Part shown: positions 1-64,000 of the stretch, in pieces
Layout: each line of letters starts with the position of its first letter
Numbering within the stretch: position 1 is the first letter of the stretch
Source of the DNA: Candidatus Cloacimonadales bacterium
GTDB taxonomy: Bacteria; Cloacimonadota; Cloacimonadia; Cloacimonadales; JAFGVF01
Direction of reading: 5' to 3'
NCBI GenBank assembly: GCA_963663475.2
Contig: CAXXJV010000001.1
Span: 1,120,001 to 1,184,000 of the forward strand
Length of the DNA: 64,000 nucleotides
Translations under genes and position numbers: made by a program
The notes under the pieces: model-generated
Told to the model about the DNA's origin: nothing
Database searches by the model: none
The model's input: the letters and a program-made list of their open reading frames with translations, nothing else

Positions 1-241
1 GATTAATATAACCGAACAGAACTTCCCACCTTTCTTATCAAAAAATAATCTTATGTAGAAGCATGTATGTTAGAGTTTGATATTGGATATCTTACTTTCA
101 TGATGTTTTAGGATGGAAAGGTTAAATAGCAACAAAATCTAAAATTAGATGGAGGTTAAAATGACATAATTGAACTAGAGAAATTGGAAAAAAATTAAGG
201 AGAAATGATGAAACCTCAGAATTATAATATAAGGAGATATT

Positions 242-970
242 ATGAAGTTACTTAAAAAGGTATTTCTATTGTTAATGATAACATGCTGTAGTCATAATCT
301 ATTTGCAGATGATGGCCAAGAAGAATATTTAAGAAAAATTGCTGGAATTATCCAGAAAACTGCTGAAATGCGTTTTGGTGGAGATCTAAATGTTGGTGAT
401 AAAGTGAAATATGAATATAGAGATGATTCACAAGCTGAAGAATTTAAGTTTCACAGTCTGGAAGTAGTATCAAAATATTCAGATAAAGTTACCATACTTG
501 AAAAGTTTGAAGGAAATAATTTAATTATATCATACAATCCTAAGAACTTTGAAGTATTAGAGATAAAAGGAAATGATATAGTAGGCAAAGAATACACTCT
601 TTCTCTACTAAATAAAAATGAATTGAAAGCTTTTGATTCAGTTACAGCATTGCCTTTTATGCAAGAGATTACAGATTTGTATAGGCTTAATAAGACAAAA
701 ACTACTAAATCTATAAAGGGAAAATCAAAAATATCTTGTCAGAAAATTGAATTGAACCCAGATAAAGTTAGTTTTCTAGGTATGTATAAGAAAGAGATGA
801 TAGAAAATGATAGTCATATAATGACAGTATCTCATGATGTACCAAAATTATTACCTTTAATACCTGTTTCTCTAAATAACTACTCGATGAAAGATCTACT
901 AAAAAGAGAAAATTGTGGACTTGTAGAGAATAACTTATTAAAACTAATAGATTTTGAAAAGGTGGAATAG
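242..970 (+). CDS. Secreted hypothetical protein
   Basis: AAGGAG RBS; N-terminal signal peptide ending NLFA; no recognised domain. Confidence 0.75.
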   Translation: MKLLKKVFLLLMITCCSHNLFADDGQEEYLRKIAGIIQKTAEMRFGGDLNVGDKVKYEYRDDSQAEEFKFHSLEVVSKYSDKVTILEKFEGNNLIISYNPKNFEVLEIKGNDIVGKEYTLSLLNKNELKAFDSVTALPFMQEITDLYRLNKTKTTKSIKGKSKISCQKIELNPDKVSFLGMYKKEMIENDSHIMTVSHDVPKLLPLIPVSLNNYSMKDLLKRENCGLVENNLLKLIDFEKVE

Positions 971-1981
971 ATGAATTTTATTAAAATAATATTTGGGGTT
1001 ATATGTCTAGCATTTTTATTAAACGGGTGTATTGAAATCCCTTTTGAAACTAGCCAAGGTGAAGGTAATTATTCTGATCATATAGCTACAGCTAATATTG
1101 ATGGGACTGGTAGATTTGATATTATGGAAAGGGGATACGCATTATTTGTTACTGATCCTAACGATATCACTCAGGAAAAGTTATTACTTATTCATGACAA
1201 ACTTTACTTAATGGATTTAGATGGTACTAACAAAATCTTGTTGTTAGATATCGAGATTGAAAAAAGCTTTGGGCTTAATAATAGCAGAAATAAACTACTT
1301 TATATGCTAAATGATGATTTAATACTATATGATTTTAGAAGTGGTAGTCAAATCCATATTGCAGAAGATATAGACGTAAGTCTTGTTGATGCAAATTTTG
1401 ATAATACTGATAATAAAATTATTTACACTATAAATAAATCAGGTGTGTATTCAGCGATTAATTCTTATGATATTAATATCGGGGTAACTGAAGAACTTTA
1501 TAAAATTGAACTTGCTTCTGTTAGCGCAGACCATGTCAATATAAAAGACGTTTATCAACTTAACAATGCTGTTTTTTTTAAAAAAGCAATAAGAATTGAT
1601 AATTCTGATGGCACTATAACAGTTGTTGTTGAGATTAATAAACTAAATCTAATTTCCAGAGAAATTGATGTGCTTGATCAAGGAAACCGAATAATCCAGT
1701 TTAAACTTGATTACACTACCGGGAATATTGTACTAAAAAAAGACAATCTTTTCTTAACAAATATTTCTAATGTATCTGAACAGGTAGTAATACCACATGA
1801 TGATACATATTATTTTACAGGAGCTGATGTTAGTATTTTTAATGAATTTGTATATACTGCTAGAGGAATATATAATATTGATACTGAAGAATTTATTGAA
1901 ACATCGTTGTGGATTAATGACATCAATAAAAACAAAACCAAAATAATAGGAATTGCTGATTCACCAGCAGAGGAGGAGTAA
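971..1981 (+). CDS. Lipoprotein, possibly TolB-like beta-propeller
   Basis: Lipobox LNGC; NIDGTG and YLMDLDGTN propeller-like repeats. Confidence 0.7.
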   Translation: MNFIKIIFGVICLAFLLNGCIEIPFETSQGEGNYSDHIATANIDGTGRFDIMERGYALFVTDPNDITQEKLLLIHDKLYLMDLDGTNKILLLDIEIEKSFGLNNSRNKLLYMLNDDLILYDFRSGSQIHIAEDIDVSLVDANFDNTDNKIIYTINKSGVYSAINSYDINIGVTEELYKIELASVSADHVNIKDVYQLNNAVFFKKAIRIDNSDGTITVVVEINKLNLISREIDVLDQGNRIIQFKLDYTTGNIVLKKDNLFLTNISNVSEQVVIPHDDTYYFTGADVSIFNEFVYTARGIYNIDTEEFIETSLWINDINKNKTKIIGIADSPAEEE

Positions 1982-2174
1982 CAAAAACATGAAAAAAATA
2001 CAGAATATCCAGAAATAAATACTTATAGTGAAGAATGGCAAAAAGCTGGACTTAATGTGGAATTCCCTGCGAATAATGAATATAATGTAGAGAATTTATC
2101 AAATGCTAATGGAAGTAATATAAATGACTTGATAGATTCATACGATAATCTAGCAATAAATAATCAGTTGCTTA
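1982..2174 (+). pseudogene. Gene fragment truncated by the IS
   Basis: GGAGGAG RBS then ATG AAA AAA ATA at 1989, which stops early; a stop-free frame (EYPEINTYSEEWQKAGL...) runs into the IS end. Confidence 0.45.
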
Positions 2175-3833
2175 TAACTAATCTTTCCGACACCTAAGTT
2201 ATTGCAAATAAACTACAAATTTGTGCATCATAGAGACTCATGTGTCTCTTTATCAGTTGATTATGCAATTCTGCCATTATACTGAATATCTACTTCTGTG
2301 ATTTTATCTATAATTTCTTCATTTTCAAAGAATTTTCTTATCATAATATCAACATCCTTTCTTAACTCAGTTAAATTTGTGTATCCATAAGCTATTGAAT
2401 AATCGATGAAGTCTTTTACTTTTTGAGTAAAAATCGTATTGATAAATATTATTAATGAAGCCTCTTCAAGCTCTTCATAAAATTCAATTAATAGTTGTTC
2501 CATTGAAGGATATGGCTTTTGCTGTTTTTTATAACATAGCATGTTATAAAATACGTACCTAATAGTCAAATCAGCAATCATTGCTAAGTATTTTGAAGAA
2601 TGACTCTGATTATATCCGAAATATTGTTTCATTTCTTTAAATACACATTCTATTGACCATCTTCTCATATAAATCTTTAGAACTTCTATTTCTGAAAGTC
2701 GTAAATCAGTTGTTAAGATAGCCTTCCATCTTTTAACATTAGGGTACTTAAAAAAACATATTTTTATCTTGTCTATTACTCTTCTTTCATTTATTTTTCT
2801 TGAACTTGAAGTATCCAATACTTCAACAATAATTGATTTATGTTTTATTCCAGACTTTCTATCACAAAACCATTTACCAGCTATTTTATTTAGAGTTTTC
2901 AAATCATAATATTGACCATTGAACTTATATTTCTGGGAACCATTTTTTAACATAGACACTAGTGTTATTCCAAGTGGTACAAGTCTTTCAAATACAAAGT
3001 TATAACTTGTGTTGTTATTGAACCATGAATCCCATAATACATATTTAAAAGGTATTTTTCTCTGAATAGTGCGTTTTATCATTTTAATGATAATTTGAGT
3101 CTTTTTTTCTTTTGAGAAACGATTTCTTTGCTCAGTATGAGTGCCTTTGTGGTATCTGGGTCTTTTTGACTTCTTGACTTTTTTCTTTCCAATTTTTAAT
3201 TCAAAATCTAATACAACAGCTGAGACCCCATTACTCCACACTTCAGTTATGTTTTGAAACCCCTTGAAGTATTTTGATAAACAGTGATCATGAAACCAAC
3301 TGATATATTCTGTCTTTTTTCCTGTTTTTACTTTCGATGTATCATCAAAAATTATACAATTATCATTTTCACAGGAAGTATCACTTAGCTTAATAAACCT
3401 TAAAGCAACTTTATATAATAATTTTCTCCATTTATAATTTGAGTTGTTTAGCATATCATTTATTGGTGTTTTGAATTTTGATATATTATTGAATTTTAGA
3501 CCAAAATATAAGGACTTTTTATTCTCAAGAATCATGAACATGAAAAGAAGCATCAGTTCTATAATAGTATGCCCCTTTTGTTTTACTATACCAACTTGCT
3601 TCAAAATACTCCCAAATTTAAATATTTCAAATAAATCTATTATTAATCCTGAATTCAAGCTTGACACTTTTACCTGTTTGTATTCTTTTAGCATATATAC
3701 CTCGTTTTTTATAGTTTCGTTTATTTCCGTAAACAACTAAACTATAATCATATACGAGGTATTTTTGTCAAAAAGTAATTTTACTTATTTTATTGTTAAA
3801 CAACAACTTAATTCATGTCGGAAAGATTAGTTA
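2175..3833 (-). mobile_element. Insertion sequence, IS4/IS701-like DDE family
   Basis: Perfect 18-bp terminal inverted repeats TAACTAATCTTTCCGACA (2175-2192) and TGTCGGAAAGATTAGTTA (3816-3833) around a transposase; target-site duplication ambiguous (possibly TA). Confidence 0.9.
2261..3694 (-). CDS. DDE transposase
   Basis: IIFDDT, YVLWDSWF and YMRRWSIECVFKEMKQ motifs; likely start ATG 3694 after GAGGT. Confidence 0.9.
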   Translation of the reverse strand: MLKEYKQVKVSSLNSGLIIDLFEIFKFGSILKQVGIVKQKGHTIIELMLLFMFMILENKKSLYFGLKFNNISKFKTPINDMLNNSNYKWRKLLYKVALRFIKLSDTSCENDNCIIFDDTSKVKTGKKTEYISWFHDHCLSKYFKGFQNITEVWSNGVSAVVLDFELKIGKKKVKKSKRPRYHKGTHTEQRNRFSKEKKTQIIIKMIKRTIQRKIPFKYVLWDSWFNNNTSYNFVFERLVPLGITLVSMLKNGSQKYKFNGQYYDLKTLNKIAGKWFCDRKSGIKHKSIIVEVLDTSSSRKINERRVIDKIKICFFKYPNVKRWKAILTTDLRLSEIEVLKIYMRRWSIECVFKEMKQYFGYNQSHSSKYLAMIADLTIRYVFYNMLCYKKQQKPYPSMEQLLIEFYEELEEASLIIFINTIFTQKVKDFIDYSIAYGYTNLTELRKDVDIMIRKFFENEEIIDKITEVDIQYNGRIA

Positions 3834-3892
3834 ATATAGCATTTGAAAATTATTTGCAGTTTGTTCTTTACCTTTGTCTAGGGATATTATTA

Positions 3893-3923
3893 ACCCAATA
3901 AAGCTCTATTGCACCATTGGGAT
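3893..3923. repeat. MITE family A, minimal remnant
   Basis: ACCCAAT fused to the right arm AAAGCTCTATTGCACCATTGGGAT. Confidence 0.55.
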
Positions 3924-3942
3924 TAACTTCTGCTTCAATTAA

Positions 3943-4105
3943 ACCCAATAATGCAGTAGACCTTTGCGAATAGCACTATCTTCTTTTGCAAAAGTAAGCT
4001 ACATAATTTTCAGGAATATATATATTATATGCCTTCAAATTCTGTAACTTATTTTGCTAAAAGAATCTAGCACTCTTCATCAAAGTTCTACTGCACCATT
4101 CGGTT
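3943..4105. repeat. MITE family A, full length (~163 bp)
   Basis: ACCCAATAATGCAGTAGACCTTTG ... CAAAGTTCTACTGCACCATTCGGT; similar along its length to the 18585 and 22214 copies. Confidence 0.8.
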
Positions 4106-4111
4106 AAAACT

Positions 4112-4300
4112 GGATCTCTCTCAAGTAGAGTGGGAACTAATTATAACAGTGAATCAAGTAGCTTAAAATCCTCATAGCTCTATGGTCCGACATCTTTGTA
4201 GATATGTGATGCAATACTCTTCTATCTGCAACAATTTGTTTCTTATGATGAGACTTGTTTTCTTATCTACCTGATACACACCTTACTTGAGAGAGAGTCT
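4112..4300. repeat. MITE family B copy 1
   Basis: Left end GGATCTCTCTCAAGTAGAGTGGG; degenerate right end CACACCTTACTTGAGAGAGAGTCT. Confidence 0.55.
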
Positions 4301-4322
4301 TAAACCTTTATGGCTTTAAATG

Positions 4323-5042
4323 TTATTTCTTCGCAATTACAAGCATTTCTATCTCCTCAAACCCTAAAGAATTTTTAGTAAAAACGCCATCTTTACAAGA
4401 AAATACTTTAATGTCGCTAAATCCTGCTAGAGTTAATAACATAGTTAGCTCGGAGGGTATATAGACTCGTTGAACTTCTTTTAGAATGTTACCTTCCGAA
4501 ACTTCAGCACTCCAAGTAAATTCGCCCTTTATAAAGTCAAACTTAGGGTTTTCATCCTTAGATTTAAGATATCTTCTTAAACCATTAAAACATGTAATCA
4601 CAAATTTTGAACCTTCGTTTAGTAAGTTAAAAACCACTTTATAGAAGTTAAGTTCTTTTTCCAGATTACCCAAAACACCGATACCTGCTTCATTTAGACA
4701 GATAACTCCATTAAAACTATTTTTTGGAAAGTTTAGTTTGTTAATTTCTGCTAGATTTGCTTGAATGAAATGTAGGGTTATTCTGGCATTTTTAGCTCTC
4801 TTTCTAGCTTCAAGAAGCATATATTCAGAAATATCTATACCCGTTACTATAAACCCTTTTTTAGCTAATGATATAGAATGTCTGCCTGCTCCACAACCTA
4901 AATCTAATATTTTACTTTCTTTGTCTAATAACATTTCTTTAATAATAAACTCTACTTGTTGCTCTGTTTTTTGTAGAAAATTATTATCTATTTGCTTGAT
5001 AGATAATTCACTCATAGTTTTATTTTGCCAAGGACTACTCAC
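4323..5042 (-). CDS. Class I SAM-dependent methyltransferase
   Basis: ILDLGCGAGRH and VTGIDIS motifs; GTG start with GGAG RBS. Confidence 0.9.
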   Translation of the reverse strand: MSSPWQNKTMSELSIKQIDNNFLQKTEQQVEFIIKEMLLDKESKILDLGCGAGRHSISLAKKGFIVTGIDISEYMLLEARKRAKNARITLHFIQANLAEINKLNFPKNSFNGVICLNEAGIGVLGNLEKELNFYKVVFNLLNEGSKFVITCFNGLRRYLKSKDENPKFDFIKGEFTWSAEVSEGNILKEVQRVYIPSELTMLLTLAGFSDIKVFSCKDGVFTKNSLGFEEIEMLVIAKK

Positions 5043-5140
5043 TGTTAAACTCCTATATATTTTCTATTATAAGCAATTAGGACTATCTGATTAAAGTAGG
5101 CAAGCTTTTTATTTTCTTTTATTGGGAAAGATGAGAGGAT

Positions 5141-5326
5141 AGCTCTCTCCAAAGTAGAGTGGGTTCTGAATATAAAATATCTAATGTCTATAAGAAAAAT
5201 TGCTGTAATTATGCAATGAAGCATCTTTGTCGGAAGGTGGACGGCCTCGTCCGCCATTAGTTTCAAAAAAAATTTGTAGTATTTTTTCAGTATTATAGTA
5301 GTACCCACTCTACTTAAAAGAGATCC
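5141..5326. repeat. MITE family B copy 2
   Basis: Left end AGCTCTCTCCAAAGTAGAGTGGG; right end CCCACTCTACTTAAAAGAGATCC; internal GC-rich hairpin GGTGGACGGCCTCGTCCGCC. Confidence 0.6.
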
Positions 5327-5587
5327 TAAAATAATAAATGCTTTAAACTGAACTAAACCATGTTTTTAAAAAAAATGAGAGAACTATAACCATTTTTAAG
5401 AAAGTGGACTCTATAGTATTGGGATGGACAGATTCTCTTCATCTTTTTCATGATTCTGTGTCATCTGTGTTAAGGATCTACTTTTCAGTGTAATTCGTGA
5501 AATTAGTGGATAGAAGATTTTTATTGATAGTTTTTAATTGACACTTCTTTCCCCCTTTTTAGGATAAATTCAAAGGTGTAAGAAAAT

Positions 5588-6052
5588 ATGAAAATTAGAA
5601 TAATATGTCCAGGCAAGACTAAACAGAAATTTATAGAAGAGGGAATAGCAGAATACACTAAAAGGTTAACTGCCTTCTGCAAGTTAGAAATTATTGAGAC
5701 AGCAGATGTTAAGTTATCTTCTTCCAATAATATTGATATAGTTAAAGAAAAAGAAGCAGAAATAATTGGGAAATATATAAAAAATGATAATTATCTAATT
5801 GCCCTAGATGAGAAGGGAAAACACTTTAGTTCAGTAGATTTTGCGGGATTTATTGACAATTATAAGGGAATAAGAAATATTGACTTCTTGATAGGTGGAG
5901 TATATGGTTTAGCTGATGAATTAAGGCAGAGAGCTGATCTTTTGCTGTCTTTTTCTCAAATGACCTTTACTCACAGAATGATAAGAATGTTATTAGTAGA
6001 ACAAATTTACCGCAGTTTTTGTATATTAAATGGTAAAAAATATCATTATTAA
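5588..6052 (+). CDS. rlmH: 23S rRNA pseudouridine-1915 N3-methyltransferase
   Basis: IALDEKGK, FLIGGVYG, MTFTHRMIRMLLVEQIYR, KYH C-terminus. Confidence 0.95.
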   Translation: MKIRIICPGKTKQKFIEEGIAEYTKRLTAFCKLEIIETADVKLSSSNNIDIVKEKEAEIIGKYIKNDNYLIALDEKGKHFSSVDFAGFIDNYKGIRNIDFLIGGVYGLADELRQRADLLLSFSQMTFTHRMIRMLLVEQIYRSFCILNGKKYHY

Positions 6053-6063
6053 AAGAGGTGATT

Positions 6064-6201
6064 ATGAGTGATTTAATGTTAGCTGTTAGTTTTATGTGGA
6101 AAGGTATGTTGGGTATTTTTGCTTTTATGTTTCTTTTCTATGGAATCATAACTAGCTTAGACAGAATATTTGTGAAGAACAATAAAGGAAAAACTAAATA
6201 G
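6064..6201 (+). CDS. 45-aa single-TM membrane protein, OadG-like (not in the ORF track)
   Basis: AGAGGTG RBS; MSDLMLAVSFMWKGMLGIFAFMFLFYGIITSLDRIFVKNNKGKTK; fills the rlmH-rsmG gap. Confidence 0.7.
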   Translation: MSDLMLAVSFMWKGMLGIFAFMFLFYGIITSLDRIFVKNNKGKTK

Positions 6202-6202
6202 A

Positions 6203-6817
6203 ATGGCAAACAAAGAAATTTTCTTTAAGTATCTTGAAGATAACTTTCCAGAAAGATCTCTTGCTTTAAAGGCTAAATTTGAAGAATACTATCATGTTTT
6301 AGTTGAAGCTAATTCCAAGATAAATCTCTTTTCCAGAAAAATGCCCTTAGAAGAGATATGGACAACCCATTTCTATGATTCTCTTTTGCCTTATAAGTTA
6401 ATTGATTCTAGTAAAAAGAGACTTTTAGATTTTGGTACCGGTGGTGGTTTACCTGGTATTCCAATGGCTATTATCTACCCTCAAATGCAGGTTAATCTCT
6501 TAGATGGAACTAAGAAAAAGATCATGGTGATTAATGAGATGATAGAAATTCTTGATTTACCTAATGTTGGGACTATTTGGTCTCGGATTGAGGATTATAA
6601 TACAATTAATAAGTATGACTACATAATCTGTCGTTCAGTTAAAATTACTCCTCAGTTTAAACAACCCCTACTAAATGTACTTTCTCCCAAAGGTAAGATA
6701 ATTCTCTATAAGAGTAAAATCCTGGATGATGTAGTCCAGTTTGATAAATATAAGATACATAACTACAGTAATGAAATTTTAGGAACTAGAAATATAGTAG
6801 AGATAAATTATGAGTAG
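6203..6817 (+). CDS. rsmG: 16S rRNA m7G527 methyltransferase
   Basis: INL, HFYDSL, LLDFGTGGGLPGIP motifs; typical position before parAB. Confidence 0.95.
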   Translation: MANKEIFFKYLEDNFPERSLALKAKFEEYYHVLVEANSKINLFSRKMPLEEIWTTHFYDSLLPYKLIDSSKKRLLDFGTGGGLPGIPMAIIYPQMQVNLLDGTKKKIMVINEMIEILDLPNVGTIWSRIEDYNTINKYDYIICRSVKITPQFKQPLLNVLSPKGKIILYKSKILDDVVQFDKYKIHNYSNEILGTRNIVEINYE

Positions 6818-7568
6818 AATAATTTCAATAGTAAATCAAAAGGGTGGTGTAGGTAAGACCACAACAGCTATGAACTTAGCTGCAGGCTTGGCTGTTATGG
6901 AGAAGAAGACTCTCCTGATAGATTTAGATCCCCAAGGTAACTCATCTAGTGGCTTAGGTATTGATAAGAATGAAATTGAAAAACATGTATATCATGTGAT
7001 TATTGGTAAGATAGATATTTCTGAGACAATTATGCCAACTTCAATGGATAACTTAGATATTGTACCTGCAAATATTAATTTAACTGGGGCTGAAATTGAG
7101 CTTGTTAAAGAATTTGCCAGAGAACAAAAACTCAAAGAAGCTCTTAAATCTATCTCAAATAACTATGAATTTATTATTATAGACTGTCCTCCTTCTTTAG
7201 GTCTTCTCTCAGTAAATGCTCTTACTGCTTGTACTGATGTTATCATTCCTATCCAGTGTGAATATTTTGCCTTGGAAGGGGTAAGTCAACTCTTAAATAC
7301 TATCAGACTTATTCAGCAGAATCTAAATCCCAAACTCAATGTTTTTGGCATTCTGCTTACGATGTATGATAAAAGACTTAACTTAGCTAATCAAGTAGTA
7401 TCCGAAGTAAAACGTTATTTCAAAGAACAAGTCTTTGAAACTATGATAAATAGAAATGTAAAACTTAGTGAAGCTCCTTCTTATGGGAAATCTATCTTTG
7501 AATATGATATCAAATCTGTAGGTTCCCAAAATTATCTTGAGTTAGCTTCCGAGGTGGTGAATAAATGA
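6810..7568 (+). CDS. parA: Chromosome partitioning ATPase ParA/Soj
   Basis: NQKGGVGKTTT, IDLDPQGN, IIDCPPSLG. Confidence 0.97.
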   Translation: MSRIISIVNQKGGVGKTTTAMNLAAGLAVMEKKTLLIDLDPQGNSSSGLGIDKNEIEKHVYHVIIGKIDISETIMPTSMDNLDIVPANINLTGAEIELVKEFAREQKLKEALKSISNNYEFIIIDCPPSLGLLSVNALTACTDVIIPIQCEYFALEGVSQLLNTIRLIQQNLNPKLNVFGILLTMYDKRLNLANQVVSEVKRYFKEQVFETMINRNVKLSEAPSYGKSIFEYDIKSVGSQNYLELASEVVNK

Positions 7569-8413
7569 GTTTTGAATTAGGCCGTGGATTAGATTCCTTA
7601 ATTTCTAAATTACCTGAATCAACTAATAATGAAACAGGGATAACAACTGTCAAAATAGACTATATTCATCCCAATAAACTCCAACCCAGAAAGCTATTTG
7701 ATCAAGAAAAGCTTGAAGAATTAGCCAATTCAATTAAAGAAAATGGTATAATTCAACCAATAATAGTTACTAAAAGAATGGATGAAGACGGCTATGAATT
7801 AGTTGCTGGAGAAAGACGTTTGGAGGCTTCTAAATTAGCAGGCTTTGATGAGATACCAGTGATTATTCGGTCGATTTCTCCCAAAGAAAAGCTCCTCTAT
7901 GCTATCATAGAAAATGTTCAAAGAGAAGACTTAAATGCCATTGAAGAAGCTTTAGCTTATAATCAGTTGATAGATGATTTTGGTATGTCTCAGGCCCAGG
8001 TAGCTGAAATGATGGGTAAAGATCGTTCTACAATTACTAACACCCTTAGAATGCTTAAGCTTGCCCCACCTGTCCAAAAACTCCTTCTAAATAATGATAT
8101 ATCAGCAGGTCATTGTCGGGCTATTTTACAAGTAGCTCAAGCTGAACAAGAAGATTTTGCCAATATGATCCTGAAAAACTCCTTATCAGTTAGAAAGGCA
8201 GAAGAATTGGCTAAAAATTGGCAAGGAAAAGCTAAGAAAAAACAAGCTGCATTTCAACGGAGAAAAGATGTAGAGGGTATTTTAAAAAATCAACTCAATC
8301 TTAAAATTAAAGTTGAAGAAAAGAATGGTAAGGGTAAGATTGTGATAAATTATTCTAACCAAGAAGAATTAAATAAATTACTTAAATCACTTGAAAGAAA
8401 ACAGCATGTTTAA
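7565..8413 (+). CDS. parB: Chromosome partitioning protein ParB/Spo0J
   Basis: QPRK, GIIQPI, AGERR, ENVQREDL motifs and HTH. Confidence 0.97.
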   Translation: MSFELGRGLDSLISKLPESTNNETGITTVKIDYIHPNKLQPRKLFDQEKLEELANSIKENGIIQPIIVTKRMDEDGYELVAGERRLEASKLAGFDEIPVIIRSISPKEKLLYAIIENVQREDLNAIEEALAYNQLIDDFGMSQAQVAEMMGKDRSTITNTLRMLKLAPPVQKLLLNNDISAGHCRAILQVAQAEQEDFANMILKNSLSVRKAEELAKNWQGKAKKKQAAFQRRKDVEGILKNQLNLKIKVEEKNGKGKIVINYSNQEELNKLLKSLERKQHV

Positions 8414-8639
8414 AAAGTATGAGGGATTTGACCCAAGTTTACTTAAATATCTCAGTCTAATCACCCAGCTGGGACTTTCAATGATTAGTTCAATCGTTAT
8501 TTTTTTATTGATTGGCCGTTGGCTTGATTCCTTACTTGAAACTGAAAATGTATTTTTAATTACAGGTATTATATTAGGTATCCTTAGTGGTATCTTATCA
8601 AATTACATGCTTTTAAAGAAATTTTATGGAAATCAATAA
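8406..8639 (+). CDS. atpZ: AtpZ/AtpI family (ATPase gene 1) membrane protein
   Basis: Two TM helices with GRWLD; first gene of the atp operon; likely ATG at 8406. Confidence 0.8.
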   Translation: MFKKYEGFDPSLLKYLSLITQLGLSMISSIVIFLLIGRWLDSLLETENVFLITGIILGILSGILSNYMLLKKFYGNQ

Positions 8640-9012
8640 ATATATTCTTAGAATTATTAGAATAATTATCTTGACAAATATACCCCTTGTTATATCGATA
8701 TTTATATCTAATAAAGAGTGGGTCAGCTTTAGTTATATTTTAGGTTCAATAGCTAGTGCGGGGAATTTTATCTGGCATAGCTTTGTTGTGCGAAATGCAC
8801 TATCAATGAACGAGAATGCAACTAAACTGCGGGTGGTTAAAGGCTTTTATTTACGCTATGTCGTATTTGTGCTTTATGCCTTTATCATAGCTTTTTTATT
8901 CAGAAATCAGATTGATATTATCTGGTTTGGATTTGGATTATTATCTGCCCAAATCTCTATCTATTTAGATACGATTTGGACTTTAATAAAAAAATACTTA
9001 AGAATCGAGTAA
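8626..9012 (+). CDS. atpI: ATP synthase protein I
   Basis: Four TM helices, FYLRY motif, position before atpB. Confidence 0.8.
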   Translation: MEINKYILRIIRIIILTNIPLVISIFISNKEWVSFSYILGSIASAGNFIWHSFVVRNALSMNENATKLRVVKGFYLRYVVFVLYAFIIAFLFRNQIDIIWFGFGLLSAQISIYLDTIWTLIKKYLRIE

Positions 9013-9015
9013 ACT

Positions 9016-10023
9016 ATGACAAAAAAGAAAATTATTTTAATTGCTTTAGGCATTGTCTTTGTTGTTGAACTTGTTCTATCATTCTATCTAAACTTCAGTA
9101 TAAACTTAGGTACTAACCCTGAAACAGGTAAGTTCGGTATTTATGTTACTGAAGAAGTGGTAGCAATGCAGGATAAAATCAATGAAGAGACTCAACCTGA
9201 TCAGCATTTAATGGATTCTCAAGTAGTAACCAAGTATAAGACTGATAATCCAGACTGGACTATCGCTAATGTTATTGAAAATATTGAATCAAGCCAGGCT
9301 GAGGAAGATTTAGAACACATCAAGGAATATTTACCTTGGGGATCTACTTCCATCTATCTCTTCTTCCATAAATTTCTGGGTGATTCTGCAACTATAAGTG
9401 CAATTCGTATGATTCGCATGATGTTTATAGTTGATCTAATTTTGATAATCTTAGCCTTAATGGTCCGTCGTAAAATTCAGTTTAAACCTGGTAAGCTACA
9501 AGTCGCAACAGAGTGGATTTACGATTCTTTTGAAGGTTTAGTTGGTGAATCCTTAGGGAAGAATAACAAACACTTTACGCCTTATCTCTTAACACTATTC
9601 CTCTTTATCTGGATTAGTAATATGATAGGCTTAATTCCTATTCCAGGAATAAGTGAGCCAACTAGGAATTTGAATGTCACAATCGGTCTTGGTATCATTG
9701 CCATTATAGTCGTACAATACAACGCCATTAAAAAGAAAGGGTTATGGACTCATCTAAAGAGTTTTGCTGAACCTATGTTCTTCTTGGCCCCCCTTAACAT
9801 CATTGGTGAACTTTCCAAAGTAGTTTCCATTGCCTTCCGTCTTTTCGGTAATATAATGGGTGGGGCAATTATTATCTTAGTGGTGTCTGAATTAGTCAAA
9901 TATATCATGGTGCCAATTGTTTTATCAGGCTTCTTTGGACTCTTTGCTGGGTCTGTGCAAGCATTTGTTTTCACAATGTTAGCTATGAGTTACTTGGCAG
10001 TAGAAATTAATTCAGAAGAGTAG
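9016..10023 (+). CDS. atpB: ATP synthase subunit a with N-terminal extension
   Basis: PTRNLNVT, FRLFGNI (essential Arg), VQAFVFTML. Confidence 0.95.
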   Translation: MTKKKIILIALGIVFVVELVLSFYLNFSINLGTNPETGKFGIYVTEEVVAMQDKINEETQPDQHLMDSQVVTKYKTDNPDWTIANVIENIESSQAEEDLEHIKEYLPWGSTSIYLFFHKFLGDSATISAIRMIRMMFIVDLILIILALMVRRKIQFKPGKLQVATEWIYDSFEGLVGESLGKNNKHFTPYLLTLFLFIWISNMIGLIPIPGISEPTRNLNVTIGLGIIAIIVVQYNAIKKKGLWTHLKSFAEPMFFLAPLNIIGELSKVVSIAFRLFGNIMGGAIIILVVSELVKYIMVPIVLSGFFGLFAGSVQAFVFTMLAMSYLAVEINSEE

Positions 10024-10031
10024 GAGGAAAA

Positions 10032-10784
10032 ATGATACAAACAGATAGTTTTTTACTAATCAGTGCCTATTTAGGTGCTGCATTAAGTACAGGATTAGCT
10101 TCCATTAGTGCTGGTATAGGTGAGGGATATGCTGCTGGAGAAGCAGCTAAAGCTCTTGCTAAGCAACCAAAAGCAGGAGATGGACTCTTAAGAACTATGC
10201 TAATTAGTCAAGCTGTTACAGAAACAGGGGCTATTTTTGGTTTAGTTATCTCACTTCTTCTCATTTTTGGTGGAGCAGGCCATATTGCTGGTTCCTGGTT
10301 CAAGGTAGGTGCACTTTTAGCATCTGGTTTGGCAATGGGACTAGGCTCAATAGGTCCTGGTTTTGGTGCTGGCTATACTGGTGGACAGGCCTGTAGTGTG
10401 ATTTCCAGACTTCCAAAAGAATCAAACAGAGTAACCACAAATATGTTAATAGGTCAAGCTTTGGCACAAACTGATGCAATCTTTGCCTTAGTAGTTGCCT
10501 TACTTCTATTATACAGTGTTCCTAATCCAACAGCTTCCACAGGTCTTGGTCATTTTGTTGTGAAGATATCTGCCTTTCTCGGAGCTTCATTAGCAATAGG
10601 ACTAGGTACTTTAGGACCTGGAATGGGAATAGGATTCGTAACAGGCCGAGCCTCTAACATGTTGGGACGTTTTCCTCGAGAAAGGGGAGCAATTTCCAGA
10701 ACAATGTTCTTAGGTGCAGCTGTTTCAGAATCAACTGCTATCTACGCTCTTGTAATAGCATTCTTGTTAATTTTCTTCTCATAA
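10032..10784 (+). CDS. atpE: Triplicated (three-hairpin) ATP synthase c subunit
   Basis: Three c-like repeats: QAVTETGAIF, QALAQTDAIF, AAVSESTAIY. Confidence 0.9.
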   Translation: MIQTDSFLLISAYLGAALSTGLASISAGIGEGYAAGEAAKALAKQPKAGDGLLRTMLISQAVTETGAIFGLVISLLLIFGGAGHIAGSWFKVGALLASGLAMGLGSIGPGFGAGYTGGQACSVISRLPKESNRVTTNMLIGQALAQTDAIFALVVALLLLYSVPNPTASTGLGHFVVKISAFLGASLAIGLGTLGPGMGIGFVTGRASNMLGRFPRERGAISRTMFLGAAVSESTAIYALVIAFLLIFFS

Positions 10785-10834
10785 TGAGAATACAAATATA
10801 AAAATAAAAAAATAAAAAATCCGTTGGAGGAATA

Positions 10835-11080
10835 ATGGATCTTAATCAAGCAATAGTAAAGGCTGCAGCTTTATTAGGCGCAGGAATCGCAATGGGAATT
10901 GGTGCTTTAGGACCAGGATTAGGTGAAGGTTTCACAGCAGGAAAAGCATGTGAAGGTATAGCAAGAACTCCAGAAAACGCAGGTTTAATTACCAGAACAA
11001 TGCTTATCGGTCAGGCTGTGTCTGAATCAACAGGTATTTACTCATTAGTGGTAGCATTATTATTAATATTTACTGCTTAA
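10835..11080 (+). CDS. atpE: ATP synthase subunit c, Na+-binding type
   Basis: GPGLGEG ... [11 protein letters not shown]. Confidence 0.97.
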
Positions 11081-11102
11081 TTCTCAATATATTGGAGAAA
11101 GA

Positions 11103-11582
11103 ATGATTAGTATAGATGTCTCAATGGTAGTAGTTATTTTAAACTTCCTACTCTTAATGTTCATCTTAAAAATGGTATTATATAAACCAATTAAAGATAT
11201 GATTAATGAGAGAGAAAGTAAAGTTGCTGCTGATATTGATGATGCCAATAAATCTAAAGAAGAGGCTAAGAAATTAGTCTTAACCAAAGAAGAAGAGTAC
11301 AAAGAAGCTGTAGTAGAAGCGAGGAAACTACGTGATAAAATCAGAAAAGAAGCTGAATTTGATGCTGAGAAGATTATCCAGCAAGCTTATGAAAATCGCA
11401 AATCTATTGTAGCAGAGACTGAAGAACAGCTTGCCCATGAAAAGCAGAAAGTTCAGCAAAAACTTCAAGCTGAACTAGCTGGTCTTGTCTCACAACTAAC
11501 AGGAAAAGTTTTGGCTCAGAAGATAGATTCTGATAAAGATTTAGAGCTTATAAACTCTATAATTGATAGTCGGAGTGAATAA
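11103..11582 (+). CDS. atpF: ATP synthase subunit b
   Basis: N-terminal TM (NFLLL...YKP) followed by a coiled coil. Confidence 0.95.
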   Translation: MISIDVSMVVVILNFLLLMFILKMVLYKPIKDMINERESKVAADIDDANKSKEEAKKLVLTKEEEYKEAVVEARKLRDKIRKEAEFDAEKIIQQAYENRKSIVAETEEQLAHEKQKVQQKLQAELAGLVSQLTGKVLAQKIDSDKDLELINSIIDSRSE

Positions 11583-12121
11583 TGAAAGATACTAAAACTG
11601 CAGAACGCTACGCTAATGGATTCTTGGCAGCATTTACTAGTAATGATTTGCCTAATTTATTAGAAGAAGTTAGGGTTCTTCAACAAGTATTAAGAGCTAA
11701 TTCAGACATTTCTCGAGTGCTCTCTTCCCATGTTATCAAAGAGAAGGATAAACTACATATTATTGAACCCTTCATAAAAGAATGCAAGCATGGTGATTAT
11801 TGGCAAAACCTAATTATGTTGCTCTCAGAAAAGAATAGATTAAATCTTTTTGATGATATAAACTATTTCTTAGAACAATATATTTTAGATGAATTAAATA
11901 TAGTGAAAATTACAATAAAAACTGCTCATGAACTCAAAGAGGATATGAAAAATAAGATGGTTAACTTCTTATCAGATAAAATTAAGAAGCAGGTTGAAGC
12001 ATCTTTTGTTACTGATCCCCAAGTTCTGGGTGGCTTTATTGCTGAATCAGATAACTTCATTGTCGATTCTTCAGTAAAACGAAGCTTAGAACAGTTCAGA
12101 CTAAGCTTAATTAAAATGTAA
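11582..12121 (+). CDS. atpH: ATP synthase subunit delta
   Basis: AERYA, DPQVLGG, VDSSV motifs. Confidence 0.93.
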
Positions 12122-12131
12122 GGAATTAAAT

Positions 12132-13634
12132 ATGATAAGACCTGAAGAAATTAGTTCAATCATAAGAGATAGAATAAAGAAATTTACCTTAGATCAAGAT
12201 ATAGCTGAAACTGGAAAAGTTATTCAGGTTGGCGATGGTATTGCTCGTGTATATGGCTTAAAAAATGTTATGTACAACGAGATGTTGCTATTCCCTAATG
12301 ATGTTTTTGGTATGGCTCTTAACTTGGAAGAGGATAGCGTTGGTTGTGTTCTCTTTGGTGATACTACTAAAGTTAAAGAAGGCGACATTGCTAAAAGAAC
12401 TAAGAGAATCTTAGAAGTCCCTGTAGGTGAAGCTTTGCTAGGTAGAGTAGTTAACACTCTAGGTCAACCTTTAGATGGTAAAGGTGAAATTAAGCAAACT
12501 GAATTCTATGAAATGGAAAGAAAGGCTCTTGGGGTAATTGCTCGTCAGCCTGTTGTAGAACCACTTCAAACTGGTATCAAGGCTATTGACTCTATGATAC
12601 CTATTGGTAGGGGACAACGTGAATTAATTATTGGTGATAGACAGACTGGTAAAACTGCTATCGCCTTAGATACTATTATTAACCAAAAAGGTAAGGATGT
12701 TTTCTGTATCTATGTAGCAATAGGACAGAAAGAATCTTCAGTTGCTAAATTTGTCAGAACCCTAGAAGAATATGGTGCTATGGAATATACTACTATTGTT
12801 ATGGCTGGTTCAAGTGAACCTCCTTCAATGCAATACATGGCTCCTTATGCAGGTTGTTCAATTGGTGAATACTTTAGAGATAATGGCAAACATGCCTTAA
12901 TTATCTATGATGATCTTTCTAAGCATGCTGTTGCTTACCGTGAAATTTCCCTTCTTTTGAGAAGACCTCCAGGACGTGAAGCTTATCCTGGTGATGTTTT
13001 CTATCTTCACTCAAGATTGTTAGAAAGAGCTTCTAAGCTTAGTGATAAATTAGGAGGCGGTTCTTTAACAGCTTTACCAATTATCGAAACTAAAGCTGAA
13101 GATATCTCTGCTTATATTCCTACTAACGTGATTTCTATCACTGATGGACAAATCTATCTCTCAAGTAGATTATTCTATTCTGGTAGAAGACCTGCTATTA
13201 ATGCTGGTCTATCTGTTTCACGTGTGGGTGGCTCAGCTCAGATTAAAGCTATGAAACAAGTTGTTGGTCAGCTAAGATTCGCTCTAGCTCAATATACTGA
13301 GCTTGAATCATTTGCTAAATTTGGTTCAGACCTTGATAAAGCTACTCTAGCCCAGTTAAGAAGAGGACAGTCTATTGTGGAAATCCTTAAGCAAGGTCAG
13401 TTCTCTCCTCTATCAGTCCAACAGCAAATCATGATTATTTTTATGGCTAATGAAGGCTATTTAGATGAATTTGATGTTGAAAAGATAAGTGAAATTGAAA
13501 AAGAGCTTTATATTACTTTAGATACTGAGTTCAAAGACTTTACCAAAACACTTGCTGATGGTGCCTTAACAGATGACAAAAAAGCTAAGATGGCTGAAAT
13601 CTGTGAGCATGTAGCAGCTAAATTCAGATCTTAA
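12132..13634 (+). CDS. atpA: ATP synthase subunit alpha
   Basis: [28 protein letters not shown]. Confidence 0.99.
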
Positions 13635-13647
13635 GTAGAAGGTTAAG

Positions 13648-16302
<2,655 letters not shown>

Positions 16303-16328
16303 AAGTATTAACTTGTTTGATAAATATT

Positions 16329-16357
16329 AGCTCTCTACTTGGTAGGGAGCTTTTTTT
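16329..16357 (+). terminator. Intrinsic terminator of the atp operon
   Basis: AGCTCTCTAC-ttg-GTAGGGAGCT followed by a T run. Confidence 0.85.
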
Positions 16358-16388
16358 GTGATGGAGAAATGAAAAATAAGAAAAAAAC

Positions 16389-16442
16389 TTAACACAAAGG
16401 CACAAAGAAGAGACTATCCACGGATTACACTGATTAACACAG
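16389..16442 (+). repeat. 54-bp direct repeat copy 1
   Basis: 51/54 identical to 18525-18578. Confidence 0.85.
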
Positions 16443-16454
16443 CCTGCTTTTTGT

Positions 16455-16546
16455 TGGAGACCGGAGTTCCTCAGCCGTAGGCAAGGGACTTCGGGTGAAG
16501 AGTGTCGGAAGTCGCTACTCCGTGAGTAACTCCCGTCACTCTTCAT
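16455..16546. repeat. GC-rich REP-like hairpin pair
   Basis: CCGGAGTTCCT...GGGACTTCGG and TGAAGAGTG.CGG.AGT...ACTCCCG.CACTCTTCA. Confidence 0.55.
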
Positions 16547-16877
16547 ATAATCTTACTTGTAACTTTCTATTATTCAAGCAATATGCTATAATGAAAGTCT
16601 CTTATTTACCACCAGACTTGAACAAGAGCCGATTTTAAGATAGCGTGGTTAACTATTCTGTCACCAGTTTATAGCTATGGATAGTATTATATTGTATTTT
16701 ATTGCATTGTATTGAGCAAGCAAAAATCTAAGTAGCTAACATACTGTAATACTTATTACAATAAGCATTAATAAAGTTTTTAAAAAAATATCAAATAAAT
16801 ATTGACATCTAAAATCATAAATCATATCTTAGGATTATAACTTAAATAGTAAAGTTACTAACCTCATAGGAGGATCA

Positions 16878-18518
16878 ATGAAATTATTAAAATATTGCTG
16901 TGTTACTCTAATGTTGCTTTTATCTCTGAATGCCTTTGCCCAAAATTATATGGATACAATGAATACTTTTGAAGGACCGTGGGGAAATAGTAAATATGGA
17001 GAGTATATGGCAACTTTGGATTTTAATGCAGATGGGATTGATGATCTGTTTGTTTTGGCGAGAAATGGTCCATCATCAATTAGTGAAGTACATGTCTTTT
17101 GGGGAGGAAATAATTTTGGAGATAATAACACTCCTGATTATATAATACCTATGACTGGATCAAATGGCAGTGATGGAGTCTTTGCCTGCGGAGACGTTAA
17201 TGGAGATGGCTATGATGATATAGCTATTGCTGGATTAGTACTTTTTGATTCTCCTTCCCCAGATTTTCGCTATTTCCGCTTCTATTACGGTGGACCTGAT
17301 GTTGTACTTGATTTCACAGATTACGATTATGAATACGGTTACCTGGTAGGTCCAGGATATTATAATAATAGAGAAGCATTTTCTTCCTGCTTGGGAGATG
17401 TAAATGGTGACGGATGTGATGATATGGGATTTGGCTTACAAAGGGAGTCTGGGTCAAGAGATCTCGGAATCATGGTAGGTGGAACTTTTGAGATTATTAT
17501 TGTGGAAAATTTTCTACAGCCATTAGCCTCTAATATTGAAGCAATGGGAGATTTGAATAATGATGGATTTGCTGATTTTGCTGTAGGGTATCTGAATTTT
17601 TCCAATGAAAATATTACTAAAATATATTATGGGGATTCTACCTTATCGCTTACTAATAATAACATAATTTGCAATTATGATCTAACTTATGATTTTAACG
17701 GTGCGATAACAGTTGGTGATATGAACGGAGATGGATCACCTGATTTTCTTTTTCCTACTACAGAAGAGAATACCTCTGATTATTTTGGCTTAGCCCTTTG
17801 GCAAGATACTTTTGAAAATTCAAATATATTACCAATAATATGCAATCAATATCATCCTACATACATTAGCGGATCTTCAAGCTTTGGTAGAAGAATTAAG
17901 CACGGTGATTTAAATGGAGATGGCTATAGTGATTTTGTTGGAAGTAATTCGTCCTATGGCTTATGGGATGGGACAGCAGCTATATGGTTAGGAGGAGAAA
18001 ATCCTAACGGCATCTATGATTTACAGCTAACATGTCCAATATATCCTGAGTTTTCAGGATATTTTGGTTTAAATGTAAATGTTGGAGACTATAATAATGA
18101 TGGCTATGATGATATTGCTATTTCAGCTCCAGATGATTGGGGAGGTTATGCTACACCGGGTTATGTAACAATTTATGCTGGTAATCCCAATTTAACAGAC
18201 ACAACAGTAGCTAATGAAGATAACGATGTTTCACCTCAAGCAAGCACTAATTTAATCATCTATCCGAACCCAGTTTCCAGTAAAGATCTTAAACTTAATC
18301 TAAAACTTGAGGGTGCTTTACCCAAGAATATAGAAAACGCGATGGTTTCTGTCTATAATATCAAAGGACAGAAAGTTCATGAGAGAAAACTCAACCCTTC
18401 AAATATCAAAAACTCTAGTGATGCCATTAAGTTAGAATCTTTAGCATCAGGATTATACATCGCAACTATCAAAATTAATAACAAGAGACTAGCAACATCA
18501 AAATTTTTTGTTAAGTAA
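16878..18518 (+). CDS. FG-GAP repeat secreted protein with T9SS-type C-terminal domain
   Basis: Signal peptide; repeated GDxNGDGxxD; IYPNP...VYNIKGQ...SGLY...KFFVK. Confidence 0.9.
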   Translation: MKLLKYCCVTLMLLLSLNAFAQNYMDTMNTFEGPWGNSKYGEYMATLDFNADGIDDLFVLARNGPSSISEVHVFWGGNNFGDNNTPDYIIPMTGSNGSDGVFACGDVNGDGYDDIAIAGLVLFDSPSPDFRYFRFYYGGPDVVLDFTDYDYEYGYLVGPGYYNNREAFSSCLGDVNGDGCDDMGFGLQRESGSRDLGIMVGGTFEIIIVENFLQPLASNIEAMGDLNNDGFADFAVGYLNFSNENITKIYYGDSTLSLTNNNIICNYDLTYDFNGAITVGDMNGDGSPDFLFPTTEENTSDYFGLALWQDTFENSNILPIICNQYHPTYISGSSSFGRRIKHGDLNGDGYSDFVGSNSSYGLWDGTAAIWLGGENPNGIYDLQLTCPIYPEFSGYFGLNVNVGDYNNDGYDDIAISAPDDWGGYATPGYVTIYAGNPNLTDTTVANEDNDVSPQASTNLIIYPNPVSSKDLKLNLKLEGALPKNIENAMVSVYNIKGQKVHERKLNPSNIKNSSDAIKLESLASGLYIATIKINNKRLATSKFFVK

Positions 18519-18524
18519 AAGAGA

Positions 18525-18578
18525 TTAACACAAAAGCACAAAGAAGAGTTTATCCACGGATTACACTGATTAACACAG
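18525..18578 (+). repeat. 54-bp direct repeat copy 2
   Basis: TTAACACAAAAGCACAAAGAAGAG..TATCCACGGATTACACTGATTAACACAG. Confidence 0.85.
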
Positions 18579-18584
18579 ATTTTA

Positions 18585-18748
18585 ACCCAAATGGTGCAAT
18601 AGAGCTTTGAGAATAGCAGAATATTCTTCTGCAAAAGTAACTTACATAATTCTTCCGAATATATATATTATATGTGTCAGAAATCTGCAAGCTATTTTGC
18701 TAAAAGAATTTGCACTCTTCTCTAAAGGTTTATTGCACCATTTTGGTT
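18585..18748. repeat. MITE family A, full length
   Basis: ACCCAAATGGTGCAATAG ... TATTGCACCATTTTGGTT, flanked by TTAA-like sequence. Confidence 0.8.
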
Positions 18749-18886
18749 AAAAACTAAAGAAGTCCTAAGATTAGATAAGTGTTATCTAAAACTAATTGCC
18801 TAAAATAGCAAATACTACTTGACAAAATAAACAAATTGCTTATTATATCCCAAAAATAAGAACTGATGTAAATCAGAGGAGGAATT

Positions 18887-20242
18887 ATGTTAAAGACAGA
18901 TGTATTAGTAATAGGATCTTCTGCTGGTGGTATGGTAGCTGCAGTAACTGGTAAAAGAATTAATCCAGACAAGAAGTTTACAGTTGTTACTATAAACGAG
19001 AAGACATTAGTGCCTTGTGGAATACCTTATGTCTTTGGTACTCTTGGAACTACTAATAAGAATATCATACCTGTAGCAGAGAATTTTGCTAAGATGGGCA
19101 TTGAATTTATTAATAATGAAGTTACAGAAATTATTAAAGAAGAAAAAAGGGTTAAATTACAGGATAAGAGGGAAATTGAATTTGATAAATTAATTATCGC
19201 AACTGGTTCATTCCCCTACAAACCATTATGGTTAAAAGGTGCAGATTTTGATAATGTTTATGCGGTGCCAAAAAATAAGATTTATTTAGATGAAATGCAA
19301 GAAAAGTTAGCTGCTGCTAATAAAATTATTGTTATCGGAGCTGGTTTTATTGGAGTTGAATTATCTGATGAATTAAAGAAGGTGGGTAAGGATGTAACAC
19401 TAATCGAAAGACTTCCCAATATACTTTCCTTAGCTTTTGATACTGATGTGTCTGACAGAGCAGAGGCTATTCTTAAAGAAAATGGTGTTAAGGTGCTGAC
19501 AAATACTACTGTAAGCGAGATAACAGGTGATGCTAAGGCTGATGGTGTATTATTAGAAGACGGAAGTAAACTTGAAGCTGATGCTGTAATTCTTTCAATG
19601 GGTTATAAGCCTAATAGCCAATTAGCTATAAAGTCCCATTTAGGTATTAATGATGCTGGCTTTATCAAGGTTGATGAGTATATGAGAACTTCTCATCCTG
19701 ATATCTTTGCAGTAGGTGATTGTGCTGAGAAAAAGCATTTTATCACAGGCCAGTCAGTCCCTATGATGTTAGCTTCTACAGCTTGTGCTGAGGCAAGATT
19801 AGCAGGGATGAATCTCTTTGGTATCTCTGCTATTAAGACTTTTAGTGGTACTATATCTATCTTTGCAACAGCATTGGGTAAGACTGCATTTGGTGTTGCA
19901 GGTATTACTGAAAAAGAGGCTAAAGAAATTGGAATAAATTATGTAACTGGTTCCTTTGAAGGTGTTGATAGACATCCAGGAAGTTTATCAGACACTTCCA
20001 AGCAGTTTGTTAAATTTGTTGTTGCTAAGGATTCAGGTGTTATTTTAGGTGGTGAAGTTGTTGGTGGCTTATCTACTGGTGAAATGACTAATACTATTGG
20101 TATTATGATTCAAAATAGGATGAACATCAATAGTTTATTAACTGCTCAGATAGGTTCACATCCACTTCTTACAGCTTCCCCAGCTGGTTTCCCAATGATA
20201 AAAGCAGCTGAAATGGCTGTCTTTAATATGCTTAAGAAATAA
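18887..20242 (+). CDS. FAD-dependent pyridine nucleotide-disulfide oxidoreductase (NADH oxidase/CoA-disulfide reductase family)
   Basis: PCGIPY active Cys, IIATGS, VIGAGFIGVE, FAVGDC. Confidence 0.9.
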   Translation: MLKTDVLVIGSSAGGMVAAVTGKRINPDKKFTVVTINEKTLVPCGIPYVFGTLGTTNKNIIPVAENFAKMGIEFINNEVTEIIKEEKRVKLQDKREIEFDKLIIATGSFPYKPLWLKGADFDNVYAVPKNKIYLDEMQEKLAAANKIIVIGAGFIGVELSDELKKVGKDVTLIERLPNILSLAFDTDVSDRAEAILKENGVKVLTNTTVSEITGDAKADGVLLEDGSKLEADAVILSMGYKPNSQLAIKSHLGINDAGFIKVDEYMRTSHPDIFAVGDCAEKKHFITGQSVPMMLASTACAEARLAGMNLFGISAIKTFSGTISIFATALGKTAFGVAGITEKEAKEIGINYVTGSFEGVDRHPGSLSDTSKQFVKFVVAKDSGVILGGEVVGGLSTGEMTNTIGIMIQNRMNINSLLTAQIGSHPLLTASPAGFPMIKAAEMAVFNMLKK

Positions 20243-20260
20243 TAGATATATTTGAAATAG

Positions 20261-20302
20261 AAGCAAAACTGGAATATGCTTATTTTGGTTTTGCTTTTTT
20301 TT
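20261..20302 (+). terminator. Intrinsic terminator
   Basis: AAGCAAAACTGGAATA / TATTTTGGTTTTGCTT followed by a T run. Confidence 0.7.
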
Positions 20303-20303
20303 A

Positions 20304-20829
20304 GGCTCTTGTTCAAGTCTGGTGGAAGAAAATTAGTAAAAATACAAAATTTTATAATTAGTTTGATTATCCAAAACATCCCTGTAAGGGATTAGTAATT
20401 TAGCCTAGGGTAAGCTACCACAGGGAGCGTCACCCTAGGTACAATGACCTAAACAAAACCGTAACCCTGTAAGGGTTTCATATAATTCTAACAAGTTATT
20501 ATAATAAGTATCTTGCTGATTTTATATGGAATGGAAGCATCCTTGCTTCCACATTTTTCTTATGGCAAGGATGCCATAAGTCCATAATTAAACCCTTTCA
20601 GGGTTACCAACTTTAGATGCATCAAAACCCAGGGTGGCAATCCCTTCAGGATTTTACCCTGGGCTAATTTATTCATCCCCTCTGGGGATATAAGACCTAT
20701 CCTTTCAGGATTAAGTCTTATTCAGCAAAAACCAAGAACCAATATAACAATATAATCCGTAAACTACTGTAATACAATATCTAGTTCAAAATAATACTAA
20801 ATTATTTCCACCAGACTTGAACTTGAGCC
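20304..20829. mobile_element. Non-coding MITE-like element (family C) containing nested REP doublets
   Basis: 24-bp terminal inverted repeats, 22/24 matching (GGCTCTTGTTCAAGTCTGGTGGAA); no transposase. Confidence 0.7.
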
Positions 20830-20892
20830 GAAAAAATCCACTCTTCTTGCAGCTACAAAGATGTCGCTACTCTGGAGCTTATAGGTATTTTT

Positions 20893-22050
20893 TTATTTAA
20901 TTCTCTCAATATTCTTTAGTTTCTCTAAAATATTATTGAATAGAGTCTGGTTATTAATGATTTTCTCAATTACTCCAGTCTCAAGGAGAAAGATAAACTC
21001 CTCCTCTAAGTTAAGATAAGTAATTTTCTTCATTTTACTCAATTTATTTTTAAAGTTCAGGTACCATGCTTTGTAATTTTGATAAGATTCTAGTAATCTA
21101 TCAACCTGGGAATGACTACGATATTGATATTTAAGGTGTTTTAAGTAAATGAATATTACCTCATAGACAGGAAATCTTTCTTTGTAGAGCCGAAAAGGAA
21201 TAATGGGAGATAAAGCATACTTATTCATCAGATTATAGACACGTTGATAAAAGGGTTCAGAAAAAGACCGTAAAGGAGAGCCTGATATAAAGTCTTGTTG
21301 ATACATTTTTTGATATATATCCAAGTATTGAGGATAATATTTCTTAATCATTTGCATATAAATGTCTTTATTTCTACCTGGACGAAGAGTTAAACCACCT
21401 GGTAAGACAAAAGAAACATCTAATGACTTGTAAAGGGTGAAAAGTCTTTCTAAATCTTGAGGGTTATCTACTATTTTTGGGAGTATGGGCATAGCTGTAA
21501 TACCAATAGTAATACCTCTATTTTTAAGGATTCTTAAAGAATCTACTCTTTCTTCAATAGAAGAGGCATTGGGCTCAATAATCTTGCGATGTTTATCATC
21601 AGGAAAAGTCAAAGATGAAGATACTGTAACACCTGCTAGCTGATTAAGTTCATCTAGGAGGTCAATATCTCTTAAGATGCTAGCTGATTTAGTTATGATA
21701 AATAGTGGGTATTTATGTTTGATTAAGACTTTGAGACTTGCAGTCATTATTTCTTCTTCTAACTCACAAGGTTGGTAAGCATCTGAAATACCTGAACCAA
21801 CCAATATAACCCCCCAATCTCTTTCTTTTGTCAGATCTTCATCTAATTGTTGAGCTGTGTTCTTACGGACAACTATATCCTGTTCAAAATCACCTTCTAC
21901 ATAATAGCGTTCAGCTCTACCGTCACAATATTTACAAGCATGCTGACAGGCCATATAAGGTGAAAAAGAGTATTTACTGGCGAAATAAGAGTCAATATAA
22001 TTATTTTTCTTTAAGATCTTTTTTACTTCTTTGTAGTGTTTATTTATCAT
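20893..22050 (-). CDS. Radical SAM protein (SplB/Rv2578c-like)
   Basis: SPYMACQHACKYC CX3CX2C motif; SDAYQP; ITKS; IEP. Confidence 0.88.
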   Translation of the reverse strand: MINKHYKEVKKILKKNNYIDSYFASKYSFSPYMACQHACKYCDGRAERYYVEGDFEQDIVVRKNTAQQLDEDLTKERDWGVILVGSGISDAYQPCELEEEIMTASLKVLIKHKYPLFIITKSASILRDIDLLDELNQLAGVTVSSSLTFPDDKHRKIIEPNASSIEERVDSLRILKNRGITIGITAMPILPKIVDNPQDLERLFTLYKSLDVSFVLPGGLTLRPGRNKDIYMQMIKKYYPQYLDIYQKMYQQDFISGSPLRSFSEPFYQRVYNLMNKYALSPIIPFRLYKERFPVYEVIFIYLKHLKYQYRSHSQVDRLLESYQNYKAWYLNFKNKLSKMKKITYLNLEEEFIFLLETGVIEKIINNQTLFNNILEKLKNIERIK

Positions 22051-22213
22051 ATACTGATTAAGAATAATTTTGAAATTCTGTCAATCAGAAAAGAATATAA
22101 TCCAAGCATAACCAATATTTAGTCTATGATGCTATTGAGTAAATTGATGAGCTGATTTACCTATATTCTAAGTTTGTGGGTTATAAAAGGATAAATTATG
22201 AATATGCTATTAA

Positions 22214-22376
22214 ACCCAAATAATGCAGTAGACCTTTGTGAACAGCACTATATTCTTCTGCAAAAGTAAGATCCATAATTTCTCCGAATATATAAAATAT
22301 ATGCGTCAAAATTCTGTAAGCTATTTTGCTAGAATAATCTGCACTCTTCACTAAAGCTCTACTACACTATCTGGGT
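22214..22376. repeat. MITE family A, full length
   Basis: ACCCAAATAATGCAGTAGACC ... CTCTACTACACTATCTGGGT. Confidence 0.8.
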
Positions 22377-22670
22377 TAAAAGCTAAGTAGGTTAAAAACA
22401 TCTTTTCAAACGTAAGAATTTACAAACACATTCCTTATAAATGTGAGTACCATGAGAAGTTGCAATTACGGATCACTTTCTCTTTAAAAAAAATGGGTGT
22501 ATGCTAACAAAAACTCTATAAATTACTTGACAACTAATTTATTATTTCAAAAATTTGAAGAGTGTCAAAATGACTTTTATAGATTAATATAGAAATGCCA
22601 AAGATTGGTAAGCTTATACTTATCATAACTAGCTTGAATTACACCACATAATTTAACAAAGGAAGCAATT

Positions 22671-25600
22671 ATGAAAAGCCTCTTAATAGCTATGATTATT
22701 TTTATGGCAATTGTACAATGTCTTGCAGTTGATGATTTTTATCATATAGCATTTAATTTTAATGAGAATACTCCTAATTATGAAACATTAGTTTCTCGTT
22801 ATGACACGGTAATGACAGTCAATACGACAATGACAGATGATGGATATTCCATCTATGATCCAGACTATTTTTCAGACAATACGTTCAGGTCAGAAAGATT
22901 TATAACTGAGCAATTAGGTATGGTCGATACTACAAATGATACTGTTTTTGTTGTTCATTTTTATCCAACTTATACAGATTCTACAGAAACCAGCAAAGTT
23001 AAAACTATTATACCTTGGAAATTTGATTTTTGCCTGGGAAAATTCGATTATGATAATGTCAATTGATCCATTATTATATGAGGAATATTTTAGCAGTTAT
23101 TTTAACAGTATAGTTGAAGCACCAAACTATATTGACCCTGAGTTTGTTATTATTGATACTGGAAGTAAAACAGGTTTATATGATTTGAATGGCAATACTG
23201 CAGTTACTAGATTATGCAGAGAAGATACTTATTCAGAAATCTATAATGAAATGGGTCACTTTTTCATCATAGGATTGTCTTTTGTAAGAAGTAATAGTTC
23301 AAATTATGATAGAAATACTCCAGCAATCTATACTGAAACAACCTTAAATATATCTTCTTGTGTCTTTGGATCAAGAAGTGATAATCAAAATTTTGGAATA
23401 AGTGTCAAGGGTTCTGCAATGGGCCATGACTATTATGCACCATTTTTTAGAGTCTCTTATTGTTCTTTTATTGAATCTTCAAACGAAGATAACTATGTGT
23501 TAGATTTTCAATGTCTTCCCACACATAGAGTTAGCCCAATTATAAATAATAATTATTCAGTAGATAATAACTTTTTTTTGCTTGCTGATGTTTCATTATT
23601 TTATCTAGTATCTGACAATCTAATTATTAGGAATGAGAACTGTAATGAATATTCTCAAGCTATTAATATTTACCAAATAAGTGCTTTATCAACAAATAAT
23701 TTTGGTCATGATATGAAGCTTGCAGGCATGCCTGGTACAATAGATGGAAACAGCATCTATAACTATACACAAGCTATTGATATAATATCAGACGGTGGCT
23801 TTTTTGATGATCTTAACAGTTACTTTGGATCAAAAATCACTAATAATATTCTCCGAGAATGTTACCAAGGTGTCAATTCAGCTTATAGAGAAATTGGTGG
23901 AAATATTTCAAGAAATATTATTGAGATAAATCCTGAGAGAAGAGCTGATAATTTTACAGAAGAAAGTTATGCTTTCAAGATTAATTTAGTTGATTCAAAT
24001 TTAGGTATAGAAAAAAGTGATTATTTTAATAATACAGTTATAAATATTTCCACAGATCAAAGTGTGAAAATCATAGTTAATAATAGCCAAGCAAACAAGC
24101 TTATCAACAATATAATATATGGATTTAGTTTTGCTAACCAAGAGGATAATAATGATCAGTTTATCAGCAATGCAATAAATCAGGATTTTGGTCTCAATAC
24201 TATTCGATTCGATATTTTATCAGACATTATTGATTATCAAGAAGCGTTTTCTTCAGAGACAGCTTTTACAGATGATTTTGAATTTAATCTATTTTGGCAA
24301 AGTGAAAATCAAAGAAAATCACCTTGTATAAATCGTGGCTATGATGATACCCATGAGTATGATGAAAATGGTAGAAAACTTCAGTGGGATGAACAAATAG
24401 TTTATTTCCCAGGTGTTCAACCCATATATGCAAATACAGGATATTATGATATTTTACTTTGCAATTATGTGGATGAACAAAGCTTTACACGTATCCCTTC
24501 AACCAGAGATAAGGATCTAACTCGTAAAGATATTGGAGCTATACCCTATATTCCAAAAAGAGATAGTCTTGAATTTACTAATCAAGATTATATCCTAGGT
24601 GGGGGAAGACATATGCTCATTGATCCTGACTTCTATGACCCCAATCGGCCATATCGATGGCTTTCTTTTCCAGCAATTGACCAACTTATCCCTAATCGAG
24701 TTGATGTCAGTTATTGCTTTGAAGAACAAGCTAATCAGAATTTGTTTATCCCTAGTCAAGATCAACAATTAATTGAAAACATTGAGTATAATTATGATAA
24801 TGAAAATCAATTCATTTTGAACAATGGTACTGAGTGGTCGTTTTTAGGTTATCAGATAACGTCTCCTCAGGGATTTAAGCTTAAATTACATGCAGATGCA
24901 GATCTTTCAAGCCCCTTATATATAGATTATGATGGTTTTGTCCCTGGGATAGCTGAGAATCCTCAAAGCGAGATAGAATTAAATCAATTTGATGAAAACA
25001 GCCAAAAATCAACAACCTTAATTGGTTATTATTTAAAGGATACTAAGAGACTGTTTGATGTAATACCCTCGGAAATATTGGATAAATTAACAGTGATTAA
25101 ATGTCAAGATTGGGCTGCTGTAAATATTGGTCATTTAAATCAAACAGCTAAATCAACCTGGTTGACTAGTATGGGGCAGACAGTAGTAAATTCAACTATA
25201 AGTTATGGAGACGCAATTGAGCTGGTGCATGAAGAAAATGAAGATATAAACTTTCACTGGAATACTTCAGGAACACCTGTAAGACCCGAGTATATTGATT
25301 TACCTAGTCATTTTGATTATGAACAAGAAGCTGGATATATGCCTATTATTTGTGAATTAGATTTAGATGAATATGATGATGGTGATAAACCTATTGAAGT
25401 TGCTATCTTTGTTGATGAGATTTGTAAAGGTGCTGAAGTAATTAAAAGTGATCAGGTTATCCTTAAAGCATACATTGTTGATGATCCATCATTAATAGGA
25501 AAGGAAGTGGTTTTTCAACTATATTTCTCTCATACTAAAGCTAAAAAAGAGCTTGATAATTATCTGGTAATGGATTTTGCTAAAAAAGTATTTATATCAA

Positions 25601-25959
25601 GGCCTCTCACAATCAATCCTCAAAAAAGTTATGAATTTGTAACTTTCAAAGATATAGAATATAATAATAATATACCCCAAGTAGATTGCTTACTTGGTAA
25701 TTATCCAAATCCTTTTAACCCTGAGACAACAATCAACTTTTTCATAACAGAGAAAACCACAGGGTCTTTGAAAATATTTAATTTAAGAGGACAACTGGTA
25801 AATACAGTAATCAATAAAGAAGCATTTTCTAAAGGATATCACAAAGTAACTTGGAATGGGAAAGATAGCTCTCAACATAGGGTAACATCAGGTATCTATT
25901 TTTACAAATTAGAAACCGAGCATACTTATGATGTTGGGAAAATGATTTTACTCAAATAA
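22671..25959 (+). pseudogene. Large secreted beta-helix-like protein with FlgD-Ig/T9SS-type CTD, split by a +1 frameshift near 23060
   Basis: Signal peptide is in ORF 22671-23066; body and CTD (NYPNPFNPETTI...SGIYFYK...KMILLK) are in the overlapping +1 frame. Confidence 0.7.
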
Positions 25960-25997
25960 AATAAGGGTGCTAATAAGCACCCTTTCAAGGAAAATAA

Positions 25998-28412
25998 ATG
26001 AAAAAAATATTAATAATTTCATTACTTTTTTTGTTATTGAACTGCCTGAATTCACTAACAAGAGTAATTGGCTTATCTGGTAATGAAGAATATTCATCAA
26101 TCCAAGTAGCTATAGATGACTCTGCTCCAGGTGATACCTTGTTGGTCTTACCCGGCAGGTACTTTGAAAGTCTGTCGATAGAAACTGATAATCTGACTTT
26201 GCAAAGCAATTATGCTTTAACAAATAATAGAGAAGATATTGATAACACTATTATTGATGGGAATGCAGTAAGTAATTGTCTTGATATTGAGGCAAATAAC
26301 ACAGTGATAAATGGCTTAACATTTACTAATGCTTTTAGTCTAGCTTCAATTAGAATATTGACTCAAGCAGGAGCTTGTAATATACTAAATAACGTTGTTA
26401 AGAATAATGAATCAACAGGGTTATATTGTGGTTATAGTAATACTATGTTTTTATCTGGTAATATTATCAAAAATAACTATGGCGGGGATCATTCTGGTAT
26501 GGGTTTGTTTGTTGCAGGTAGTTATAGTTACTCTCCCACTACAGTAGAATTTGATCAAGTCAATCTAAATAGTATCTTTAATAATTATGGAAATGTTCAA
26601 GATATTTATTTTAAAGATGTTTTGTGTGATGCCATATATTTAGATACTATTAGTGTTGCTTTAGACTATCCTGATAACTTCTTTATTTTTTGTTCTGTAG
26701 GAGAGTTGACTACTGCTGAAATACCTTATCCTCAAATTTTCTACCAAAACACTTATTTAGAACAGATTGATGCAGATCTTTATGTTTCGCCAGATGGTAA
26801 TGATAGTAATAGTGGCTTATCTATGGATGAGCCTTTTAGAACAATTCAATATGCTACAAAAATGATAAAATCTAATCCTCAACAAAGAAACAGTGTTTAT
26901 CTTCTACCTGGAACCTATAGCAAGTTACTAAATGAGCAGATATTCCCTATCTCCTTGCCGGCACATACCAGGCTGTTAGGATTAGGAGAGTCTCCCGAAG
27001 CTGTAATTATAGGAGATGAACCAGATAATGTCAATATTGCCATGATAGCAACTCAAACAGAGGCAGGTAACTTTACGGTTAGATCTAATACAAATAGTTA
27101 TTTTTCTGCTATCGGCATCTATGGTAAAAAAAGAGATTTTGAGGAGGAAGAATACTATTTGCATGATGTGATTTTGGAAAATTGTTCTCCTGATGGACAG
27201 TCTCTCTCAGTTCAATTAGTTAAAAATGCTACCATCGAAAATATCTTGATAAGAGATGTAACAGTTACTGATCACCATGATGCAGGATATGTCTTTGGTT
27301 GTTATCAAGCAGAGGTTAACTTAAACAATATAGAAATAACTAATATTAATAGTTATATAGATGATTTGGTTTTAGTAATGAACTTCGGATTGTCTAGTGT
27401 AAATGCTAATAATCTAATTTTCCATAATAATTATTCTAATACAGGTTATTTAATGCAGTTCACTAATTATGAAGGTATTAATCATACAGACAATCAAGCA
27501 AATTTCTCAAATGTTTTAGCCTATAGAAACTACTTTTCGGCTAATATTGCGATTATGTGGCTTAGCAATGTTTACCAACCCATTAATTTGAGTAACTTTA
27601 CTCTTGCCCATAATACCTCCAGTAACTATGCCTTAGGGGCAAGGGGAGATATAAAAATTAGAAATAGTATCTTTTATAATCATAATAATCCTAGAGAGAT
27701 TACTTTGGGTAATAATCCTGACATTTCTGGTCCCACAATATTGGATATAGATTATTCTTTAATTCAAGGAGGGATAGAAGGAATAGGTAATGCAACGACA
27801 GGGGATAATTCTTTAATCTACGGAGAGAATAATTTGGATACTGATCCTCTTTTTAGAGGAGATTTAGATGCTTCTTTAGAGTTAGAAGATTACCGAAGGG
27901 TTCAATTGACTGAAAATTCACCCTGTATTGACAGTGGAACAACTCAAGATTTGGAAACAAATATCACAGACTATGATATTGCCGGCAATCCACGAATCTG
28001 GGGTGATGGTATTGATATGGGAGCTTATGAGTATAATCCAAGTGTTGGAAATAATAACGATGAAGTTACTGAAACAGCAAGCGATATTATTGTTAATCAA
28101 TATCCTAATCCTGTTAATCTGACTCGAACTAATTGTGCTTATCTAGATTTTTTGCTTCCCCTAGAGAGAAAAGGAAAAGTTAAAATAGCAATTTATAATT
28201 TGAAAGGACAGAAAGTCAGAGATTTAGATGTTAGTAGAAGCATCTTTGATATTACCGCATCAAGGAAGGAAAGTAATGCTGGACAAAGGTACTCAAAAGT
28301 ATGGAATTTAAGAAATAATGATAATCAAAAAGTAGTTTCAGGTCTGTATTTATATAAGATTAGGATTGATGATGATGATTTGTATGTTGGAAAAATGATT
28401 TTACTCAAATAA
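25998..28412 (+). CDS. Secreted parallel beta-helix (DUF1565-like) protein with T9SS-type CTD, copy A
   Basis: SIQVAID, LYVSPDGNDSNSG...PFRTIQYA, SPCIDSG, IDMGAYE; QYPNP...KMILLK. Confidence 0.9.
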   Translation: MKKILIISLLFLLLNCLNSLTRVIGLSGNEEYSSIQVAIDDSAPGDTLLVLPGRYFESLSIETDNLTLQSNYALTNNREDIDNTIIDGNAVSNCLDIEANNTVINGLTFTNAFSLASIRILTQAGACNILNNVVKNNESTGLYCGYSNTMFLSGNIIKNNYGGDHSGMGLFVAGSYSYSPTTVEFDQVNLNSIFNNYGNVQDIYFKDVLCDAIYLDTISVALDYPDNFFIFCSVGELTTAEIPYPQIFYQNTYLEQIDADLYVSPDGNDSNSGLSMDEPFRTIQYATKMIKSNPQQRNSVYLLPGTYSKLLNEQIFPISLPAHTRLLGLGESPEAVIIGDEPDNVNIAMIATQTEAGNFTVRSNTNSYFSAIGIYGKKRDFEEEEYYLHDVILENCSPDGQSLSVQLVKNATIENILIRDVTVTDHHDAGYVFGCYQAEVNLNNIEITNINSYIDDLVLVMNFGLSSVNANNLIFHNNYSNTGYLMQFTNYEGINHTDNQANFSNVLAYRNYFSANIAIMWLSNVYQPINLSNFTLAHNTSSNYALGARGDIKIRNSIFYNHNNPREITLGNNPDISGPTILDIDYSLIQGGIEGIGNATTGDNSLIYGENNLDTDPLFRGDLDASLELEDYRRVQLTENSPCIDSGTTQDLETNITDYDIAGNPRIWGDGIDMGAYEYNPSVGNNNDEVTETASDIIVNQYPNPVNLTRTNCAYLDFLLPLERKGKVKIAIYNLKGQKVRDLDVSRSIFDITASRKESNAGQRYSKVWNLRNNDNQKVVSGLYLYKIRIDDDDLYVGKMILLK

Positions 28413-28450
28413 AATAAGGGTGCTAATAAGCACCCTTTCAAGGAGAATAA

Positions 28451-30859
28451 ATGAAAAGGATATTAATAATTTCATTACTTTTTTTGTTATTGAACTGCCT
28501 GAATTCACTAACAAGAGTAATTGGCTTATCTGGTAACGAAGAGTACTCCTTAATACAAGATGCTATAGATGACTCTGCTCCAGGTGATACCTTGTTGGTC
28601 TTACCCGGCAGGTACTTTGAAAGTCTGTCGATAGAAACTGATAATCTGACTTTGCAAAGCAATTATGCTTTAACAAATAATAGAGAAGATATTGATAACA
28701 CTATTATTGATGGGAATGCAGTAAGTAATTGTCTTGATATTGAGGCAAATAACACAGTGATAAATGGCTTAACATTTACTAATGCTTTTGAGTGGCCTGC
28801 TGTTAGATTATATTATGATATTGGGAATGTTACTATTCTCAATAATGTAATAAAAAATAATTGTGCTACTGGACTTGCTGGCTCATGGGGCTCTACTATA
28901 TTTCTAGCTGGCAATGTGATAAAGAATAATCAAGGCAGTTTCTTAGGAACAGGAATGATGATTATTGGTAATTCTAATCATAATCCAGCTACAGTAGAAT
29001 TTGATCAAGTCAATCTAAATAGTATCTTTAATAATTATGGAAATGTTCAAGATATTTATTTTAAAGATGTTTTGTGTGATGCCATATATTTAGATACTAT
29101 TAGTGTTGCTTTAGATTATCCTGATAACTACTTTATTTTTTGTTCTGTAGGAGAGTTGACTACTGAAGAGATTCCTTATCCTCAAATTTTCTACCAAAAC
29201 ACTTATTTAGAACAGATTGATGCAGATCTTTATGTTTCGCCAGATGGTAATGATAGTAATAGTGGCTTATCTATGGATGAGCCTTTTAGAACAATTCAAT
29301 ATGCAACGAAAATGATAAAATCAAATCCTCAACAAAATAACAGTGTTTATCTTCTACCTGGAACCTATAGCAAGTTATTAAATGAGCAAATATTTCCTAT
29401 CTCAATGCCGGCAAATACCAGGCTGTTAGGATTAGGAGAGACTCCCCAAGCTGTAATTCTCGGAGATGAACCTGATAATGTAAATGTTGCAATGATAGCA
29501 ACTCAAACAGAGGCAGGTAACTTTACGGTTAGATCTAATACACATAGTTATTCTTCTGCTGTAAGTATCTATGGTAAAAAAAGAGATTTTGAGGAGGAAG
29601 AATACTATTTGCATGATGTGATTTTGGAAAATTGTTCTCCTGATGGACAATCTCTCTCAGTTCAATTAGTTAAAAATGCAACCATAGAGAATATCTTGAT
29701 AAGAGATGTAACAGTTACTGATCATCATGATGCAGGTTATGTCTTTGGTTGTTACCAAGCAGAGGTTAACCTAAATAATATAGAAATAACTAATATTAAT
29801 AGTTATATAGATGATTTGGTTTTAGTAATGAACTTCGGATTGTCTAGTGTAAATGCTAATAATCTAATTTTCCATAATAATTATTCTAATACAGGTTATT
29901 TAATGCAGTTCACTAATTATGAAGGTATTAATCATACAGACAATCAAGCAAATTTCTCAAATGTTTTAGCCTATAGAAACTACTTTTCGGCTAATATTGC
30001 GATTATGTGGCTTAGCAATGTTTACCAACCCATTAATTTGAGTAATTTCACTCTTGCCCATAATACCTCCAGTAACTATGCCTTAGGGGTAAGGGGAGAT
30101 ATAAAAATTAGAAATAGTATCTTTTATAATCATAATAATCCTAGAGAGATTACTTTGGGTAGATATCCCGAAGCTGGTCCCACAGAATTGGATATAGATT
30201 ATTCTTTAATTCAAGGAGGGATAGAAGGAATAGGTAATGCAACAACAGGAGATAACTTTTTAATTTATGGAGATAATAATCTAAATACTGACCCCCTCTT
30301 TAGAGGAGATTTAGATGCTTCTTTGGAGTTAGAAGATTACCGAAGGGTTCAATTGACTGAAAATTCACCCTGTATTGACAGTGGAACAACTCAAGATTTG
30401 GAAACAAATATTGCAGACTACGATATTGCGGGTAATCCACGAATCTGGGGTGATGGTATTGATATGGGAGCTTATGAGTATAATCCAAGTGTTGGAAATA
30501 ATAACGATGAGGTTTCTGAAACAGCAAGCGATATTATTGTTAATCAATATCCTAATCCTATAAATTTGACTCAAACTAATTGTGCTTATATAGATTTTTT
30601 GCTTCCCCTAGAGAGAAAAGGAAAAGTTAAAATAGCAATTTATAATTTGAAAGGACAGAAAGTTAGAGACTTAGATGTTAGTAGAAGCATCTTTGATATT
30701 ACCGGATCAGGGAAGGAAAGTAATGTTGGACAAAGGTACTCAAAAGTATGGAATTTAAGAAATAATGATAATCAAAAAGTAGTTTCAGGTCTGTATCTAT
30801 ATAAGATTAGGATTGATGATGATGATTTGTATGTTGGAAAAATGATTTTACTCAAATAA
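28451..30859 (+). CDS. Tandem paralogue, copy B
   Basis: Near-identical to 25998-28412 apart from discrete variable blocks. Confidence 0.9.
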   Translation: MKRILIISLLFLLLNCLNSLTRVIGLSGNEEYSLIQDAIDDSAPGDTLLVLPGRYFESLSIETDNLTLQSNYALTNNREDIDNTIIDGNAVSNCLDIEANNTVINGLTFTNAFEWPAVRLYYDIGNVTILNNVIKNNCATGLAGSWGSTIFLAGNVIKNNQGSFLGTGMMIIGNSNHNPATVEFDQVNLNSIFNNYGNVQDIYFKDVLCDAIYLDTISVALDYPDNYFIFCSVGELTTEEIPYPQIFYQNTYLEQIDADLYVSPDGNDSNSGLSMDEPFRTIQYATKMIKSNPQQNNSVYLLPGTYSKLLNEQIFPISMPANTRLLGLGETPQAVILGDEPDNVNVAMIATQTEAGNFTVRSNTHSYSSAVSIYGKKRDFEEEEYYLHDVILENCSPDGQSLSVQLVKNATIENILIRDVTVTDHHDAGYVFGCYQAEVNLNNIEITNINSYIDDLVLVMNFGLSSVNANNLIFHNNYSNTGYLMQFTNYEGINHTDNQANFSNVLAYRNYFSANIAIMWLSNVYQPINLSNFTLAHNTSSNYALGVRGDIKIRNSIFYNHNNPREITLGRYPEAGPTELDIDYSLIQGGIEGIGNATTGDNFLIYGDNNLNTDPLFRGDLDASLELEDYRRVQLTENSPCIDSGTTQDLETNIADYDIAGNPRIWGDGIDMGAYEYNPSVGNNNDEVSETASDIIVNQYPNPINLTQTNCAYIDFLLPLERKGKVKIAIYNLKGQKVRDLDVSRSIFDITGSGKESNVGQRYSKVWNLRNNDNQKVVSGLYLYKIRIDDDDLYVGKMILLK

Positions 30860-30930
30860 CTCCCTAATTTAAGCCTCATTAAAAAAATAATTACCTTTCA
30901 TCTGAGTACTGGCCAATCTAGTTTTAGGTG

Positions 30931-31017
30931 TATCCATCCTTTTCCCTTCCTTTACAGTCTTTCGATGAAAGTCCGCCTTTCATCGAAAGACTGTAAAGGA
31001 AGGGAAAAGGATGGATA
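30931..31017. repeat. Perfect 41-bp inverted repeat with 5-nt loop
   Basis: 30931-30971 is the exact reverse complement of 30977-31017. Confidence 0.95.
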
Positions 31018-31048
31018 AGGGGAAAATAGTGAGATTTCACAAGATAAA

Positions 31049-31129
31049 ACCCAATAATGCTCTATATCTTTGAGAATAGCGCAAAAGAAAATGCACTCTT
31101 CTCTAAAGCTCTATTGCACCATTTGGGAT
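31049..31129. repeat. MITE family A, internally deleted
   Basis: Both arms retained, centre missing. Confidence 0.75.
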
Positions 31130-31255
31130 AAATGAAAATTAATCTGATAATAATAGCTAGATAATGAACAGTCTTATAGGCTGGTAAGCAAAGAAAAAAG
31201 AATTTTATTGACGATTGAATTATTATTATAAAATATGTTATTAAGGAATATTATA

Positions 31256-31702
31256 ATGTACACAGATAAAAATTTAATCTATAGAAATCTAAGTTATAGT
31301 AGTAAGCGAGAGCTTTTAGAAGAGTTATGTGGTAATTTAGAAAATGCAGGGATTGTGTCTTCTGCATCAGAATTTTTCCAAGCAATTTGGCAAAGAGAGG
31401 AGAATTTCTCTACTGGGATTGGGAGGAATGTTGCAATTCCACATGGTAAGAGTGAAGGTGTAAAAGAGACCAAGTTAATCTTGGCTTTACTACCTGATGG
31501 TATAGAATATGATTCTCTTGATGGCCTTCCAGTAAAAATAGTTTTTATGTTTGCGGTGCCAAGGGGAAGAGATAAAGAATATATGGCCTTACTAGCTAAG
31601 GTAACAAAATTTGTTAGAGATGAATCTAATCGCAATAAGCTTTTAGATGCTATTGATGAAGAAGAAATTTTAGACCAGATAAGAGAAGTGATCAATGAAT
31701 AA
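31256..31702 (+). CDS. PTS EIIA component (Ntr/fructose type)
   Basis: REENFSTGIGRNVAIPHG motif; likely ATG at 31256. Confidence 0.9.
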   Translation: MYTDKNLIYRNLSYSSKRELLEELCGNLENAGIVSSASEFFQAIWQREENFSTGIGRNVAIPHGKSEGVKETKLILALLPDGIEYDSLDGLPVKIVFMFAVPRGRDKEYMALLAKVTKFVRDESNRNKLLDAIDEEEILDQIREVINE

Positions 31703-32675
31703 GAATTTAATTCTAATAGTGGGTTTGATACTAGTAGTTTTGCCTATATGGGCAATAGGTGATGATGCGGGGACAAGTGGCTTTAATAGTTTGAAGATTA
31801 TCTATTCAGCTAGGGCAAACGCTATGGCAGGGGCATTTACTTCCCGAGATGATGACATTGATGTAATCTTTTTTAATCCAGCTAATTTGGGAGGATATGA
31901 AGTAAAAAGGGAGGTCACTTCCACCTATATGAACTATTTTGATGGTTATAATGGTGGGGCTCTTGCTTACCAGTATCAGAGAAGCAACAAAGCCAATGTA
32001 GCCTTTTTTGGTCAATTTTTAGCTAGTGATGATATTACTAGGACAATTGAGGGCGCTAATGGTGGTTATATTGAATCAGGTACTTTTAGTAATTCTGACT
32101 TAATTGCAGGAGCTACTTACTCATATTATTTCAATGAACAGTTAAATATTGGTATCACAAGCAAGTTTATCCAAGAAACAATTGATGATAAATCCGCTTC
32201 AGCCTTAGCTTTTGATCTTGGTATATTGCATAGACCAGTAAATGAAAAAATCAGAGTTGGAGCTGTAATCCGTAATTTAGGAACACAGATGACTTATTTT
32301 ACTGATTCTGAATATAGTGAAGGTCTTCCTCTAGTTTATGCTGGAGGTATATCATATAAAACAGATTTACAATCTCGCAATAATGAAGCAGAATTTATTC
32401 CTACTATGTTAATTGCTTTAGATTTATCGATTGCTAAAGGTAGTGATTTAGTTGGTTCTATTGGAAGTGAATTTCAAGTACATGACCAGTTCTTTTTACG
32501 AGCAGGTTATAAAACAAACTCTGGTGATTATAAAAATGGTGGAGATAGTGAAATATTCTCAGGTTTTTCCACTGGGGTAGGCTTTGTTAGAAACAAGTTG
32601 AAGATTGATTATGCTCTGAACTCTTATGGAGATCTGGGCTTTATTAATCAAGTAACTTTAAAATATCAATTTTAG
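31695..32675 (+). CDS. porV: PorV/PorQ-family outer-membrane barrel
   Basis: ARANAMAGA, FFNPANL, FDLG, RNLG, LRAGY, IDYA; terminal Phe. Confidence 0.8.
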   Translation: MNKNLILIVGLILVVLPIWAIGDDAGTSGFNSLKIIYSARANAMAGAFTSRDDDIDVIFFNPANLGGYEVKREVTSTYMNYFDGYNGGALAYQYQRSNKANVAFFGQFLASDDITRTIEGANGGYIESGTFSNSDLIAGATYSYYFNEQLNIGITSKFIQETIDDKSASALAFDLGILHRPVNEKIRVGAVIRNLGTQMTYFTDSEYSEGLPLVYAGGISYKTDLQSRNNEAEFIPTMLIALDLSIAKGSDLVGSIGSEFQVHDQFFLRAGYKTNSGDYKNGGDSEIFSGFSTGVGFVRNKLKIDYALNSYGDLGFINQVTLKYQF

Positions 32676-32712
32676 ATAAATAGATTAAGTTTTAAAATTC
32701 GGAGAAAAGTTA

Positions 32713-34803
32713 ATGCTAACCAAAGATTTCTTATTTGAATTAAGTGTAGAAGAGATACCAGCAGGCTATATTGCTAATATAGAAAAGAATATTATTGATA
32801 GATTTAAGAGTGAATTAAAAGAGGCTAAACTAAATTATAGTAAGCTCTCTAGTTATACAACACCTAAACGTTTTGCTATTCTAATAAGAGATTTAGATCT
32901 TATGCAGAAGGATGAAACTGTTGAGAAAATGGGACCAGCTACAAGAATTGCTTATAATGAAGACGGTTCTTTAAGCAAAGCTGGAGCAGGTTTTCTTAGA
33001 GGTGCTGGCTGTAGTCCTGAGGAATCGTATGTTAAAGAAACTGCTAAAGGCCAGTATATTGCCTGTAAAAAAGAGATAAAAGGACAGTCTGTTGCTGATA
33101 TTATTACAGGCTTCTTACCAGATTTATTAAAAAATATGCCATCACCTAAATCAATGAGGTGGGGTGAAAGCAAAATTCACTTTGCTAGACCAATTAGAAA
33201 TATTATCTTAATGCTAGATTCTGAAGTTATTCCTTTCACTTTCAATAATCTTAAGTCAAATAATATTGTAGTAGGTAATCGCTATATTGATATTGATATT
33301 TGTAAGAATATAGGTCATCCTCTAGACTACCTACAAGTCCTTGAATCAATTTCGGTAATTGCAGATAGACAAAAAAGAATATCTTTAATCAAAGACCAGT
33401 TAGCTGATCTCTATGCAGATAGTGATAAGGAGATAATTGAAGACAATAGGCTATTAGAACTAGTTGTGGATTTAGTTGAATATCCAACTGCAGTAATAGG
33501 TAATTTTGAAGATAAGTACTTGACTTTACCTGATAAGATTATCACTTCAACAATTAGTCAGAATCAGAAATATTTTTCAGTAGTTAATAGTGATGGAAGC
33601 CTGAGTAACGAATTTGTCTTTATTTCAAATGGCAATCCTCAGTATTCAGAGATTATTAGAAAAGGCAATGAAAAGGTAGTTAAGGCAAGGCTTGAAGATG
33701 CAGAGTTTTTCTTTCAAGAAGACACTAAGCATAAATTAGAATCTTATGTAGAAAAACTAAAAGATGTTACTTTCCAAGCTGATTTAGGCTCAACTTATGA
33801 GAAGGTGCAAAGATGTTTAGAAATTGCTAATTATTTAGTTGACCAGCTAAAACTTGCCAATAAAGAGGATATTTTACGAACAGTCCTCCTAACTAAAGCA
33901 GATTTAGTAACTTTAATGTTAGGTGAAAAAGAGTTTACTAAATTGCAAGGTTATATAGGTATGAAGTATGCACTTCTTTCTGGAGAGAAAGAAGAAGTTG
34001 CTTTAGGAATCTATGAGCATTATATGCCACGTGGTCAGAATGATGGATTACCAACTAGCGTGAATGGGGCAGTAGCTGCTATTGTAGATAAACTAGATAC
34101 AGTTTGTGGAATTATTGGTGTTGATTTGATTCCAACAGGCTCAAATGATCCATTTGCACTCAGAAGAGCTGCTAATGGAATAGTTAAGATTTTAGATGAT
34201 AGAGATTGGAAAATAGATATTTTTGCTCTAATAGATTTTGCTTTTACTCAGCTAGAAAGCAAGTTAAAAGAAAAAGGACATAATAAAGACTTTGTTTATA
34301 GTTTCTTCCAGCAAAGAATTAAATGGTTGTTAGAAGAAGAAAAGATAGCTTATGATGTTATTGATAGTGTTATTGACTATGATTTTACAGATATTGCTGA
34401 AATAAAAAAACGAGCTTTGGCTATTCAAAACTTCAAAGGATCTGCTGATTTTGAAGGCTTAGTCTTGGGATATAAAAGAGTTTCTAATATCCTAACTAAA
34501 GAAAAAATTATATCAGATCTTAATCCAGCTCTCTTTGATGACCAGAATGAAAAAGACCTCTATGCTTATTTTGCAAGCAATGAAGCTGATATTTCAGATA
34601 ATTTGGCTAATCAAAACTATACACAAGCTATGCAAATCTTAGTTTCAGCTCGTTCTCTTATAGATAATTTCTTTGATAATGTCATGGTGAATGTAGAGGA
34701 TCATGTCATTAAGCAAAATCGCTTAAATCTCCTATCCTTTATCAGAAATGTATTTATCAAGATAGCTGATTTAGATAAGATCGTGGTGGAAACAAAAAAG
34801 TAA
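32713..34803 (+). CDS. glyS: Glycine-tRNA ligase beta subunit
   Basis: EEIP, TPKR, SMRWG, FARPIR, LQG, DPFALRRAA, NRLNLL. Confidence 0.97.
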   Translation: MLTKDFLFELSVEEIPAGYIANIEKNIIDRFKSELKEAKLNYSKLSSYTTPKRFAILIRDLDLMQKDETVEKMGPATRIAYNEDGSLSKAGAGFLRGAGCSPEESYVKETAKGQYIACKKEIKGQSVADIITGFLPDLLKNMPSPKSMRWGESKIHFARPIRNIILMLDSEVIPFTFNNLKSNNIVVGNRYIDIDICKNIGHPLDYLQVLESISVIADRQKRISLIKDQLADLYADSDKEIIEDNRLLELVVDLVEYPTAVIGNFEDKYLTLPDKIITSTISQNQKYFSVVNSDGSLSNEFVFISNGNPQYSEIIRKGNEKVVKARLEDAEFFFQEDTKHKLESYVEKLKDVTFQADLGSTYEKVQRCLEIANYLVDQLKLANKEDILRTVLLTKADLVTLMLGEKEFTKLQGYIGMKYALLSGEKEEVALGIYEHYMPRGQNDGLPTSVNGAVAAIVDKLDTVCGIIGVDLIPTGSNDPFALRRAANGIVKILDDRDWKIDIFALIDFAFTQLESKLKEKGHNKDFVYSFFQQRIKWLLEEEKIAYDVIDSVIDYDFTDIAEIKKRALAIQNFKGSADFEGLVLGYKRVSNILTKEKIISDLNPALFDDQNEKDLYAYFASNEADISDNLANQNYTQAMQILVSARSLIDNFFDNVMVNVEDHVIKQNRLNLLSFIRNVFIKIADLDKIVVETKK

Positions 34804-34809
34804 AATCCC

Positions 34810-34911
34810 AGGGACTGGCAACATCCTTTTCGCCAGGTGGAAGCAAGGATGCTTCCTCTCCATATTTGGCGGGGTGGTCTCTTTAAATAAGCCTATGCAA
34901 TACGCACCTAC
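34810..34911. repeat. REP-like cluster
   Basis: TGGAAGCAAGGATGCTTCCTCTCCATA (25/27 match to the reverse complement of 20525-20551) and GCAATACGCACCTAC. Confidence 0.65.
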
Positions 34912-34964
34912 TTAGGCTTACAGAAAGATAATTAGAAAATAAAAAAAATAAATAGGAGTTTGGA

Positions 34965-35954
34965 ATGGATATTATTAACCAATTCAAATTAAAAGCTCAA
35001 AAGGTAAATGGTTCTATTGTTTTACCTGAAGCTATGGATGAAAGAACCCTTGAAGCAACAGAAACAATTCTCAAAGAGAAGATGGCAAAAGTTGTTCTTA
35101 TCGGTAAACAAGCTGATGTCGAAGCACGTGCTAAAGAAACAGGTTTTGATATAAGTGGTGCAACAATATGGAACCCAGATGATTGCCCTAATATTGATGA
35201 ATACACTGACTTTTTCTATGAAAAGAGAAAGAAAAAAGGGATTAGTCGTGAAGATGCTGCTAAAACAGTTAGAAATCCTCTTTTCTTTGGTGCTCTACTA
35301 GTTAAATTTGGCAAAGTAAATGGAATGGTTGCTGGTGCTGTTAATACAACTGGCGATGTTCTTAAAGCTGCTCTGCAAGTTGTAGGTGTTAAAGCTGGTC
35401 TGGCTACAGTATCATCAAGCTTTATTATGGTAACTCCAGATTTTCAAGGCCAAGATAGAGTATTCCTCTTTGGTGACTGTGCTGTAGTACCAAATCCAAC
35501 TGCTGAACAATTAGCTGATATCGCTATTTCAACAGCTGAAACTAGAGCTTCTCTTATTGGGGATGATCCCAAAGTGGCCTTGCTTTCTTTCTCTACTAAA
35601 GGCTCTGCAAAGCATGAACTTGTTGATAAGGTAACTTCTGCAGTAGAAATTATCAAAAGTAGAAATGTTAATTTTGACTTTGATGGAGAATTACAAGCTG
35701 ATGCTGCTATTATTTCAGCAATAGGTGAGAAAAAAGCTCCTGGAAGTCATGTTGCAGGAAATGCTAATGTTCTAATTTTCCCAGACTTACAAGCAGGTAA
35801 TATCGGCTATAAATTAGTTCAAAGGTTTGCCAAAGCAGATGCAATTGGTCCTGTAATTCAAGGATTAGCTGCTCCAATTTGTGATTTATCTCGTGGTTGC
35901 TCTGCTGAAGATATAGTAAACACTACTGCTCTAGTACTCTTAATGTCAAAATAG
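34965..35954 (+). CDS. pta: Phosphate acetyltransferase
   Basis: IVLPE, DCAVVPNP, FSTKGS, DGELQADAA, GNIGYK, DLSRGC. Confidence 0.96.
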   Translation: MDIINQFKLKAQKVNGSIVLPEAMDERTLEATETILKEKMAKVVLIGKQADVEARAKETGFDISGATIWNPDDCPNIDEYTDFFYEKRKKKGISREDAAKTVRNPLFFGALLVKFGKVNGMVAGAVNTTGDVLKAALQVVGVKAGLATVSSSFIMVTPDFQGQDRVFLFGDCAVVPNPTAEQLADIAISTAETRASLIGDDPKVALLSFSTKGSAKHELVDKVTSAVEIIKSRNVNFDFDGELQADAAIISAIGEKKAPGSHVAGNANVLIFPDLQAGNIGYKLVQRFAKADAIGPVIQGLAAPICDLSRGCSAEDIVNTTALVLLMSK

Positions 35955-35963
35955 GAGGAGATC

Positions 35964-37163
35964 ATGATAAAACTTTCCAACAAAGCAAGAGCAATTAAAC
36001 CTTCTCCAACTCTAGCTGTGATGTCAAAGGCTAAAGCCTACATAGCTAAAGGTATAGATGTGATAAACTTTGGTGTAGGTGAACCAGACTTCAACACACC
36101 TGAATATATTAAAGATGCTGGTATAAAAGCTATTCAAGAAAACTTTACTCGCTATACACCAACCCCTGGTATTCTTCCTCTAAGAGAAGCAATTGCTAAA
36201 AAGTTTAAAGTAGAAAATGGCTTAGACTATGATCCTAACCAAATCTTAGTCTCTCCAGGAGCAAAAGCATCAATAGTCTTTATTCTCATGGCTGTCTGTG
36301 ATGCTGGTGACCAAGTCATTATCCCTTCCCCTTATTGGGTAAGCTATCCTGACCAAGTGGATATTGCTGGGGGTAAAACTCTCCTTCTTGAAACTAAGGA
36401 AGAGGATAATTACAAAATCAATCCAGAAGACCTTAAAGTCTTAATTGCTGATAATCCAAACGTAAAAGCACTAATGCTAAATAACCCCAATAACCCAACT
36501 GGAGCAATTTATTCCCAAGCAGAACTCCTTCTTATTGGCCAAATTTGCCTTGAGAATAATATTTTGATTATTGCTGATGAAATATATGAAAAATTAGTCT
36601 ATGATAATGCTAAACATTATTCTATTGCAGCCCTTAAACCTGAGTTTAAAGATATTACTGTAATAATTAATGGTGTTTCTAAAGCTTATGCAATGACTGG
36701 TTGGAGACTGGGATATAGTGCAGGTCCTAAGTATATCATTGATGCTGCAAGTTCTTTGCAGGGACATATTACTTCAAATACAAACTCTCTTACTCAAAAA
36801 GCTGCTATTGCTGCTCTAGTGCAAGATGATGGATCTATTGAAAAAATGAGACAAGAATTTGAAGAGAGAAAGGCCTTTATGTATGCTGAACTTAACAAAA
36901 TTTCTAATGTTACTACTACAGCTCCACAGGGTGCCTTCTATATCATGGTTAATATTGATTATTACTTAAAACATAATACTCAAGGACTTAAAAATGATGT
37001 AGATTTATGTAGCTACTTACTAGAAGAAGCTAAAATTGCTATAGTACCTGGTTCTGCCTTTGGTAATGATAAATTAGTAAGATTCTCCTACGCTAATAGT
37101 ATGGATAACCTCCGTGAAGGTGTGAAGAGATTCGCTCAAGGATTAGAAAAATTGATAAAATAA
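35964..37163 (+). CDS. PLP-dependent aminotransferase class I (aspartate aminotransferase-like)
   Basis: GEPDF, PNNPTG, DEIY, SKAYAMTGWRLG. Confidence 0.93.
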   Translation: MIKLSNKARAIKPSPTLAVMSKAKAYIAKGIDVINFGVGEPDFNTPEYIKDAGIKAIQENFTRYTPTPGILPLREAIAKKFKVENGLDYDPNQILVSPGAKASIVFILMAVCDAGDQVIIPSPYWVSYPDQVDIAGGKTLLLETKEEDNYKINPEDLKVLIADNPNVKALMLNNPNNPTGAIYSQAELLLIGQICLENNILIIADEIYEKLVYDNAKHYSIAALKPEFKDITVIINGVSKAYAMTGWRLGYSAGPKYIIDAASSLQGHITSNTNSLTQKAAIAALVQDDGSIEKMRQEFEERKAFMYAELNKISNVTTTAPQGAFYIMVNIDYYLKHNTQGLKNDVDLCSYLLEEAKIAIVPGSAFGNDKLVRFSYANSMDNLREGVKRFAQGLEKLIK

Positions 37164-37170
37164 AATAAGA

Positions 37171-37206
37171 AGAATCGGGTTACTTAAGTAACCTGATTCT
37201 CTTTTT
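37171..37206 (+). terminator. Intrinsic terminator
   Basis: AGAATCGGGTTAC-ttaa-GTAACCTGATTCT followed by a T run. Confidence 0.8.
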
Positions 37207-37274
37207 ACCCAAATAATGCAGTAGATCTTTAAGAATATACAGTCTTCTCTAAAGGTCAACTACACCATGCGGTT
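37207..37274. repeat. MITE family A, short hairpin form
   Basis: ACCCAAATAATGCAGTAGATCTTT...AAAGGTCAACTACACCATGCGGTT. Confidence 0.7.
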
Positions 37275-37303
37275 TAACGAATATTTAAGTAAGGAAAATT
37301 AAT

Positions 37304-37504
37304 ATGGATCAACTGAAAGATAAGATTTTAGAAGCAAGAAAAGAAAGAAGAGAAAAGGCATCAAAAGGCTGGTCTCGACTATTCTATATGATTGTACTTC
37401 TTCTCTTAATTATCATTCTTCTCTACAAAACAAACACGAGTAAGTTTGATGTGTTCTGGAATGTTTTTCAAGGTGATCAAACTGAACAAATTCAGGAGAA
37501 ATAG
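37304..37504 (+). CDS. Small single-TM membrane protein
   Basis: AAGGA RBS, one hydrophobic helix, abuts the next gene. Confidence 0.7.
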   Translation: MDQLKDKILEARKERREKASKGWSRLFYMIVLLLLIIILLYKTNTSKFDVFWNVFQGDQTEQIQEK

Positions 37505-38401
37505 ATGAGTTTAGTAGTTATCGGGTCTATTGCCTTAGATACAATTAAAACTCCTGCAGGACAAGTTGAAGATGTGCTGGGTGGATCAGCAATTTATGCT
37601 TCTCTCGCAGGAAAATACTTCACAGATGTCTCAATTGTAGGTGTGATAGGGGAAGATTTCCCCCAAGATCACCTTGACTTATTAAACAAAAAAGAAATTA
37701 ATATTGAAGGACTAGTAAAAGTTCCAGGAAAAACTTTCCGCTGGAAAGGAGAGTATCTCAATCTAAATCAAGCTACAACTTTAGATACACAATTAAATGT
37801 TTTTGCAGAATTTAAGCCCATTCTTACCCAAGATTGTAAGAAAAATAATGTTACACTCTTAGGTAATATTCATCCTGCTCTGCAACTAGAAGTTCTAGAA
37901 CAAATCGAATGTTCTGATTTGATCGCTATGGATACTATGAATCTCTGGATTGATATGACCAAAACAGAACTAACAAAGGTAATTAAAAAAGTAGATTTAA
38001 TCTTTATTAATGAAGATGAAATAAAAATGTATGCAGAGAAAAGTAACGTTTTTGAAGCTATAGAACTTATTCTTGATTTAGGTGTTAAGTATGTAGTTGT
38101 TAAACGTGGCGAGTATGGAGCTATTGTGGCTAGCAGACAAGAACTGTTCTTTGTTCCTGTATATCCTGTTAGAAAAGTAGTTGATCCTACTGGAGCTGGC
38201 GATTCTTTTGCTGGTGGCTTTACAGGCTATTTAGCAAAAGTTAAAAAATATGATTTTGAAACTATCAAACAAGCCACTATCTATGGAACAATTACTGCCG
38301 CTAATAATATTCAGTCTTTTAGTGTAGAAAATTTACAGCAATTAACTAATACAGATATCGAAAAAATGAGTGCAGAACTCAAACAATGGATAAAAATTTA
38401 A
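37505..38401 (+). CDS. PfkB-family carbohydrate/nucleoside kinase
   Basis: LGGSA, VKRGEYG, DPTGAGDSFAGG. Confidence 0.92.
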   Translation: MSLVVIGSIALDTIKTPAGQVEDVLGGSAIYASLAGKYFTDVSIVGVIGEDFPQDHLDLLNKKEINIEGLVKVPGKTFRWKGEYLNLNQATTLDTQLNVFAEFKPILTQDCKKNNVTLLGNIHPALQLEVLEQIECSDLIAMDTMNLWIDMTKTELTKVIKKVDLIFINEDEIKMYAEKSNVFEAIELILDLGVKYVVVKRGEYGAIVASRQELFFVPVYPVRKVVDPTGAGDSFAGGFTGYLAKVKKYDFETIKQATIYGTITAANNIQSFSVENLQQLTNTDIEKMSAELKQWIKI

Positions 38402-38425
38402 AATTATTATATAAAAGAGGATACT

Positions 38426-39442
38426 ATGGATTATAAAAGTGCTGGTGTCGATATTAAAGCTGGTGAAGATTCAGTAAACAGAATTAAACCTCTTGTAAAA
38501 GAAACCTTTAATAAGAATGTTCTATCTCAGATTGGTGGCTTTGGGGGTCTTTATCAAGTAGATCTTTCTACCTGGAAAGAACCTGTCTTAGTCTCATCTG
38601 CTGACGGAGTAGGAACTAAACTGGTCATTGCTAATATGGCAGGTGTTTATAATACAGTTGGACAAGATCTTGTTAATCATTGCGTGAATGATATCTTTGT
38701 CCAAGGTGCAATTCCGCAATACTTCTTAGACTACGTAGGAGTTGGTAAACTAAATCCCAAAGTTATGGAAGAAATTATTTGGGGTTTTGCTAAAGCTTGT
38801 AAAGAAAATGAAATGGCTCTTATTGGTGGAGAAATGGCTGAAATGCCAGGAATCTATGCTGAAGATGACTTTGATTTAGCTGGAACTATTGTGGGTATGG
38901 TGGAAAAAAAGAATATTATTACTGGAGATAAGATTCAAAAAGGCGACCTTATCCTAGGTCTACCTTCTACTGGCCTGCATACTAATGGTTACTCTCTAGC
39001 TAGAAAAATTCTCTTTGAAAAGATGAATTTAAAAGTTGATTCCCTCCTTCCACAAGTAAATGAAAGCCTTGCTGATGCTATGTTGAAAATTCATAAATCT
39101 TATCTACCTATCTTAAAAGAATGGGCTAAACCAGATTTGATTCATGGCATGGCTCATATAACAGGCGGGGGAATTCCTGGTAACCTATCAAGAGTTATTC
39201 CTGATAATATGACTGCTGAAATTAATTGCAAAGCTTGGGATATTCCTGCTATCTTCCAGCTCTTAGTTGAAAATGGAAATATTGCCCAAGACGAAAGTTA
39301 TCGTGCTTTCAATATGGGAATTGGAATGATAGTAGTTGTTGCCCCTGACCTTGCCCAGACTATTAAAGAAAAAACTTCTGCTATTGAAATTGGCTATATT
39401 AATGAGAGAGTTGCTGATCTTAAAGTTAGGATGAACTACTAA
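38426..39442 (+). CDS. purM: Phosphoribosylaminoimidazole synthetase
   Basis: YKSAGVDI, DGVGTK, GGEMAEMPG, GLHTNGYS, HITGGG. Confidence 0.96.
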   Translation: MDYKSAGVDIKAGEDSVNRIKPLVKETFNKNVLSQIGGFGGLYQVDLSTWKEPVLVSSADGVGTKLVIANMAGVYNTVGQDLVNHCVNDIFVQGAIPQYFLDYVGVGKLNPKVMEEIIWGFAKACKENEMALIGGEMAEMPGIYAEDDFDLAGTIVGMVEKKNIITGDKIQKGDLILGLPSTGLHTNGYSLARKILFEKMNLKVDSLLPQVNESLADAMLKIHKSYLPILKEWAKPDLIHGMAHITGGGIPGNLSRVIPDNMTAEINCKAWDIPAIFQLLVENGNIAQDESYRAFNMGIGMIVVVAPDLAQTIKEKTSAIEIGYINERVADLKVRMNY

Positions 39443-40263
39443 TGAAATGGAGAATACTTACCCAGGGCAAGCTAAGTCCAGCTGAAAATATGGCTATTGA
39501 TGATGCGATTTTCCAGCTTGTCCAAGAAGGTAAATCTACTCCCTTAATTAGATTCTACGACTGGAATCCACCAACCCTATCTCTAGGTTATCATCAAAAT
39601 GCTGAAAAAGAAGTTGATTTTACGAAACTTAAAGAAATTGCTTATGGCTTTGTTAGAAGACCAACTGGTGGAAGACTAGTTCTCCATAAAAATGAAGTTA
39701 CCTACTCAGTGATTGCTCCTAATGATGAACATCTGGCAGGCAATGTTCTTAAAAGCTATGGAGACATTAGCTTAGCCTTAGCTGAAGGTTTAAAACTTCT
39801 GGGTATTCAGGTTGAATTTGAACAAAAAGAACTATCTTCTTTTTCACAAAGAGAACCAGTAAACCCTTGTTTTAATTCTTCTTCTAAATATGAGCTAGCT
39901 GTCCAAGGTAAAAAGATTGTTGGCTCTGCTCAGGTGAGAAAGAATGGGGTCTTACTCCAACATGGATCTATCATTCTCGATGAAAATCAAAGGGAAATAG
40001 CTTATCTTATGCCTGGACTTTCCGATAAGATGCGGGAAAGACTAGCTAAGCTAATGGATAACAAAACTATCTCCATTAATCAAGTTCTGCAAAAAAAGAT
40101 TCCTTACTCCTTAGCTGTAAAAAAATTTTCTCAAGGATTCCAACAAGCATGGCAAAACGATATTTTTGAAGAAATCCAAGATTTAGAAGACTTTGAAAAA
40201 ATTAGAGTAGAAAAATTAATTAAAAAAAAATACTCGACAGATATGTGGAACTTGAGAAAATAG
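39442..40263 (+). CDS. lipM: Lipoate-protein ligase / LipM-like octanoyltransferase
   Basis: NMAID, VRRPTGG, PCF, KKIVGSAQ, LQHGS. Confidence 0.8.
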   Translation: MKWRILTQGKLSPAENMAIDDAIFQLVQEGKSTPLIRFYDWNPPTLSLGYHQNAEKEVDFTKLKEIAYGFVRRPTGGRLVLHKNEVTYSVIAPNDEHLAGNVLKSYGDISLALAEGLKLLGIQVEFEQKELSSFSQREPVNPCFNSSSKYELAVQGKKIVGSAQVRKNGVLLQHGSIILDENQREIAYLMPGLSDKMRERLAKLMDNKTISINQVLQKKIPYSLAVKKFSQGFQQAWQNDIFEEIQDLEDFEKIRVEKLIKKKYSTDMWNLRK

Positions 40264-40552
40264 TAACATGCTGAAAAATATAGAAATATAAATAATTAAG
40301 AAATAATGATATTTTAGTTAAAAAGGAAAGAAATCTATTGAAAGACAAATATTTATATATGCGAAAAGAAATAAGTGTAAAAAAGTTGCAATTACCTGTT
40401 TTTGATGTCAAAAATAAAAATAAATTGACACCATTCTTATTATATAATCTTTTTGTTAAAATAGTATGATAAACTAAAGTATTATGAAATTAGAGAAATA
40501 TTTGATTTTTTTAAAAATAATTTATTGTGATATTAAAAGGGAGGATAACTAA

Positions 40553-43500
40553 ATGCGAAAGACAGCTATATTGATTACTGTCGTTTTAGTGCTTTTTAGT
40601 GTCCAATTATATGCTCAGACTTCTGGTGTATTAAAGGGACAAGTTAGAGATAATAACGGAGAACCATTACCACAGGCTAACGTTGTATTACAGTTAGATG
40701 GTAATAATACTCAATTCGGTACTAGTACTGATGAATTCGGTGAATATATTATTATTAATATCTCACCAGGTGTCTATGACCTCATGGTCTCTGCTACTGG
40801 TTACAGAAGACAATTAATTCAAGGTGTTGAAATTAATGTTAACCAAACCACTAATAGGGATCCTGTGAGATTAGAACCAGGAGATAATTCATTAGAAGCT
40901 ATTACTTTTACTGAGAAACGTAAGGTAATCGATACCGATAGAGTCGGTACTGAAAGATCCATTGATGTAGGGAATATTAGTGATTTATCTGTTTCCAGTG
41001 TTGATGATATTATGGCCCTCCAACCTGGTGTTACTAATGTAGGTGGAGAAATTCGTGTCCGTGGTTCAAGATCTAATGAAGTTAACTTTACCGTTGACGG
41101 TATGTCAGTTTCTGACCCTGTTGATGGTGGTTCTGCTCTTCAAGTTGATACTGATGCTATCGCTGATATGAAGGTTTATACTGGTGCTTTAACTGCTGAA
41201 TTTGGTAATGCTCAATCCGGTATGGTAAATATCGTTACCCGTTCAGGTTACCCTGAATATAGAGGTAAGGTTGAATGGAATACTGATCATCTAGTTGATG
41301 ATGGTAGAAACCAAGACTTACTTAGATTTAACTTCGGTGGACCAGTTCTTGGCTATTTAGGTGCAGAAAACAATCTAAACTCAAGATTTACCTTCTTTAT
41401 TAATGGTGCTGGAACATGGACTGATGGAAGATATGCAGAATACTATGAATCAGACCCTTATGCAGACTTCACTTTTAATGGACTTCCATTAGTTAATGAA
41501 TACCCTGTTTATGATGTTTATAGTGATAGAGATGAAGTTGCAGGTTTCGATTTATCAAGTAGAAACTACAATGACTATAATATTAACTTCAAATCTAAGT
41601 ATCAAATTAATAACAACTCAAATGTTACCTTCGCTGTACGTGGAGACCGCTCAAGTTACAGACCTTTTGATTGGGGCTGGAAATATGCTCTCCAACATTT
41701 TGCTGAAACAGAAACTGAACAAAAGCAGTATGTTTTTACCTATGACCAAAATCTTAGTCAAACTGCTAACCTAAAATTAAAAGCTTCTTACTTCCAAAAA
41801 GATTCTTATGAAGGACCTAAAGGTATTGATAGAGATAGCTTCTTACATTTAGTTGTTTCCTCTGATGAACTTAATAGCGATGATGAATTAAGAAATGATT
41901 ATGTGCAAAGTGTTCTTAATAATGAAGGTATCTTCTTATATAACCACCCAGCTTATGTTTCTATAGATAGCGATACTGATGGTGTTTATGACTATTATAG
42001 CTCATTTAGACCTGCTTCAGAATGGACTTATGAAACTAATGCCTATAGTGAAAACCCTGGTATTCCTGGTTTTAATGCTCCTGGTTCTATATACACTAAC
42101 TTTGTTGATGATAAAACTGTTTCATACAATCTTAGAGGTGATGTAGAATGGGCGATTGATAGAATCAATACTGCTAAGACTGGTTTTGAATTAACTCGTT
42201 ATAGTATTGAAAAAAATCAGCTCCAAAGCTTTACTACTATTTATAATGATAGAAGAAGTAATTACTTAAGATCTATCTTTGATTCTGCTTCTATTCCAGA
42301 AGGTGCTGATTCACTTGCTATTCAAGATATTGTTAATAATAACAATGATGTTGTTGAAATCTTTGGTGACGGCTCAGCTGAAAACCCTTACTTTGTTGTT
42401 TATTCTCCTGAATCATATTATGAAGCATCTAAAGCTTCTTCTGGTACTAGAGATGGTTATAAAGCTGAACCTATTCAAGGTGCTTTCTATTTACAAGATA
42501 AAATGGAATGGCAAGGTATGATCGTTAATGCTGGTTTAAGATTTGACTTCTGGTACATTGGTGAAGACTATGATGTTCTCAACGATGATGGTACTTACAG
42601 AACTGAAAAGTTTGAAGGCAAAGATAAAACTCAGCTAATGGTTTCACCTCGTGTTGGTGTTTCTCACCCTATCTCTGAAAGAGATGTTCTTAGATTTGCT
42701 TATAACTATCAAAACCAGTTGCCTGCTATGAGATATATATTCACTTCTAAAACACCTCAAGATGCTTACACTTCAGATAATGCAATTACTGTTGGTAATG
42801 CTGAACTTGAACCTCAAATTACTATCACTTATGAAGTTGGTCTTCAACACTTAATCAATGAAGATTGGGCTATTGACCTTTCATTATACTATAAAAACTA
42901 CTATAACTATGTATCAACAAGAAAAGTTGTAGACCCTGATGAACCTCAAGTTTTCTGGTATGAATTTATCTCTGAAGACTATGCGTCAGGTAGAGGTATT
43001 GATATTGCTTTAGATAAAGCTTTAACAAACTTCTGGTCTGCAAATATTTCTTATTCATTTGCTTGGGCTGAAGGTAATAACTCTTCAACTGTTATCCAAG
43101 ATGAAAATACAAATCTTCGTGAATTCCCTCTTGATTGGGATATCAGAAACAATCTAAGCTTGAATTTAATGTTTAGAATTGAAAGAGGTGAAGAATTCTT
43201 CATTCCTTTCACAAACTATATTTTACCATTGGATGATTTCTCTACTAGTTTCACTTACACTTACTCTTCTGGAGAACCTTATACTCCTCAAGATCCTGAA
43301 ACTGATAATTTCTTAGATCCTAATAGTGAAAGAAAAGATGCTAGACAAAATACTAGTTTGAAGATTTCTAAAAAAATTAATATTAGTAGAAATTCATTTA
43401 TTAATGTTTTCTTTGATATTGATAACTTATTCAAGTATAGAAATATCAATAATGTATATGCAAAAACTGGTGACCCATTTGACTCAGGTGAAGATTTCTC

Positions 43501-43615
43501 AGTTAATGGCGTAAATATACCAGAAGTTGATTTCATGAATCAACATAGATTTAGTGATCCAGGAAGAGTTTCTCAAGATAGATCATACTCTTTTGGTATC
43601 TCTTATAATTTCTAA
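40553..43615 (+). CDS. TonB-dependent receptor with N-terminal carboxypeptidase-regulatory-like domain
   Basis: Plug LQPGV...VRGSR...VDGMS, AEFGNAQSG; SPRVGVSHP; terminal YNF. Confidence 0.92.
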   Translation: MRKTAILITVVLVLFSVQLYAQTSGVLKGQVRDNNGEPLPQANVVLQLDGNNTQFGTSTDEFGEYIIINISPGVYDLMVSATGYRRQLIQGVEINVNQTTNRDPVRLEPGDNSLEAITFTEKRKVIDTDRVGTERSIDVGNISDLSVSSVDDIMALQPGVTNVGGEIRVRGSRSNEVNFTVDGMSVSDPVDGGSALQVDTDAIADMKVYTGALTAEFGNAQSGMVNIVTRSGYPEYRGKVEWNTDHLVDDGRNQDLLRFNFGGPVLGYLGAENNLNSRFTFFINGAGTWTDGRYAEYYESDPYADFTFNGLPLVNEYPVYDVYSDRDEVAGFDLSSRNYNDYNINFKSKYQINNNSNVTFAVRGDRSSYRPFDWGWKYALQHFAETETEQKQYVFTYDQNLSQTANLKLKASYFQKDSYEGPKGIDRDSFLHLVVSSDELNSDDELRNDYVQSVLNNEGIFLYNHPAYVSIDSDTDGVYDYYSSFRPASEWTYETNAYSENPGIPGFNAPGSIYTNFVDDKTVSYNLRGDVEWAIDRINTAKTGFELTRYSIEKNQLQSFTTIYNDRRSNYLRSIFDSASIPEGADSLAIQDIVNNNNDVVEIFGDGSAENPYFVVYSPESYYEASKASSGTRDGYKAEPIQGAFYLQDKMEWQGMIVNAGLRFDFWYIGEDYDVLNDDGTYRTEKFEGKDKTQLMVSPRVGVSHPISERDVLRFAYNYQNQLPAMRYIFTSKTPQDAYTSDNAITVGNAELEPQITITYEVGLQHLINEDWAIDLSLYYKNYYNYVSTRKVVDPDEPQVFWYEFISEDYASGRGIDIALDKALTNFWSANISYSFAWAEGNNSSTVIQDENTNLREFPLDWDIRNNLSLNLMFRIERGEEFFIPFTNYILPLDDFSTSFTYTYSSGEPYTPQDPETDNFLDPNSERKDARQNTSLKISKKINISRNSFINVFFDIDNLFKYRNINNVYAKTGDPFDSGEDFSVNGVNIPEVDFMNQHRFSDPGRVSQDRSYSFGISYNF

Positions 43616-43655
43616 AATAAATAAAATATAATATAATAATTGGAGGAAATGAAGG

Positions 43656-44399
43656 ATGAATAAGAAAATTTCAGTACTCTTACTAATAATTTTGTTAGGA
43701 AGTTTTGTATTTACTACTGCTCTTTTTGCACAAGAGGCTGCACAAGATGGTGGTAGTGCTATTGAAACTATTGCAAGTACTCTTTTTGGAAAAAGCTTAG
43801 TTAAACAGTTTAAAGATGGTGGATGGGCAATGTGGCCTCTCTTAGCTTTATTTATCTGGGGACTTGGTATCGGTATTTGGAAACTCTTAGTTTTAGTAAG
43901 AGGAAGAATAAATGTTGAAAAATTCTTAGATGAAATTGTTCCTAAAATAAAAGATGGTAACTTCAAAGCTGCTATTGATTATGTTAATGATCAAAAAGGT
44001 TCAGTTGCAAATATAGTTAGAGCTGGTTTATTAAAAAATGATTCTGGTATCGAAGCTATGGAAAAAGCTATGGAAAACGCAGCTGTTGTTGAAATGTCTT
44101 TCTTAGATAGAGGTTTTAACGAATTATCAACTACAATTACCTTGGCTCCTATGATGGGTTTCTTAGGAACTCTTCTTGGTATGATTACAGCTTTTGATGA
44201 TATTCAAAACACTGAAGTTGTTGATGCTGGTGTTGTTGCTGGAGGTATCAAGATAGCTCTTATTACTTCTGCTGCAGGTTTAATCATTGCGATCCCTATT
44301 CAATTTGCTAACAATATTTTCATGACTATGGTTGATAGCATTGTTGTTGATATGCAGAAAGCAACTGAAAAGGTAATTGATACTTTGACTGAAAAGTAG
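43656..44399 (+). CDS. exbB: MotA/TolQ/ExbB proton channel
   Basis: GGWAMWPL, APMMGFLGT, GIKIALITSAAGL. Confidence 0.93.
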   Translation: MNKKISVLLLIILLGSFVFTTALFAQEAAQDGGSAIETIASTLFGKSLVKQFKDGGWAMWPLLALFIWGLGIGIWKLLVLVRGRINVEKFLDEIVPKIKDGNFKAAIDYVNDQKGSVANIVRAGLLKNDSGIEAMEKAMENAAVVEMSFLDRGFNELSTTITLAPMMGFLGTLLGMITAFDDIQNTEVVDAGVVAGGIKIALITSAAGLIIAIPIQFANNIFMTMVDSIVVDMQKATEKVIDTLTEK

Positions 44400-44410
44400 G
44401 GTGGGGAATC

Positions 44411-44890
44411 ATGAAATTTCCTGCTAAAAAGAAAAAAAGTGCTGAAATACCAACAGCTTCAATGTCTGACATTGCATTCTTATTGATAGTTTTCTTTATG
44501 GCAGTTGGAAAATTTGATAATAAACAGGGTATTCCTTATCAAATTGCTGCTCCTGCTGCTGAAGAACAAACTCAAGAGCAAGATGTAATTTTAGACAGAC
44601 AGAATCTTATTGAAATTGAGATTTGGAATGAGGCTGGTACTAGCAATGTCTTATGTGAATATTTTGTTTACGATGAGAATGATGTTAAACAAGATGGTGT
44701 AAGATTTAGAGTAGCAGAACTTGGAAAGCAGATGATCAAAGATAAAGTTGAGAAGAATCCTGATAGTGTTATTAAACTCAAGATTGATAGAAATGTTGAG
44801 TACCGTGGATTTATTTCTGTATTCGATGAATTAAGAGCTAATAATATGGCGAAAAAAGTTAAATTTGAACGCCACTATTTAAACAAATAG
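44411..44890 (+). CDS. exbD: ExbD/TolR
   Basis: SMSDIAFLLIVFFM. Confidence 0.9.
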   Translation: MKFPAKKKKSAEIPTASMSDIAFLLIVFFMAVGKFDNKQGIPYQIAAPAAEEQTQEQDVILDRQNLIEIEIWNEAGTSNVLCEYFVYDENDVKQDGVRFRVAELGKQMIKDKVEKNPDSVIKLKIDRNVEYRGFISVFDELRANNMAKKVKFERHYLNK

Positions 44891-44899
44891 GAGAGTAAT

Positions 44900-45352
44900 A
44901 TGAATATGATTAGAAAAAAGGTCAAGGCAGAAGCTAACACTTCTTCTTCATCTGATATTGCTTTCTTACTCCTGCTCTTCTTTGTTGTAACAACTCAGAT
45001 TATCTATATTCCTGTTCAAACTAAATATCCAAATGCTCGAGAAATAGAAAGACAGATGCAAAGTAATATTCTTACTGTTTATGTTGCTAATGATGGCACA
45101 TCTCCAAATTTTGATTATTATTTAGATGACGTCTATGTTAATGAGCTAGTTGATAATAAGAGTAACGAAGAAATTAGTCGTAGCTTAGGCAAGCAAATCA
45201 GATCAAGAATCGATCAAGATCCTGATCGTAACTGGATTGTTAGTCTTAGAATAGATGCTGATGTAGATTTTGATACTATTAATACCTTAATAACAGATCT
45301 TCAAAACAATAAAGTAGAATCTATTGTTTTTGAAGCAAGAAAGAGGGGCTAA
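44900..45352 (+). CDS. exbD: ExbD/TolR, second copy
   Basis: SSSDIAFLLLLFFVVT. Confidence 0.9.
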   Translation: MNMIRKKVKAEANTSSSSDIAFLLLLFFVVTTQIIYIPVQTKYPNAREIERQMQSNILTVYVANDGTSPNFDYYLDDVYVNELVDNKSNEEISRSLGKQIRSRIDQDPDRNWIVSLRIDADVDFDTINTLITDLQNNKVESIVFEARKRG

Positions 45353-45355
45353 TAT

Positions 45356-46042
45356 ATGGCGGGTAAATATACTGATTGGAAAACTGAGGCAAATGGCTAC
45401 CTGGTTAAAGGTATGGCAATGTCTGTTGTTTTAGTTATGTTTCTTTTACTAGTTATGCCTCGTTTCGAATCTTCTGCTAAAGAGGAAGAGGTTAGTGATG
45501 AATCACAAGTATCAGAACATTTTGAATTTGAAGAAGTTGTTGAAGAGGAAGAAATTATAGAGGAAGAAGCTCCTGAAGAAGAAGAGGAGATTATTAATCC
45601 TGAAGAAAATATTCAGATGAACTTTGATGAATTAGGTCTTGAGGATATTGAAAGTGCTGTTGAGCGTAAAACAATCTCTACTACAGATGATTTAGAAAAA
45701 CTTAACATCTCATTCTCTTCTGTTGATGAAGCTAGTATTAATCAACCTTATGTTGTTCACCAAGAAATGCCTACTGTTATCAGAAGCGTTAAACCTATTT
45801 ATCCAGATATTGCTATTCAAAACAATGTTGAGGGTACTCTTATTGTGGAAGCTTGGGTAAAAGTAGATGGTACTGTTGGTAATGTAAGAGTTATTAAATC
45901 TCTTCAAAGCATTCCTGGTGGATTAGATGAAGCAGCAGTAAATGCTGTTTGGCAATGGACATTTGAACCTGCAAAATCTGGTGGTAGACCTGTAGCTTGT
46001 TGGGTGAAAATTCCTCTTAACTTAAAATTTGAAGATAATTAA
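45356..46042 (+). CDS. tonB: TonB with acidic linker
   Basis: N-terminal TM, Glu-rich linker, YPDIA...EG...LDEAAVNAVWQWTFEPA. Confidence 0.92.
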   Translation: MAGKYTDWKTEANGYLVKGMAMSVVLVMFLLLVMPRFESSAKEEEVSDESQVSEHFEFEEVVEEEEIIEEEAPEEEEEIINPEENIQMNFDELGLEDIESAVERKTISTTDDLEKLNISFSSVDEASINQPYVVHQEMPTVIRSVKPIYPDIAIQNNVEGTLIVEAWVKVDGTVGNVRVIKSLQSIPGGLDEAAVNAVWQWTFEPAKSGGRPVACWVKIPLNLKFEDN

Positions 46043-46057
46043 ACTGGAGGATTATAA

Positions 46058-49000
46058 ATGAAATTGATTTTCCGTAAGCTGATTCCAGTATTAGCTATAA
46101 TGATTTGTAGCATTTCTTTGCTAAATGCTGCTGCGGTCGACCCGACTCCGACCAAACAATTTGACTTAACTAAATATCATGATGTTGGAAACATTTGGCT
46201 CCGTGTAAGTAATTACGGTTTCTTTGGTTCTGGTAGTGATATTACTCCTCAATACCCGTCTCTTGAGTATCCTGGTGGTAGTGGAATTGACTATCTCTAT
46301 CAAGGTGCTTTATGGTTCGGTGCGAAAAAAATTAGAAGAAACGCAACTGGTGAAAAACTTTATTGGACATCAAGTGATCCTTATGGTGAAGAAGATATGA
46401 GTGTTATTGCTGAATCTGACTTACCTGATGATTATAATGGATTAGGTGTTGTGCTTGATACATTAGTATCTGTGGGTTTCGACGGTGACTTAGGTTTAAA
46501 TGAGTTTTTGCCTGCCTATAATCCTACAGAAAATGCAAACCCATCAGTATCAGACTTTTTTGGTACTTTCAATTCATCTGATAAAATCATGACTGCTTCT
46601 ACTAGAAGCCAAAGACGTGGAGACGATGATGATGGTGATGGAAAAATCGACGAAGATGGACCTGGTTTTACCTTCCCGATGAGAGATATGCATGAGTTAC
46701 CTGAAGCTTTCCAAGATTTAGGTTCTATTTATCTTCATGAGCAAGATTTTGATCAAACAAGAGCTATTGAAGAGAGACAAGACATCTGGTTCCCTCTTGG
46801 TTTTATGGATCTTTCTGCTAGTGATGAGAGTGAATATTTTAACTTTGCTACTCCTTATGATGATGATGGTGATGGTAGAGTTGATGAAGATTCTGCACCT
46901 GTATCTGAACAAGATTTTATTTCATATTATTATGATTATTCTCCATTTGGATATGAAGGCCAAAGAGACTGGGGAAGAGATAAATCAAGATCTGATCATT
47001 ACCCATTGAACATTCGTGTTAGACAAATGAGTTATCAATGGTCTTATGAATATATTAAAAATCTTGTTTATATTGAATTTAATATTACAAATATGAATGA
47101 CCAAGACACTCTTTATGATTGTGCTATGGGTGTCTATATGGACTCTGACGTTGGACCTCAAAGTTGGGATTCTGATAAAGCTTCTGATGACCTTTCTGGT
47201 TATCAAAAAGGTGATGATTATGAATTTGCATACACTCGTGATAATGACGGTGATGGTGGTTTAACTACTGGACTTGTTGGTTCACGTGTTTGTTCTCCAA
47301 TTCCTAACCCAGACTCATTAAACTATTCTTGTTGGTTCTGGGAAGTTGGTGATGGTCCTGATGATTCCAATATCAGATCTTCAACCCTTACAGGAAAAAC
47401 TAATAATGAAAAATATTGGTTATTGATTGGTGGAAAAGCTAGAACACTTGAGTCTGGTGAAGTTATCCATATCAATCCTGATGATCAAAAATTTGAATCT
47501 TTGAGAAAAGAAGATAGTGAAGGTTTTGGTGACCATTTTATCCAACCTATTGCTGCTGATACTAGATATCTCTTTGCTTTTAGTGGTGCCCAACCAGGTA
47601 CTCCTGATTATAATGAAGTAGATGCTGAAGGTAACTATTTCAAAAGATGGAACCTTGCTCCACGTAAAACTATGAAAATTGTTATTGCTGTTTTCCCAGG
47701 AGATAACTTGGAAGATCTTAAAGCTACTTCAATTTGGGCTAAGACAATCTATGGTGATGCTCAATCATTAACTAATGTTGTTCTTCCTGATACCGCTTTA
47801 CACTATACTCCACCTGAACCTCCTGAAATTCCTAACTTATTTGCTGAAATTTCTGAAGATGGTAACTATATAGATTACTATTGGGATAATAGATCTATTT
47901 TCTCATATGATAGAGATAATGTTAGTGGAACTGTTGTTGGTTGGCAAGATGGTAATGCTAATTTTGATTCATATTATCAAAATTGGGACCAATGGAGTGA
48001 CATTTACGCTGGTAATACTGAAGTACCTGCACCAGCTGATACACTATCAAGTGAAGAAACAAGAACTATTGCTCCTCCAACTGCATTTAGATTAAGACAT
48101 GACTTCCAAGGATACCGTACCTGGATTAGATCAGGTTCTGGATCACAAGAAGATTGGTCATTAGTTCAAATGTGGGGTAAATATGAAAGTCAACAAGACT
48201 TAGAAGACTATAATGTAAATCTTGGTGTTGTTAATAGTGCTGGCGATGCGATTTTTGAAGATTTTGGTGGTTATACTGATATCGATACAGGCTTACCAAA
48301 TGAAAGAATTGCTGGTTCTGAAAATAATAGATACGAAGATGACCAATATTATAAATATAATGAATACTATGTGATGCGTCCTATTGAGCTTGGTGAAACC
48401 ATTAATGGTTGGCCTCTCTATAGATATGATGTTGATTATAGTCAAGAACTTCAAGATCAAGCAGATCAGATTGCTAATGATATGTTCGGTATAGTAGTTA
48501 ACCAAGCTGCTGGTACAATTCTCTCAGATGAAGTTAAAGCTGAAATTGCTGTACAACTTTTCAAAAGAGATGATGTTAGAGAAGATATTTTCAGAGAATT
48601 ATACGATGAAAAATTAATTCCTCTCTATAGTTTCGGTGGTCAATCATCAATCGGTGATACTGAAAAACTTGAAGAACTTAGAAAAGAACGTTTATCTAGA
48701 AGATATTTCAGAGCATCTGCTAGTGTGCCTCGTAAAGGTGTAGAAACCTATGTTGCTGTCACTGCTTTTGATAGAGGTATGCCAGCTAAGTCTCTAGATT
48801 TCTTAGAAACTGGTAGAGATGCTGATGCTAATATGAAAGTATTCTTCCCTGCTCCAAGTAGTAGAGATAATGACGGTTCTAACGTATATGTAGTTCCTAA
48901 TCCATATATTGGTGGATCTTCATTTGACGGTAGAAGAGAAAATGATGATAAGGGTGATAAATCTAAGAGAATTTGGTTCGTTAATTTACCTGCCAGATCT

Positions 49001-49243
49001 CATGTTAAAATCTTCACTCTTGCTGGTGACTTAGTCGATGAATTTAGACATGAAGGTGCCTATGAAGAAGATATCATTACTGTAAGTAAAGCTGCTAGTC
49101 TTGGTATTACTTCTGAAAGCATCCACTCTTGGGACCTTCTTTCAAAAAATAACCAAATTATTGCTCCTGGTGTTTATTTATTCTCAGTTAAGAATCTAAG
49201 AAATGGTGACATCAATGTTGGCAAATTTGTCTTAATTAAATAA
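46058..49243 (+). CDS. Large acidic secreted protein with DDDGDG Ca-binding repeats and T9SS-like CTD
   Basis: Signal peptide; two DDDGDGxxDED motifs; VVPNPY...KIFTLAGDLV...PGVY...GKFVLIK. Confidence 0.85.
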   Translation: MKLIFRKLIPVLAIMICSISLLNAAAVDPTPTKQFDLTKYHDVGNIWLRVSNYGFFGSGSDITPQYPSLEYPGGSGIDYLYQGALWFGAKKIRRNATGEKLYWTSSDPYGEEDMSVIAESDLPDDYNGLGVVLDTLVSVGFDGDLGLNEFLPAYNPTENANPSVSDFFGTFNSSDKIMTASTRSQRRGDDDDGDGKIDEDGPGFTFPMRDMHELPEAFQDLGSIYLHEQDFDQTRAIEERQDIWFPLGFMDLSASDESEYFNFATPYDDDGDGRVDEDSAPVSEQDFISYYYDYSPFGYEGQRDWGRDKSRSDHYPLNIRVRQMSYQWSYEYIKNLVYIEFNITNMNDQDTLYDCAMGVYMDSDVGPQSWDSDKASDDLSGYQKGDDYEFAYTRDNDGDGGLTTGLVGSRVCSPIPNPDSLNYSCWFWEVGDGPDDSNIRSSTLTGKTNNEKYWLLIGGKARTLESGEVIHINPDDQKFESLRKEDSEGFGDHFIQPIAADTRYLFAFSGAQPGTPDYNEVDAEGNYFKRWNLAPRKTMKIVIAVFPGDNLEDLKATSIWAKTIYGDAQSLTNVVLPDTALHYTPPEPPEIPNLFAEISEDGNYIDYYWDNRSIFSYDRDNVSGTVVGWQDGNANFDSYYQNWDQWSDIYAGNTEVPAPADTLSSEETRTIAPPTAFRLRHDFQGYRTWIRSGSGSQEDWSLVQMWGKYESQQDLEDYNVNLGVVNSAGDAIFEDFGGYTDIDTGLPNERIAGSENNRYEDDQYYKYNEYYVMRPIELGETINGWPLYRYDVDYSQELQDQADQIANDMFGIVVNQAAGTILSDEVKAEIAVQLFKRDDVREDIFRELYDEKLIPLYSFGGQSSIGDTEKLEELRKERLSRRYFRASASVPRKGVETYVAVTAFDRGMPAKSLDFLETGRDADANMKVFFPAPSSRDNDGSNVYVVPNPYIGGSSFDGRRENDDKGDKSKRIWFVNLPARSHVKIFTLAGDLVDEFRHEGAYEEDIITVSKAASLGITSESIHSWDLLSKNNQIIAPGVYLFSVKNLRNGDINVGKFVLIK

Positions 49244-49257
49244 GGGAGATTGAACTA

Positions 49258-50280
49258 ATGAAAAAGATAATTATAATAAGCCTAATTGTTCTCCTTCCTA
49301 TACTTATGTTTGCTGAAATCTTCGGTAAAACTGCTACTTCTGCTTTGCAATTTCTTAAATTTGGTGTTGATGCCAGAGCTGTAGGAATGGGTGAAGCTTA
49401 TGTGGCAGTTTCAGATGATATATCTTCAGTTTACTGGAATCCAGCTGGTTTAGCGACAAAACTAAACCATCAAGCTTTCTTCTCTCATACAAAATGGGTA
49501 GCTGACGTAGATCATGAATTTGCTGCTGTTTCTTATACAGACGGTATTCAAGCTCTTGGTTTAAGTGCTTCAGTTCTTCATATGGATGATATGGACGAAG
49601 TTACTGAAGAAGCTTTTGGACCTACTGGAAGAACTTTTACTGCTAGTGATATTGCTATTGGCTTAACATATTCCAATGCTTTCACTGATAAATTTTCTTT
49701 TGGTATTACTGGTAAGTATCTTAGAGAAAATCTCTATGAATTCAGTATCGATAGCTATGCTTTTGATATAGGTTCATTATATAATACTCAATGGCAAAAT
49801 TTAACTATTGGTATGGCCTTAAGAAATTTTGGTCCTGATGTGATTTATGAAATTGATAATGATGGTGATGATTTAACAGACGAAGATCCATTCGATTTGT
49901 TAGACAACGATGGTGATGGTCTAATCGACGAAGATGGGGAAGAGTTAGGTTTTAAAATACCAATGTCTTTCTCTCTCGGTTTAGCTTTAGACCTTATGAG
50001 ACAAGAGGAACAATCTTGGATATTCTCAGCTCAGTTGGATAATGTCGTAGATAGAGAAGAAACTTGGAATTTAGGTTCTGAATACACTTATAGAAACTTT
50101 GCTCTTAGAGCTGGACATCAAATAGGTTATGATGCTGCTGCATTCTCCTTTGGTGCTGGCTTTAAAATCCCAACCAGATTAGCTGTTTTCTCTCTTGATT
50201 ACGCTTATACTGAGATGGGAGATTTGAAAGAAGATTTTATGAATAGTGTTCACCGTTTCTCAGTTAAAATGGATTTTTAA
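49258..50280 (+). CDS. porV: PorV/PorQ-family outer-membrane barrel with DNDGD insertion
   Basis: QFLKFGVDARAVGMGEA, YWNPAGL, FDIG, RNFG, LDYAY; terminal Phe. Confidence 0.85.
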   Translation: MKKIIIISLIVLLPILMFAEIFGKTATSALQFLKFGVDARAVGMGEAYVAVSDDISSVYWNPAGLATKLNHQAFFSHTKWVADVDHEFAAVSYTDGIQALGLSASVLHMDDMDEVTEEAFGPTGRTFTASDIAIGLTYSNAFTDKFSFGITGKYLRENLYEFSIDSYAFDIGSLYNTQWQNLTIGMALRNFGPDVIYEIDNDGDDLTDEDPFDLLDNDGDGLIDEDGEELGFKIPMSFSLGLALDLMRQEEQSWIFSAQLDNVVDREETWNLGSEYTYRNFALRAGHQIGYDAAAFSFGAGFKIPTRLAVFSLDYAYTEMGDLKEDFMNSVHRFSVKMDF

Positions 50281-50396
50281 TCTAAATTTTATAAGGTCCG
50301 AGTGGCTTGCCACTCGGACAAAAAATTTGTAATTTGATGAAAAGTGACTATTTTATCATCAAGAATTTAAACCAAAAAAAAATGGGAGGAATGTAC

Positions 50397-52688
50397 ATGA
50401 AACGATTGTTTCTTGTTGTGGCTGTATTAGCCATTCTTATTACTGGCGTTTTTGCTAGTCAAAACGACCCTAGAAAAGCGATGACGATTGATCCTATGGG
50501 TAATCAATCTTACAGACCGGACAGTAGGTTTATGCCTACCTACAATTTTGCTATCGAACCTGTAACTATAGTTGATAACTTCTATGACTATTTCCCAGGT
50601 TCATACACTGGAAAACCAATGCAAAGAGTTCAAACTCCTACTTTAGATGGACATTGGTTAATTTTCCATACTAAAACTACTGCAAGTTCTAACCGTAGAG
50701 TCTACAAAACCTTTATCGACAATACTGGTAGTATTCAATCAAACACATCATTTGGTTCAGCAGATATCTGGGAAGGATATCCTGGTTTAGCAGTTACTGA
50801 AGGTGGAAGACCTTTATTCGCTTACCATGTTGACCTTGATGACGAAGCTACTGCTCTTGAAGTTGGATTTGGTTATGATGCTGTAATCGGTGGTGTTGCC
50901 CTTGGTATGCACTCATCTCTTTACCAAATCATCGATAATCCATTAGAAATTGAAGTTAATGGAGTTACTGTTTCCACTAACGAATTTATCTGGCCTTCAG
51001 TACAAGTTGGTCCTTCACCTGTTGCAGGTTCACAACGTGTATATATCATGGCTAAAAATGCTACTGACAATGGTACTGCTATTTCAGAAAACGTTGTTAT
51101 GTATTACAAAGATTTCACAGAAACTGAAATCGAACTTCAATCATTTGATGGTTCAGGTTGGTCATATACTACCATCCCTGAAATGGATGAATGGAACAAT
51201 TCTCAAGGTGAATGGAGAAGACCTTACATGTCATTCATCGTTCATGAAGACAAAGCCTATTACATTGGTTACCACATTGCTTACACTGAATCTGGTGAAG
51301 CTGGAGAACCAATTGATGAAGGTACTTTAACTGTATTCGCATGTGATAACTATGGTGAAGGTGAATGGACAAGACATTCAACTTATGCTAAAATCGATTG
51401 TGAAAATCCAAAACAAATTAATCCTGAAACTGGTGAAATTGTTGCTGGAACTGGTATCTTTGTTGATGATTCAAACGAACCATACGCAGACGAATTCATC
51501 GAAATGGGTATTGGCCAATCAGGTCACTTCAGTTCAAGTGTTGACCATGCAGGTAGAATTCATATTCCTGCTTTCTTCACAGTTCAAAGTACTGAAGGTG
51601 GCTACTGGCCAGATTTCCATACTGTGAAAAACCTTGCTTTTGATACAGCTACTTTAGAATGGACTTTCTCTGAAGTTTATCCACAAGTAGATAATGGTAC
51701 AAATATTCCTAACCCTGCTGCAGACTTCACTAACTATGATGGTGCAAATGGTGGATATAATGACGTAACAGTTTGGAAAAGCTGGGACAAAAACGCTGAT
51801 GGTCTTCATGATCAAGTTCTTGATGATGGTACTTGGGATGGTGAAGATGATGGTGTAACTGCTGCTGATGCTGAATATTGGGGAATCCCTATCAGAGATA
51901 ACATATGGCCTTACATGTATTGGGATTCAGCTGCTGCTGATAATGCTATGATGTTCCATCTTCATACTGCTCACGTTACTAATGCTAACGAACATGGTAT
52001 GATGGCTATGGTTTGGCAATCTGCTCAAAGATCTAAAGATTACAACGAATATCCTGATTCATATCCTGAATTAGCTGACTACCAAAATATGCCTGAATTA
52101 GTTATTTCTGTTTCAGCTGATAATGGTAATCACTGGTCAGAACCTATCTTCTTAAACGGTGTTGATACACCTGAAATGGCTGACGAAATTCCTGAATTCC
52201 CTTACTTAGGTTCAGAAGTTGATTTCATCGGTCTTGATGAAAATGATAATCCTATCGGTCGTGTTCATGTTATGTACTTAGATGATGATACTTATGGTTC
52301 ATCTGTACAAGCAATCGGACAAGCTACTGGTGGAACAATGAAATATATGGCTCTTGACATAGTATTTGTTGATGCTCCTGTTGATAATGAACAAAATGAT
52401 GTTGTTCCTAACATCGCTATGTTAAACCAAAACTACCCTAATCCTTTCAATCCTACTACTACAATTAATTATAATGTAGTAAAATCTGGTGATGTTAAAC
52501 TTAATGTTTATAACGTGAAAGGTCAATTAGTTAAAACTCTTGTTAACTCACCTCAAACTGTTGGTTTAAATTCAGTTGTTTGGAACGGTGATGATAATGC
52601 TGGAAATAAAGTTTCTTCAGGTGTTTACTTCTACAAAGTAGAAAATGCTGGAAGAACTGAAATGAAGAAAATGGTATTAATGAAATAG
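50397..52688 (+). CDS. Secreted protein with FlgD-Ig/T9SS-type CTD
   Basis: GGAGGA RBS then ATG 50397; signal peptide; QNYPNPFNPTTTI...SSGVYFYK...KKMVLMK. Confidence 0.9.
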   Translation: MKRLFLVVAVLAILITGVFASQNDPRKAMTIDPMGNQSYRPDSRFMPTYNFAIEPVTIVDNFYDYFPGSYTGKPMQRVQTPTLDGHWLIFHTKTTASSNRRVYKTFIDNTGSIQSNTSFGSADIWEGYPGLAVTEGGRPLFAYHVDLDDEATALEVGFGYDAVIGGVALGMHSSLYQIIDNPLEIEVNGVTVSTNEFIWPSVQVGPSPVAGSQRVYIMAKNATDNGTAISENVVMYYKDFTETEIELQSFDGSGWSYTTIPEMDEWNNSQGEWRRPYMSFIVHEDKAYYIGYHIAYTESGEAGEPIDEGTLTVFACDNYGEGEWTRHSTYAKIDCENPKQINPETGEIVAGTGIFVDDSNEPYADEFIEMGIGQSGHFSSSVDHAGRIHIPAFFTVQSTEGGYWPDFHTVKNLAFDTATLEWTFSEVYPQVDNGTNIPNPAADFTNYDGANGGYNDVTVWKSWDKNADGLHDQVLDDGTWDGEDDGVTAADAEYWGIPIRDNIWPYMYWDSAAADNAMMFHLHTAHVTNANEHGMMAMVWQSAQRSKDYNEYPDSYPELADYQNMPELVISVSADNGNHWSEPIFLNGVDTPEMADEIPEFPYLGSEVDFIGLDENDNPIGRVHVMYLDDDTYGSSVQAIGQATGGTMKYMALDIVFVDAPVDNEQNDVVPNIAMLNQNYPNPFNPTTTINYNVVKSGDVKLNVYNVKGQLVKTLVNSPQTVGLNSVVWNGDDNAGNKVSSGVYFYKVENAGRTEMKKMVLMK

Positions 52689-52725
52689 TATCATCCGAAA
52701 CTATAGCCTTTTATGGCTTAAATAC

Positions 52726-52753
52726 AAAACCTCGCTTCGGCGAGGTTTTTTTT
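52726..52753 (+). terminator. Intrinsic terminator
   Basis: AAAACCTCGC-ttcg-GCGAGGTTTT followed by a T run. Confidence 0.9.
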
Positions 52754-52763
52754 GAACCTCTAA

Positions 52764-52832
52764 ACCCTAAGAATGCAGTAAATCTTTGAGAATATAGTTC
52801 TATTCTCAAAGATCTATTGCATTATTTGGGAT
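52764..52832. repeat. MITE family A, short hairpin form
   Basis: AATGCAGTAAATCTTTGAGAATA / TATTCTCAAAGATCTATTGCATT. Confidence 0.75.
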
Positions 52833-52856
52833 AATACATTATTTATCCTTTTATTA

Positions 52857-53032
52857 AAACCCTTACAGGGTAATATCTTTGAGCTAGCCATCATTACCCA
52901 GAGTTGCGATACTTTCAGCATCTTACTCTGGGCTAAATTATTTTATCCCTTTCAGGGATATTTGCTGAATCAATATAGTAATGAAATATTCTCATTTTCC
53001 TATATTGATCCCACCAGACTTGAACTTGAGCC
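52857..53032. repeat. REP-like unit plus family C terminal repeat
   Basis: CCCTTACAGGG...ACCCAGAG...CTCTGGGCTAA...ATCCCTTTCAGGGAT, like 20590-20689; CCACCAGACTTGAACTTGAGCC at 53011-53032. Confidence 0.7.
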
Positions 53033-53193
53033 TTAGATATTGACTCATTAGATACTTATTAGTTAAGATATTAAGGCTACATCGAAATTACTTAATCTTT
53101 TAGCTTATTCTAAGAAATAAGGACTTAGAATTTTACTGTTGACTTATATTCAGTTAAAAAATTTAGTGAAAAAAAAGTAGAAAAGTAGGAAAA

Positions 53194-54615
53194 ATGAAAG
53201 ATAAACAAGATCTCACTCAAGGAAATATATTCAGAACAATCACAATGTTATCTTTACCTATAATGGCTCAATCATTCATACAAATGGCTTATAATATGAC
53301 TGATATGCTGTGGATAGGAAGGGTAGGTTCCGGAGCTGTAGCTGCAGTAGGAACTGCTGGCTTTCTTATCTGGTTCTCATTTGCTTTTATTATTATCGCC
53401 AAAATCGGAGCTGAAGTTGGTGTAGCTCAATCTATAGGTAAAAAGGATAGGCTTAAAGCTAGAGATTTTGCTAGGAATGCTTTGCAACTTACTATAATTT
53501 TTGCCTTTATTTATACTCTTGCTCTTGTTACTTTATCAAGAAGTTTAATTGGATTTTTTGATCTAGGTGATCCTCAGGTTGTAGCTGACTCGATTTCTTA
53601 TCTGAAGATTGTGGCATGGGGTATTGTTTTCACATTCATTAATCCAGTACTTTCTGGTATCTACAATGGTATGGGAAATAGTAAAACTCCTTTTTACATC
53701 AATGCTGTTGGGCTAGTTATTAATATAATATTAGATCCAATTTTAATTTTCGTATTTGATTTAGGTGTTGCTGGTGCTGCCTATGCAACAGTTTTTTCTC
53801 AAGCTATCGTAACCTTAATATTTATTCTACTCTTTAGAAGCTCATTAGCTCCTTTTGAAGAATTTCATTTCTTTAAAAAACCAATTCCTAGTGTTATGAG
53901 AGAAATCTTTAAGTTTGGTACTCCTATAGGACTACAATCAGGCTTATTTACTATTTTTGCAACCCTAATAGCTAAAATCATTGCTCAGTGGGGGCCAGTA
54001 CCCATTGCAGTACAAAAAGTAGGCTCACAAATAGAAGCTATATCCTGGATGACTGCTAGTGGATTTTCAACTGCTCTATCTTCATTTGTTGGACAAAACT
54101 ATGGAGCAGATAAATGGGATAGGATTTCCAAAGGTTATTATACTACTATTGCCCTTTCAGGTACTATAGGTATTATGGCCTCTCTCTTACTAATTTTCTT
54201 TGCTGAACCTATCTTCGTGGTCTTCATACCTAATGATCCTGAAGCACTTAGGATTGGAACCGATTACCTTCGCATTCTGGGTTTCTCTCAACTTTTCATG
54301 ACTTTGGAAATTACTTCTCAGGGTGCTTTTAATGGACTAGGAAAAACACTGCCTCCATCTTTAATCAGTATTATTTTTACTGGGGCAAGATTACCCCTAG
54401 CTTTAATCTTATCTGCATCAACCTTACTGGGTCTAAATGGTGTCTGGTGGTCAATTTCTATTAGTAGCATTTTTAAAGGAACTATCTTAGCTGGACTCTT
54501 TATCCTTTTGCTTAAGAGACATCCAGACCCTTGTAAACCAAATCTAATAAATCAAATTATCTTTAAATTTGATAGAAGGGCTTGGCAGGATAAACGGGGC
54601 TTATCTGGTAAATAA
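53194..54615 (+). CDS. MATE family efflux transporter
   Basis: About 12 TM; YNMTDMLWIG, NIILDP, GVAGAAYAT, VGQNYGA. Confidence 0.93.
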   Translation: MKDKQDLTQGNIFRTITMLSLPIMAQSFIQMAYNMTDMLWIGRVGSGAVAAVGTAGFLIWFSFAFIIIAKIGAEVGVAQSIGKKDRLKARDFARNALQLTIIFAFIYTLALVTLSRSLIGFFDLGDPQVVADSISYLKIVAWGIVFTFINPVLSGIYNGMGNSKTPFYINAVGLVINIILDPILIFVFDLGVAGAAYATVFSQAIVTLIFILLFRSSLAPFEEFHFFKKPIPSVMREIFKFGTPIGLQSGLFTIFATLIAKIIAQWGPVPIAVQKVGSQIEAISWMTASGFSTALSSFVGQNYGADKWDRISKGYYTTIALSGTIGIMASLLLIFFAEPIFVVFIPNDPEALRIGTDYLRILGFSQLFMTLEITSQGAFNGLGKTLPPSLISIIFTGARLPLALILSASTLLGLNGVWWSISISSIFKGTILAGLFILLLKRHPDPCKPNLINQIIFKFDRRAWQDKRGLSGK

Positions 54616-54682
54616 TCCTAAATAATGCAGTAGACCTTTGTAAATAGCACTATTCGCAAAGTTCTAATGCATTAATCGGGAT
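54615..54682. repeat. MITE family A, short hairpin form between convergent genes
   Basis: TAATGCAGTAGACCTTTG...CAAAGTTCTAATGCATTA. Confidence 0.7.
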
Positions 54683-54721
54683 AAATAATCAGAAAAGTCT
54701 TGTGAACGAGCCTTTACAATA

Positions 54722-55537
54722 TTAACTAAATAGAATTAAACTCGCTGCCATTACTACCATACCTGCTATCAAACCATAGATTGAGAGATGGTGTTTTCCA
54801 TACTTTTCACTAGTAGGAAGTAGTTCATCAAAGGATATATAGACCATAATGCCAGCGACTCCTGCAAAGATTATACCAAAAATTAAATCGTTAAGAAAGG
54901 GCATTAAGACTAAGAAGGCTAAAAGAGCTCCAACTGGTTCAGCTAATCCAGACATAAAGGAATACCAGAAAGACTTCTTCCGACTACCTGTTGCATAATA
55001 GATTGGAACTGATACTGCAATACCTTCTGGTATATTATGAATTGCTATCGCAACAGTAATTCCGATTCCAAGATAAGGATCTTTCAAGGCAGAAGTAAAA
55101 GTAGCTATCCCTTCAGGAAAATTATGGATGGCTATGGCCAAGGCTGACATCAACCCCATCCTCATTAGATTCTTATCTCTGTTTTTGGGAACCATAGATT
55201 CTACTGATTTTATCTCATGCGGATTTTCATATTCTGGTACTAACCTATCAATTAAGGCTATTAAAGCCATACCTCCAAAAAAAGACAGAACAGTTATTAG
55301 ATATGACATCTGGGGTATTGTGCAACATGATGCTAAAGCAGCCTTAGCTTTAGGAAAAATTTCTATCATTGATACATAAATCATAACTCCTGCAGAAAAA
55401 CCTAAAGAAACTGATAAAAAAGTAGTGTTTGTTTTTTTAGCAAATAAGGCTATCAAGGAACCAATACCTGTTGATAGACCAGCAAACATTGTTAAGCTTA
55501 GAGCGAATAAAATAGTCGAAGTTGATACATTTTCCAT
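54722..55537 (-). CDS. zupT: ZIP family zinc transporter
   Basis: [11 protein letters not shown], two HNxPEG motifs, GLAEP. Confidence 0.93.
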
Positions 55538-55662
55538 CAAAAAATCTCCTAATTAATTTATTGAAAATATAGCCATGATAAACCTTTTAAGCAAGTTATT
55601 TTCTTTTTTCTTTACATATTTGCCATATTAAAATTTTGGTAAAGAAAAAAAATGAGGGATTA

Positions 55663-56568
55663 ATGGAAAAATTAAAATTATATAGCTTTGCAGTTTTATC
55701 CATGTTGTTTTGGAGCTCTACATTCGTATGGTTCAAAATAGCTTACGAGAATTTTCAACCTTTAACTATAATATTTCTGAGACTATTACTTGCAGGTCTT
55801 CTTCTTGAAGTATATGTAAGAATTTTTAAAAAACATCAAAAAATAAAAAAAGAAGATTTTAAAATATTCCTCTTATTATCATTCTGTGAACCCTTTCTCT
55901 ATTTTTTAGGTGAAAGTTTTGGATTAATGTTCATCTCTGCAACTTTAGGGTCTTTAATAATTTCAACAATACCACTTTTTACTCCAATTTTTACCTATAT
56001 CTTCCTAAAAGAAAAATTAGGTATGTGGGGAATTATTGGCCTTTTAATCTCTTTTGCAGGACTACTTTTTATAATTTTAGATAATGCCGATTTATCAGGC
56101 TCTATCTGGGGAGTATTGCTAGAATTCTTTGCTGTTTTCTCTGGGATAGCCTACGGAATAGTCGTCAAGAAATTAACTCATAAGTATTCTTCTACAACGA
56201 TTGTAAAAGTTCAAAGTCAGCTGGGAGCTCTCTACTTTTTACCCTTATTCTTATTTTTTGATTGGTCTAAATTTATAGCAATTGACCATTCTTTTCAAGT
56301 ATATTTAGTGATAATTAAACTATCACTCTTTGGTTCAGTAGGAGCATTTATTCTTTTTACTGAAGTTGTAAAAGGCATGGGGCCTAATATTGCTAACATG
56401 TTCACTAACCTAATCCCTGTTTTCACCGCTGTGATTGCCTTTTTCTTGTTGGATGAGCTGATTACACCTATAAAGGTTATTGGTATTGTTACTGTTATTA
56501 TAGGACTCTTCATATCCCAATTTAAAGGTAAATATTGGAAGTTTAGATTCCGTCCAGAGAAGGGTTAA
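55663..56568 (+). CDS. DMT/EamA family transporter
   Basis: About 10 TM, duplicated EamA pattern; likely ATG at 55663. Confidence 0.88.
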   Translation: MEKLKLYSFAVLSMLFWSSTFVWFKIAYENFQPLTIIFLRLLLAGLLLEVYVRIFKKHQKIKKEDFKIFLLLSFCEPFLYFLGESFGLMFISATLGSLIISTIPLFTPIFTYIFLKEKLGMWGIIGLLISFAGLLFIILDNADLSGSIWGVLLEFFAVFSGIAYGIVVKKLTHKYSSTTIVKVQSQLGALYFLPLFLFFDWSKFIAIDHSFQVYLVIIKLSLFGSVGAFILFTEVVKGMGPNIANMFTNLIPVFTAVIAFFLLDELITPIKVIGIVTVIIGLFISQFKGKYWKFRFRPEKG

Positions 56569-56569
56569 T

Positions 56570-57391
56570 ATGTTATTTCTTATTCTAAGTATTCTGGCCT
56601 CTGTTGCCATAGGAAATTTGCTTCACTTCTACAAAAGTAAAGATTCACAGCTCAAAGTGCTTCAAGTTTTTCTAGGCAACTACTTGGTAGCTAGTATAGT
56701 GTCCTTCCTAATGATTGATAAGATAGATTATCAAATAGCTCCTCTTGATATAGTTTTAGGTGGTATTTTCGGGATAATGTTCTTACTAAACTTCATAATT
56801 TTTCAATCTAATATTGTTAAAAATGGTATGTCAATTAGTATCTCAGTAATGCGAGTATCTGTTCTTGTACCAATTTTGGTATCGATAGTTTTCTTTAAGG
56901 AGAGTCTACCATTATTAAATTATCTTGGAATATTTATTGTCTTATTTGCCTTCGTTTTAATGGGAAAGTCTTCAAGTATAAGACATAAAATTAGCTTGTT
57001 AGTCCTTTTCGCAATTACTGGATTTACTGAAATTGGTATGAAACTTTTTCATGAAATAGCCTCAGCTCCAGACAATCAAATGCTTTTTTATCTATTTACT
57101 TCTGCTTTCCTAGTAAATTTAGCTATCTTGGTTCAAAGAAAAGAAAAGCTTCAACTTAAGTATATTGGGGCAGGTTTATTGTTAGGAATACCTAATCAAC
57201 TCACCTCTTATTTTTTCCTGATAGGTCTAAATAGTGTAGAAGCTGCTATTGCTTATCCCTTTGTCTCATCTAATGTTGTATTACTCGGATTTATAACTGA
57301 TAAATATCTCTGGAAAAGTAGATTTTCCACTTATCAATACATCATATTTGCCTTGATTTTAGTGGGAATAATTTTGATAAATATCAGATAA
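56570..57391 (+). CDS. DMT superfamily membrane protein
   Basis: About 10 TM, FFKE motif. Confidence 0.8.
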   Translation: MLFLILSILASVAIGNLLHFYKSKDSQLKVLQVFLGNYLVASIVSFLMIDKIDYQIAPLDIVLGGIFGIMFLLNFIIFQSNIVKNGMSISISVMRVSVLVPILVSIVFFKESLPLLNYLGIFIVLFAFVLMGKSSSIRHKISLLVLFAITGFTEIGMKLFHEIASAPDNQMLFYLFTSAFLVNLAILVQRKEKLQLKYIGAGLLLGIPNQLTSYFFLIGLNSVEAAIAYPFVSSNVVLLGFITDKYLWKSRFSTYQYIIFALILVGIILINIR

Positions 57392-57457
57392 TAAGAGTAT
57401 ATATCCTATGTGATAAGCCTATTTAGATTTATAAATTGAAAAAAGTATAAAAAAAGT

Positions 57458-57498
57458 TTGACATAATATCTGCTAAAATTATGTTAGTAATATCTAAC
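57458..57498 (+). promoter_or_regulatory. feoA promoter with a DtxR/MntR-like operator
   Basis: TTGACA at 57458; palindrome GTTAG-taatat-CTAAC at 57483-57498 overlapping the -10/start region. Confidence 0.6.
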
Positions 57499-57514
57499 TT
57501 ATTAAGAGGTGATT

Positions 57515-57850
57515 ATGAATAGTGAAAAGCAATTATCACTTAAAGATATCCCTATGGGGAATCGGGTCGAAATAGTAGGCTATGCCAATATTGATAAAGA
57601 ATATAGGCAAAAATTATTCAGTTTAGGCTTGATTCGAGGTGAAGTTCTTAGAGTAACCAAGAAAGCACCACTTGGTGACCCTATAGAAGTATGCCTAAAT
57701 GGATCAAAAGTCTCTTTAAGAAAAGAAGAAGCAAAAGAATTAATTGTTGAACTTAGAGAACCTTGTGGAAGAAATGGACACAAGTCTAAACACCATGGCC
57801 ATGGTGGAAAAAGAGGCAGTTTTGGCTGGGGTCGTTTTTTTCATAAATAG
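57515..57850 (+). CDS. feoA: FeoA family protein with His/Gly-rich tail
   Basis: KLFSLGL, APLGDPIE, SLRKEEA. Confidence 0.9.
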   Translation: MNSEKQLSLKDIPMGNRVEIVGYANIDKEYRQKLFSLGLIRGEVLRVTKKAPLGDPIEVCLNGSKVSLRKEEAKELIVELREPCGRNGHKSKHHGHGGKRGSFGWGRFFHK

Positions 57851-57888
57851 CTGTCTAGAATATTAAATATTATAAAAAAAAACAATAT

Positions 57889-57913
57889 AAAAAGGGCTTT
57901 TGCCCTTTTTTTA
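57889..57913 (+). terminator. Intrinsic terminator
   Basis: AAAAAGGGC-tttt-GCCCTTTTTTT. Confidence 0.85.
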
Positions 57914-57981
57914 TGCCAATCTCAAAATAAAATTTGACAATTATACACTAAACAAAAATATAAAATGAATAAAAATATGGG

Positions 57982-58509
57982 ATGTGTATGTCAAAAACTC
58001 AAGAAATTATCAAATTACTAAATTTAGAGAAACACCCTCTAGAAGGGGGATATTATAAAAGAACTTATACTTCTAAGTTTAAAAGTTTCTTTTCTGGCCT
58101 TGGAGAAGAAAGATTCCTTGCTTCAGCTATTTATTATCTTTTTGATGAAAATTTAGTATCTAGACCACATTCCTTAAAACAGGATGAGATTTGGCACTTT
58201 TATAGTGGAAGTCAAATTGAAGTTCTCTTAATATATCCTGATAATATATCTGAAATGGTTACCATGGGCTCAGATATTCTTAGAGGAGATATACCTCAAT
58301 TAATTATCCCTGCTGGAAGCATTTTTTCAGCAAAACTTAAAAAAGGGGGAGATTATGCTCTAATAGGAGCAAGTCTATCTCCAGCCTTTGATTATGAAGA
58401 TTATCAAGATGGAGATATCTTAGATTTGATTAATAAATTTCCCCAACATGGTGACTTTCTTAAAAGTTGCCTACCTAGAAGAGAGGCAAAATATGAAAAA
58501 ACTCTTTAA
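57982..58509 (+). CDS. Cupin DUF985-like protein
   Basis: LEKHPLEGGYY, AIYY, DEIWHFYSG, PAFDYED. Confidence 0.88.
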   Translation: MCMSKTQEIIKLLNLEKHPLEGGYYKRTYTSKFKSFFSGLGEERFLASAIYYLFDENLVSRPHSLKQDEIWHFYSGSQIEVLLIYPDNISEMVTMGSDILRGDIPQLIIPAGSIFSAKLKKGGDYALIGASLSPAFDYEDYQDGDILDLINKFPQHGDFLKSCLPRREAKYEKTL

Positions 58510-59740
58510 AGATGTAAAAATTAATAATGAAATAAAAGATTTGTTAGTAATAGATAATAAAATTGAAAAAATATCTACTTCAATTCCACAAACTGATTGC
58601 CAAATATATCATGCTGATAAAAAAATAATCCTACCTAGCTTTGCTAATGGTCATACTCATGCCGCTATGACCCTTCTACGAGGTTATGCAGATGACTTAG
58701 ACCTATTCGATTGGTTAAGCAATTATATTTGGCCCTTAGAAGCTAAACTAACAGAAGATCACGTTTATTGGGGAACTCGGCTTGCTTGTTTAGAGATGAT
58801 AAAAACAGGTACTAGTTGCTTTAATGATATGTATTGGCATAGCCAAGCCTCTGCCCAAGCAGTTAAAGATTCTGGAATAAGAGCTATCTTATCACAAGTT
58901 TTTATCGATAACCATAAGCCCCAAGAAAGTAAGAAGCAAATTAAAAAAGCAGAAATCTTTTTCCAAAACAATCAAGATAGTGAGAGAATTCAATATGCCC
59001 TAGGGCCTCATGCTATTTATACTGTTTCAGAAGAATCCTTAGTCTGGATTAAATATTTTGCTCAAAATAATGATAGATTAATCCATATTCATGTAGCTGA
59101 GACAAAAAAGGAAGTAGAGGATTGCCAAGCAAAACATGGTATGACACCTATAGAATATCTTAGTTCCTTAGGTTTGCTGTCTGAGAGAAGTTTGCTTGCC
59201 CACTGTGTCTGGCTTACAGATAGAGATATTGATCTTATTGCAGACTCTGGAGCTAGTATATTACATAATCCTTCTTCTAATCTAAAATTAGCTTCTGGCT
59301 ATTTCCCCCTTAAAAAGCTAAAAGATAAAGGCGTTAGAATTGCTCTTTCTACCGATGGCTGTTCTTCAAATAATAATTTGTCTATTTTAGAAGAGATGAA
59401 GTTTGCAGCCTTAATACCCAAATATCTCGAAATGGACCCTAAACTTTATCCAGCTGATCAGGTTTTTCATGACGCCACTGCCTCTGCTTTTGCCGCTTTG
59501 AGAATTAATGCTGGGAAAATTGAAGAAGGTAAGTTAGCTGATTTTATCTTAATAGATGAAAACTTCTTAATGACTCCTAATTATAATACTATTTCTAATT
59601 TGGTTTATAGTGCTGATTCATCTTGCGTGGATAGTCTGGTTTGTAATGGGAAAGTAATAATGAACAAGAAAAAGGTTAAAGATGAAGAATTAATCTTACA
59701 AAAAGTAAATGAGATTTCTAAAAAACTAACTAATAAATGA
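58493..59740 (+). CDS. mtaD: Amidohydrolase, 5-methylthioadenosine/SAH deaminase-like
   Basis: NGHTHAAMTLLRG, PHAIYT, HIHVAET, AHCV, TDG..SNN. Confidence 0.8.
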   Translation: MKKLFKDVKINNEIKDLLVIDNKIEKISTSIPQTDCQIYHADKKIILPSFANGHTHAAMTLLRGYADDLDLFDWLSNYIWPLEAKLTEDHVYWGTRLACLEMIKTGTSCFNDMYWHSQASAQAVKDSGIRAILSQVFIDNHKPQESKKQIKKAEIFFQNNQDSERIQYALGPHAIYTVSEESLVWIKYFAQNNDRLIHIHVAETKKEVEDCQAKHGMTPIEYLSSLGLLSERSLLAHCVWLTDRDIDLIADSGASILHNPSSNLKLASGYFPLKKLKDKGVRIALSTDGCSSNNNLSILEEMKFAALIPKYLEMDPKLYPADQVFHDATASAFAALRINAGKIEEGKLADFILIDENFLMTPNYNTISNLVYSADSSCVDSLVCNGKVIMNKKKVKDEELILQKVNEISKKLTNK

Positions 59741-59747
59741 GGGAATT

Positions 59748-59960
59748 ATGTCTAAAAGAGTTAAAATTAGTTTAATATCATCTGCAATACTCTACGTAAT
59801 TGTTGTTTTGCTAAGCTTGATATTTCCTGTAATGAGTTTTTATAACAGAAAGATTGACATATTTGTAGTAACTTTTATTTCGTGCCTTGTATTTTATGTT
59901 TTTACCTACCTCTTAATAAGAGGTTTAGAAAAACGAGATGAAAAGAGGAATAAACAATGA
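59748..59960 (+). CDS. Small two-TM membrane protein
   Basis: GAGGGA RBS; translationally coupled to rpiB. Confidence 0.7.
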   Translation: MSKRVKISLISSAILYVIVVLLSLIFPVMSFYNRKIDIFVVTFISCLVFYVFTYLLIRGLEKRDEKRNKQ

Positions 59961-60397
59961 AAATAATATTAGCTGCTGATCATGGTGGATTCGAATTAAA
60001 AGAGATTATTAAGGAACACTTATCCTCAAATTATGAGATAGTAGATCTAGGAACCCATAATAATGATTCAGTCGATTATCCTGATTATGGGATTAAAGCT
60101 GGCCAAGCTCTTATGGCTGGTCAAGCTGATAAGGCTATAATCTTTTGTGGAACTGGTATCGGAATAAGTATTGCTGCTAATAAAGTCCCTGGTGTGAGAG
60201 CTGCTCTCTGCCACAATGTAGAATATGCTAAACTGTCCAGACAGCATAATGACGCTAATATTCTTGCTCTTGGTGGAAGATTTCTTGCTCCTGATCAAGC
60301 AAAAGATATTGTAAATGCTTGGCTAACCACAGACTTCGAAGGTGATAGACATCAAAAAAGATTAAATAAAATAAACGTATATGAGAGGAAACAATAA
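59957..60397 (+). CDS. rpiB: Ribose-5-phosphate isomerase B
   Basis: ADHGG, VDYPD, CGTGIG, RQHNDAN, RH..R. Confidence 0.96.
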
Positions 60398-61695
60398 TGA
60401 AACACATTAAGTCTTATGATCCTGAATTATTTGAAGCTATGAATGATGAATTAATTCGTCAAACCGAAAACTTAGAGTTAATCGCTTCTGAGAACTTTAC
60501 CTCTATGGCTGTTCTTGAAGCTCAAGGTTCTGTTTTAACAAATAAATACGCTGAAGGATATCCTTATAGAGTATCTAAAAAAACTGGTAAAAGATCCTAT
60601 AAACTTTACGGCCGTTATTATGGCGGTTGTGAAAATGTAGATATTGTTGAAAAACTAGCTATTGAAAGAGCTAAAGAACTTTTTGGTGCTGACCATGCTA
60701 ATGTTCAACCTCATTCTGGTTCTCAAGCTAATATGGGAGCTTATTTTTCTGTCCTAAAACCAGGAGATACTATTCTTACTCTTGAATTATCTCATGGTGG
60801 TCACTTGACTCATGGTCATCCTCTCTCATTCTCTGGACAGCTTTATAATGTTGTTCATTATACTGTAGATCAAAAAACTGAAATGTTTGACTATGATCAA
60901 ATCAGAAAATTAGCCTTAGAACATAAACCAGCTCTTATCGTGACTGGCGCTTCTGCTTATCCAAGAAAAATTGATTTCCAAAAATTCAGAGATATCTGTG
61001 ATGAAGTCGGTGCTAAATTTATGGTAGATATGGCCCATATCGCTGGTCTTGTCGCAGCAGGTGTTCACGATAATCCTGTTCCTTATGCTGACTTGGTTAC
61101 TACTACTACTCATAAAACATTAAGAGGACCACGTTCTGGTCTAATTCTCTGTAAAGAAGAATATGCAGCTGCTGTTGATGCTAATGTTTTCCCTGGTATT
61201 CAAGGTGGACCACTAGAACATGTTATCGCAGCTAAAGCTGTTGCTTTCAAAGAAGCTTTATCACCAGAATTTAAAACTTACCAACAACAAGTTGTTAAAA
61301 ATGCTGCTAGATTAGCTGAAGAACTAAAAAATAACGGTTTTGAATTAGTCTCAGGTGGCACAGACAACCATCTGCTTCTTATTAATCTTGGTGATAAAGA
61401 CTCAGATAACCCTTCTGGAAAAGCTATGGAAGGTGCATTAGATAAAGCAGGTATCACTGCCAATAAAAATACTGTACCTTTTGATACTCGCTCTCCTTTC
61501 GTTGCTTCTGGCATCAGAATTGGTACTCCTGCAGTTACTACTCGTGGTATGAAGGAAGATGATATGAAAGCTATTGCTGATTTTATCAAAAGAGTATATG
61601 ATAACCATAAAGATGAAGAGATGCTCGCAGAAATTAAAAAAGAAGTAAAAGAATTTACTTCAAAATTTCCACTCTACCCTGAACTGTTAAAATAA
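60397..61695 (+). CDS. glyA: Serine hydroxymethyltransferase
   Basis: [32 protein letters not shown]. Confidence 0.98.
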
Positions 61696-61711
61696 TTATC
61701 AAAAAATTACT

Positions 61712-61745
61712 AGAAAAGAGCAGGTTTTTTGACCTGCTCTTTCTT
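61712..61745 (+). terminator. Intrinsic terminator after glyA
   Basis: AAAGAGCAGGT / ACCTGCTCTTT. Confidence 0.8.
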
Positions 61746-61779
61746 ATTTAAATAAATATTTTTTTACTGAATTAAAGTT

Positions 61780-61795
61780 TGGAACGCATCTTGCA
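61780..61795 (+). promoter_or_regulatory. Sigma54 (-24/-12) promoter
   Basis: TGGAAC-GCATC-TTGCA versus consensus TGGCAC-N5-TTGCW, with exact GG-N10-GC spacing. Confidence 0.7.
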
Positions 61796-61805
61796 TATTA
61801 ATATA

Positions 61806-61938
61806 TTAGTTTTCAGAGTTAGTCACTCGAAAATCTTTAGCATTCTCCCCGGATGCTAAATTCTCTCAAATGTGCTTAGTGTGGGATTTACAGTTAAAGA
61901 TAGTGTGGTGGTATCTTTAATGTGTAAATCCCTTTTTT
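61806..61938 (+). ncRNA. Candidate sigma54-dependent small RNA (~130 nt)
   Basis: Promoter, three hairpins and a U-tail terminator; no RBS-led ORF. Confidence 0.6.
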
Positions 61939-62417
61939 ATTATTATCCATATCTGATTTCTAATTGATGTAACTATCATAAATATAAAGAATTAAGTATC
62001 TTCTATTGCTGGTTGATAAATCACCTTTATACTATTAATAATTGCAGAGAACTTTTCATATTAATCTTCTTATGTAACTTGTATTAATCAGAACAATTTT
62101 TGCCAAAGATTTTTTACAAATAAACCACCTATCATGACTAAAATTATTAACTGTGTACTGTGTAAACATAGTAGATGATTGTATCATGTGTTTACTAAAC
62201 TATGTTTACTCTTGTCTCTTTTGGATAAAACAAAGATATTAATCGATATAAAAATATTTAAAAAATGCAGAAATAAACTTTCCCTCTAATTGAGTATAAA
62301 AAAAATAACAAAAAAAATGCAAAAAAAGAAATTTTGCTATTGACAGAATTTTTTAATAGTTAGTAAAATGACACTGTAAAGATAAACACATAAAACTAAG
62401 TCAAAGGAGAATATATT

Positions 62418-64000
62418 ATGAAGAAAAAGATGCTAACCTTAGTAGCTTTCTTAGTCGCTATTACCTCCATTTTTGCAGTATATGTAGAAATAGGAGATGG
62501 AGACACCACTACAAACTATATCCCTGCTTATGGGTATTATGATTATAGTTGGTCAAATTATATTTTAACTTCCGAGCAAATCGGAGACGCAATTGATATT
62601 AACGAAATTCAATTCAACGTTGGTAACACTCCAGCTAACTATGCTATGGAAAACCAACAACTTTATATGAAACTAACTACAGATACTGAAGTAGCTGTGG
62701 CTTATCCTGATCCTGAAAATAATGACTTTACTTTAGTCTTTAGTGGCTCAGTTACTTGGGATGGTGGCGGATGGCAAGGTGTAATCCTTGATACAGACTT
62801 CGCTTATGATGGTACATCAAACCTTCAAATAGTATGGGTAAATAATGACGGAAGTTATACCAACGGTTATCCAAACTTTTTAAAGACAGACACTGGAATC
62901 AATACTGCTGCCTACAAATATGCTGATGGTACTTTCCCTATAGTGGATGGAACTTCTGCTACTTACTATCCTAACACACGCTTAGGTTATACAGCTGAAG
63001 GTGCTCCTGGTTATCCAGTTCTTGTATCTCCAGTTAATAACTCTCTTAACAATGAACTTGATACTGAATTAGTTTGGACAAACGGTGAAAACACTGAATT
63101 CATCGATGTATATTTTTCTACTAATGAAGAAGATGTAGAAAATAATGAAGCTACTGCTCTTGTAGTTGACGGCCAATTAGTAAGCTCATTTGCTCCAACC
63201 TTAGAAAATGCAAGTGTTTATTACTGGAAGGTTGTTGCTTCTAACTCAACTTCAGAAATTGTGGTTGAATCAAATGTTTATGTGTTCTCAACAACTTATG
63301 GTTTAGCTGAAGTTCCTTATTCTCAAGGATTTGAAGATGTGGTTGCCCCTTCTTTACCTCTTGGCTGGATGGCATATCATGAAGGTACATCAAATTATTC
63401 ATATGTTGATGTACTTGCAGGTCAAGCTTATGAAGGCGCTAATGCATTAAGAATTGGCAACAGCTCTGATGCTGAAGGTACTTATATTGCTGTTTTACCT
63501 CAAATTGAAAATATGGGTAACAGAATGAAGTTCTGGGCAAAATGTAGCAACGACCAAGCTCAAATCATGGTTGGTTACTTGACTGATGTATCTGACCCTG
63601 CTACTTTTACTGAAATTCAAACTGTTACAGTTGCTCCTGATTATGCTTACTCTGAGCATATTGTAGAATTAGAATTACCAAGAACCGTTAGATATCTTGC
63701 TTTCAAACATGCTAATGTTGGAACATATCATACTATCTATATTGATAATGTTATGATTGAAGAAATTCCTGAAAATGAACCTACTCCAGCAACTCTTTTA
63801 ACTCCTATCGATGGGGCTACTGATGTTGCAATGAATGCTGAATTAACATGGGAATATGGCATGAATACCGTTGCTGTTAACCTTTATCTATCTGATGATA
63901 TGGCTGACGTGGCTGATCTAGTAGCAGAAGCTATGGTTGTTGAAAATCAAGATATTACCTCATATACCGCTGATTTAGCTGAATGGACTACTTATTACTG
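62418..64000 (+). CDS. Large secreted surface protein (adhesin/Fn3-like modules), 3'-truncated by the window
   Basis: AAGGAG RBS; MKKKMLTLVAFLVAITSIFA signal peptide; frame open to the window end; TTGACA at 62340. Confidence 0.88.
   Translation, partial: MKKKMLTLVAFLVAITSIFAVYVEIGDGDTTTNYIPAYGYYDYSWSNYILTSEQIGDAIDINEIQFNVGNTPANYAMENQQLYMKLTTDTEVAVAYPDPENNDFTLVFSGSVTWDGGGWQGVILDTDFAYDGTSNLQIVWVNNDGSYTNGYPNFLKTDTGINTAAYKYADGTFPIVDGTSATYYPNTRLGYTAEGAPGYPVLVSPVNNSLNNELDTELVWTNGENTEFIDVYFSTNEEDVENNEATALVVDGQLVSSFAPTLENASVYYWKVVASNSTSEIVVESNVYVFSTTYGLAEVPYSQGFEDVVAPSLPLGWMAYHEGTSNYSYVDVLAGQAYEGANALRIGNSSDAEGTYIAVLPQIENMGNRMKFWAKCSNDQAQIMVGYLTDVSDPATFTEIQTVTVAPDYAYSEHIVELELPRTVRYLAFKHANVGTYHTIYIDNVMIEEIPENEPTPATLLTPIDGATDVAMNAELTWEYGMNTVAVNLYLSDDMADVADLVAEAMVVENQDITSYTADLAEWTTYY

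Follow-up and report, generated by a model that had tools for sequence, protein, structure and literature searches.

A three-hairpin c subunit encoded beside a single-hairpin c subunit in an F-type ATP synthase operon of Cloacimonadota: a probable variant of the hybrid rotor

The ion/ATP ratio of an ATP synthase sets the yield of ATP from a given ion gradient and is generally taken to follow from how many c subunits its ring contains. To our knowledge, the only F-type exception that has been studied is of the Acetobacterium woodii type, with one ion-blind hairpin in eleven, and we know of no F/V hybrid ring that has been solved other than that of A. woodii. The A-type c subunit of Methanocaldococcus jannaschii has a three-hairpin form, and Jones and Fillingame reportedly worked with Escherichia coli c2/c3 fusions in 1998. 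Archaeal A-type c subunits come with 1, 2, 3, or 13 hairpins; the available portions of two further accounts describe such fusion with fewer ion sites per hairpin (PMC9171764; bioRxiv 10.64898/2026.10.01.756066), and the available portion of a third describes a single-chain c10 of Bacillus PS3 in which covalently linked hairpins build a working F-type ring (PMC8809890).

Here we describe a pair of c-subunit genes from a Candidatus Cloacimonadales bacterium (GCA_963663475.2), located in a window comprising the whole stretch of 64,000 nucleotides that was analyzed (contig CAXXJV010000001.1, positions 1,120,001 to 1,184,000). One gene encodes three fused c hairpins (triple c) and is directly followed by a gene that encodes one (single c). 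What is new here is probably a three-hairpin variant of the known hybrid rotor with a lowered ion/ATP ratio, for which we infer both ring membership and stoichiometry. The initial annotation of this DNA knew of no characterized F-type example and literature searches agree: they returned no description of a three-hairpin F-type c with a single c, nor of other multi-hairpin F-type pairs, with the hybrid-rotor review of Brandt and Mueller (2015), which may bear on novelty, lying outside their scope.

The ATP synthase operon and its two c genes

A complete F-type operon was identified with Pfam at positions 8391-16302 of the window, in the order AtpZ-like, AtpI, a, triple c, c, b, delta, alpha, gamma, beta, epsilon:

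8391..8639, + strand: small AtpZ-like membrane protein, with which the operon begins (PF09527 ATPase_gene1, E 1.9e-15)
8626..9012, + strand: AtpI (PF03899 ATP-synt_I, E 6.5e-07)
9016..10023, + strand: Fo subunit a, 335 aa (PF00119, E 1.1e-48, residues 135-327)
10032..10784, + strand: triple c, 250 aa (PF00137, ATP-synt_C, in three separate stretches, E 1.6e-43)
10032..10277, + strand: triple c hairpin 1, aa 1-82 (Glu31 and Glu64; Thr-Gly-Phe at +1/+2/+5)
10278..10544, + strand: triple c hairpin 2, aa 83-171 (Ala113 and Gln146; Thr-Asp-Phe at +1/+2/+5)
10545..10784, + strand: triple c hairpin 3, aa 172-250 and stop (Ile200 and Glu233; Ser-Thr-Tyr at +1/+2/+5)
10785..10834, + strand: A+T-rich spacer of 50 nt, with GGAGG at its end before the single c start
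10835..11080, + strand: single c, 81 aa (PF00137 once, E 5.1e-18)
11103..11582, + strand: Fo subunit b (PF00430, E 1.6e-19)
11582..12121, + strand: F1 subunit delta (PF00213, E 4.3e-32)
12132..13634, + strand: F1 subunit alpha (PF00006, PF00306, PF02874)
13648..14502, + strand: F1 subunit gamma (PF00231, E 2.4e-91)
14517..15920, + strand: F1 subunit beta (PF00006, PF02874)
15907..16302, + strand: F1 subunit epsilon (PF02823, PF00401)
16329..16351, + strand: terminator-like hairpin with a T run, 3' of epsilon (consensus scan)

The initial annotation had read the 250-aa gene as three c-subunit hairpins followed by a standard 81-aa c gene, and the PF00137 matches bear out both readings. The gap between the stop of subunit a and the start of triple c is 8 nt, and subunit a carries an N-terminal extension of ~125 aa ahead of its Pfam domain. 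The consensus scan for terminators found 5 sites versus 4.1 expected in shuffles, none of them listed between triple c and single c. A scan for promoters returned 36 promoter-like sites versus 31.8 expected in shuffles, which is no excess to build on.

Four PF00137 hairpins were detected genome-wide (completeness 99.24%), all of them at triple c and single c. When scored one by one in the whole-genome scan, the four had E-values of 2.4e-17 to 4.7e-14, which excludes chance matches. The genome scan detected no V-type subunit I (V_ATPase_I). Together, these results indicate that the F-type operon encodes the only rotary ATPase of the genome. Contigs from three metatranscriptome runs matched 8391-16302 with 0 to 3 differences and covered parts of a, b, delta, alpha, beta, and epsilon (e.g., 9530-9739 and 11138-11292), matches from which we draw nothing on transcription or gene ratio since RNA libraries can contain DNA. 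The bin 9975-10238 had depth in one run, and bins 10239-10766, which span most of the triple gene, had no cover in the three runs, whose contigs were of low depth.

Triple c scored above the NCBIfam cut-offs for F0F1 subunit C (NF009999, 156.5 bits versus 124; NF005521, 153.5 versus 122; NF009998, 153.5 versus 116). Assignment to the V/A-type proteolipids (NtpK/subunit K) was rejected on scores below the cut-offs (NF004913, 68.5 versus 211; NF011483, 66.6 versus 188; NF006219, 59.4 versus 108), and a V-type identity is also ruled out by the F-type operon and by a genome without V_ATPase_I. Assignment to N-ATPase subunit c (TIGR03322) was likewise rejected, with triple c at 126.9 (a sum over its three hairpins) and single c at 66.5 versus 130.85, and the presence of delta and the canonical F-type gene order rule out an N-ATPase operon. 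The loops of the three hairpins (KQP, RLP, and RFP) conform to the F-type R/K-x-P pattern, which most homologs keep in all three loops.

The three hairpins differ in their ion-binding residues. Hairpin 1 (GIGEGY...VTETGAIF) carries Glu31 and Glu64, a complete two-carboxylate half-site, while hairpin 2 (GFGAGY...LAQTDAIF) has Ala113 and Gln146, lacks a carboxylate, and is thus ion-blind. Hairpin 3 (GMGIGF...VSESTAIY) combines Ile200 with Glu233. Halfway along the C-terminal helix, the ion-binding carboxylate is Glu64 in the first hairpin and Glu233 in the third, with Gln146 in its place in the second. This is what had been noted at the outset, namely that repeat 1 keeps both acidic positions, that repeat 2 has exchanged Glu for Gln (to which Ala113 can be added), and that repeat 3 retains ESTxxY with Ile at the Gln/Glu32-equivalent position. 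The Ile matters more than had been implied; the site of hairpin 3 also lacks a Tyr from hairpin 2.

A prediction of other than six helices had been named beforehand as one result that would refute the reading. The AlphaFold2 model (73 aligned sequences; mean pLDDT 94.0, pTM 0.90) has six long helices arranged as three hairpins. Among solved structures, A. woodii c1 (4bem_J) is the closest to triple c in sequence (E 5.5e-27) and also in fold, with the model superposing on it at an rmsd of 1.3 A across 163 aligned columns (Foldseek E 2.2e-08). Hairpins 1 and 2 are collinear with A. woodii c1, including the Glu-to-Gln change in hairpin 2.

Single c carries the motif GLGEGF...VSESTGIY (Glu31...Glu64-Ser-Thr-x-x-Tyr69), the full two-carboxylate Na+ motif, and its best solved relatives are A. 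woodii c1/c2, Fusobacterium nucleatum c, and Ilyobacter tartaricus c. Its residues agree throughout with the rule for Na+ specificity (E/Q in helix 1 and E-[STQ]-[STQ]-x-x-Y in helix 2) as stated in the available part of bioRxiv 10.64898/2026.10.01.756066. On this basis, single c is predicted to be of the Na+-binding type.

Conservation and selection among the Cloacimonadota

At 67 of 72 species loci, a gene for three hairpins is immediately succeeded by a gene for one, the other five being cut by contig ends. The pair is encoded in 126 of the 232 genomes labeled Cloacimonadota and in 14 of 17 families, which answers the doubt, raised initially, as to whether triple c is conserved in relatives. 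The one large family that lacks the pair has a V/A-type enzyme in its place. The start of triple c follows subunit a at a median distance of 3 nt, and the spacer between the two c genes has a median of 30 nt (68 gene pairs). An assembly or annotation artifact was rejected since the fused frame is intact at the 67 species loci and in the 126 genomes.

Comparisons of the triple gene with same-genus loci yielded dN/dS values of 0.04-0.06 for the whole gene and of 0.03-0.09 per hairpin, the ion-blind hairpin included. Purifying selection is thus strong on all three hairpins, and the values for each hairpin led us to reject a decaying duplicate. Among 116 aligned homologs, the Gln of hairpin 2 is present in 115, Phe at +5 of hairpins 1 and 2 in all 116, and the Ser, Thr, and Tyr of hairpin 3 in 116, 113, and 115, respectively.

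The number of carboxylates in triple c ranges from 0 to 3 across relatives, whereas single c is constant. The forms of triple c identified in 68 pairs were QQE (31), EQE (22), EQQ (7), GQE (4), EEE (2), QQQ (1), and GQQ (1), while single c keeps Glu...Glu-Ser-Thr-x-x-Tyr in 67 of them, the remaining one having Gln at the helix-1 position. The early suggestion that the ratio might be tunable is thus supported across lineages only, and there was no sign of regulation within one cell.

All carboxylates have been lost (QQQ or GQQ) in 6 of the 116 homologs, and triple c evolves faster than single c (mean column identity of 59% versus 82%). Such tolerance would be expected if triple c acted outside the working rotor, as a scaffold or chaperone for c-ring assembly or in another membrane role that uses the c fold. 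We regard this as highly improbable. The F-type R/K-x-P in all three loops of most homologs, the low dN/dS (0.04-0.06), and a fold like that of a ring-embedded subunit (rmsd of 1.3 A) all argue against it, as does an operon that already has AtpI and an AtpZ-like protein. Moreover, it is precisely Ser-Thr-Tyr of hairpin 3 and Glu31/Glu64 of hairpin 1 that complete sites with a neighboring c subunit.

In a quick tree of individual hairpins, these clustered by position and not by protein, with first hairpins together and inner hairpins together, and hairpin 3 of the Cloacimonadota formed a group with a support of 95, in a tree where only 10 of 143 inner branches were well supported. We read triple c as a rotor (c) subunit that arose by an old triplication of the c hairpin. 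The tree hints that this triplication predates the radiation of the phylum and that the forms with two to five hairpins may share ancestry. Natural F-type pairs of a single c with a multi-hairpin c of 2, 3, 4, or 5 hairpins share one architecture and occur in different host phyla. The multi-hairpin subunits follow one pattern, with Glu...Glu-[TS]-x-x-Phe in the first hairpin, Gln-Thr-Pro and Phe at +5 in the inner hairpins, and [EQ]-Ser-Thr-x-x-Tyr in the last; at loci of the Desulfobacteraceae, the genes run a, four-hairpin c, single c, b, b'.

Shared ion sites and the proposed hybrid rotor

In I. tartaricus, the Glu65/Gln32 pair of subunit A binds together with Ser66, Val63, and Tyr70 of subunit B, and in the fused subunit of Enterococcus hirae hairpin 2 gives Glu139 and Gln110 while hairpin 1 gives Thr64, Leu61, Gln65, and Tyr68 (PMC3692424; PMC2359735, available part). 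By this rule, each c-ring site would span two hairpins, drawing the carboxylate and the helix-1 Glu/Gln from one and Ser/Thr/Tyr at +1/+2/+5 from the preceding one, with the direction taken from the V-type fused subunit and carried to F-type by fold homology. Site 1 (Glu31/Glu64) would then be completed by the preceding single c to form a normal two-carboxylate Na+ site, and site 2 (Ala113/Gln146) would be dead. Site 3 (Ile200/Glu233, with Thr147, Asp148, and Phe151 donated by hairpin 2) would keep its carboxylate and miss two usual partners, making it atypical at best. Lacking both a Gln/Glu32-type ligand and the hairpin-2 Tyr, it may not be a normal Na+ site. Ser234-Thr235-Tyr238 of hairpin 3 would serve the next single c, whose site would thereby be a complete, normal one.

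Two observations bear on this rule. Hairpins 1 and 2, which have Phe at +5, are those that serve the dead and degenerate sites, which fits the rule. In addition, hairpin 1 has lost its carboxylate in 44 homologs and hairpin 3 still keeps Ser-Thr-Tyr in 44 of 44, counts that were drawn from related sequences and thus overstate independence. Retention of these residues together with a blind hairpin 1 implies that the next hairpin has a live site and is thus a single c. The residue pattern fits a triple c that adjoins single c subunits in a ring.

The same residues can be read differently if the operon supplies two kinds of rotor, in which triple c rings alone (e.g., 3 or 4 copies, 9 or 12 hairpins) alongside homomeric single-c rings. 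There would then be two enzyme populations with different ion/ATP ratios, in proportions that possibly change. An EQE homo-oligomer is self-consistent, since Ser-Thr-Tyr of hairpin 3 would complete Glu31/Glu64 of the next copy, and the hairpins keep the R/K-x-P loop. However, Ser-Thr-Tyr would be purposeless in a homo-oligomer of the 44 forms with an ion-blind hairpin 1, and the QQQ and GQQ forms could not turn in a ring of their own. Furthermore, the two genes are adjacent in one operon (67 of 72 loci) with a spacer free of terminator-like sites in the consensus scan, and the one solved precedent (4BEM) has its multi-hairpin subunit in a mixed ring. Separate rotors therefore appear improbable.

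The reading that we favor, and consider fairly likely, is that triple c and single c occupy one Na+-coupled F1Fo ring, like A. woodii c1 with c2/c3. A hybrid ring had been proposed in the initial annotation; conservation, selection, likeness to A. woodii c1, the residue pattern, and co-folding (weakly) now speak for it, with ring membership and copy number being the parts that we infer. When one triple c was co-folded with four copies of single c, the score was 0.52 (0.51-0.54 across runs) versus 0.00 for the best of three controls, with the runs agreeing in at least 96% of contacts and a partner pLDDT of at least 75. The mark applied is reached by 116 of 157 solved complexes and by 2 of 215 mismatched pairs, and passes at 0.60 or below include only 18 of the 157 solved complexes and both passing mismatches. 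The model thus lends weak support to contact between triple c and single c, and the pass may reflect memory since the like complex 4BEM is solved.

Triple c is probably a minority component of such a ring. Hints to this effect are its start close behind subunit a, a one-copy subunit, and the lower synonymous divergence of single c (pS of 0.06-0.24 versus 0.40-0.54 in the adjacent triple c, a 2-6x difference in five same-genus comparisons that are non-independent). Three hairpins of the circumference would then carry only one or two ions, which would lower the ion/ATP ratio. For one triple c among 11 hairpins, a ring size assumed from the closest solved relatives, the ratio would fall from 3.67 to 3.33 or 3.0. 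The ion specificity and any physiological benefit are likewise putative. Counting against a hybrid ring, one E56Q hairpin in the fused c10 ring of Bacillus PS3 left no ATP made (PMC8809890, available part, citing Mitome 2004), which suggests that a rotor does not tolerate ion-blind hairpins by default. Current rotary models also have difficulty accommodating those relatives in which two or three blind hairpins adjoin one another (QQE, QQQ).

The same hybrid ring could instead work mainly as an ATP-driven Na+ pump. Fewer sites per turn would then serve to steepen the Na+ gradient that a fermenting cell gains from each ATP, on the model of V-type ATPases, and not to spare ions in ATP synthesis. 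That fewer sites favor pumping has been argued for V-type c subunits (PMC9171764, available part), one large Cloacimonadota family has swapped the enzyme for a V/A-type ATPase (PMC12590816), and the organism appears to be a fermenter according to published descriptions of the phylum. However, a gradient for synthesis could come from several primary Na+ pumps in the genome, namely two OAD_beta decarboxylase subunits, two Rnf/Nqr-type clusters, and one membrane pyrophosphatase, which also count in favor of Na+ coupling in the proposed hybrid ring. The C-terminal helical domain of epsilon, which is linked to inhibition of hydrolysis, is also complete. Moreover, the A. woodii hybrid and the Eubacterium callanderi enzyme with V-type c both synthesize ATP, as given in the available part of PMC9171764. 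A role mainly in pumping is therefore rather unlikely in our view.

Energy-limited anaerobes across 14 of 17 families of Cloacimonadota encode, with their F-type ATP synthase, a larger insert of three hairpins with 0 to 3 carboxylates, in which live sites have been gained or lost repeatedly in evolution. If triple c is in the ring, it becomes testable how a rotary motor steps over adjacent ion-blind hairpins and whether, close to the thermodynamic limit, anaerobes trade off ions per ATP one third at a time. The operon is compact and amenable to heterologous expression, for which A. woodii provides a precedent. A broader idea, doubtful when all of its parts are taken together, is that triple c is an evolvable gear insert that has been reset repeatedly to 0-3 carboxylates beside a fixed c, with site 3 perhaps re-invented. 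If so, natural F-type motors would turn with one to three ion-blind hairpins side by side, although a single one stopped the engineered PS3 ring. In this lineage, site 3 (Glu233, Ile200, and Asp148 in place of the usual Ser/Thr) may have a different chemistry, being either H+-selective or a new two-carboxylate Na+ site across two hairpins, and the ion sites of the ring would in that case be non-equivalent.

Comparison with known rotors

The closest described systems are those of A. woodii and Clostridium aceticum, where a multi-hairpin c gene likewise lies right before a single Na+-type c in an F-type operon (PMC7911925, available part). As in triple c, A. woodii c1 keeps the carboxylate of hairpin 1 and has Gln in hairpin 2, and its +5 residue is Phe ahead of the dead site and Tyr in the final hairpin. 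The locus shares what characterizes the A. woodii type, namely an F-type operon in which a multi-hairpin c lies beside a single c and one or more hairpins are without a carboxylate. However, A. woodii c1 consists of two hairpins (four helices) with one ion site, whereas triple c has three hairpins (six helices) and two carboxylates, and hairpin 3 differs from A. woodii in keeping Glu with Ile instead of the helix-1 Gln/Glu. Single c is of the two-carboxylate kind (helix-1 Glu), in contrast to Gln...Glu-Thr in the A. woodii single c. The A. woodii ring has two subunit types at 9:1, as far as the available source describes it, and a ring of both types is proposed for the Cloacimonadota pair. Unlike in A. 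woodii, the carboxylates of the fused subunit vary from 0 to 3 among Cloacimonadota relatives, and the arrangement is spread across a phylum whereas the A. woodii type occurs in a few acetogens.

Single c itself resembles the subunits of homomeric Na+ rings. The F. nucleatum c11 ring (3ZK1) has the same set of residues (Glu32...Glu65-Ser66-Thr67-x-x-Tyr70; E 3.3e-22; PMC3692424), and the I. tartaricus c11 ring (1YCE) also matches (E 9.1e-22). Both rings differ in being homomeric, with no fused subunit encoded alongside according to the cited papers. Archaeal A-type c subunits, as described in the available parts of the sources, are similar in having fused hairpins and fewer ion sites per hairpin, but they belong to A1Ao enzymes, whereas all hairpins of triple c score as F-type, in an operon with a, b, delta, epsilon, and a separate single-c partner. 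Lastly, the PS3 fusion is artificial and one E56Q hairpin abolished its ATP synthesis, whereas the blind hairpins of the Cloacimonadota are natural and have been kept by selection.

Operon context of the c subunit genes

Both c subunit genes lie in an F-type atp operon that, judged from the gene content of the genome, encodes the only rotary ATPase of the cell.

Features of the atp operon and its c subunits
8391–16302, + strand: complete F-type atp operon with clear Pfam matches for all genes, in the order AtpZ-like, AtpI, a, 250-aa c, 81-aa c, b, delta, alpha, gamma, beta, epsilon
9016–9420, + strand: N-terminal region of subunit a, with one hydrophobic and one acidic segment ahead of the Pfam domain
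10032–10784, + strand: 250-aa c subunit (triple c); sequence motifs Glu31 and Glu64 in hairpin 1, Ala113 and Gln146 in hairpin 2, Ile200 and Glu233-Ser-Thr-x-x-Tyr in hairpin 3
10835–11080, + strand: 81-aa c subunit (single c); sequence motif Glu31...Glu64-Ser-Thr-x-x-Tyr69
16329–16351, + strand: terminator-like hairpin downstream of the operon

The triple c comprised three PF00137 stretches (E = 1.6e-43; hairpins scored one by one, E = 2.7e-15 to 4.7e-14), confirming the three-hairpin gene and adjacent standard c gene of the initial annotation, and every hairpin motif described there was present. That annotation made its reading depend on six predicted helices, and an AlphaFold2 model (73 sequences; mean pLDDT 94.0, pTM 0.90) comprised six long helices in three hairpins. 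The triple c scored over the cut-offs of NCBIfam F0F1 subunit C models. Identities as a V-type K subunit or an N-ATPase c subunit were rejected, since the NCBIfam K models and the N-ATPase c model fell below their cut-offs. The single c has the two-carboxylate Na+ motif described for Fusobacterium nucleatum in the available text of PMC3692424.

A genome-wide profile search of the assembly (3.30 Mb, 2 contigs, 99.24% complete) identified only four c-type hairpins, three in the triple c and one in the single c, and found no V-type subunit I. The operon thus encodes the sole rotary ATPase, and the triple gene cannot be a spare copy. In metatranscriptome RNA contigs, most of the triple gene was without cover. 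The genome also encodes two Na+-translocating decarboxylase beta subunits, two Rnf/Nqr-type clusters, and one membrane pyrophosphatase, a gene set consistent with the sodium-based energy economy that has been put forward for members of the Cloacimonadota (PMC8542988, in part).

Subunit a comprised 335 aa, with its Pfam domain beginning only at residue 135. A long subunit a is the rule in the phylum (median 303 aa, up to 471; 68 ORFs, including a few cut by contig ends), whereas subunits a adjoining four-hairpin c genes in Desulfobacteraceae comprised 224–240 aa.

Distribution and age of the gene pair

A word-indexed search, in which 8000 candidates were scored, revealed 539 relatives of the triple c at E <= 0.001. 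The best 120 of these 539 were nearly all from sources named as Cloacimonadota and were 242–257 aa (115) or 400–406 aa (5) in length. Species-representative genomes yielded 72 loci with a relative; a three-hairpin ORF was followed directly by a one-hairpin ORF in 67 of them, and the remaining five were cut by contig ends. Among the genomes of the phylum that were searched, matches were detected in 126 of 232, in 14 of 17 families. The conservation in relatives that the initial annotation had set as a test was thus observed, both by locus (67/72) and by genome (126/232).

No triple c match was found in genomes of families f3 (0/98), f4 (0/2), or f10 (0/1). Sampled genomes of f3, the largest family (for example, genome G004), encoded V_ATPase_I in 25 of 26 cases and an F-type subunit a in none (0/26); a V/A-type enzyme thus took the place of the hybrid-type F enzyme there. 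This agrees with the split of Cloacimonadota into Clade A and Clade B, an F-type clade versus a V/A-type clade, in the accessible part of PMC12590816.

Relative to same-genus loci, dN/dS was 0.04–0.06 for the triple gene and 0.03–0.09 for individual hairpins, including the ion-blind one. Hairpins within the triple c were 40–43% identical to each other (43–56% to the single c), and each hairpin position formed its own group across the phylum in a quick, weakly supported tree. Collectively, the low identity among hairpins and their grouping by position indicate that the triplication is old. One locus from a record titled Armatimonadota (L023) encoded a gene pair 66% identical to that of the window. 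In the hairpin tree it nested within Cloacimonadota, which misbinning, mislabelling, or transfer may explain.

A wider search of 1.84 billion cluster representatives (E <= 0.001) yielded 1455 matches. Among the best 150 of these 1455, which spanned 109 to 1139 aa, proteins with two, three, four, and five hairpins had a common architecture, with a live first hairpin, inner hairpins with Gln-Thr-Pro and Phe five residues beyond the carboxylate position, and a last hairpin ending Ser-Thr-x-x-Tyr. Five-hairpin proteins of 400–435 aa (P0010, P0079, P0109, P0111, P0114, P0122, P0123, P0127, P0131) mostly had Glu in the first hairpin only, sometimes in the last too; P0122 had Glu in all five, with Ile/Leu at the helix-1 position. 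A large four-hairpin class (P0170–P0267; about 315–325 aa, 27–36% identical to the triple c query) had the recurring pattern Q..ET, S..QTPF, L..ETPF, S..DTxxY, with Asp for Glu in the last hairpin. Nine loci from Desulfobacteraceae and related records (L073–L081) were Fo operons with the gene order AtpZ-like, a, four-hairpin c (324–325 aa), single c, b, b'; in L081, the four-hairpin gene was split into one-hairpin and three-hairpin ORFs. The flanks of these loci (up to 5 kb) yielded no F1 gene matches. Very long proteins (P0160, 968 aa; P0183, 1139 aa; P0193, 1042 aa; P0261, 784 aa; P0174, 524 aa) each matched 6 to 9 c-type stretches and are reminiscent of the Methanopyrus kandleri subunit with 13 hairpins (bioRxiv 10.64898/2026.10.01.756066, available portion).

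Ion sites and composition of the ring

According to the text available from PMC2359735 and PMC3692424, the Ilyobacter tartaricus site combines Glu65 and Gln32 of one subunit with Ser66, the Val63 carbonyl, and Tyr70 of its neighbor, and the fused Enterococcus hirae subunit combines Glu139/Gln110 of hairpin 2 with Thr64, Leu61, Gln65, and Tyr68 of hairpin 1. By this geometry, each hairpin contributes its residues +1, +2, and +5 from the helix-2 carboxylate site to the carboxylate of the next. In the triple c, hairpin 1 (Thr-Gly-Phe) would thus serve the dead site 2, hairpin 2 (Thr-Asp-Phe) site 3, and hairpin 3 (Ser-Thr-Tyr) the following subunit in the ring. Residue counts fit this reading: among 116 aligned homologues, whose relatedness, like that of the subsets of 72 and 44 below, overstates their independence, the +5 residue was Phe in hairpins 1 and 2 (116/116) and Tyr in hairpin 3 (115/116), and hairpin 3 had Ser at +1 (116/116) and Thr at +2 (113/116).

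Of the 72 proteins whose hairpin 1 is live, 61 paired Glu31 with Glu64, and Ser31 was present in 41 of the 44 in which hairpin 1 is blind. If rings comprised triple c only, hairpin 3 in these 44 would face a blind hairpin. Most tellingly, its Ser-Thr-Tyr was retained in 44/44, implying that the next hairpin has a live site and hence belongs to a single c rather than to another triple. This argues for a mixed ring of triple and single c and against rings of triple c only.

Co-folding of one triple c with four single c lends weak support to such a ring. The score was 0.52 (runs 0.51, 0.54, 0.52; best of three controls, 0.00), contacts agreed among runs by at least 96%, and partner pLDDT was at least 75. 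Of the solved complexes, 116 of 157 passed the mark, as did 2 of 215 mismatched pairs, yet passes at 0.60 or under included only 18 of the 157 and both passing mismatches. Because a like complex has been solved, the pass may reflect memory of the Acetobacterium woodii hybrid ring (4BEM).

The third site differs from the others. Across the 116 homologues, the Glu233 position was Glu in 99 and Gln in 17, its helix-1 partner was Ile (109) or Val (6) in nearly all, and hairpin 2 always had Phe where Tyr would be expected. The result is a putative site that lacks two of the usual partners and may carry Na+, H+, or no ion. In the family of the window, the +2 residue of hairpin 2 was Asp, not Ser (18/116), which would place a second acid beside Glu233; on this basis, a bolder and less probable reading is that the third site has been re-evolved with a different chemistry.

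Gene spacing and synonymous divergence hint that the single c is the abundant partner. Only a median of 3 nt separates the triple gene from the end of subunit a, and the single c follows an A+T-rich spacer (median 30 nt) that supplies it with a GGAGG of its own. In five same-genus comparisons, which are not independent, pS was 0.06–0.24 for the single c versus 0.40–0.54 for the adjacent triple (2–6 times lower). Relative to locus L003, dS was 0.16 for the single c versus 0.76–1.28 for a, triple c, b, delta, and alpha. Against loci L001–L005, synonymous divergence of the single c gene was far below that of all operon neighbors. Stronger codon-use selection on a gene with high translation would produce such divergence.

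In these alignments the single c is nearly invariant (mean column identity 82%; 67 of 68 pairs carry the full motif, and the exception has Gln at helix 1) and the triple c is more variable (59%). Residues at the carboxylate positions of hairpins 1, 2, and 3 were QQE (31), EQE (22; as in the window), EQQ (7), GQE (4), EEE (2), QQQ (1), and GQQ (1) among the 68 pairs, and EQE (60), QQE (36), EQQ (11), QQQ (4), GQE (2), GQQ (2), and EEE (1) among the 116 proteins. The rare EEE forms, with Glu in the middle hairpin (loci L042 and L045, protein P0002), have either reverted to Glu or kept an older state. It had been suggested that the Na+/ATP ratio might be tunable; since the pattern differs among species, this holds over evolutionary time, and no sign of regulation within the cell was seen. 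Rings of 11 hairpins are described for I. tartaricus, F. nucleatum, and A. woodii (bioRxiv 10.64898/2026.10.01.756066, PMC9171764, PMC3692424, each as available in part). By arithmetic on an assumed ring of 11 hairpins with one triple, EQE would give 10 or 9 ions per turn and 3.33 or 3.0 ions per ATP, QQE 3.0 or 2.67, and a homomeric ring 3.67.

Comparison with known hybrid rotors

In full-text searches, as far as the texts were available, no F-type c subunit of at least three hairpins was described. The accessible parts of two Cloacimonadota genome papers (PMC8542988, PMC12590816) mention the F-type enzyme and not its c subunits, a 2024 c-ring survey left out sequences > 250 aa, and a 2026 preprint on rotary ATPase evolution, in its available portion, names only A. 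woodii as having a mixed F-type ring (bioRxiv 10.64898/2026.10.01.756066).

As excerpted, a fused c10 ring of Bacillus PS3 failed to make ATP when one hairpin carried E56Q (PMC8809890), whereas the A. woodii enzyme makes ATP (PMC9171764). Blind hairpins thus require a motor adapted to them, and it is difficult to account for forms in which two or three of them lie side by side.

The A. woodii ring comprises nine single hairpins and one two-hairpin c1 (PMC9171764, bioRxiv 10.64898/2026.10.01.756066, in the parts available); the same gene pair as in A. woodii is reported for Clostridium aceticum (PMC7911925, in part). The c1 subunit (4bem_J) was the best solved sequence relative of the triple c (E = 5.5e-27) and the top Foldseek match of its model (E = 2.2e-08; rmsd 1.3 A over 163 columns, 38% identity), followed by V-type proteolipids. 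Its two hairpins are collinear with hairpins 1 and 2 of the triple c, including the Glu-to-Gln change in the second. At +5 it has Phe in its first hairpin and Tyr in its last, the order also seen in the triple c.

Follow-up and report, generated by a model that had tools for sequence, protein, structure and literature searches.

The window, that is the whole 64,000-nucleotide stretch of DNA analysed here, comes from a Candidatus Cloacimonadales bacterium and carries eight co-directional ORFs, all of which an ORF check of the window located exactly where the initial annotation had placed them. In order, they encode a TonB-dependent transporter (TBDT), ExbB, two ExbD proteins, TonB, a 1061-aa protein that we call FAM, a PorV/PorQ-family barrel and a type-A CTD protein:

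40553..43615, + strand, TonB-dependent transporter, 1020 aa, with CarboxypepD_reg, Plug and TonB_dep_Rec_b-barrel domains
43656..44399, + strand, ExbB (MotA/TolQ/ExbB channel), 247 aa, MotA_ExbB PF01618 91.8 bits
44411..44890, + strand, ExbD, first copy, 159 aa, PF02472 61.6 bits
44900..45352, + strand, ExbD, second copy, 150 aa, PF02472 57.3 bits
45356..46042, + strand, TonB, 228 aa, TonB_C PF03544 63.5 bits
46058..49243, + strand, FAM, secreted protein, 1061 aa, assigned on fold-level evidence
49258..50280, + strand, PorV/PorQ-family 14-strand-type outer-membrane barrel, 340 aa, NF033709 223 bits
50307..52688 (ORF), + strand, type-A CTD cargo protein, ~765 aa from its likely start, TIGR04183 and PF18962
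52727..52754, + strand, intrinsic terminator CCTCGC-TTCG-GCGAGG with a 6-bp GC-rich stem, a TTCG loop and a T8 tract, from direct sequence reading

The intergenic gaps are 3-40 bp, with the exception of ~110 bp ahead of the last gene, and together with the stem-loop and its T8 tract they bear out the initial description of eight tightly spaced genes closed by a terminator. The terminator was seen by direct reading of the sequence and is absent from the list of the consensus scanner. Every gene of the operon is covered by contigs from RNA libraries and the FAM/PorV-like junction is bridged by one of them; evidence of this kind is no proof of one continuous transcript. Conservation upstream of the TBDT extends to a lipoate-ligase-like gene.

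Pfam domain matches confirmed that the operon holds a complete TonB-ExbB-ExbD-ExbD set with a receptor. The TBDT matches PF13620 (64 bits), PF07715 (33.4 bits) and PF00593 (65 bits), all above cut-off, and is laid out as a signal peptide, a CarboxypepD_reg N-terminal extension, a plug and a 22-strand-type barrel ending in a C-terminal F, which is the architecture of the SusC/Oar class. Compared with the PDB, the profile of its orthologs (A7) gave distant TBDT matches only (best 9gbc_A, E 2.2e-15). A genome-wide Pfam search returned two Plug matches in total, one of them this TBDT, and PF03544 matched just one protein of this 99.2%-complete genome, the operon TonB. Three ExbB paralogs were found elsewhere by phmmer, one TolQ-like, one orphan ExbB-like and one MotA-like, and the genome has a second, orphan ExbB-ExbD-ExbD cluster.

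FAM has no Pfam or NCBIfam match at E<=0.01, and the named ones among its 572 homologs are hypothetical proteins of Cloacimonadota. Behind its signal peptide it has an N-terminal beta-supersandwich, in which acidic D-x-D-G-D-G repeats occur, and further an Fn3-like part; about residues 940-1061 form a divergent T9SS-type CTD. Its classification as a CTD protein holds at the level of fold and fails with sequence models: the type-A models miss the CTD because of its divergence, and in structure comparison of the model it resembles the CTD of RemZ in 8gl8_D (TMt 0.62) and those of PorZ (5m11) and PorU (6za2). The structure model of FAM itself has a pLDDT of 66.6 and that of its relative P0166 one of 83.8. 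The N-domain of P0166 resembles those of GH15, GH116 and GH94 enzymes with Z 17-20, and among the matches of the FAM N-domain are 1lf6 (Z 18.5, rmsd 2.8, 232 residues) and 9ju0 (Z 19.9). The matched structures are non-catalytic N-domains of carbohydrate-active enzymes, and the beta-supersandwich fold by itself reveals no function of FAM. The gene is single-copy in the genome and the protein is unusually conserved, with 52-57% identity across the order. Ordinary type-A cargo proteins and lone paralogs also carry FAM-like N-domains.

The family membership of the barrel encoded directly after FAM was as initially proposed, with 223 bits to the PorV/PorQ family model NF033709 (cut-off 90), and it lies below the equivalog cut-offs for both PorV (93.6 of 250 bits) and PorQ (95.6 of 220 bits). 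It has an acidic D-N-D-G-D-G loop insertion, and the profile of its orthologs matches the F. johnsoniae PorV 6h3i_F (E 3.5e-19). Complex prediction with residues 21-340 of the barrel and 880-1061 of FAM gave an ipSAE of 0.87, a mark reached by 116/157 solved complexes and 2/215 mismatched pairs, as compared to 0.00 for the best of three controls. Contact agreement between runs was at least 96% and partner pLDDT at least 69. The prediction thus places the CTD of FAM on the co-encoded barrel, its presumed cognate anchor or shuttle, although the score may stem from a resemblance to PorV-CTD complexes already solved (8gl8, for instance) and is no proof of a preference for this barrel over the six other PorV-family paralogs. 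To our knowledge, a single PorV is said to serve all type-A CTDs in Bacteroidota.

The last gene carries a type-A CTD (TIGR04183, 39.5 bits vs a cut-off of 23; PF18962, 27.8 bits) behind an N-terminal part without known family. It likely starts at 50391 or 50397, ahead of a signal peptide, and has three close paralogs in the genome. The count of six CTD proteins in the window is about right: four are firm (16878-18518, 22936-25959, 50307-52688 and 62418-63998, the last of them 3'-open), one is sub-threshold (28451-30859, 21.1 bits vs a cut-off of 23) and the sixth is FAM, recognised by fold. The count of two PorV-family genes was correct (49258-50280 and 31695-32675). In the genome as a whole there are more than 100 CTD ORFs, and at several other loci a large CTD protein adjoins a PorV-family barrel without a TBDT (for example C1:878402-881497 with 877487-878389, C1:1897098-1898150 with 1893843-1897076 and C1:98667-115742 with 97664-98620).

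It had been proposed that ExbBD-TonB and the receptor-like barrel replace PorLM and SprA in this lineage, as neither sprA nor porKLMN is found within the window. That absence holds for the window, and for sprA it does not hold for the genome. Our whole-genome HMM search detected a 2131-aa SprA at C1:1089722-1096117, 24 kb upstream of the window (TIGR04189, 487 bits summed vs a cut-off of 200), and outside the operon a PorU (571.6 bits vs a cut-off of 420). PorZ-, PorQ- and PorE-like proteins are also encoded, all sub-threshold, the PorZ-like one at C1:678263-680284 with 143 bits. Since the genome encodes SprA, the main inference fails for SprA; for PorLM the results speak neither way. PorK/L/M/N were not detected in the genome, which is a weak negative because the GldL, GldM and GldN models matched nothing in the control genomes either, and the orphan ExbB-ExbD-ExbD cluster is an equally good candidate for a PorLM substitute. 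Among 61 Cloacimonadota genomes, GldL is above cut-off in none, SprA in 56 and FAM (profile A1) is found in 54, with FAM in 0/5 of the genomes that have no SprA. The reduced-genome family f9 has neither of the two, nor any Plug or PorV-family match (0/5 each).

Synteny was conserved across Cloacimonadota, where the order TBDT-ExbB-ExbD-ExbD-TonB-FAM-PorV is kept in 55/59 loci evaluable on both sides, with FAM identity to the query down to about 48%; a type-A CTD gene follows the PorV-like gene in 53/62 evaluable loci. To look further away, 78 metagenome contigs carrying distant relatives of FAM (GC 40-61%) were examined. There FAM is immediately preceded by the same TBDT subfamily in 30/44 evaluable loci and immediately followed by a PorV-like barrel in 24/37; when both sides could be evaluated (n=24), both partners were present in 21, neither in 3 and only one in none, in counts taken from contigs that are interrelated and not independent. 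This trio of TBDT, FAM and PorV keeps its order at TBDT identities of only 25-29%, and it survives the insertion or removal of the four Ton genes between TBDT and FAM; ExbB, ExbD or TonB matched in 0/78 of the distant contigs. The PorV-like proteins of distant trios score 199-262 bits with the HMM of the operon barrel, whereas the other paralogs of its own genome score at most 100. The type-A CTD gene is no member of the trio in distant lineages; there the fourth gene encodes a 540-680-aa lipoprotein. In nine annotated distant loci the trio has no neighbouring glycoside hydrolase or peptidase genes, so these loci give no pointer to a substrate. In other lineages FAM-PorV pairs occur in tandem duplicates. 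Some FAM paralogs stand alone, with neither neighbour.

The trio shares features with several known systems. Like SusC/SusD and RagAB of Bacteroidota, it pairs a CarboxypepD_reg TBDT with a neighbouring gene for a surface-exposed partner in conserved order, but the operon has no SusD-like protein. FAM is not a lipoprotein but a presumably T9SS-exported CTD protein for which docking on a PorV-family barrel of its own is predicted, and in distant lineages the lipoprotein comes as a fourth gene. A CTD protein that would be kept on a dedicated outer-membrane barrel recalls PorV-PorU and the known PorQ-PorZ subcomplex (PMC10947112) of the P. gingivalis attachment complex, although the body of FAM is a beta-supersandwich and not propellers, and only the CTD fold is common with PorZ. 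A precedent for a cargo gene with the gene of its cognate shuttle right behind it is found in type-B CTD proteins and PorP/SprF of F. johnsoniae, as described in PMC12618676; unlike that pair, the barrel here is of the PorV/PorQ family.

Taken together, our results point to a conserved outer-membrane module rather than a replacement of the T9SS translocon, and we favour, with moderate confidence, a role for FAM as a SprA-exported, barrel-held accessory to uptake by the TBDT. The core would be the SusC/Oar-class TBDT, FAM and the dedicated barrel encoded directly after it. FAM would be carried over the inner membrane by Sec and exported by the SprA translocon encoded elsewhere in the genome, and the co-encoded barrel would then hold its CTD at the cell surface. 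There it may help the neighbouring TBDT by surface capture or as a lid, and the TBDT would take up a bulky substrate with energy from TonB-ExbB-ExbD2. The Ton genes may have been inserted into the Cloacimonadota operon because they form the cell's only Ton motor and the TBDT is one of only two, and the 765-aa type-A CTD protein is probably a lineage-specific addition. While the gene identities, the synteny, SprA, PorU and the fold of FAM are direct results, surface anchoring of FAM is inferred from the modelled docking, and that TBDT, FAM and barrel form one physical complex is likewise inferred, as are the transport direction and the substrate. This is close to an alternative in the initial annotation, an import complex whose CTD protein is held by a dedicated PorV, which fits best with the trio synteny and the predicted docking.

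The same genes can be read as an accessory of late-stage T9SS secretion or attachment, with the TBDT as counterpart of PorF and FAM and the barrel as an attachment-type subcomplex, which we regard as unlikely. By published descriptions only, PorF (PG0534) of P. gingivalis is a TBDT-like outer-membrane protein essential for T9SS function (PMC5445135), its mutant falls in the same partial-loss class as those of porQ and porZ (PMC12704123), and the same reports treat its partners and role as not known. The more than 100 CTD ORFs rely on a secretion system in which GldM and GldN were not found in the genome and GldL in none of the 61 genomes, and TonB energy would then feed a T9SS step in phyla without detectable PorLM. 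FAM is single-copy, highly conserved and nearly as widespread as SprA, so a core machinery component fits as well as a nutrient-binding accessory does; this co-occurrence is equally expected if FAM is mere SprA cargo. However, the PorZ-like and PorQ-like proteins elsewhere mean that FAM and its barrel are not the sole candidates for an attachment complex, and the tandem pairs, the N-domains on type-A cargo and the lone paralogs are more typical of substrate-specific families. Moreover, these papers report porF as a T9SS gene, not as an operon neighbour of genes for a CTD protein, for a PorV-family barrel or for a Ton system. Quite improbable, in our judgement, is a reading in which a housekeeping Ton system plus its main receptor and a T9SS cargo plus its cognate shuttle are independent units, uncoupled both physically and functionally and joined by no more than a common transcript. 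CTD protein/barrel pairs without a TBDT at several other loci and the lone FAM paralogs are in line with this, and the conserved lipoate-ligase-like neighbour indicates that these lineages can retain an old arrangement of genes. The all-or-none pattern of the 24 distant loci, the persistence of the order at such low TBDT identity and its survival of Ton gene insertion or removal all argue for coupling.

Export of FAM or other CTD proteins by the TBDT itself, driven by ExbBD-TonB and replacing or bypassing SprA and PorLM, we consider very improbable. Oar of Myxococcus xanthus is a precedent for a TBDT in protein export: as described in PMC6434023, it has the same NTE-plug-barrel architecture, is clustered with its own ExbB, ExbD and TonB and is required for PopC secretion. 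The divergent CTD of FAM and the undetected PorKLMN would agree with such a route. But Oar lacks PorV-family or CTD partners, and in the Cloacimonadales genome a complete SprA/PorU route exists for the CTD proteins. FAM occurs without SprA in no sampled genome, its CTD shares the T9SS fold and, like that of SprA cargo, would by prediction bind a PorV homolog, and the distant trios have no Ton genes nearby. Ordinary importers of the SusC type have the NTE-plug-barrel layout as well, which accounted for 28% of the TBDTs surveyed in the same study (PMC6434023). An uptake accessory exported by SprA and held by its barrel thus remains our preferred reading of FAM. The combination of a TBDT, a secreted surface protein and a probable barrel anchor recurs in several little-known phyla and is a pairing previously undescribed.

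All eight open reading frames that the initial annotation had assigned to the operon were confirmed. Short coordinates are window positions, and the prefixes C1 and C2 denote contigs of the same genome (G000), in which the window is C1:1120001-1184000.

Genes of the operon, with window coordinates, strand and product.
40553-43615, plus strand: TonB-dependent transporter (TBDT) with CarboxypepD_reg, Plug and TonB-dependent barrel domains
43656-44399, plus strand: ExbB (PF01618, 91.8 bits)
44411-44890, plus strand: ExbD, first copy (PF02472, 61.6 bits)
44900-45352, plus strand: ExbD, second copy (PF02472, 57.3 bits)
45356-46042, plus strand: TonB (PF03544, 63.5 bits)
46058-49243, plus strand: FAM, the 1061-aa secreted protein, without family match
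49258-50280, plus strand: PorV/PorQ-family barrel (NF033709, 223 bits)
50307-52688, plus strand: type-A C-terminal domain (CTD) protein, 793-aa ORF (TIGR04183, PF18962)

For the last gene, a start at 50391 or 50397, right ahead of the signal peptide, is probable; the intergenic gaps are 3-40 bp except for about 110 bp ahead of this gene. At the C-terminus of the 793-aa ORF, TIGR04183 scored 39.5 bits (cut-off 23) and PF18962 27.8 bits (cut-off 27). The strong terminator claimed for the operon could be read at 52727-52754 (CCTCGC-TTCG-GCGAGG followed by T8), although a consensus scanner did not report it. As had been claimed, the window also encodes another PorV-family protein (31695-32675) and, in all, about six CTD proteins. 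The scan for sigma-70-like promoters, which is uninformative for this phylum, returned fewer sites than shuffled sequence (45 vs 57.1). Four metatranscriptome libraries of a single study (X1-X4) gave contigs that partly covered every operon gene at 95% identity or more; one contig bridged the FAM/PorV-like junction (48706-49336) and others ran from the end of the PorV-like gene into the last intergenic region, but such contigs cannot show a single transcript, strand or level. Cover was absent in some runs for several bins of the TBDT, ExbB and FAM genes and depth was far higher on the last gene, which has three close paralogs in the genome; since only contigs were available and these paralogs exist, neither the gaps nor the difference in depth can be interpreted. 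Directly upstream of the TBDT is a lipoate/octanoyl-protein-ligase-like gene (LplA-B_cat, 39442-40263, plus strand), found in the same place at 15 of 52 Cloacimonadota loci and 21 of 24 evaluable distant metagenome loci, among them L115, L116, L133, L134, L172, L182 and L184.

The main inference of the initial annotation was that ExbBD-TonB and the receptor-like barrel replace PorLM and SprA. The whole-genome HMM search that it had proposed detected both SprA and PorU, so this genome is not SprA-free. SprA/Sov (2131 aa, C1:1089722-1096117) lies 24 kb upstream of the window, reaches 487 bits summed on TIGR04189 (cut-off 200) and also matches SprA_N, while the PorU sortase (C1:408426-412349) scores 571.6 bits on NF033707 (cut-off 420). 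SprA was also over the cut-off in 56 of 61 Cloacimonadota genomes that are at least 90% complete, and its presence here and in these relatives refutes the idea that the TBDT barrel takes its place. Long sub-threshold matches were seen for a PorZ-like ORF (C1:678263-680284, 143 of 260 bits) and a PorE-like ORF (201 of 600 bits), and a PorU2/PorV2-like pair was also sub-threshold. In phmmer searches of the genome, 114 ORFs shared the CTD of the last operon protein and seven, including the operon barrel, belonged to the PorV family. TIGR03513, TIGR03517, TIGR03523 and PF12081 had zero matches in the genome and GldL, GldM and GldN were not found; in control genomes, too, nothing was matched for GldL, GldM and GldN, so the absence is weak evidence. 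GldL was over the cut-off in none of the 61 Cloacimonadota genomes, with a single 18.5-bit match, and the GldK model TIGR03525 hit only FGE-sulfatase domains of this genome, below the cut-off. A 960-aa protein encoded two genes ahead of SprA, shortly before coaX and sprA (C1:1085725-1088607, plus strand), combines eight CHB_HEX_C repeats with an FGE-sulfatase domain at its C-terminus and is matched by the N-terminal part of the GldK model; it may have a PorK-like ring role. The genome is rich in FGE-sulfatase domains. In the literature searched, T9SS components of Cloacimonadota are mentioned just in passing (PMC11285876).

The TBDT was over the cut-off on PF07715 (33.4 bits, cut-off 23.9) and PF00593 (65 bits, cut-off 27), and has a CarboxypepD_reg NTE ahead of the plug (PF13620, 64 bits, residues 27-103), which is the SusC/Oar architectural class. 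Searched against the PDB as a single sequence it matched nothing; a profile of its orthologs from the distant loci L115-L184 matched the NTE of the SusC homolog 9hfj_A and the TBDT NTE 6ytc_A. A candidate TonB box, picked by eye and without a model score, follows the NTE at about residues 113-122. A SusC/SusD pair requires a SusD-family lipoprotein beside the TBDT, whereas none of the eight operon proteins had a SusD-family Pfam match (E<=0.01).

ExbB, two ExbD and TonB together make up a Ton energiser. This TonB is the sole TonB_C match in the genome, which is 99.2% complete, and the TBDT is one of just two Plug matches, the other being a BtuB-like receptor adjoining an ABC transporter. MotA/ExbB paralogs elsewhere belong to a TolQ-TolR pair, to a MotA-MotB-FliG-like set within an exopolysaccharide cluster and to an orphan ExbB-ExbD-ExbD cluster, behind which a 489-aa protein without a known family is encoded. 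Judged from this gene content, the operon evidently holds the housekeeping Ton motor of the cell. The orphan cluster (G000:C1:415850-419632, minus strand; ExbB-like 273 aa, ExbD 191 aa, ExbD 198 aa, then the 489-aa protein, which lacks a TonB_C domain) lies about 5 kb from porU and is by its gene content a candidate energiser with a fast-evolving partner. In a single-protein search the 489-aa partner was found in 44 of the 61 genomes, with 26-33% identity outside the genus, and is thus too divergent for absences to be meaningful. The MotA-like and MotB-like genes at C2:161493-165194 (minus strand), with a 478-aa protein carrying a FliG C-terminal domain, share their cluster with genes for a Wzc-type tyrosine kinase and for a PEP-CTERM-system-like ATPase.

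FAM had no Pfam or NCBIfam match at E<=0.01, its CTD being missed by sequence models, and a search of its profile against the PDB returned nothing. Among 17 relatives scanned, eight carried TIGR04183, five had just a weak match to the CTD region of the PorZ model, and four had no match. The structural model of FAM itself was mediocre (pLDDT 66.6) and, in a Foldseek search with the whole model, uninformative outside the CTD. There, the last ~100 residues matched T9SS CTDs, namely those of RemZ within the SprA-PorV complex (8gl8_D, TMt 0.62), PorZ (5m11) and PorU (6za2), and are thus modelled as an Ig-like beta-sandwich CTD fold that is predicted to dock on a PorV-family barrel. A better model was obtained for P0166, a distant relative that can be aligned with FAM in three segments only, at 33-36% identity (82 sequences; pLDDT 83.8, pTM 0.80). 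Its residues 40-474 matched the N-terminal beta-supersandwich, a non-catalytic domain, of a bacterial glucoamylase (1lf6; Z 18.5, rmsd 2.8, 232 residues), as well as dextran dextrinase (9ju0, Z 19.9), GH116 enzymes and GH94 phosphorylases. The catalytic (alpha/alpha)6 domain is absent from the P0166 model, in which the supersandwich is followed by an Fn3-like part and a CTD that superimposes on PorZ 5m11 (rmsd 3.1, 125 columns, 22% identity). The carbohydrate-enzyme-like N-domain, as modelled, is only a hint as to the substrate.

Two other identities for FAM were rejected. Its size, and the M6-like inactivated metalloproteases adjoining other PorV paralogs, had suggested a divergent member of that group, but there is no NF052323 match and the fold is a beta-supersandwich. 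Nor is FAM the PorZ of this genome, as a propeller-type PorZ-like ORF is present at C1:678263-680284 (143 bits) and the likeness of FAM is limited to the CTD. By eye, acidic D-x-[DN]-x-D-G-type repeats recalling calcium-binding thrombospondin type 3 repeats, an unquantified impression, occur in FAM (46600-46900), in a loop of the PorV-like barrel (49840-49950) and in longer distant TBDTs; a strict regular expression for such calcium motifs found none in the operon proteins or in 33 PorV-likes.

The barrel belongs to the PorV/PorQ family (NF033709, 223 bits vs 90, residues 27-340 on model positions 1-326), and the profile of its orthologs matched the solved F. johnsoniae PorV (6h3i_F, E 3.5e-19). 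It falls below both equivalog cut-offs, with 93.6 bits on NF033710 for PorV (cut-off 250), where the paralog at C1:1897098-1898150 outscores it with 151 bits, and 95.6 bits on NF033711 for PorQ (cut-off 220), where the other paralog of the window (31695-32675) has 141 bits. Co-folding, which the initial annotation had suggested for TBDT, PorV and CTD protein, was done for barrel residues 21-340 with FAM residues 880-1061 and predicted docking at 0.87 vs 0.00 for the best of three controls, a mark attained by 116 of 157 solved complexes and by 2 of 215 mismatched pairs; runs agreed in at least 96% of contacts, with a partner pLDDT of at least 69. As PorV-CTD complexes have already been solved, this pass may stem from likeness to them, and the predicted docking does not show that the FAM CTD prefers this barrel to its paralogs. 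A large CTD protein adjoins a PorV-family barrel at four more loci (C1:877487-881497, C1:1893843-1898150, C1:97664-115742 and C1:1304911-1310888), which include M6-like inactivated metalloproteases, a 5691-aa protein beside the PorE-like gene and the PorU2/PorV2-like pair. This recurrence points to cognate PorV-family anchors as a general feature of the phylum.

A search with FAM returned 572 homologs, of which the named ones are hypothetical proteins of Cloacimonadota with 52-98% identity. Gene order was then compared in the best 80 loci from a scan of a genome collection that had found 210 FAM relatives; by their record titles, all 80 are from Cloacimonadota. Among these best 80, TonB was directly upstream of FAM in 70 of 77 evaluable loci and the PorV-like gene directly downstream in 61 of 67; two ExbD genes (68/74), ExbB (67/73) and the TBDT (62/66) were kept as well, as was a homolog of the 793-aa protein after the PorV-like gene (53/62). 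The whole core order was present in 55 of the 59 loci evaluable on both sides. The exceptions were lone extra FAM copies that lack both neighbours; for at least three, the full operon is present in the same assembly (L063/L048, L084/L061 and L070/L064). The FAM profile was found in 54 of the 61 sampled genomes, never without SprA; it was lacking in two fragmented assemblies and in all five genomes of the reduced-genome family f9. These 1.5-1.6-Mb genomes (G002, G005, G008, G017 and G023) had no SprA, PorV-family, Plug or FAM match and retain a TolQ-TolR-like pair with a gene for a 235-aa TonB_C protein behind it. Surface display and TBDT apparatus appear, from gene content, to have been lost together. 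As all of these are missing at once, co-occurrence in f9 cannot discriminate between the hypotheses.

Among 1.84 billion representative proteins, 1439 FAM-related clusters were found. One class (~660 aa) has the N-terminal and middle parts in common with FAM and ends in an ordinary type-A CTD; a second class (650-900 aa) resembles FAM in the N-terminal part and in the unusual last 180 residues. Seven aligned relatives of this second class served to scan metagenome contigs, and we kept 79 loci of 189 relatives, with a GC content of 40-61%; Atlas look-ups gave taxon leads only, for example Ca. Eiseniibacteriota. In these 79 loci, a TBDT gene of the same subfamily immediately preceded FAM in 30 of 44 evaluable cases and a gene for a PorV-like barrel immediately followed it in 24 of 37, and in the 24 loci evaluable on both sides the partners were all-or-none (21 with both, three with neither, none with one alone), although the contigs are mutually related and these counts overstate independence. 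The distant TBDTs score 183-310 bits to the window TBDT, a query that misses the second TBDT of the genome altogether, and the distant PorV-likes score 199-262 bits on the operon-barrel HMM, where the six other paralogs of the genome reach at most 100. At some loci the FAM-PorV pair is tandemly repeated. No ExbB, ExbD or TonB match was present in any of 78 distant contigs within 10-kb flanks, and hydrolase genes were absent from the flanks of the nine loci annotated. The all-or-none partners and the missing Ton genes indicate that the conserved unit is TBDT, FAM and a dedicated PorV-family barrel; from this comparison of gene orders, the four Ton genes are a Cloacimonadota insertion between TBDT and FAM, and the 793-aa CTD protein likewise an addition in that phylum.

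After the PorV-like gene, all nine annotated distant loci encode a lipoprotein of 540-680 aa (signal peptide and Cys, no Pfam family), which may be a fourth component of the module. Its sole homolog in G000 is an unlinked 813-aa ORF (C1:1718364-1720805).

Lipoprotein genes at the distant loci, with locus coordinates.
L115:13317-15029
L116:13206-14921
L128:13411-15030
L133:13101-14987
L134:16072-17967
L162:13528-15300
L172:14001-16034
L182:13497-15374
L184:13636-15555

Taken together, the joint inheritance of a TBDT subfamily, a CTD-protein family and a PorV-family barrel across deep divergence argues for a physical three-part surface complex. Among the readings compared, the best-supported is that FAM, on its own barrel, is an accessory of TBDT uptake. 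FAM would be exported by Sec and then through SprA, and the barrel whose gene directly follows would retain it on the surface, as the docking model suggests; held beside the TBDT, FAM would act as the surface accessory of the transporter, with TonB-ExbB-ExbD2 powering uptake. The same cargo-on-barrel arrangement is described for PorZ held on PorQ (PMC10947112) and for type-B cargo, which has a PorP/SprF shuttle gene encoded downstream (PMC12618676).

The main rival is that the trio has a role in type IX secretion like that of P. gingivalis PorF (PG0534), according to two reports a TonB-receptor-like outer-membrane protein needed for full T9SS output, with a mutant phenotype of the porQ/porZ class and unknown partners (PMC5445135, PMC12704123). 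By this analogy, drawn from published descriptions of PorF, the single-copy, highly conserved FAM with its SprA-linked distribution would fit equally well. A stronger version, in which the trio is an undescribed machine of Cloacimonadota and neighbouring candidate phyla that turns TonB energy into T9SS-type display or attachment, with the TBDT corresponding to PorF and Ton replacing PorLM, we consider unlikely. Export by the TBDT itself, as described for Oar (PMC6434023), would agree with the TBDT architecture and the linkage to Ton genes, both in common with Oar; it is unlikely, as FAM co-occurs with SprA, its CTD has the T9SS fold and a predicted docking on the barrel, and Ton genes are absent near the distant trios.

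TonB-dependent transport and type IX secretion are both well studied and are treated as separate systems. A module of TBDT, CTD protein and PorV-family barrel was not described in the full-text literature searched, mostly without subscription journals; the single parts are of known kinds and the conserved combination is new. If it is an uptake device, as in the reading that we prefer, it would be a second way, besides SusD-type lipoproteins, of giving a TBDT a surface partner, here one that the T9SS would deliver and that would be clipped onto a barrel of its own. If the module is instead related to type IX secretion, it would offer a genetic handle on PorF, a TonB-receptor-like T9SS component of obscure role. 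It also bears on CTD secretion in phyla with SprA, PorU and more than 100 cargo genes but an undetected PorLM motor. Cloacimonadota abound in anaerobic digesters and in sediments. As the module is near-universal in this phylum and holds its only Ton motor, it is probably central to feeding or surface building in these uncultured bacteria.
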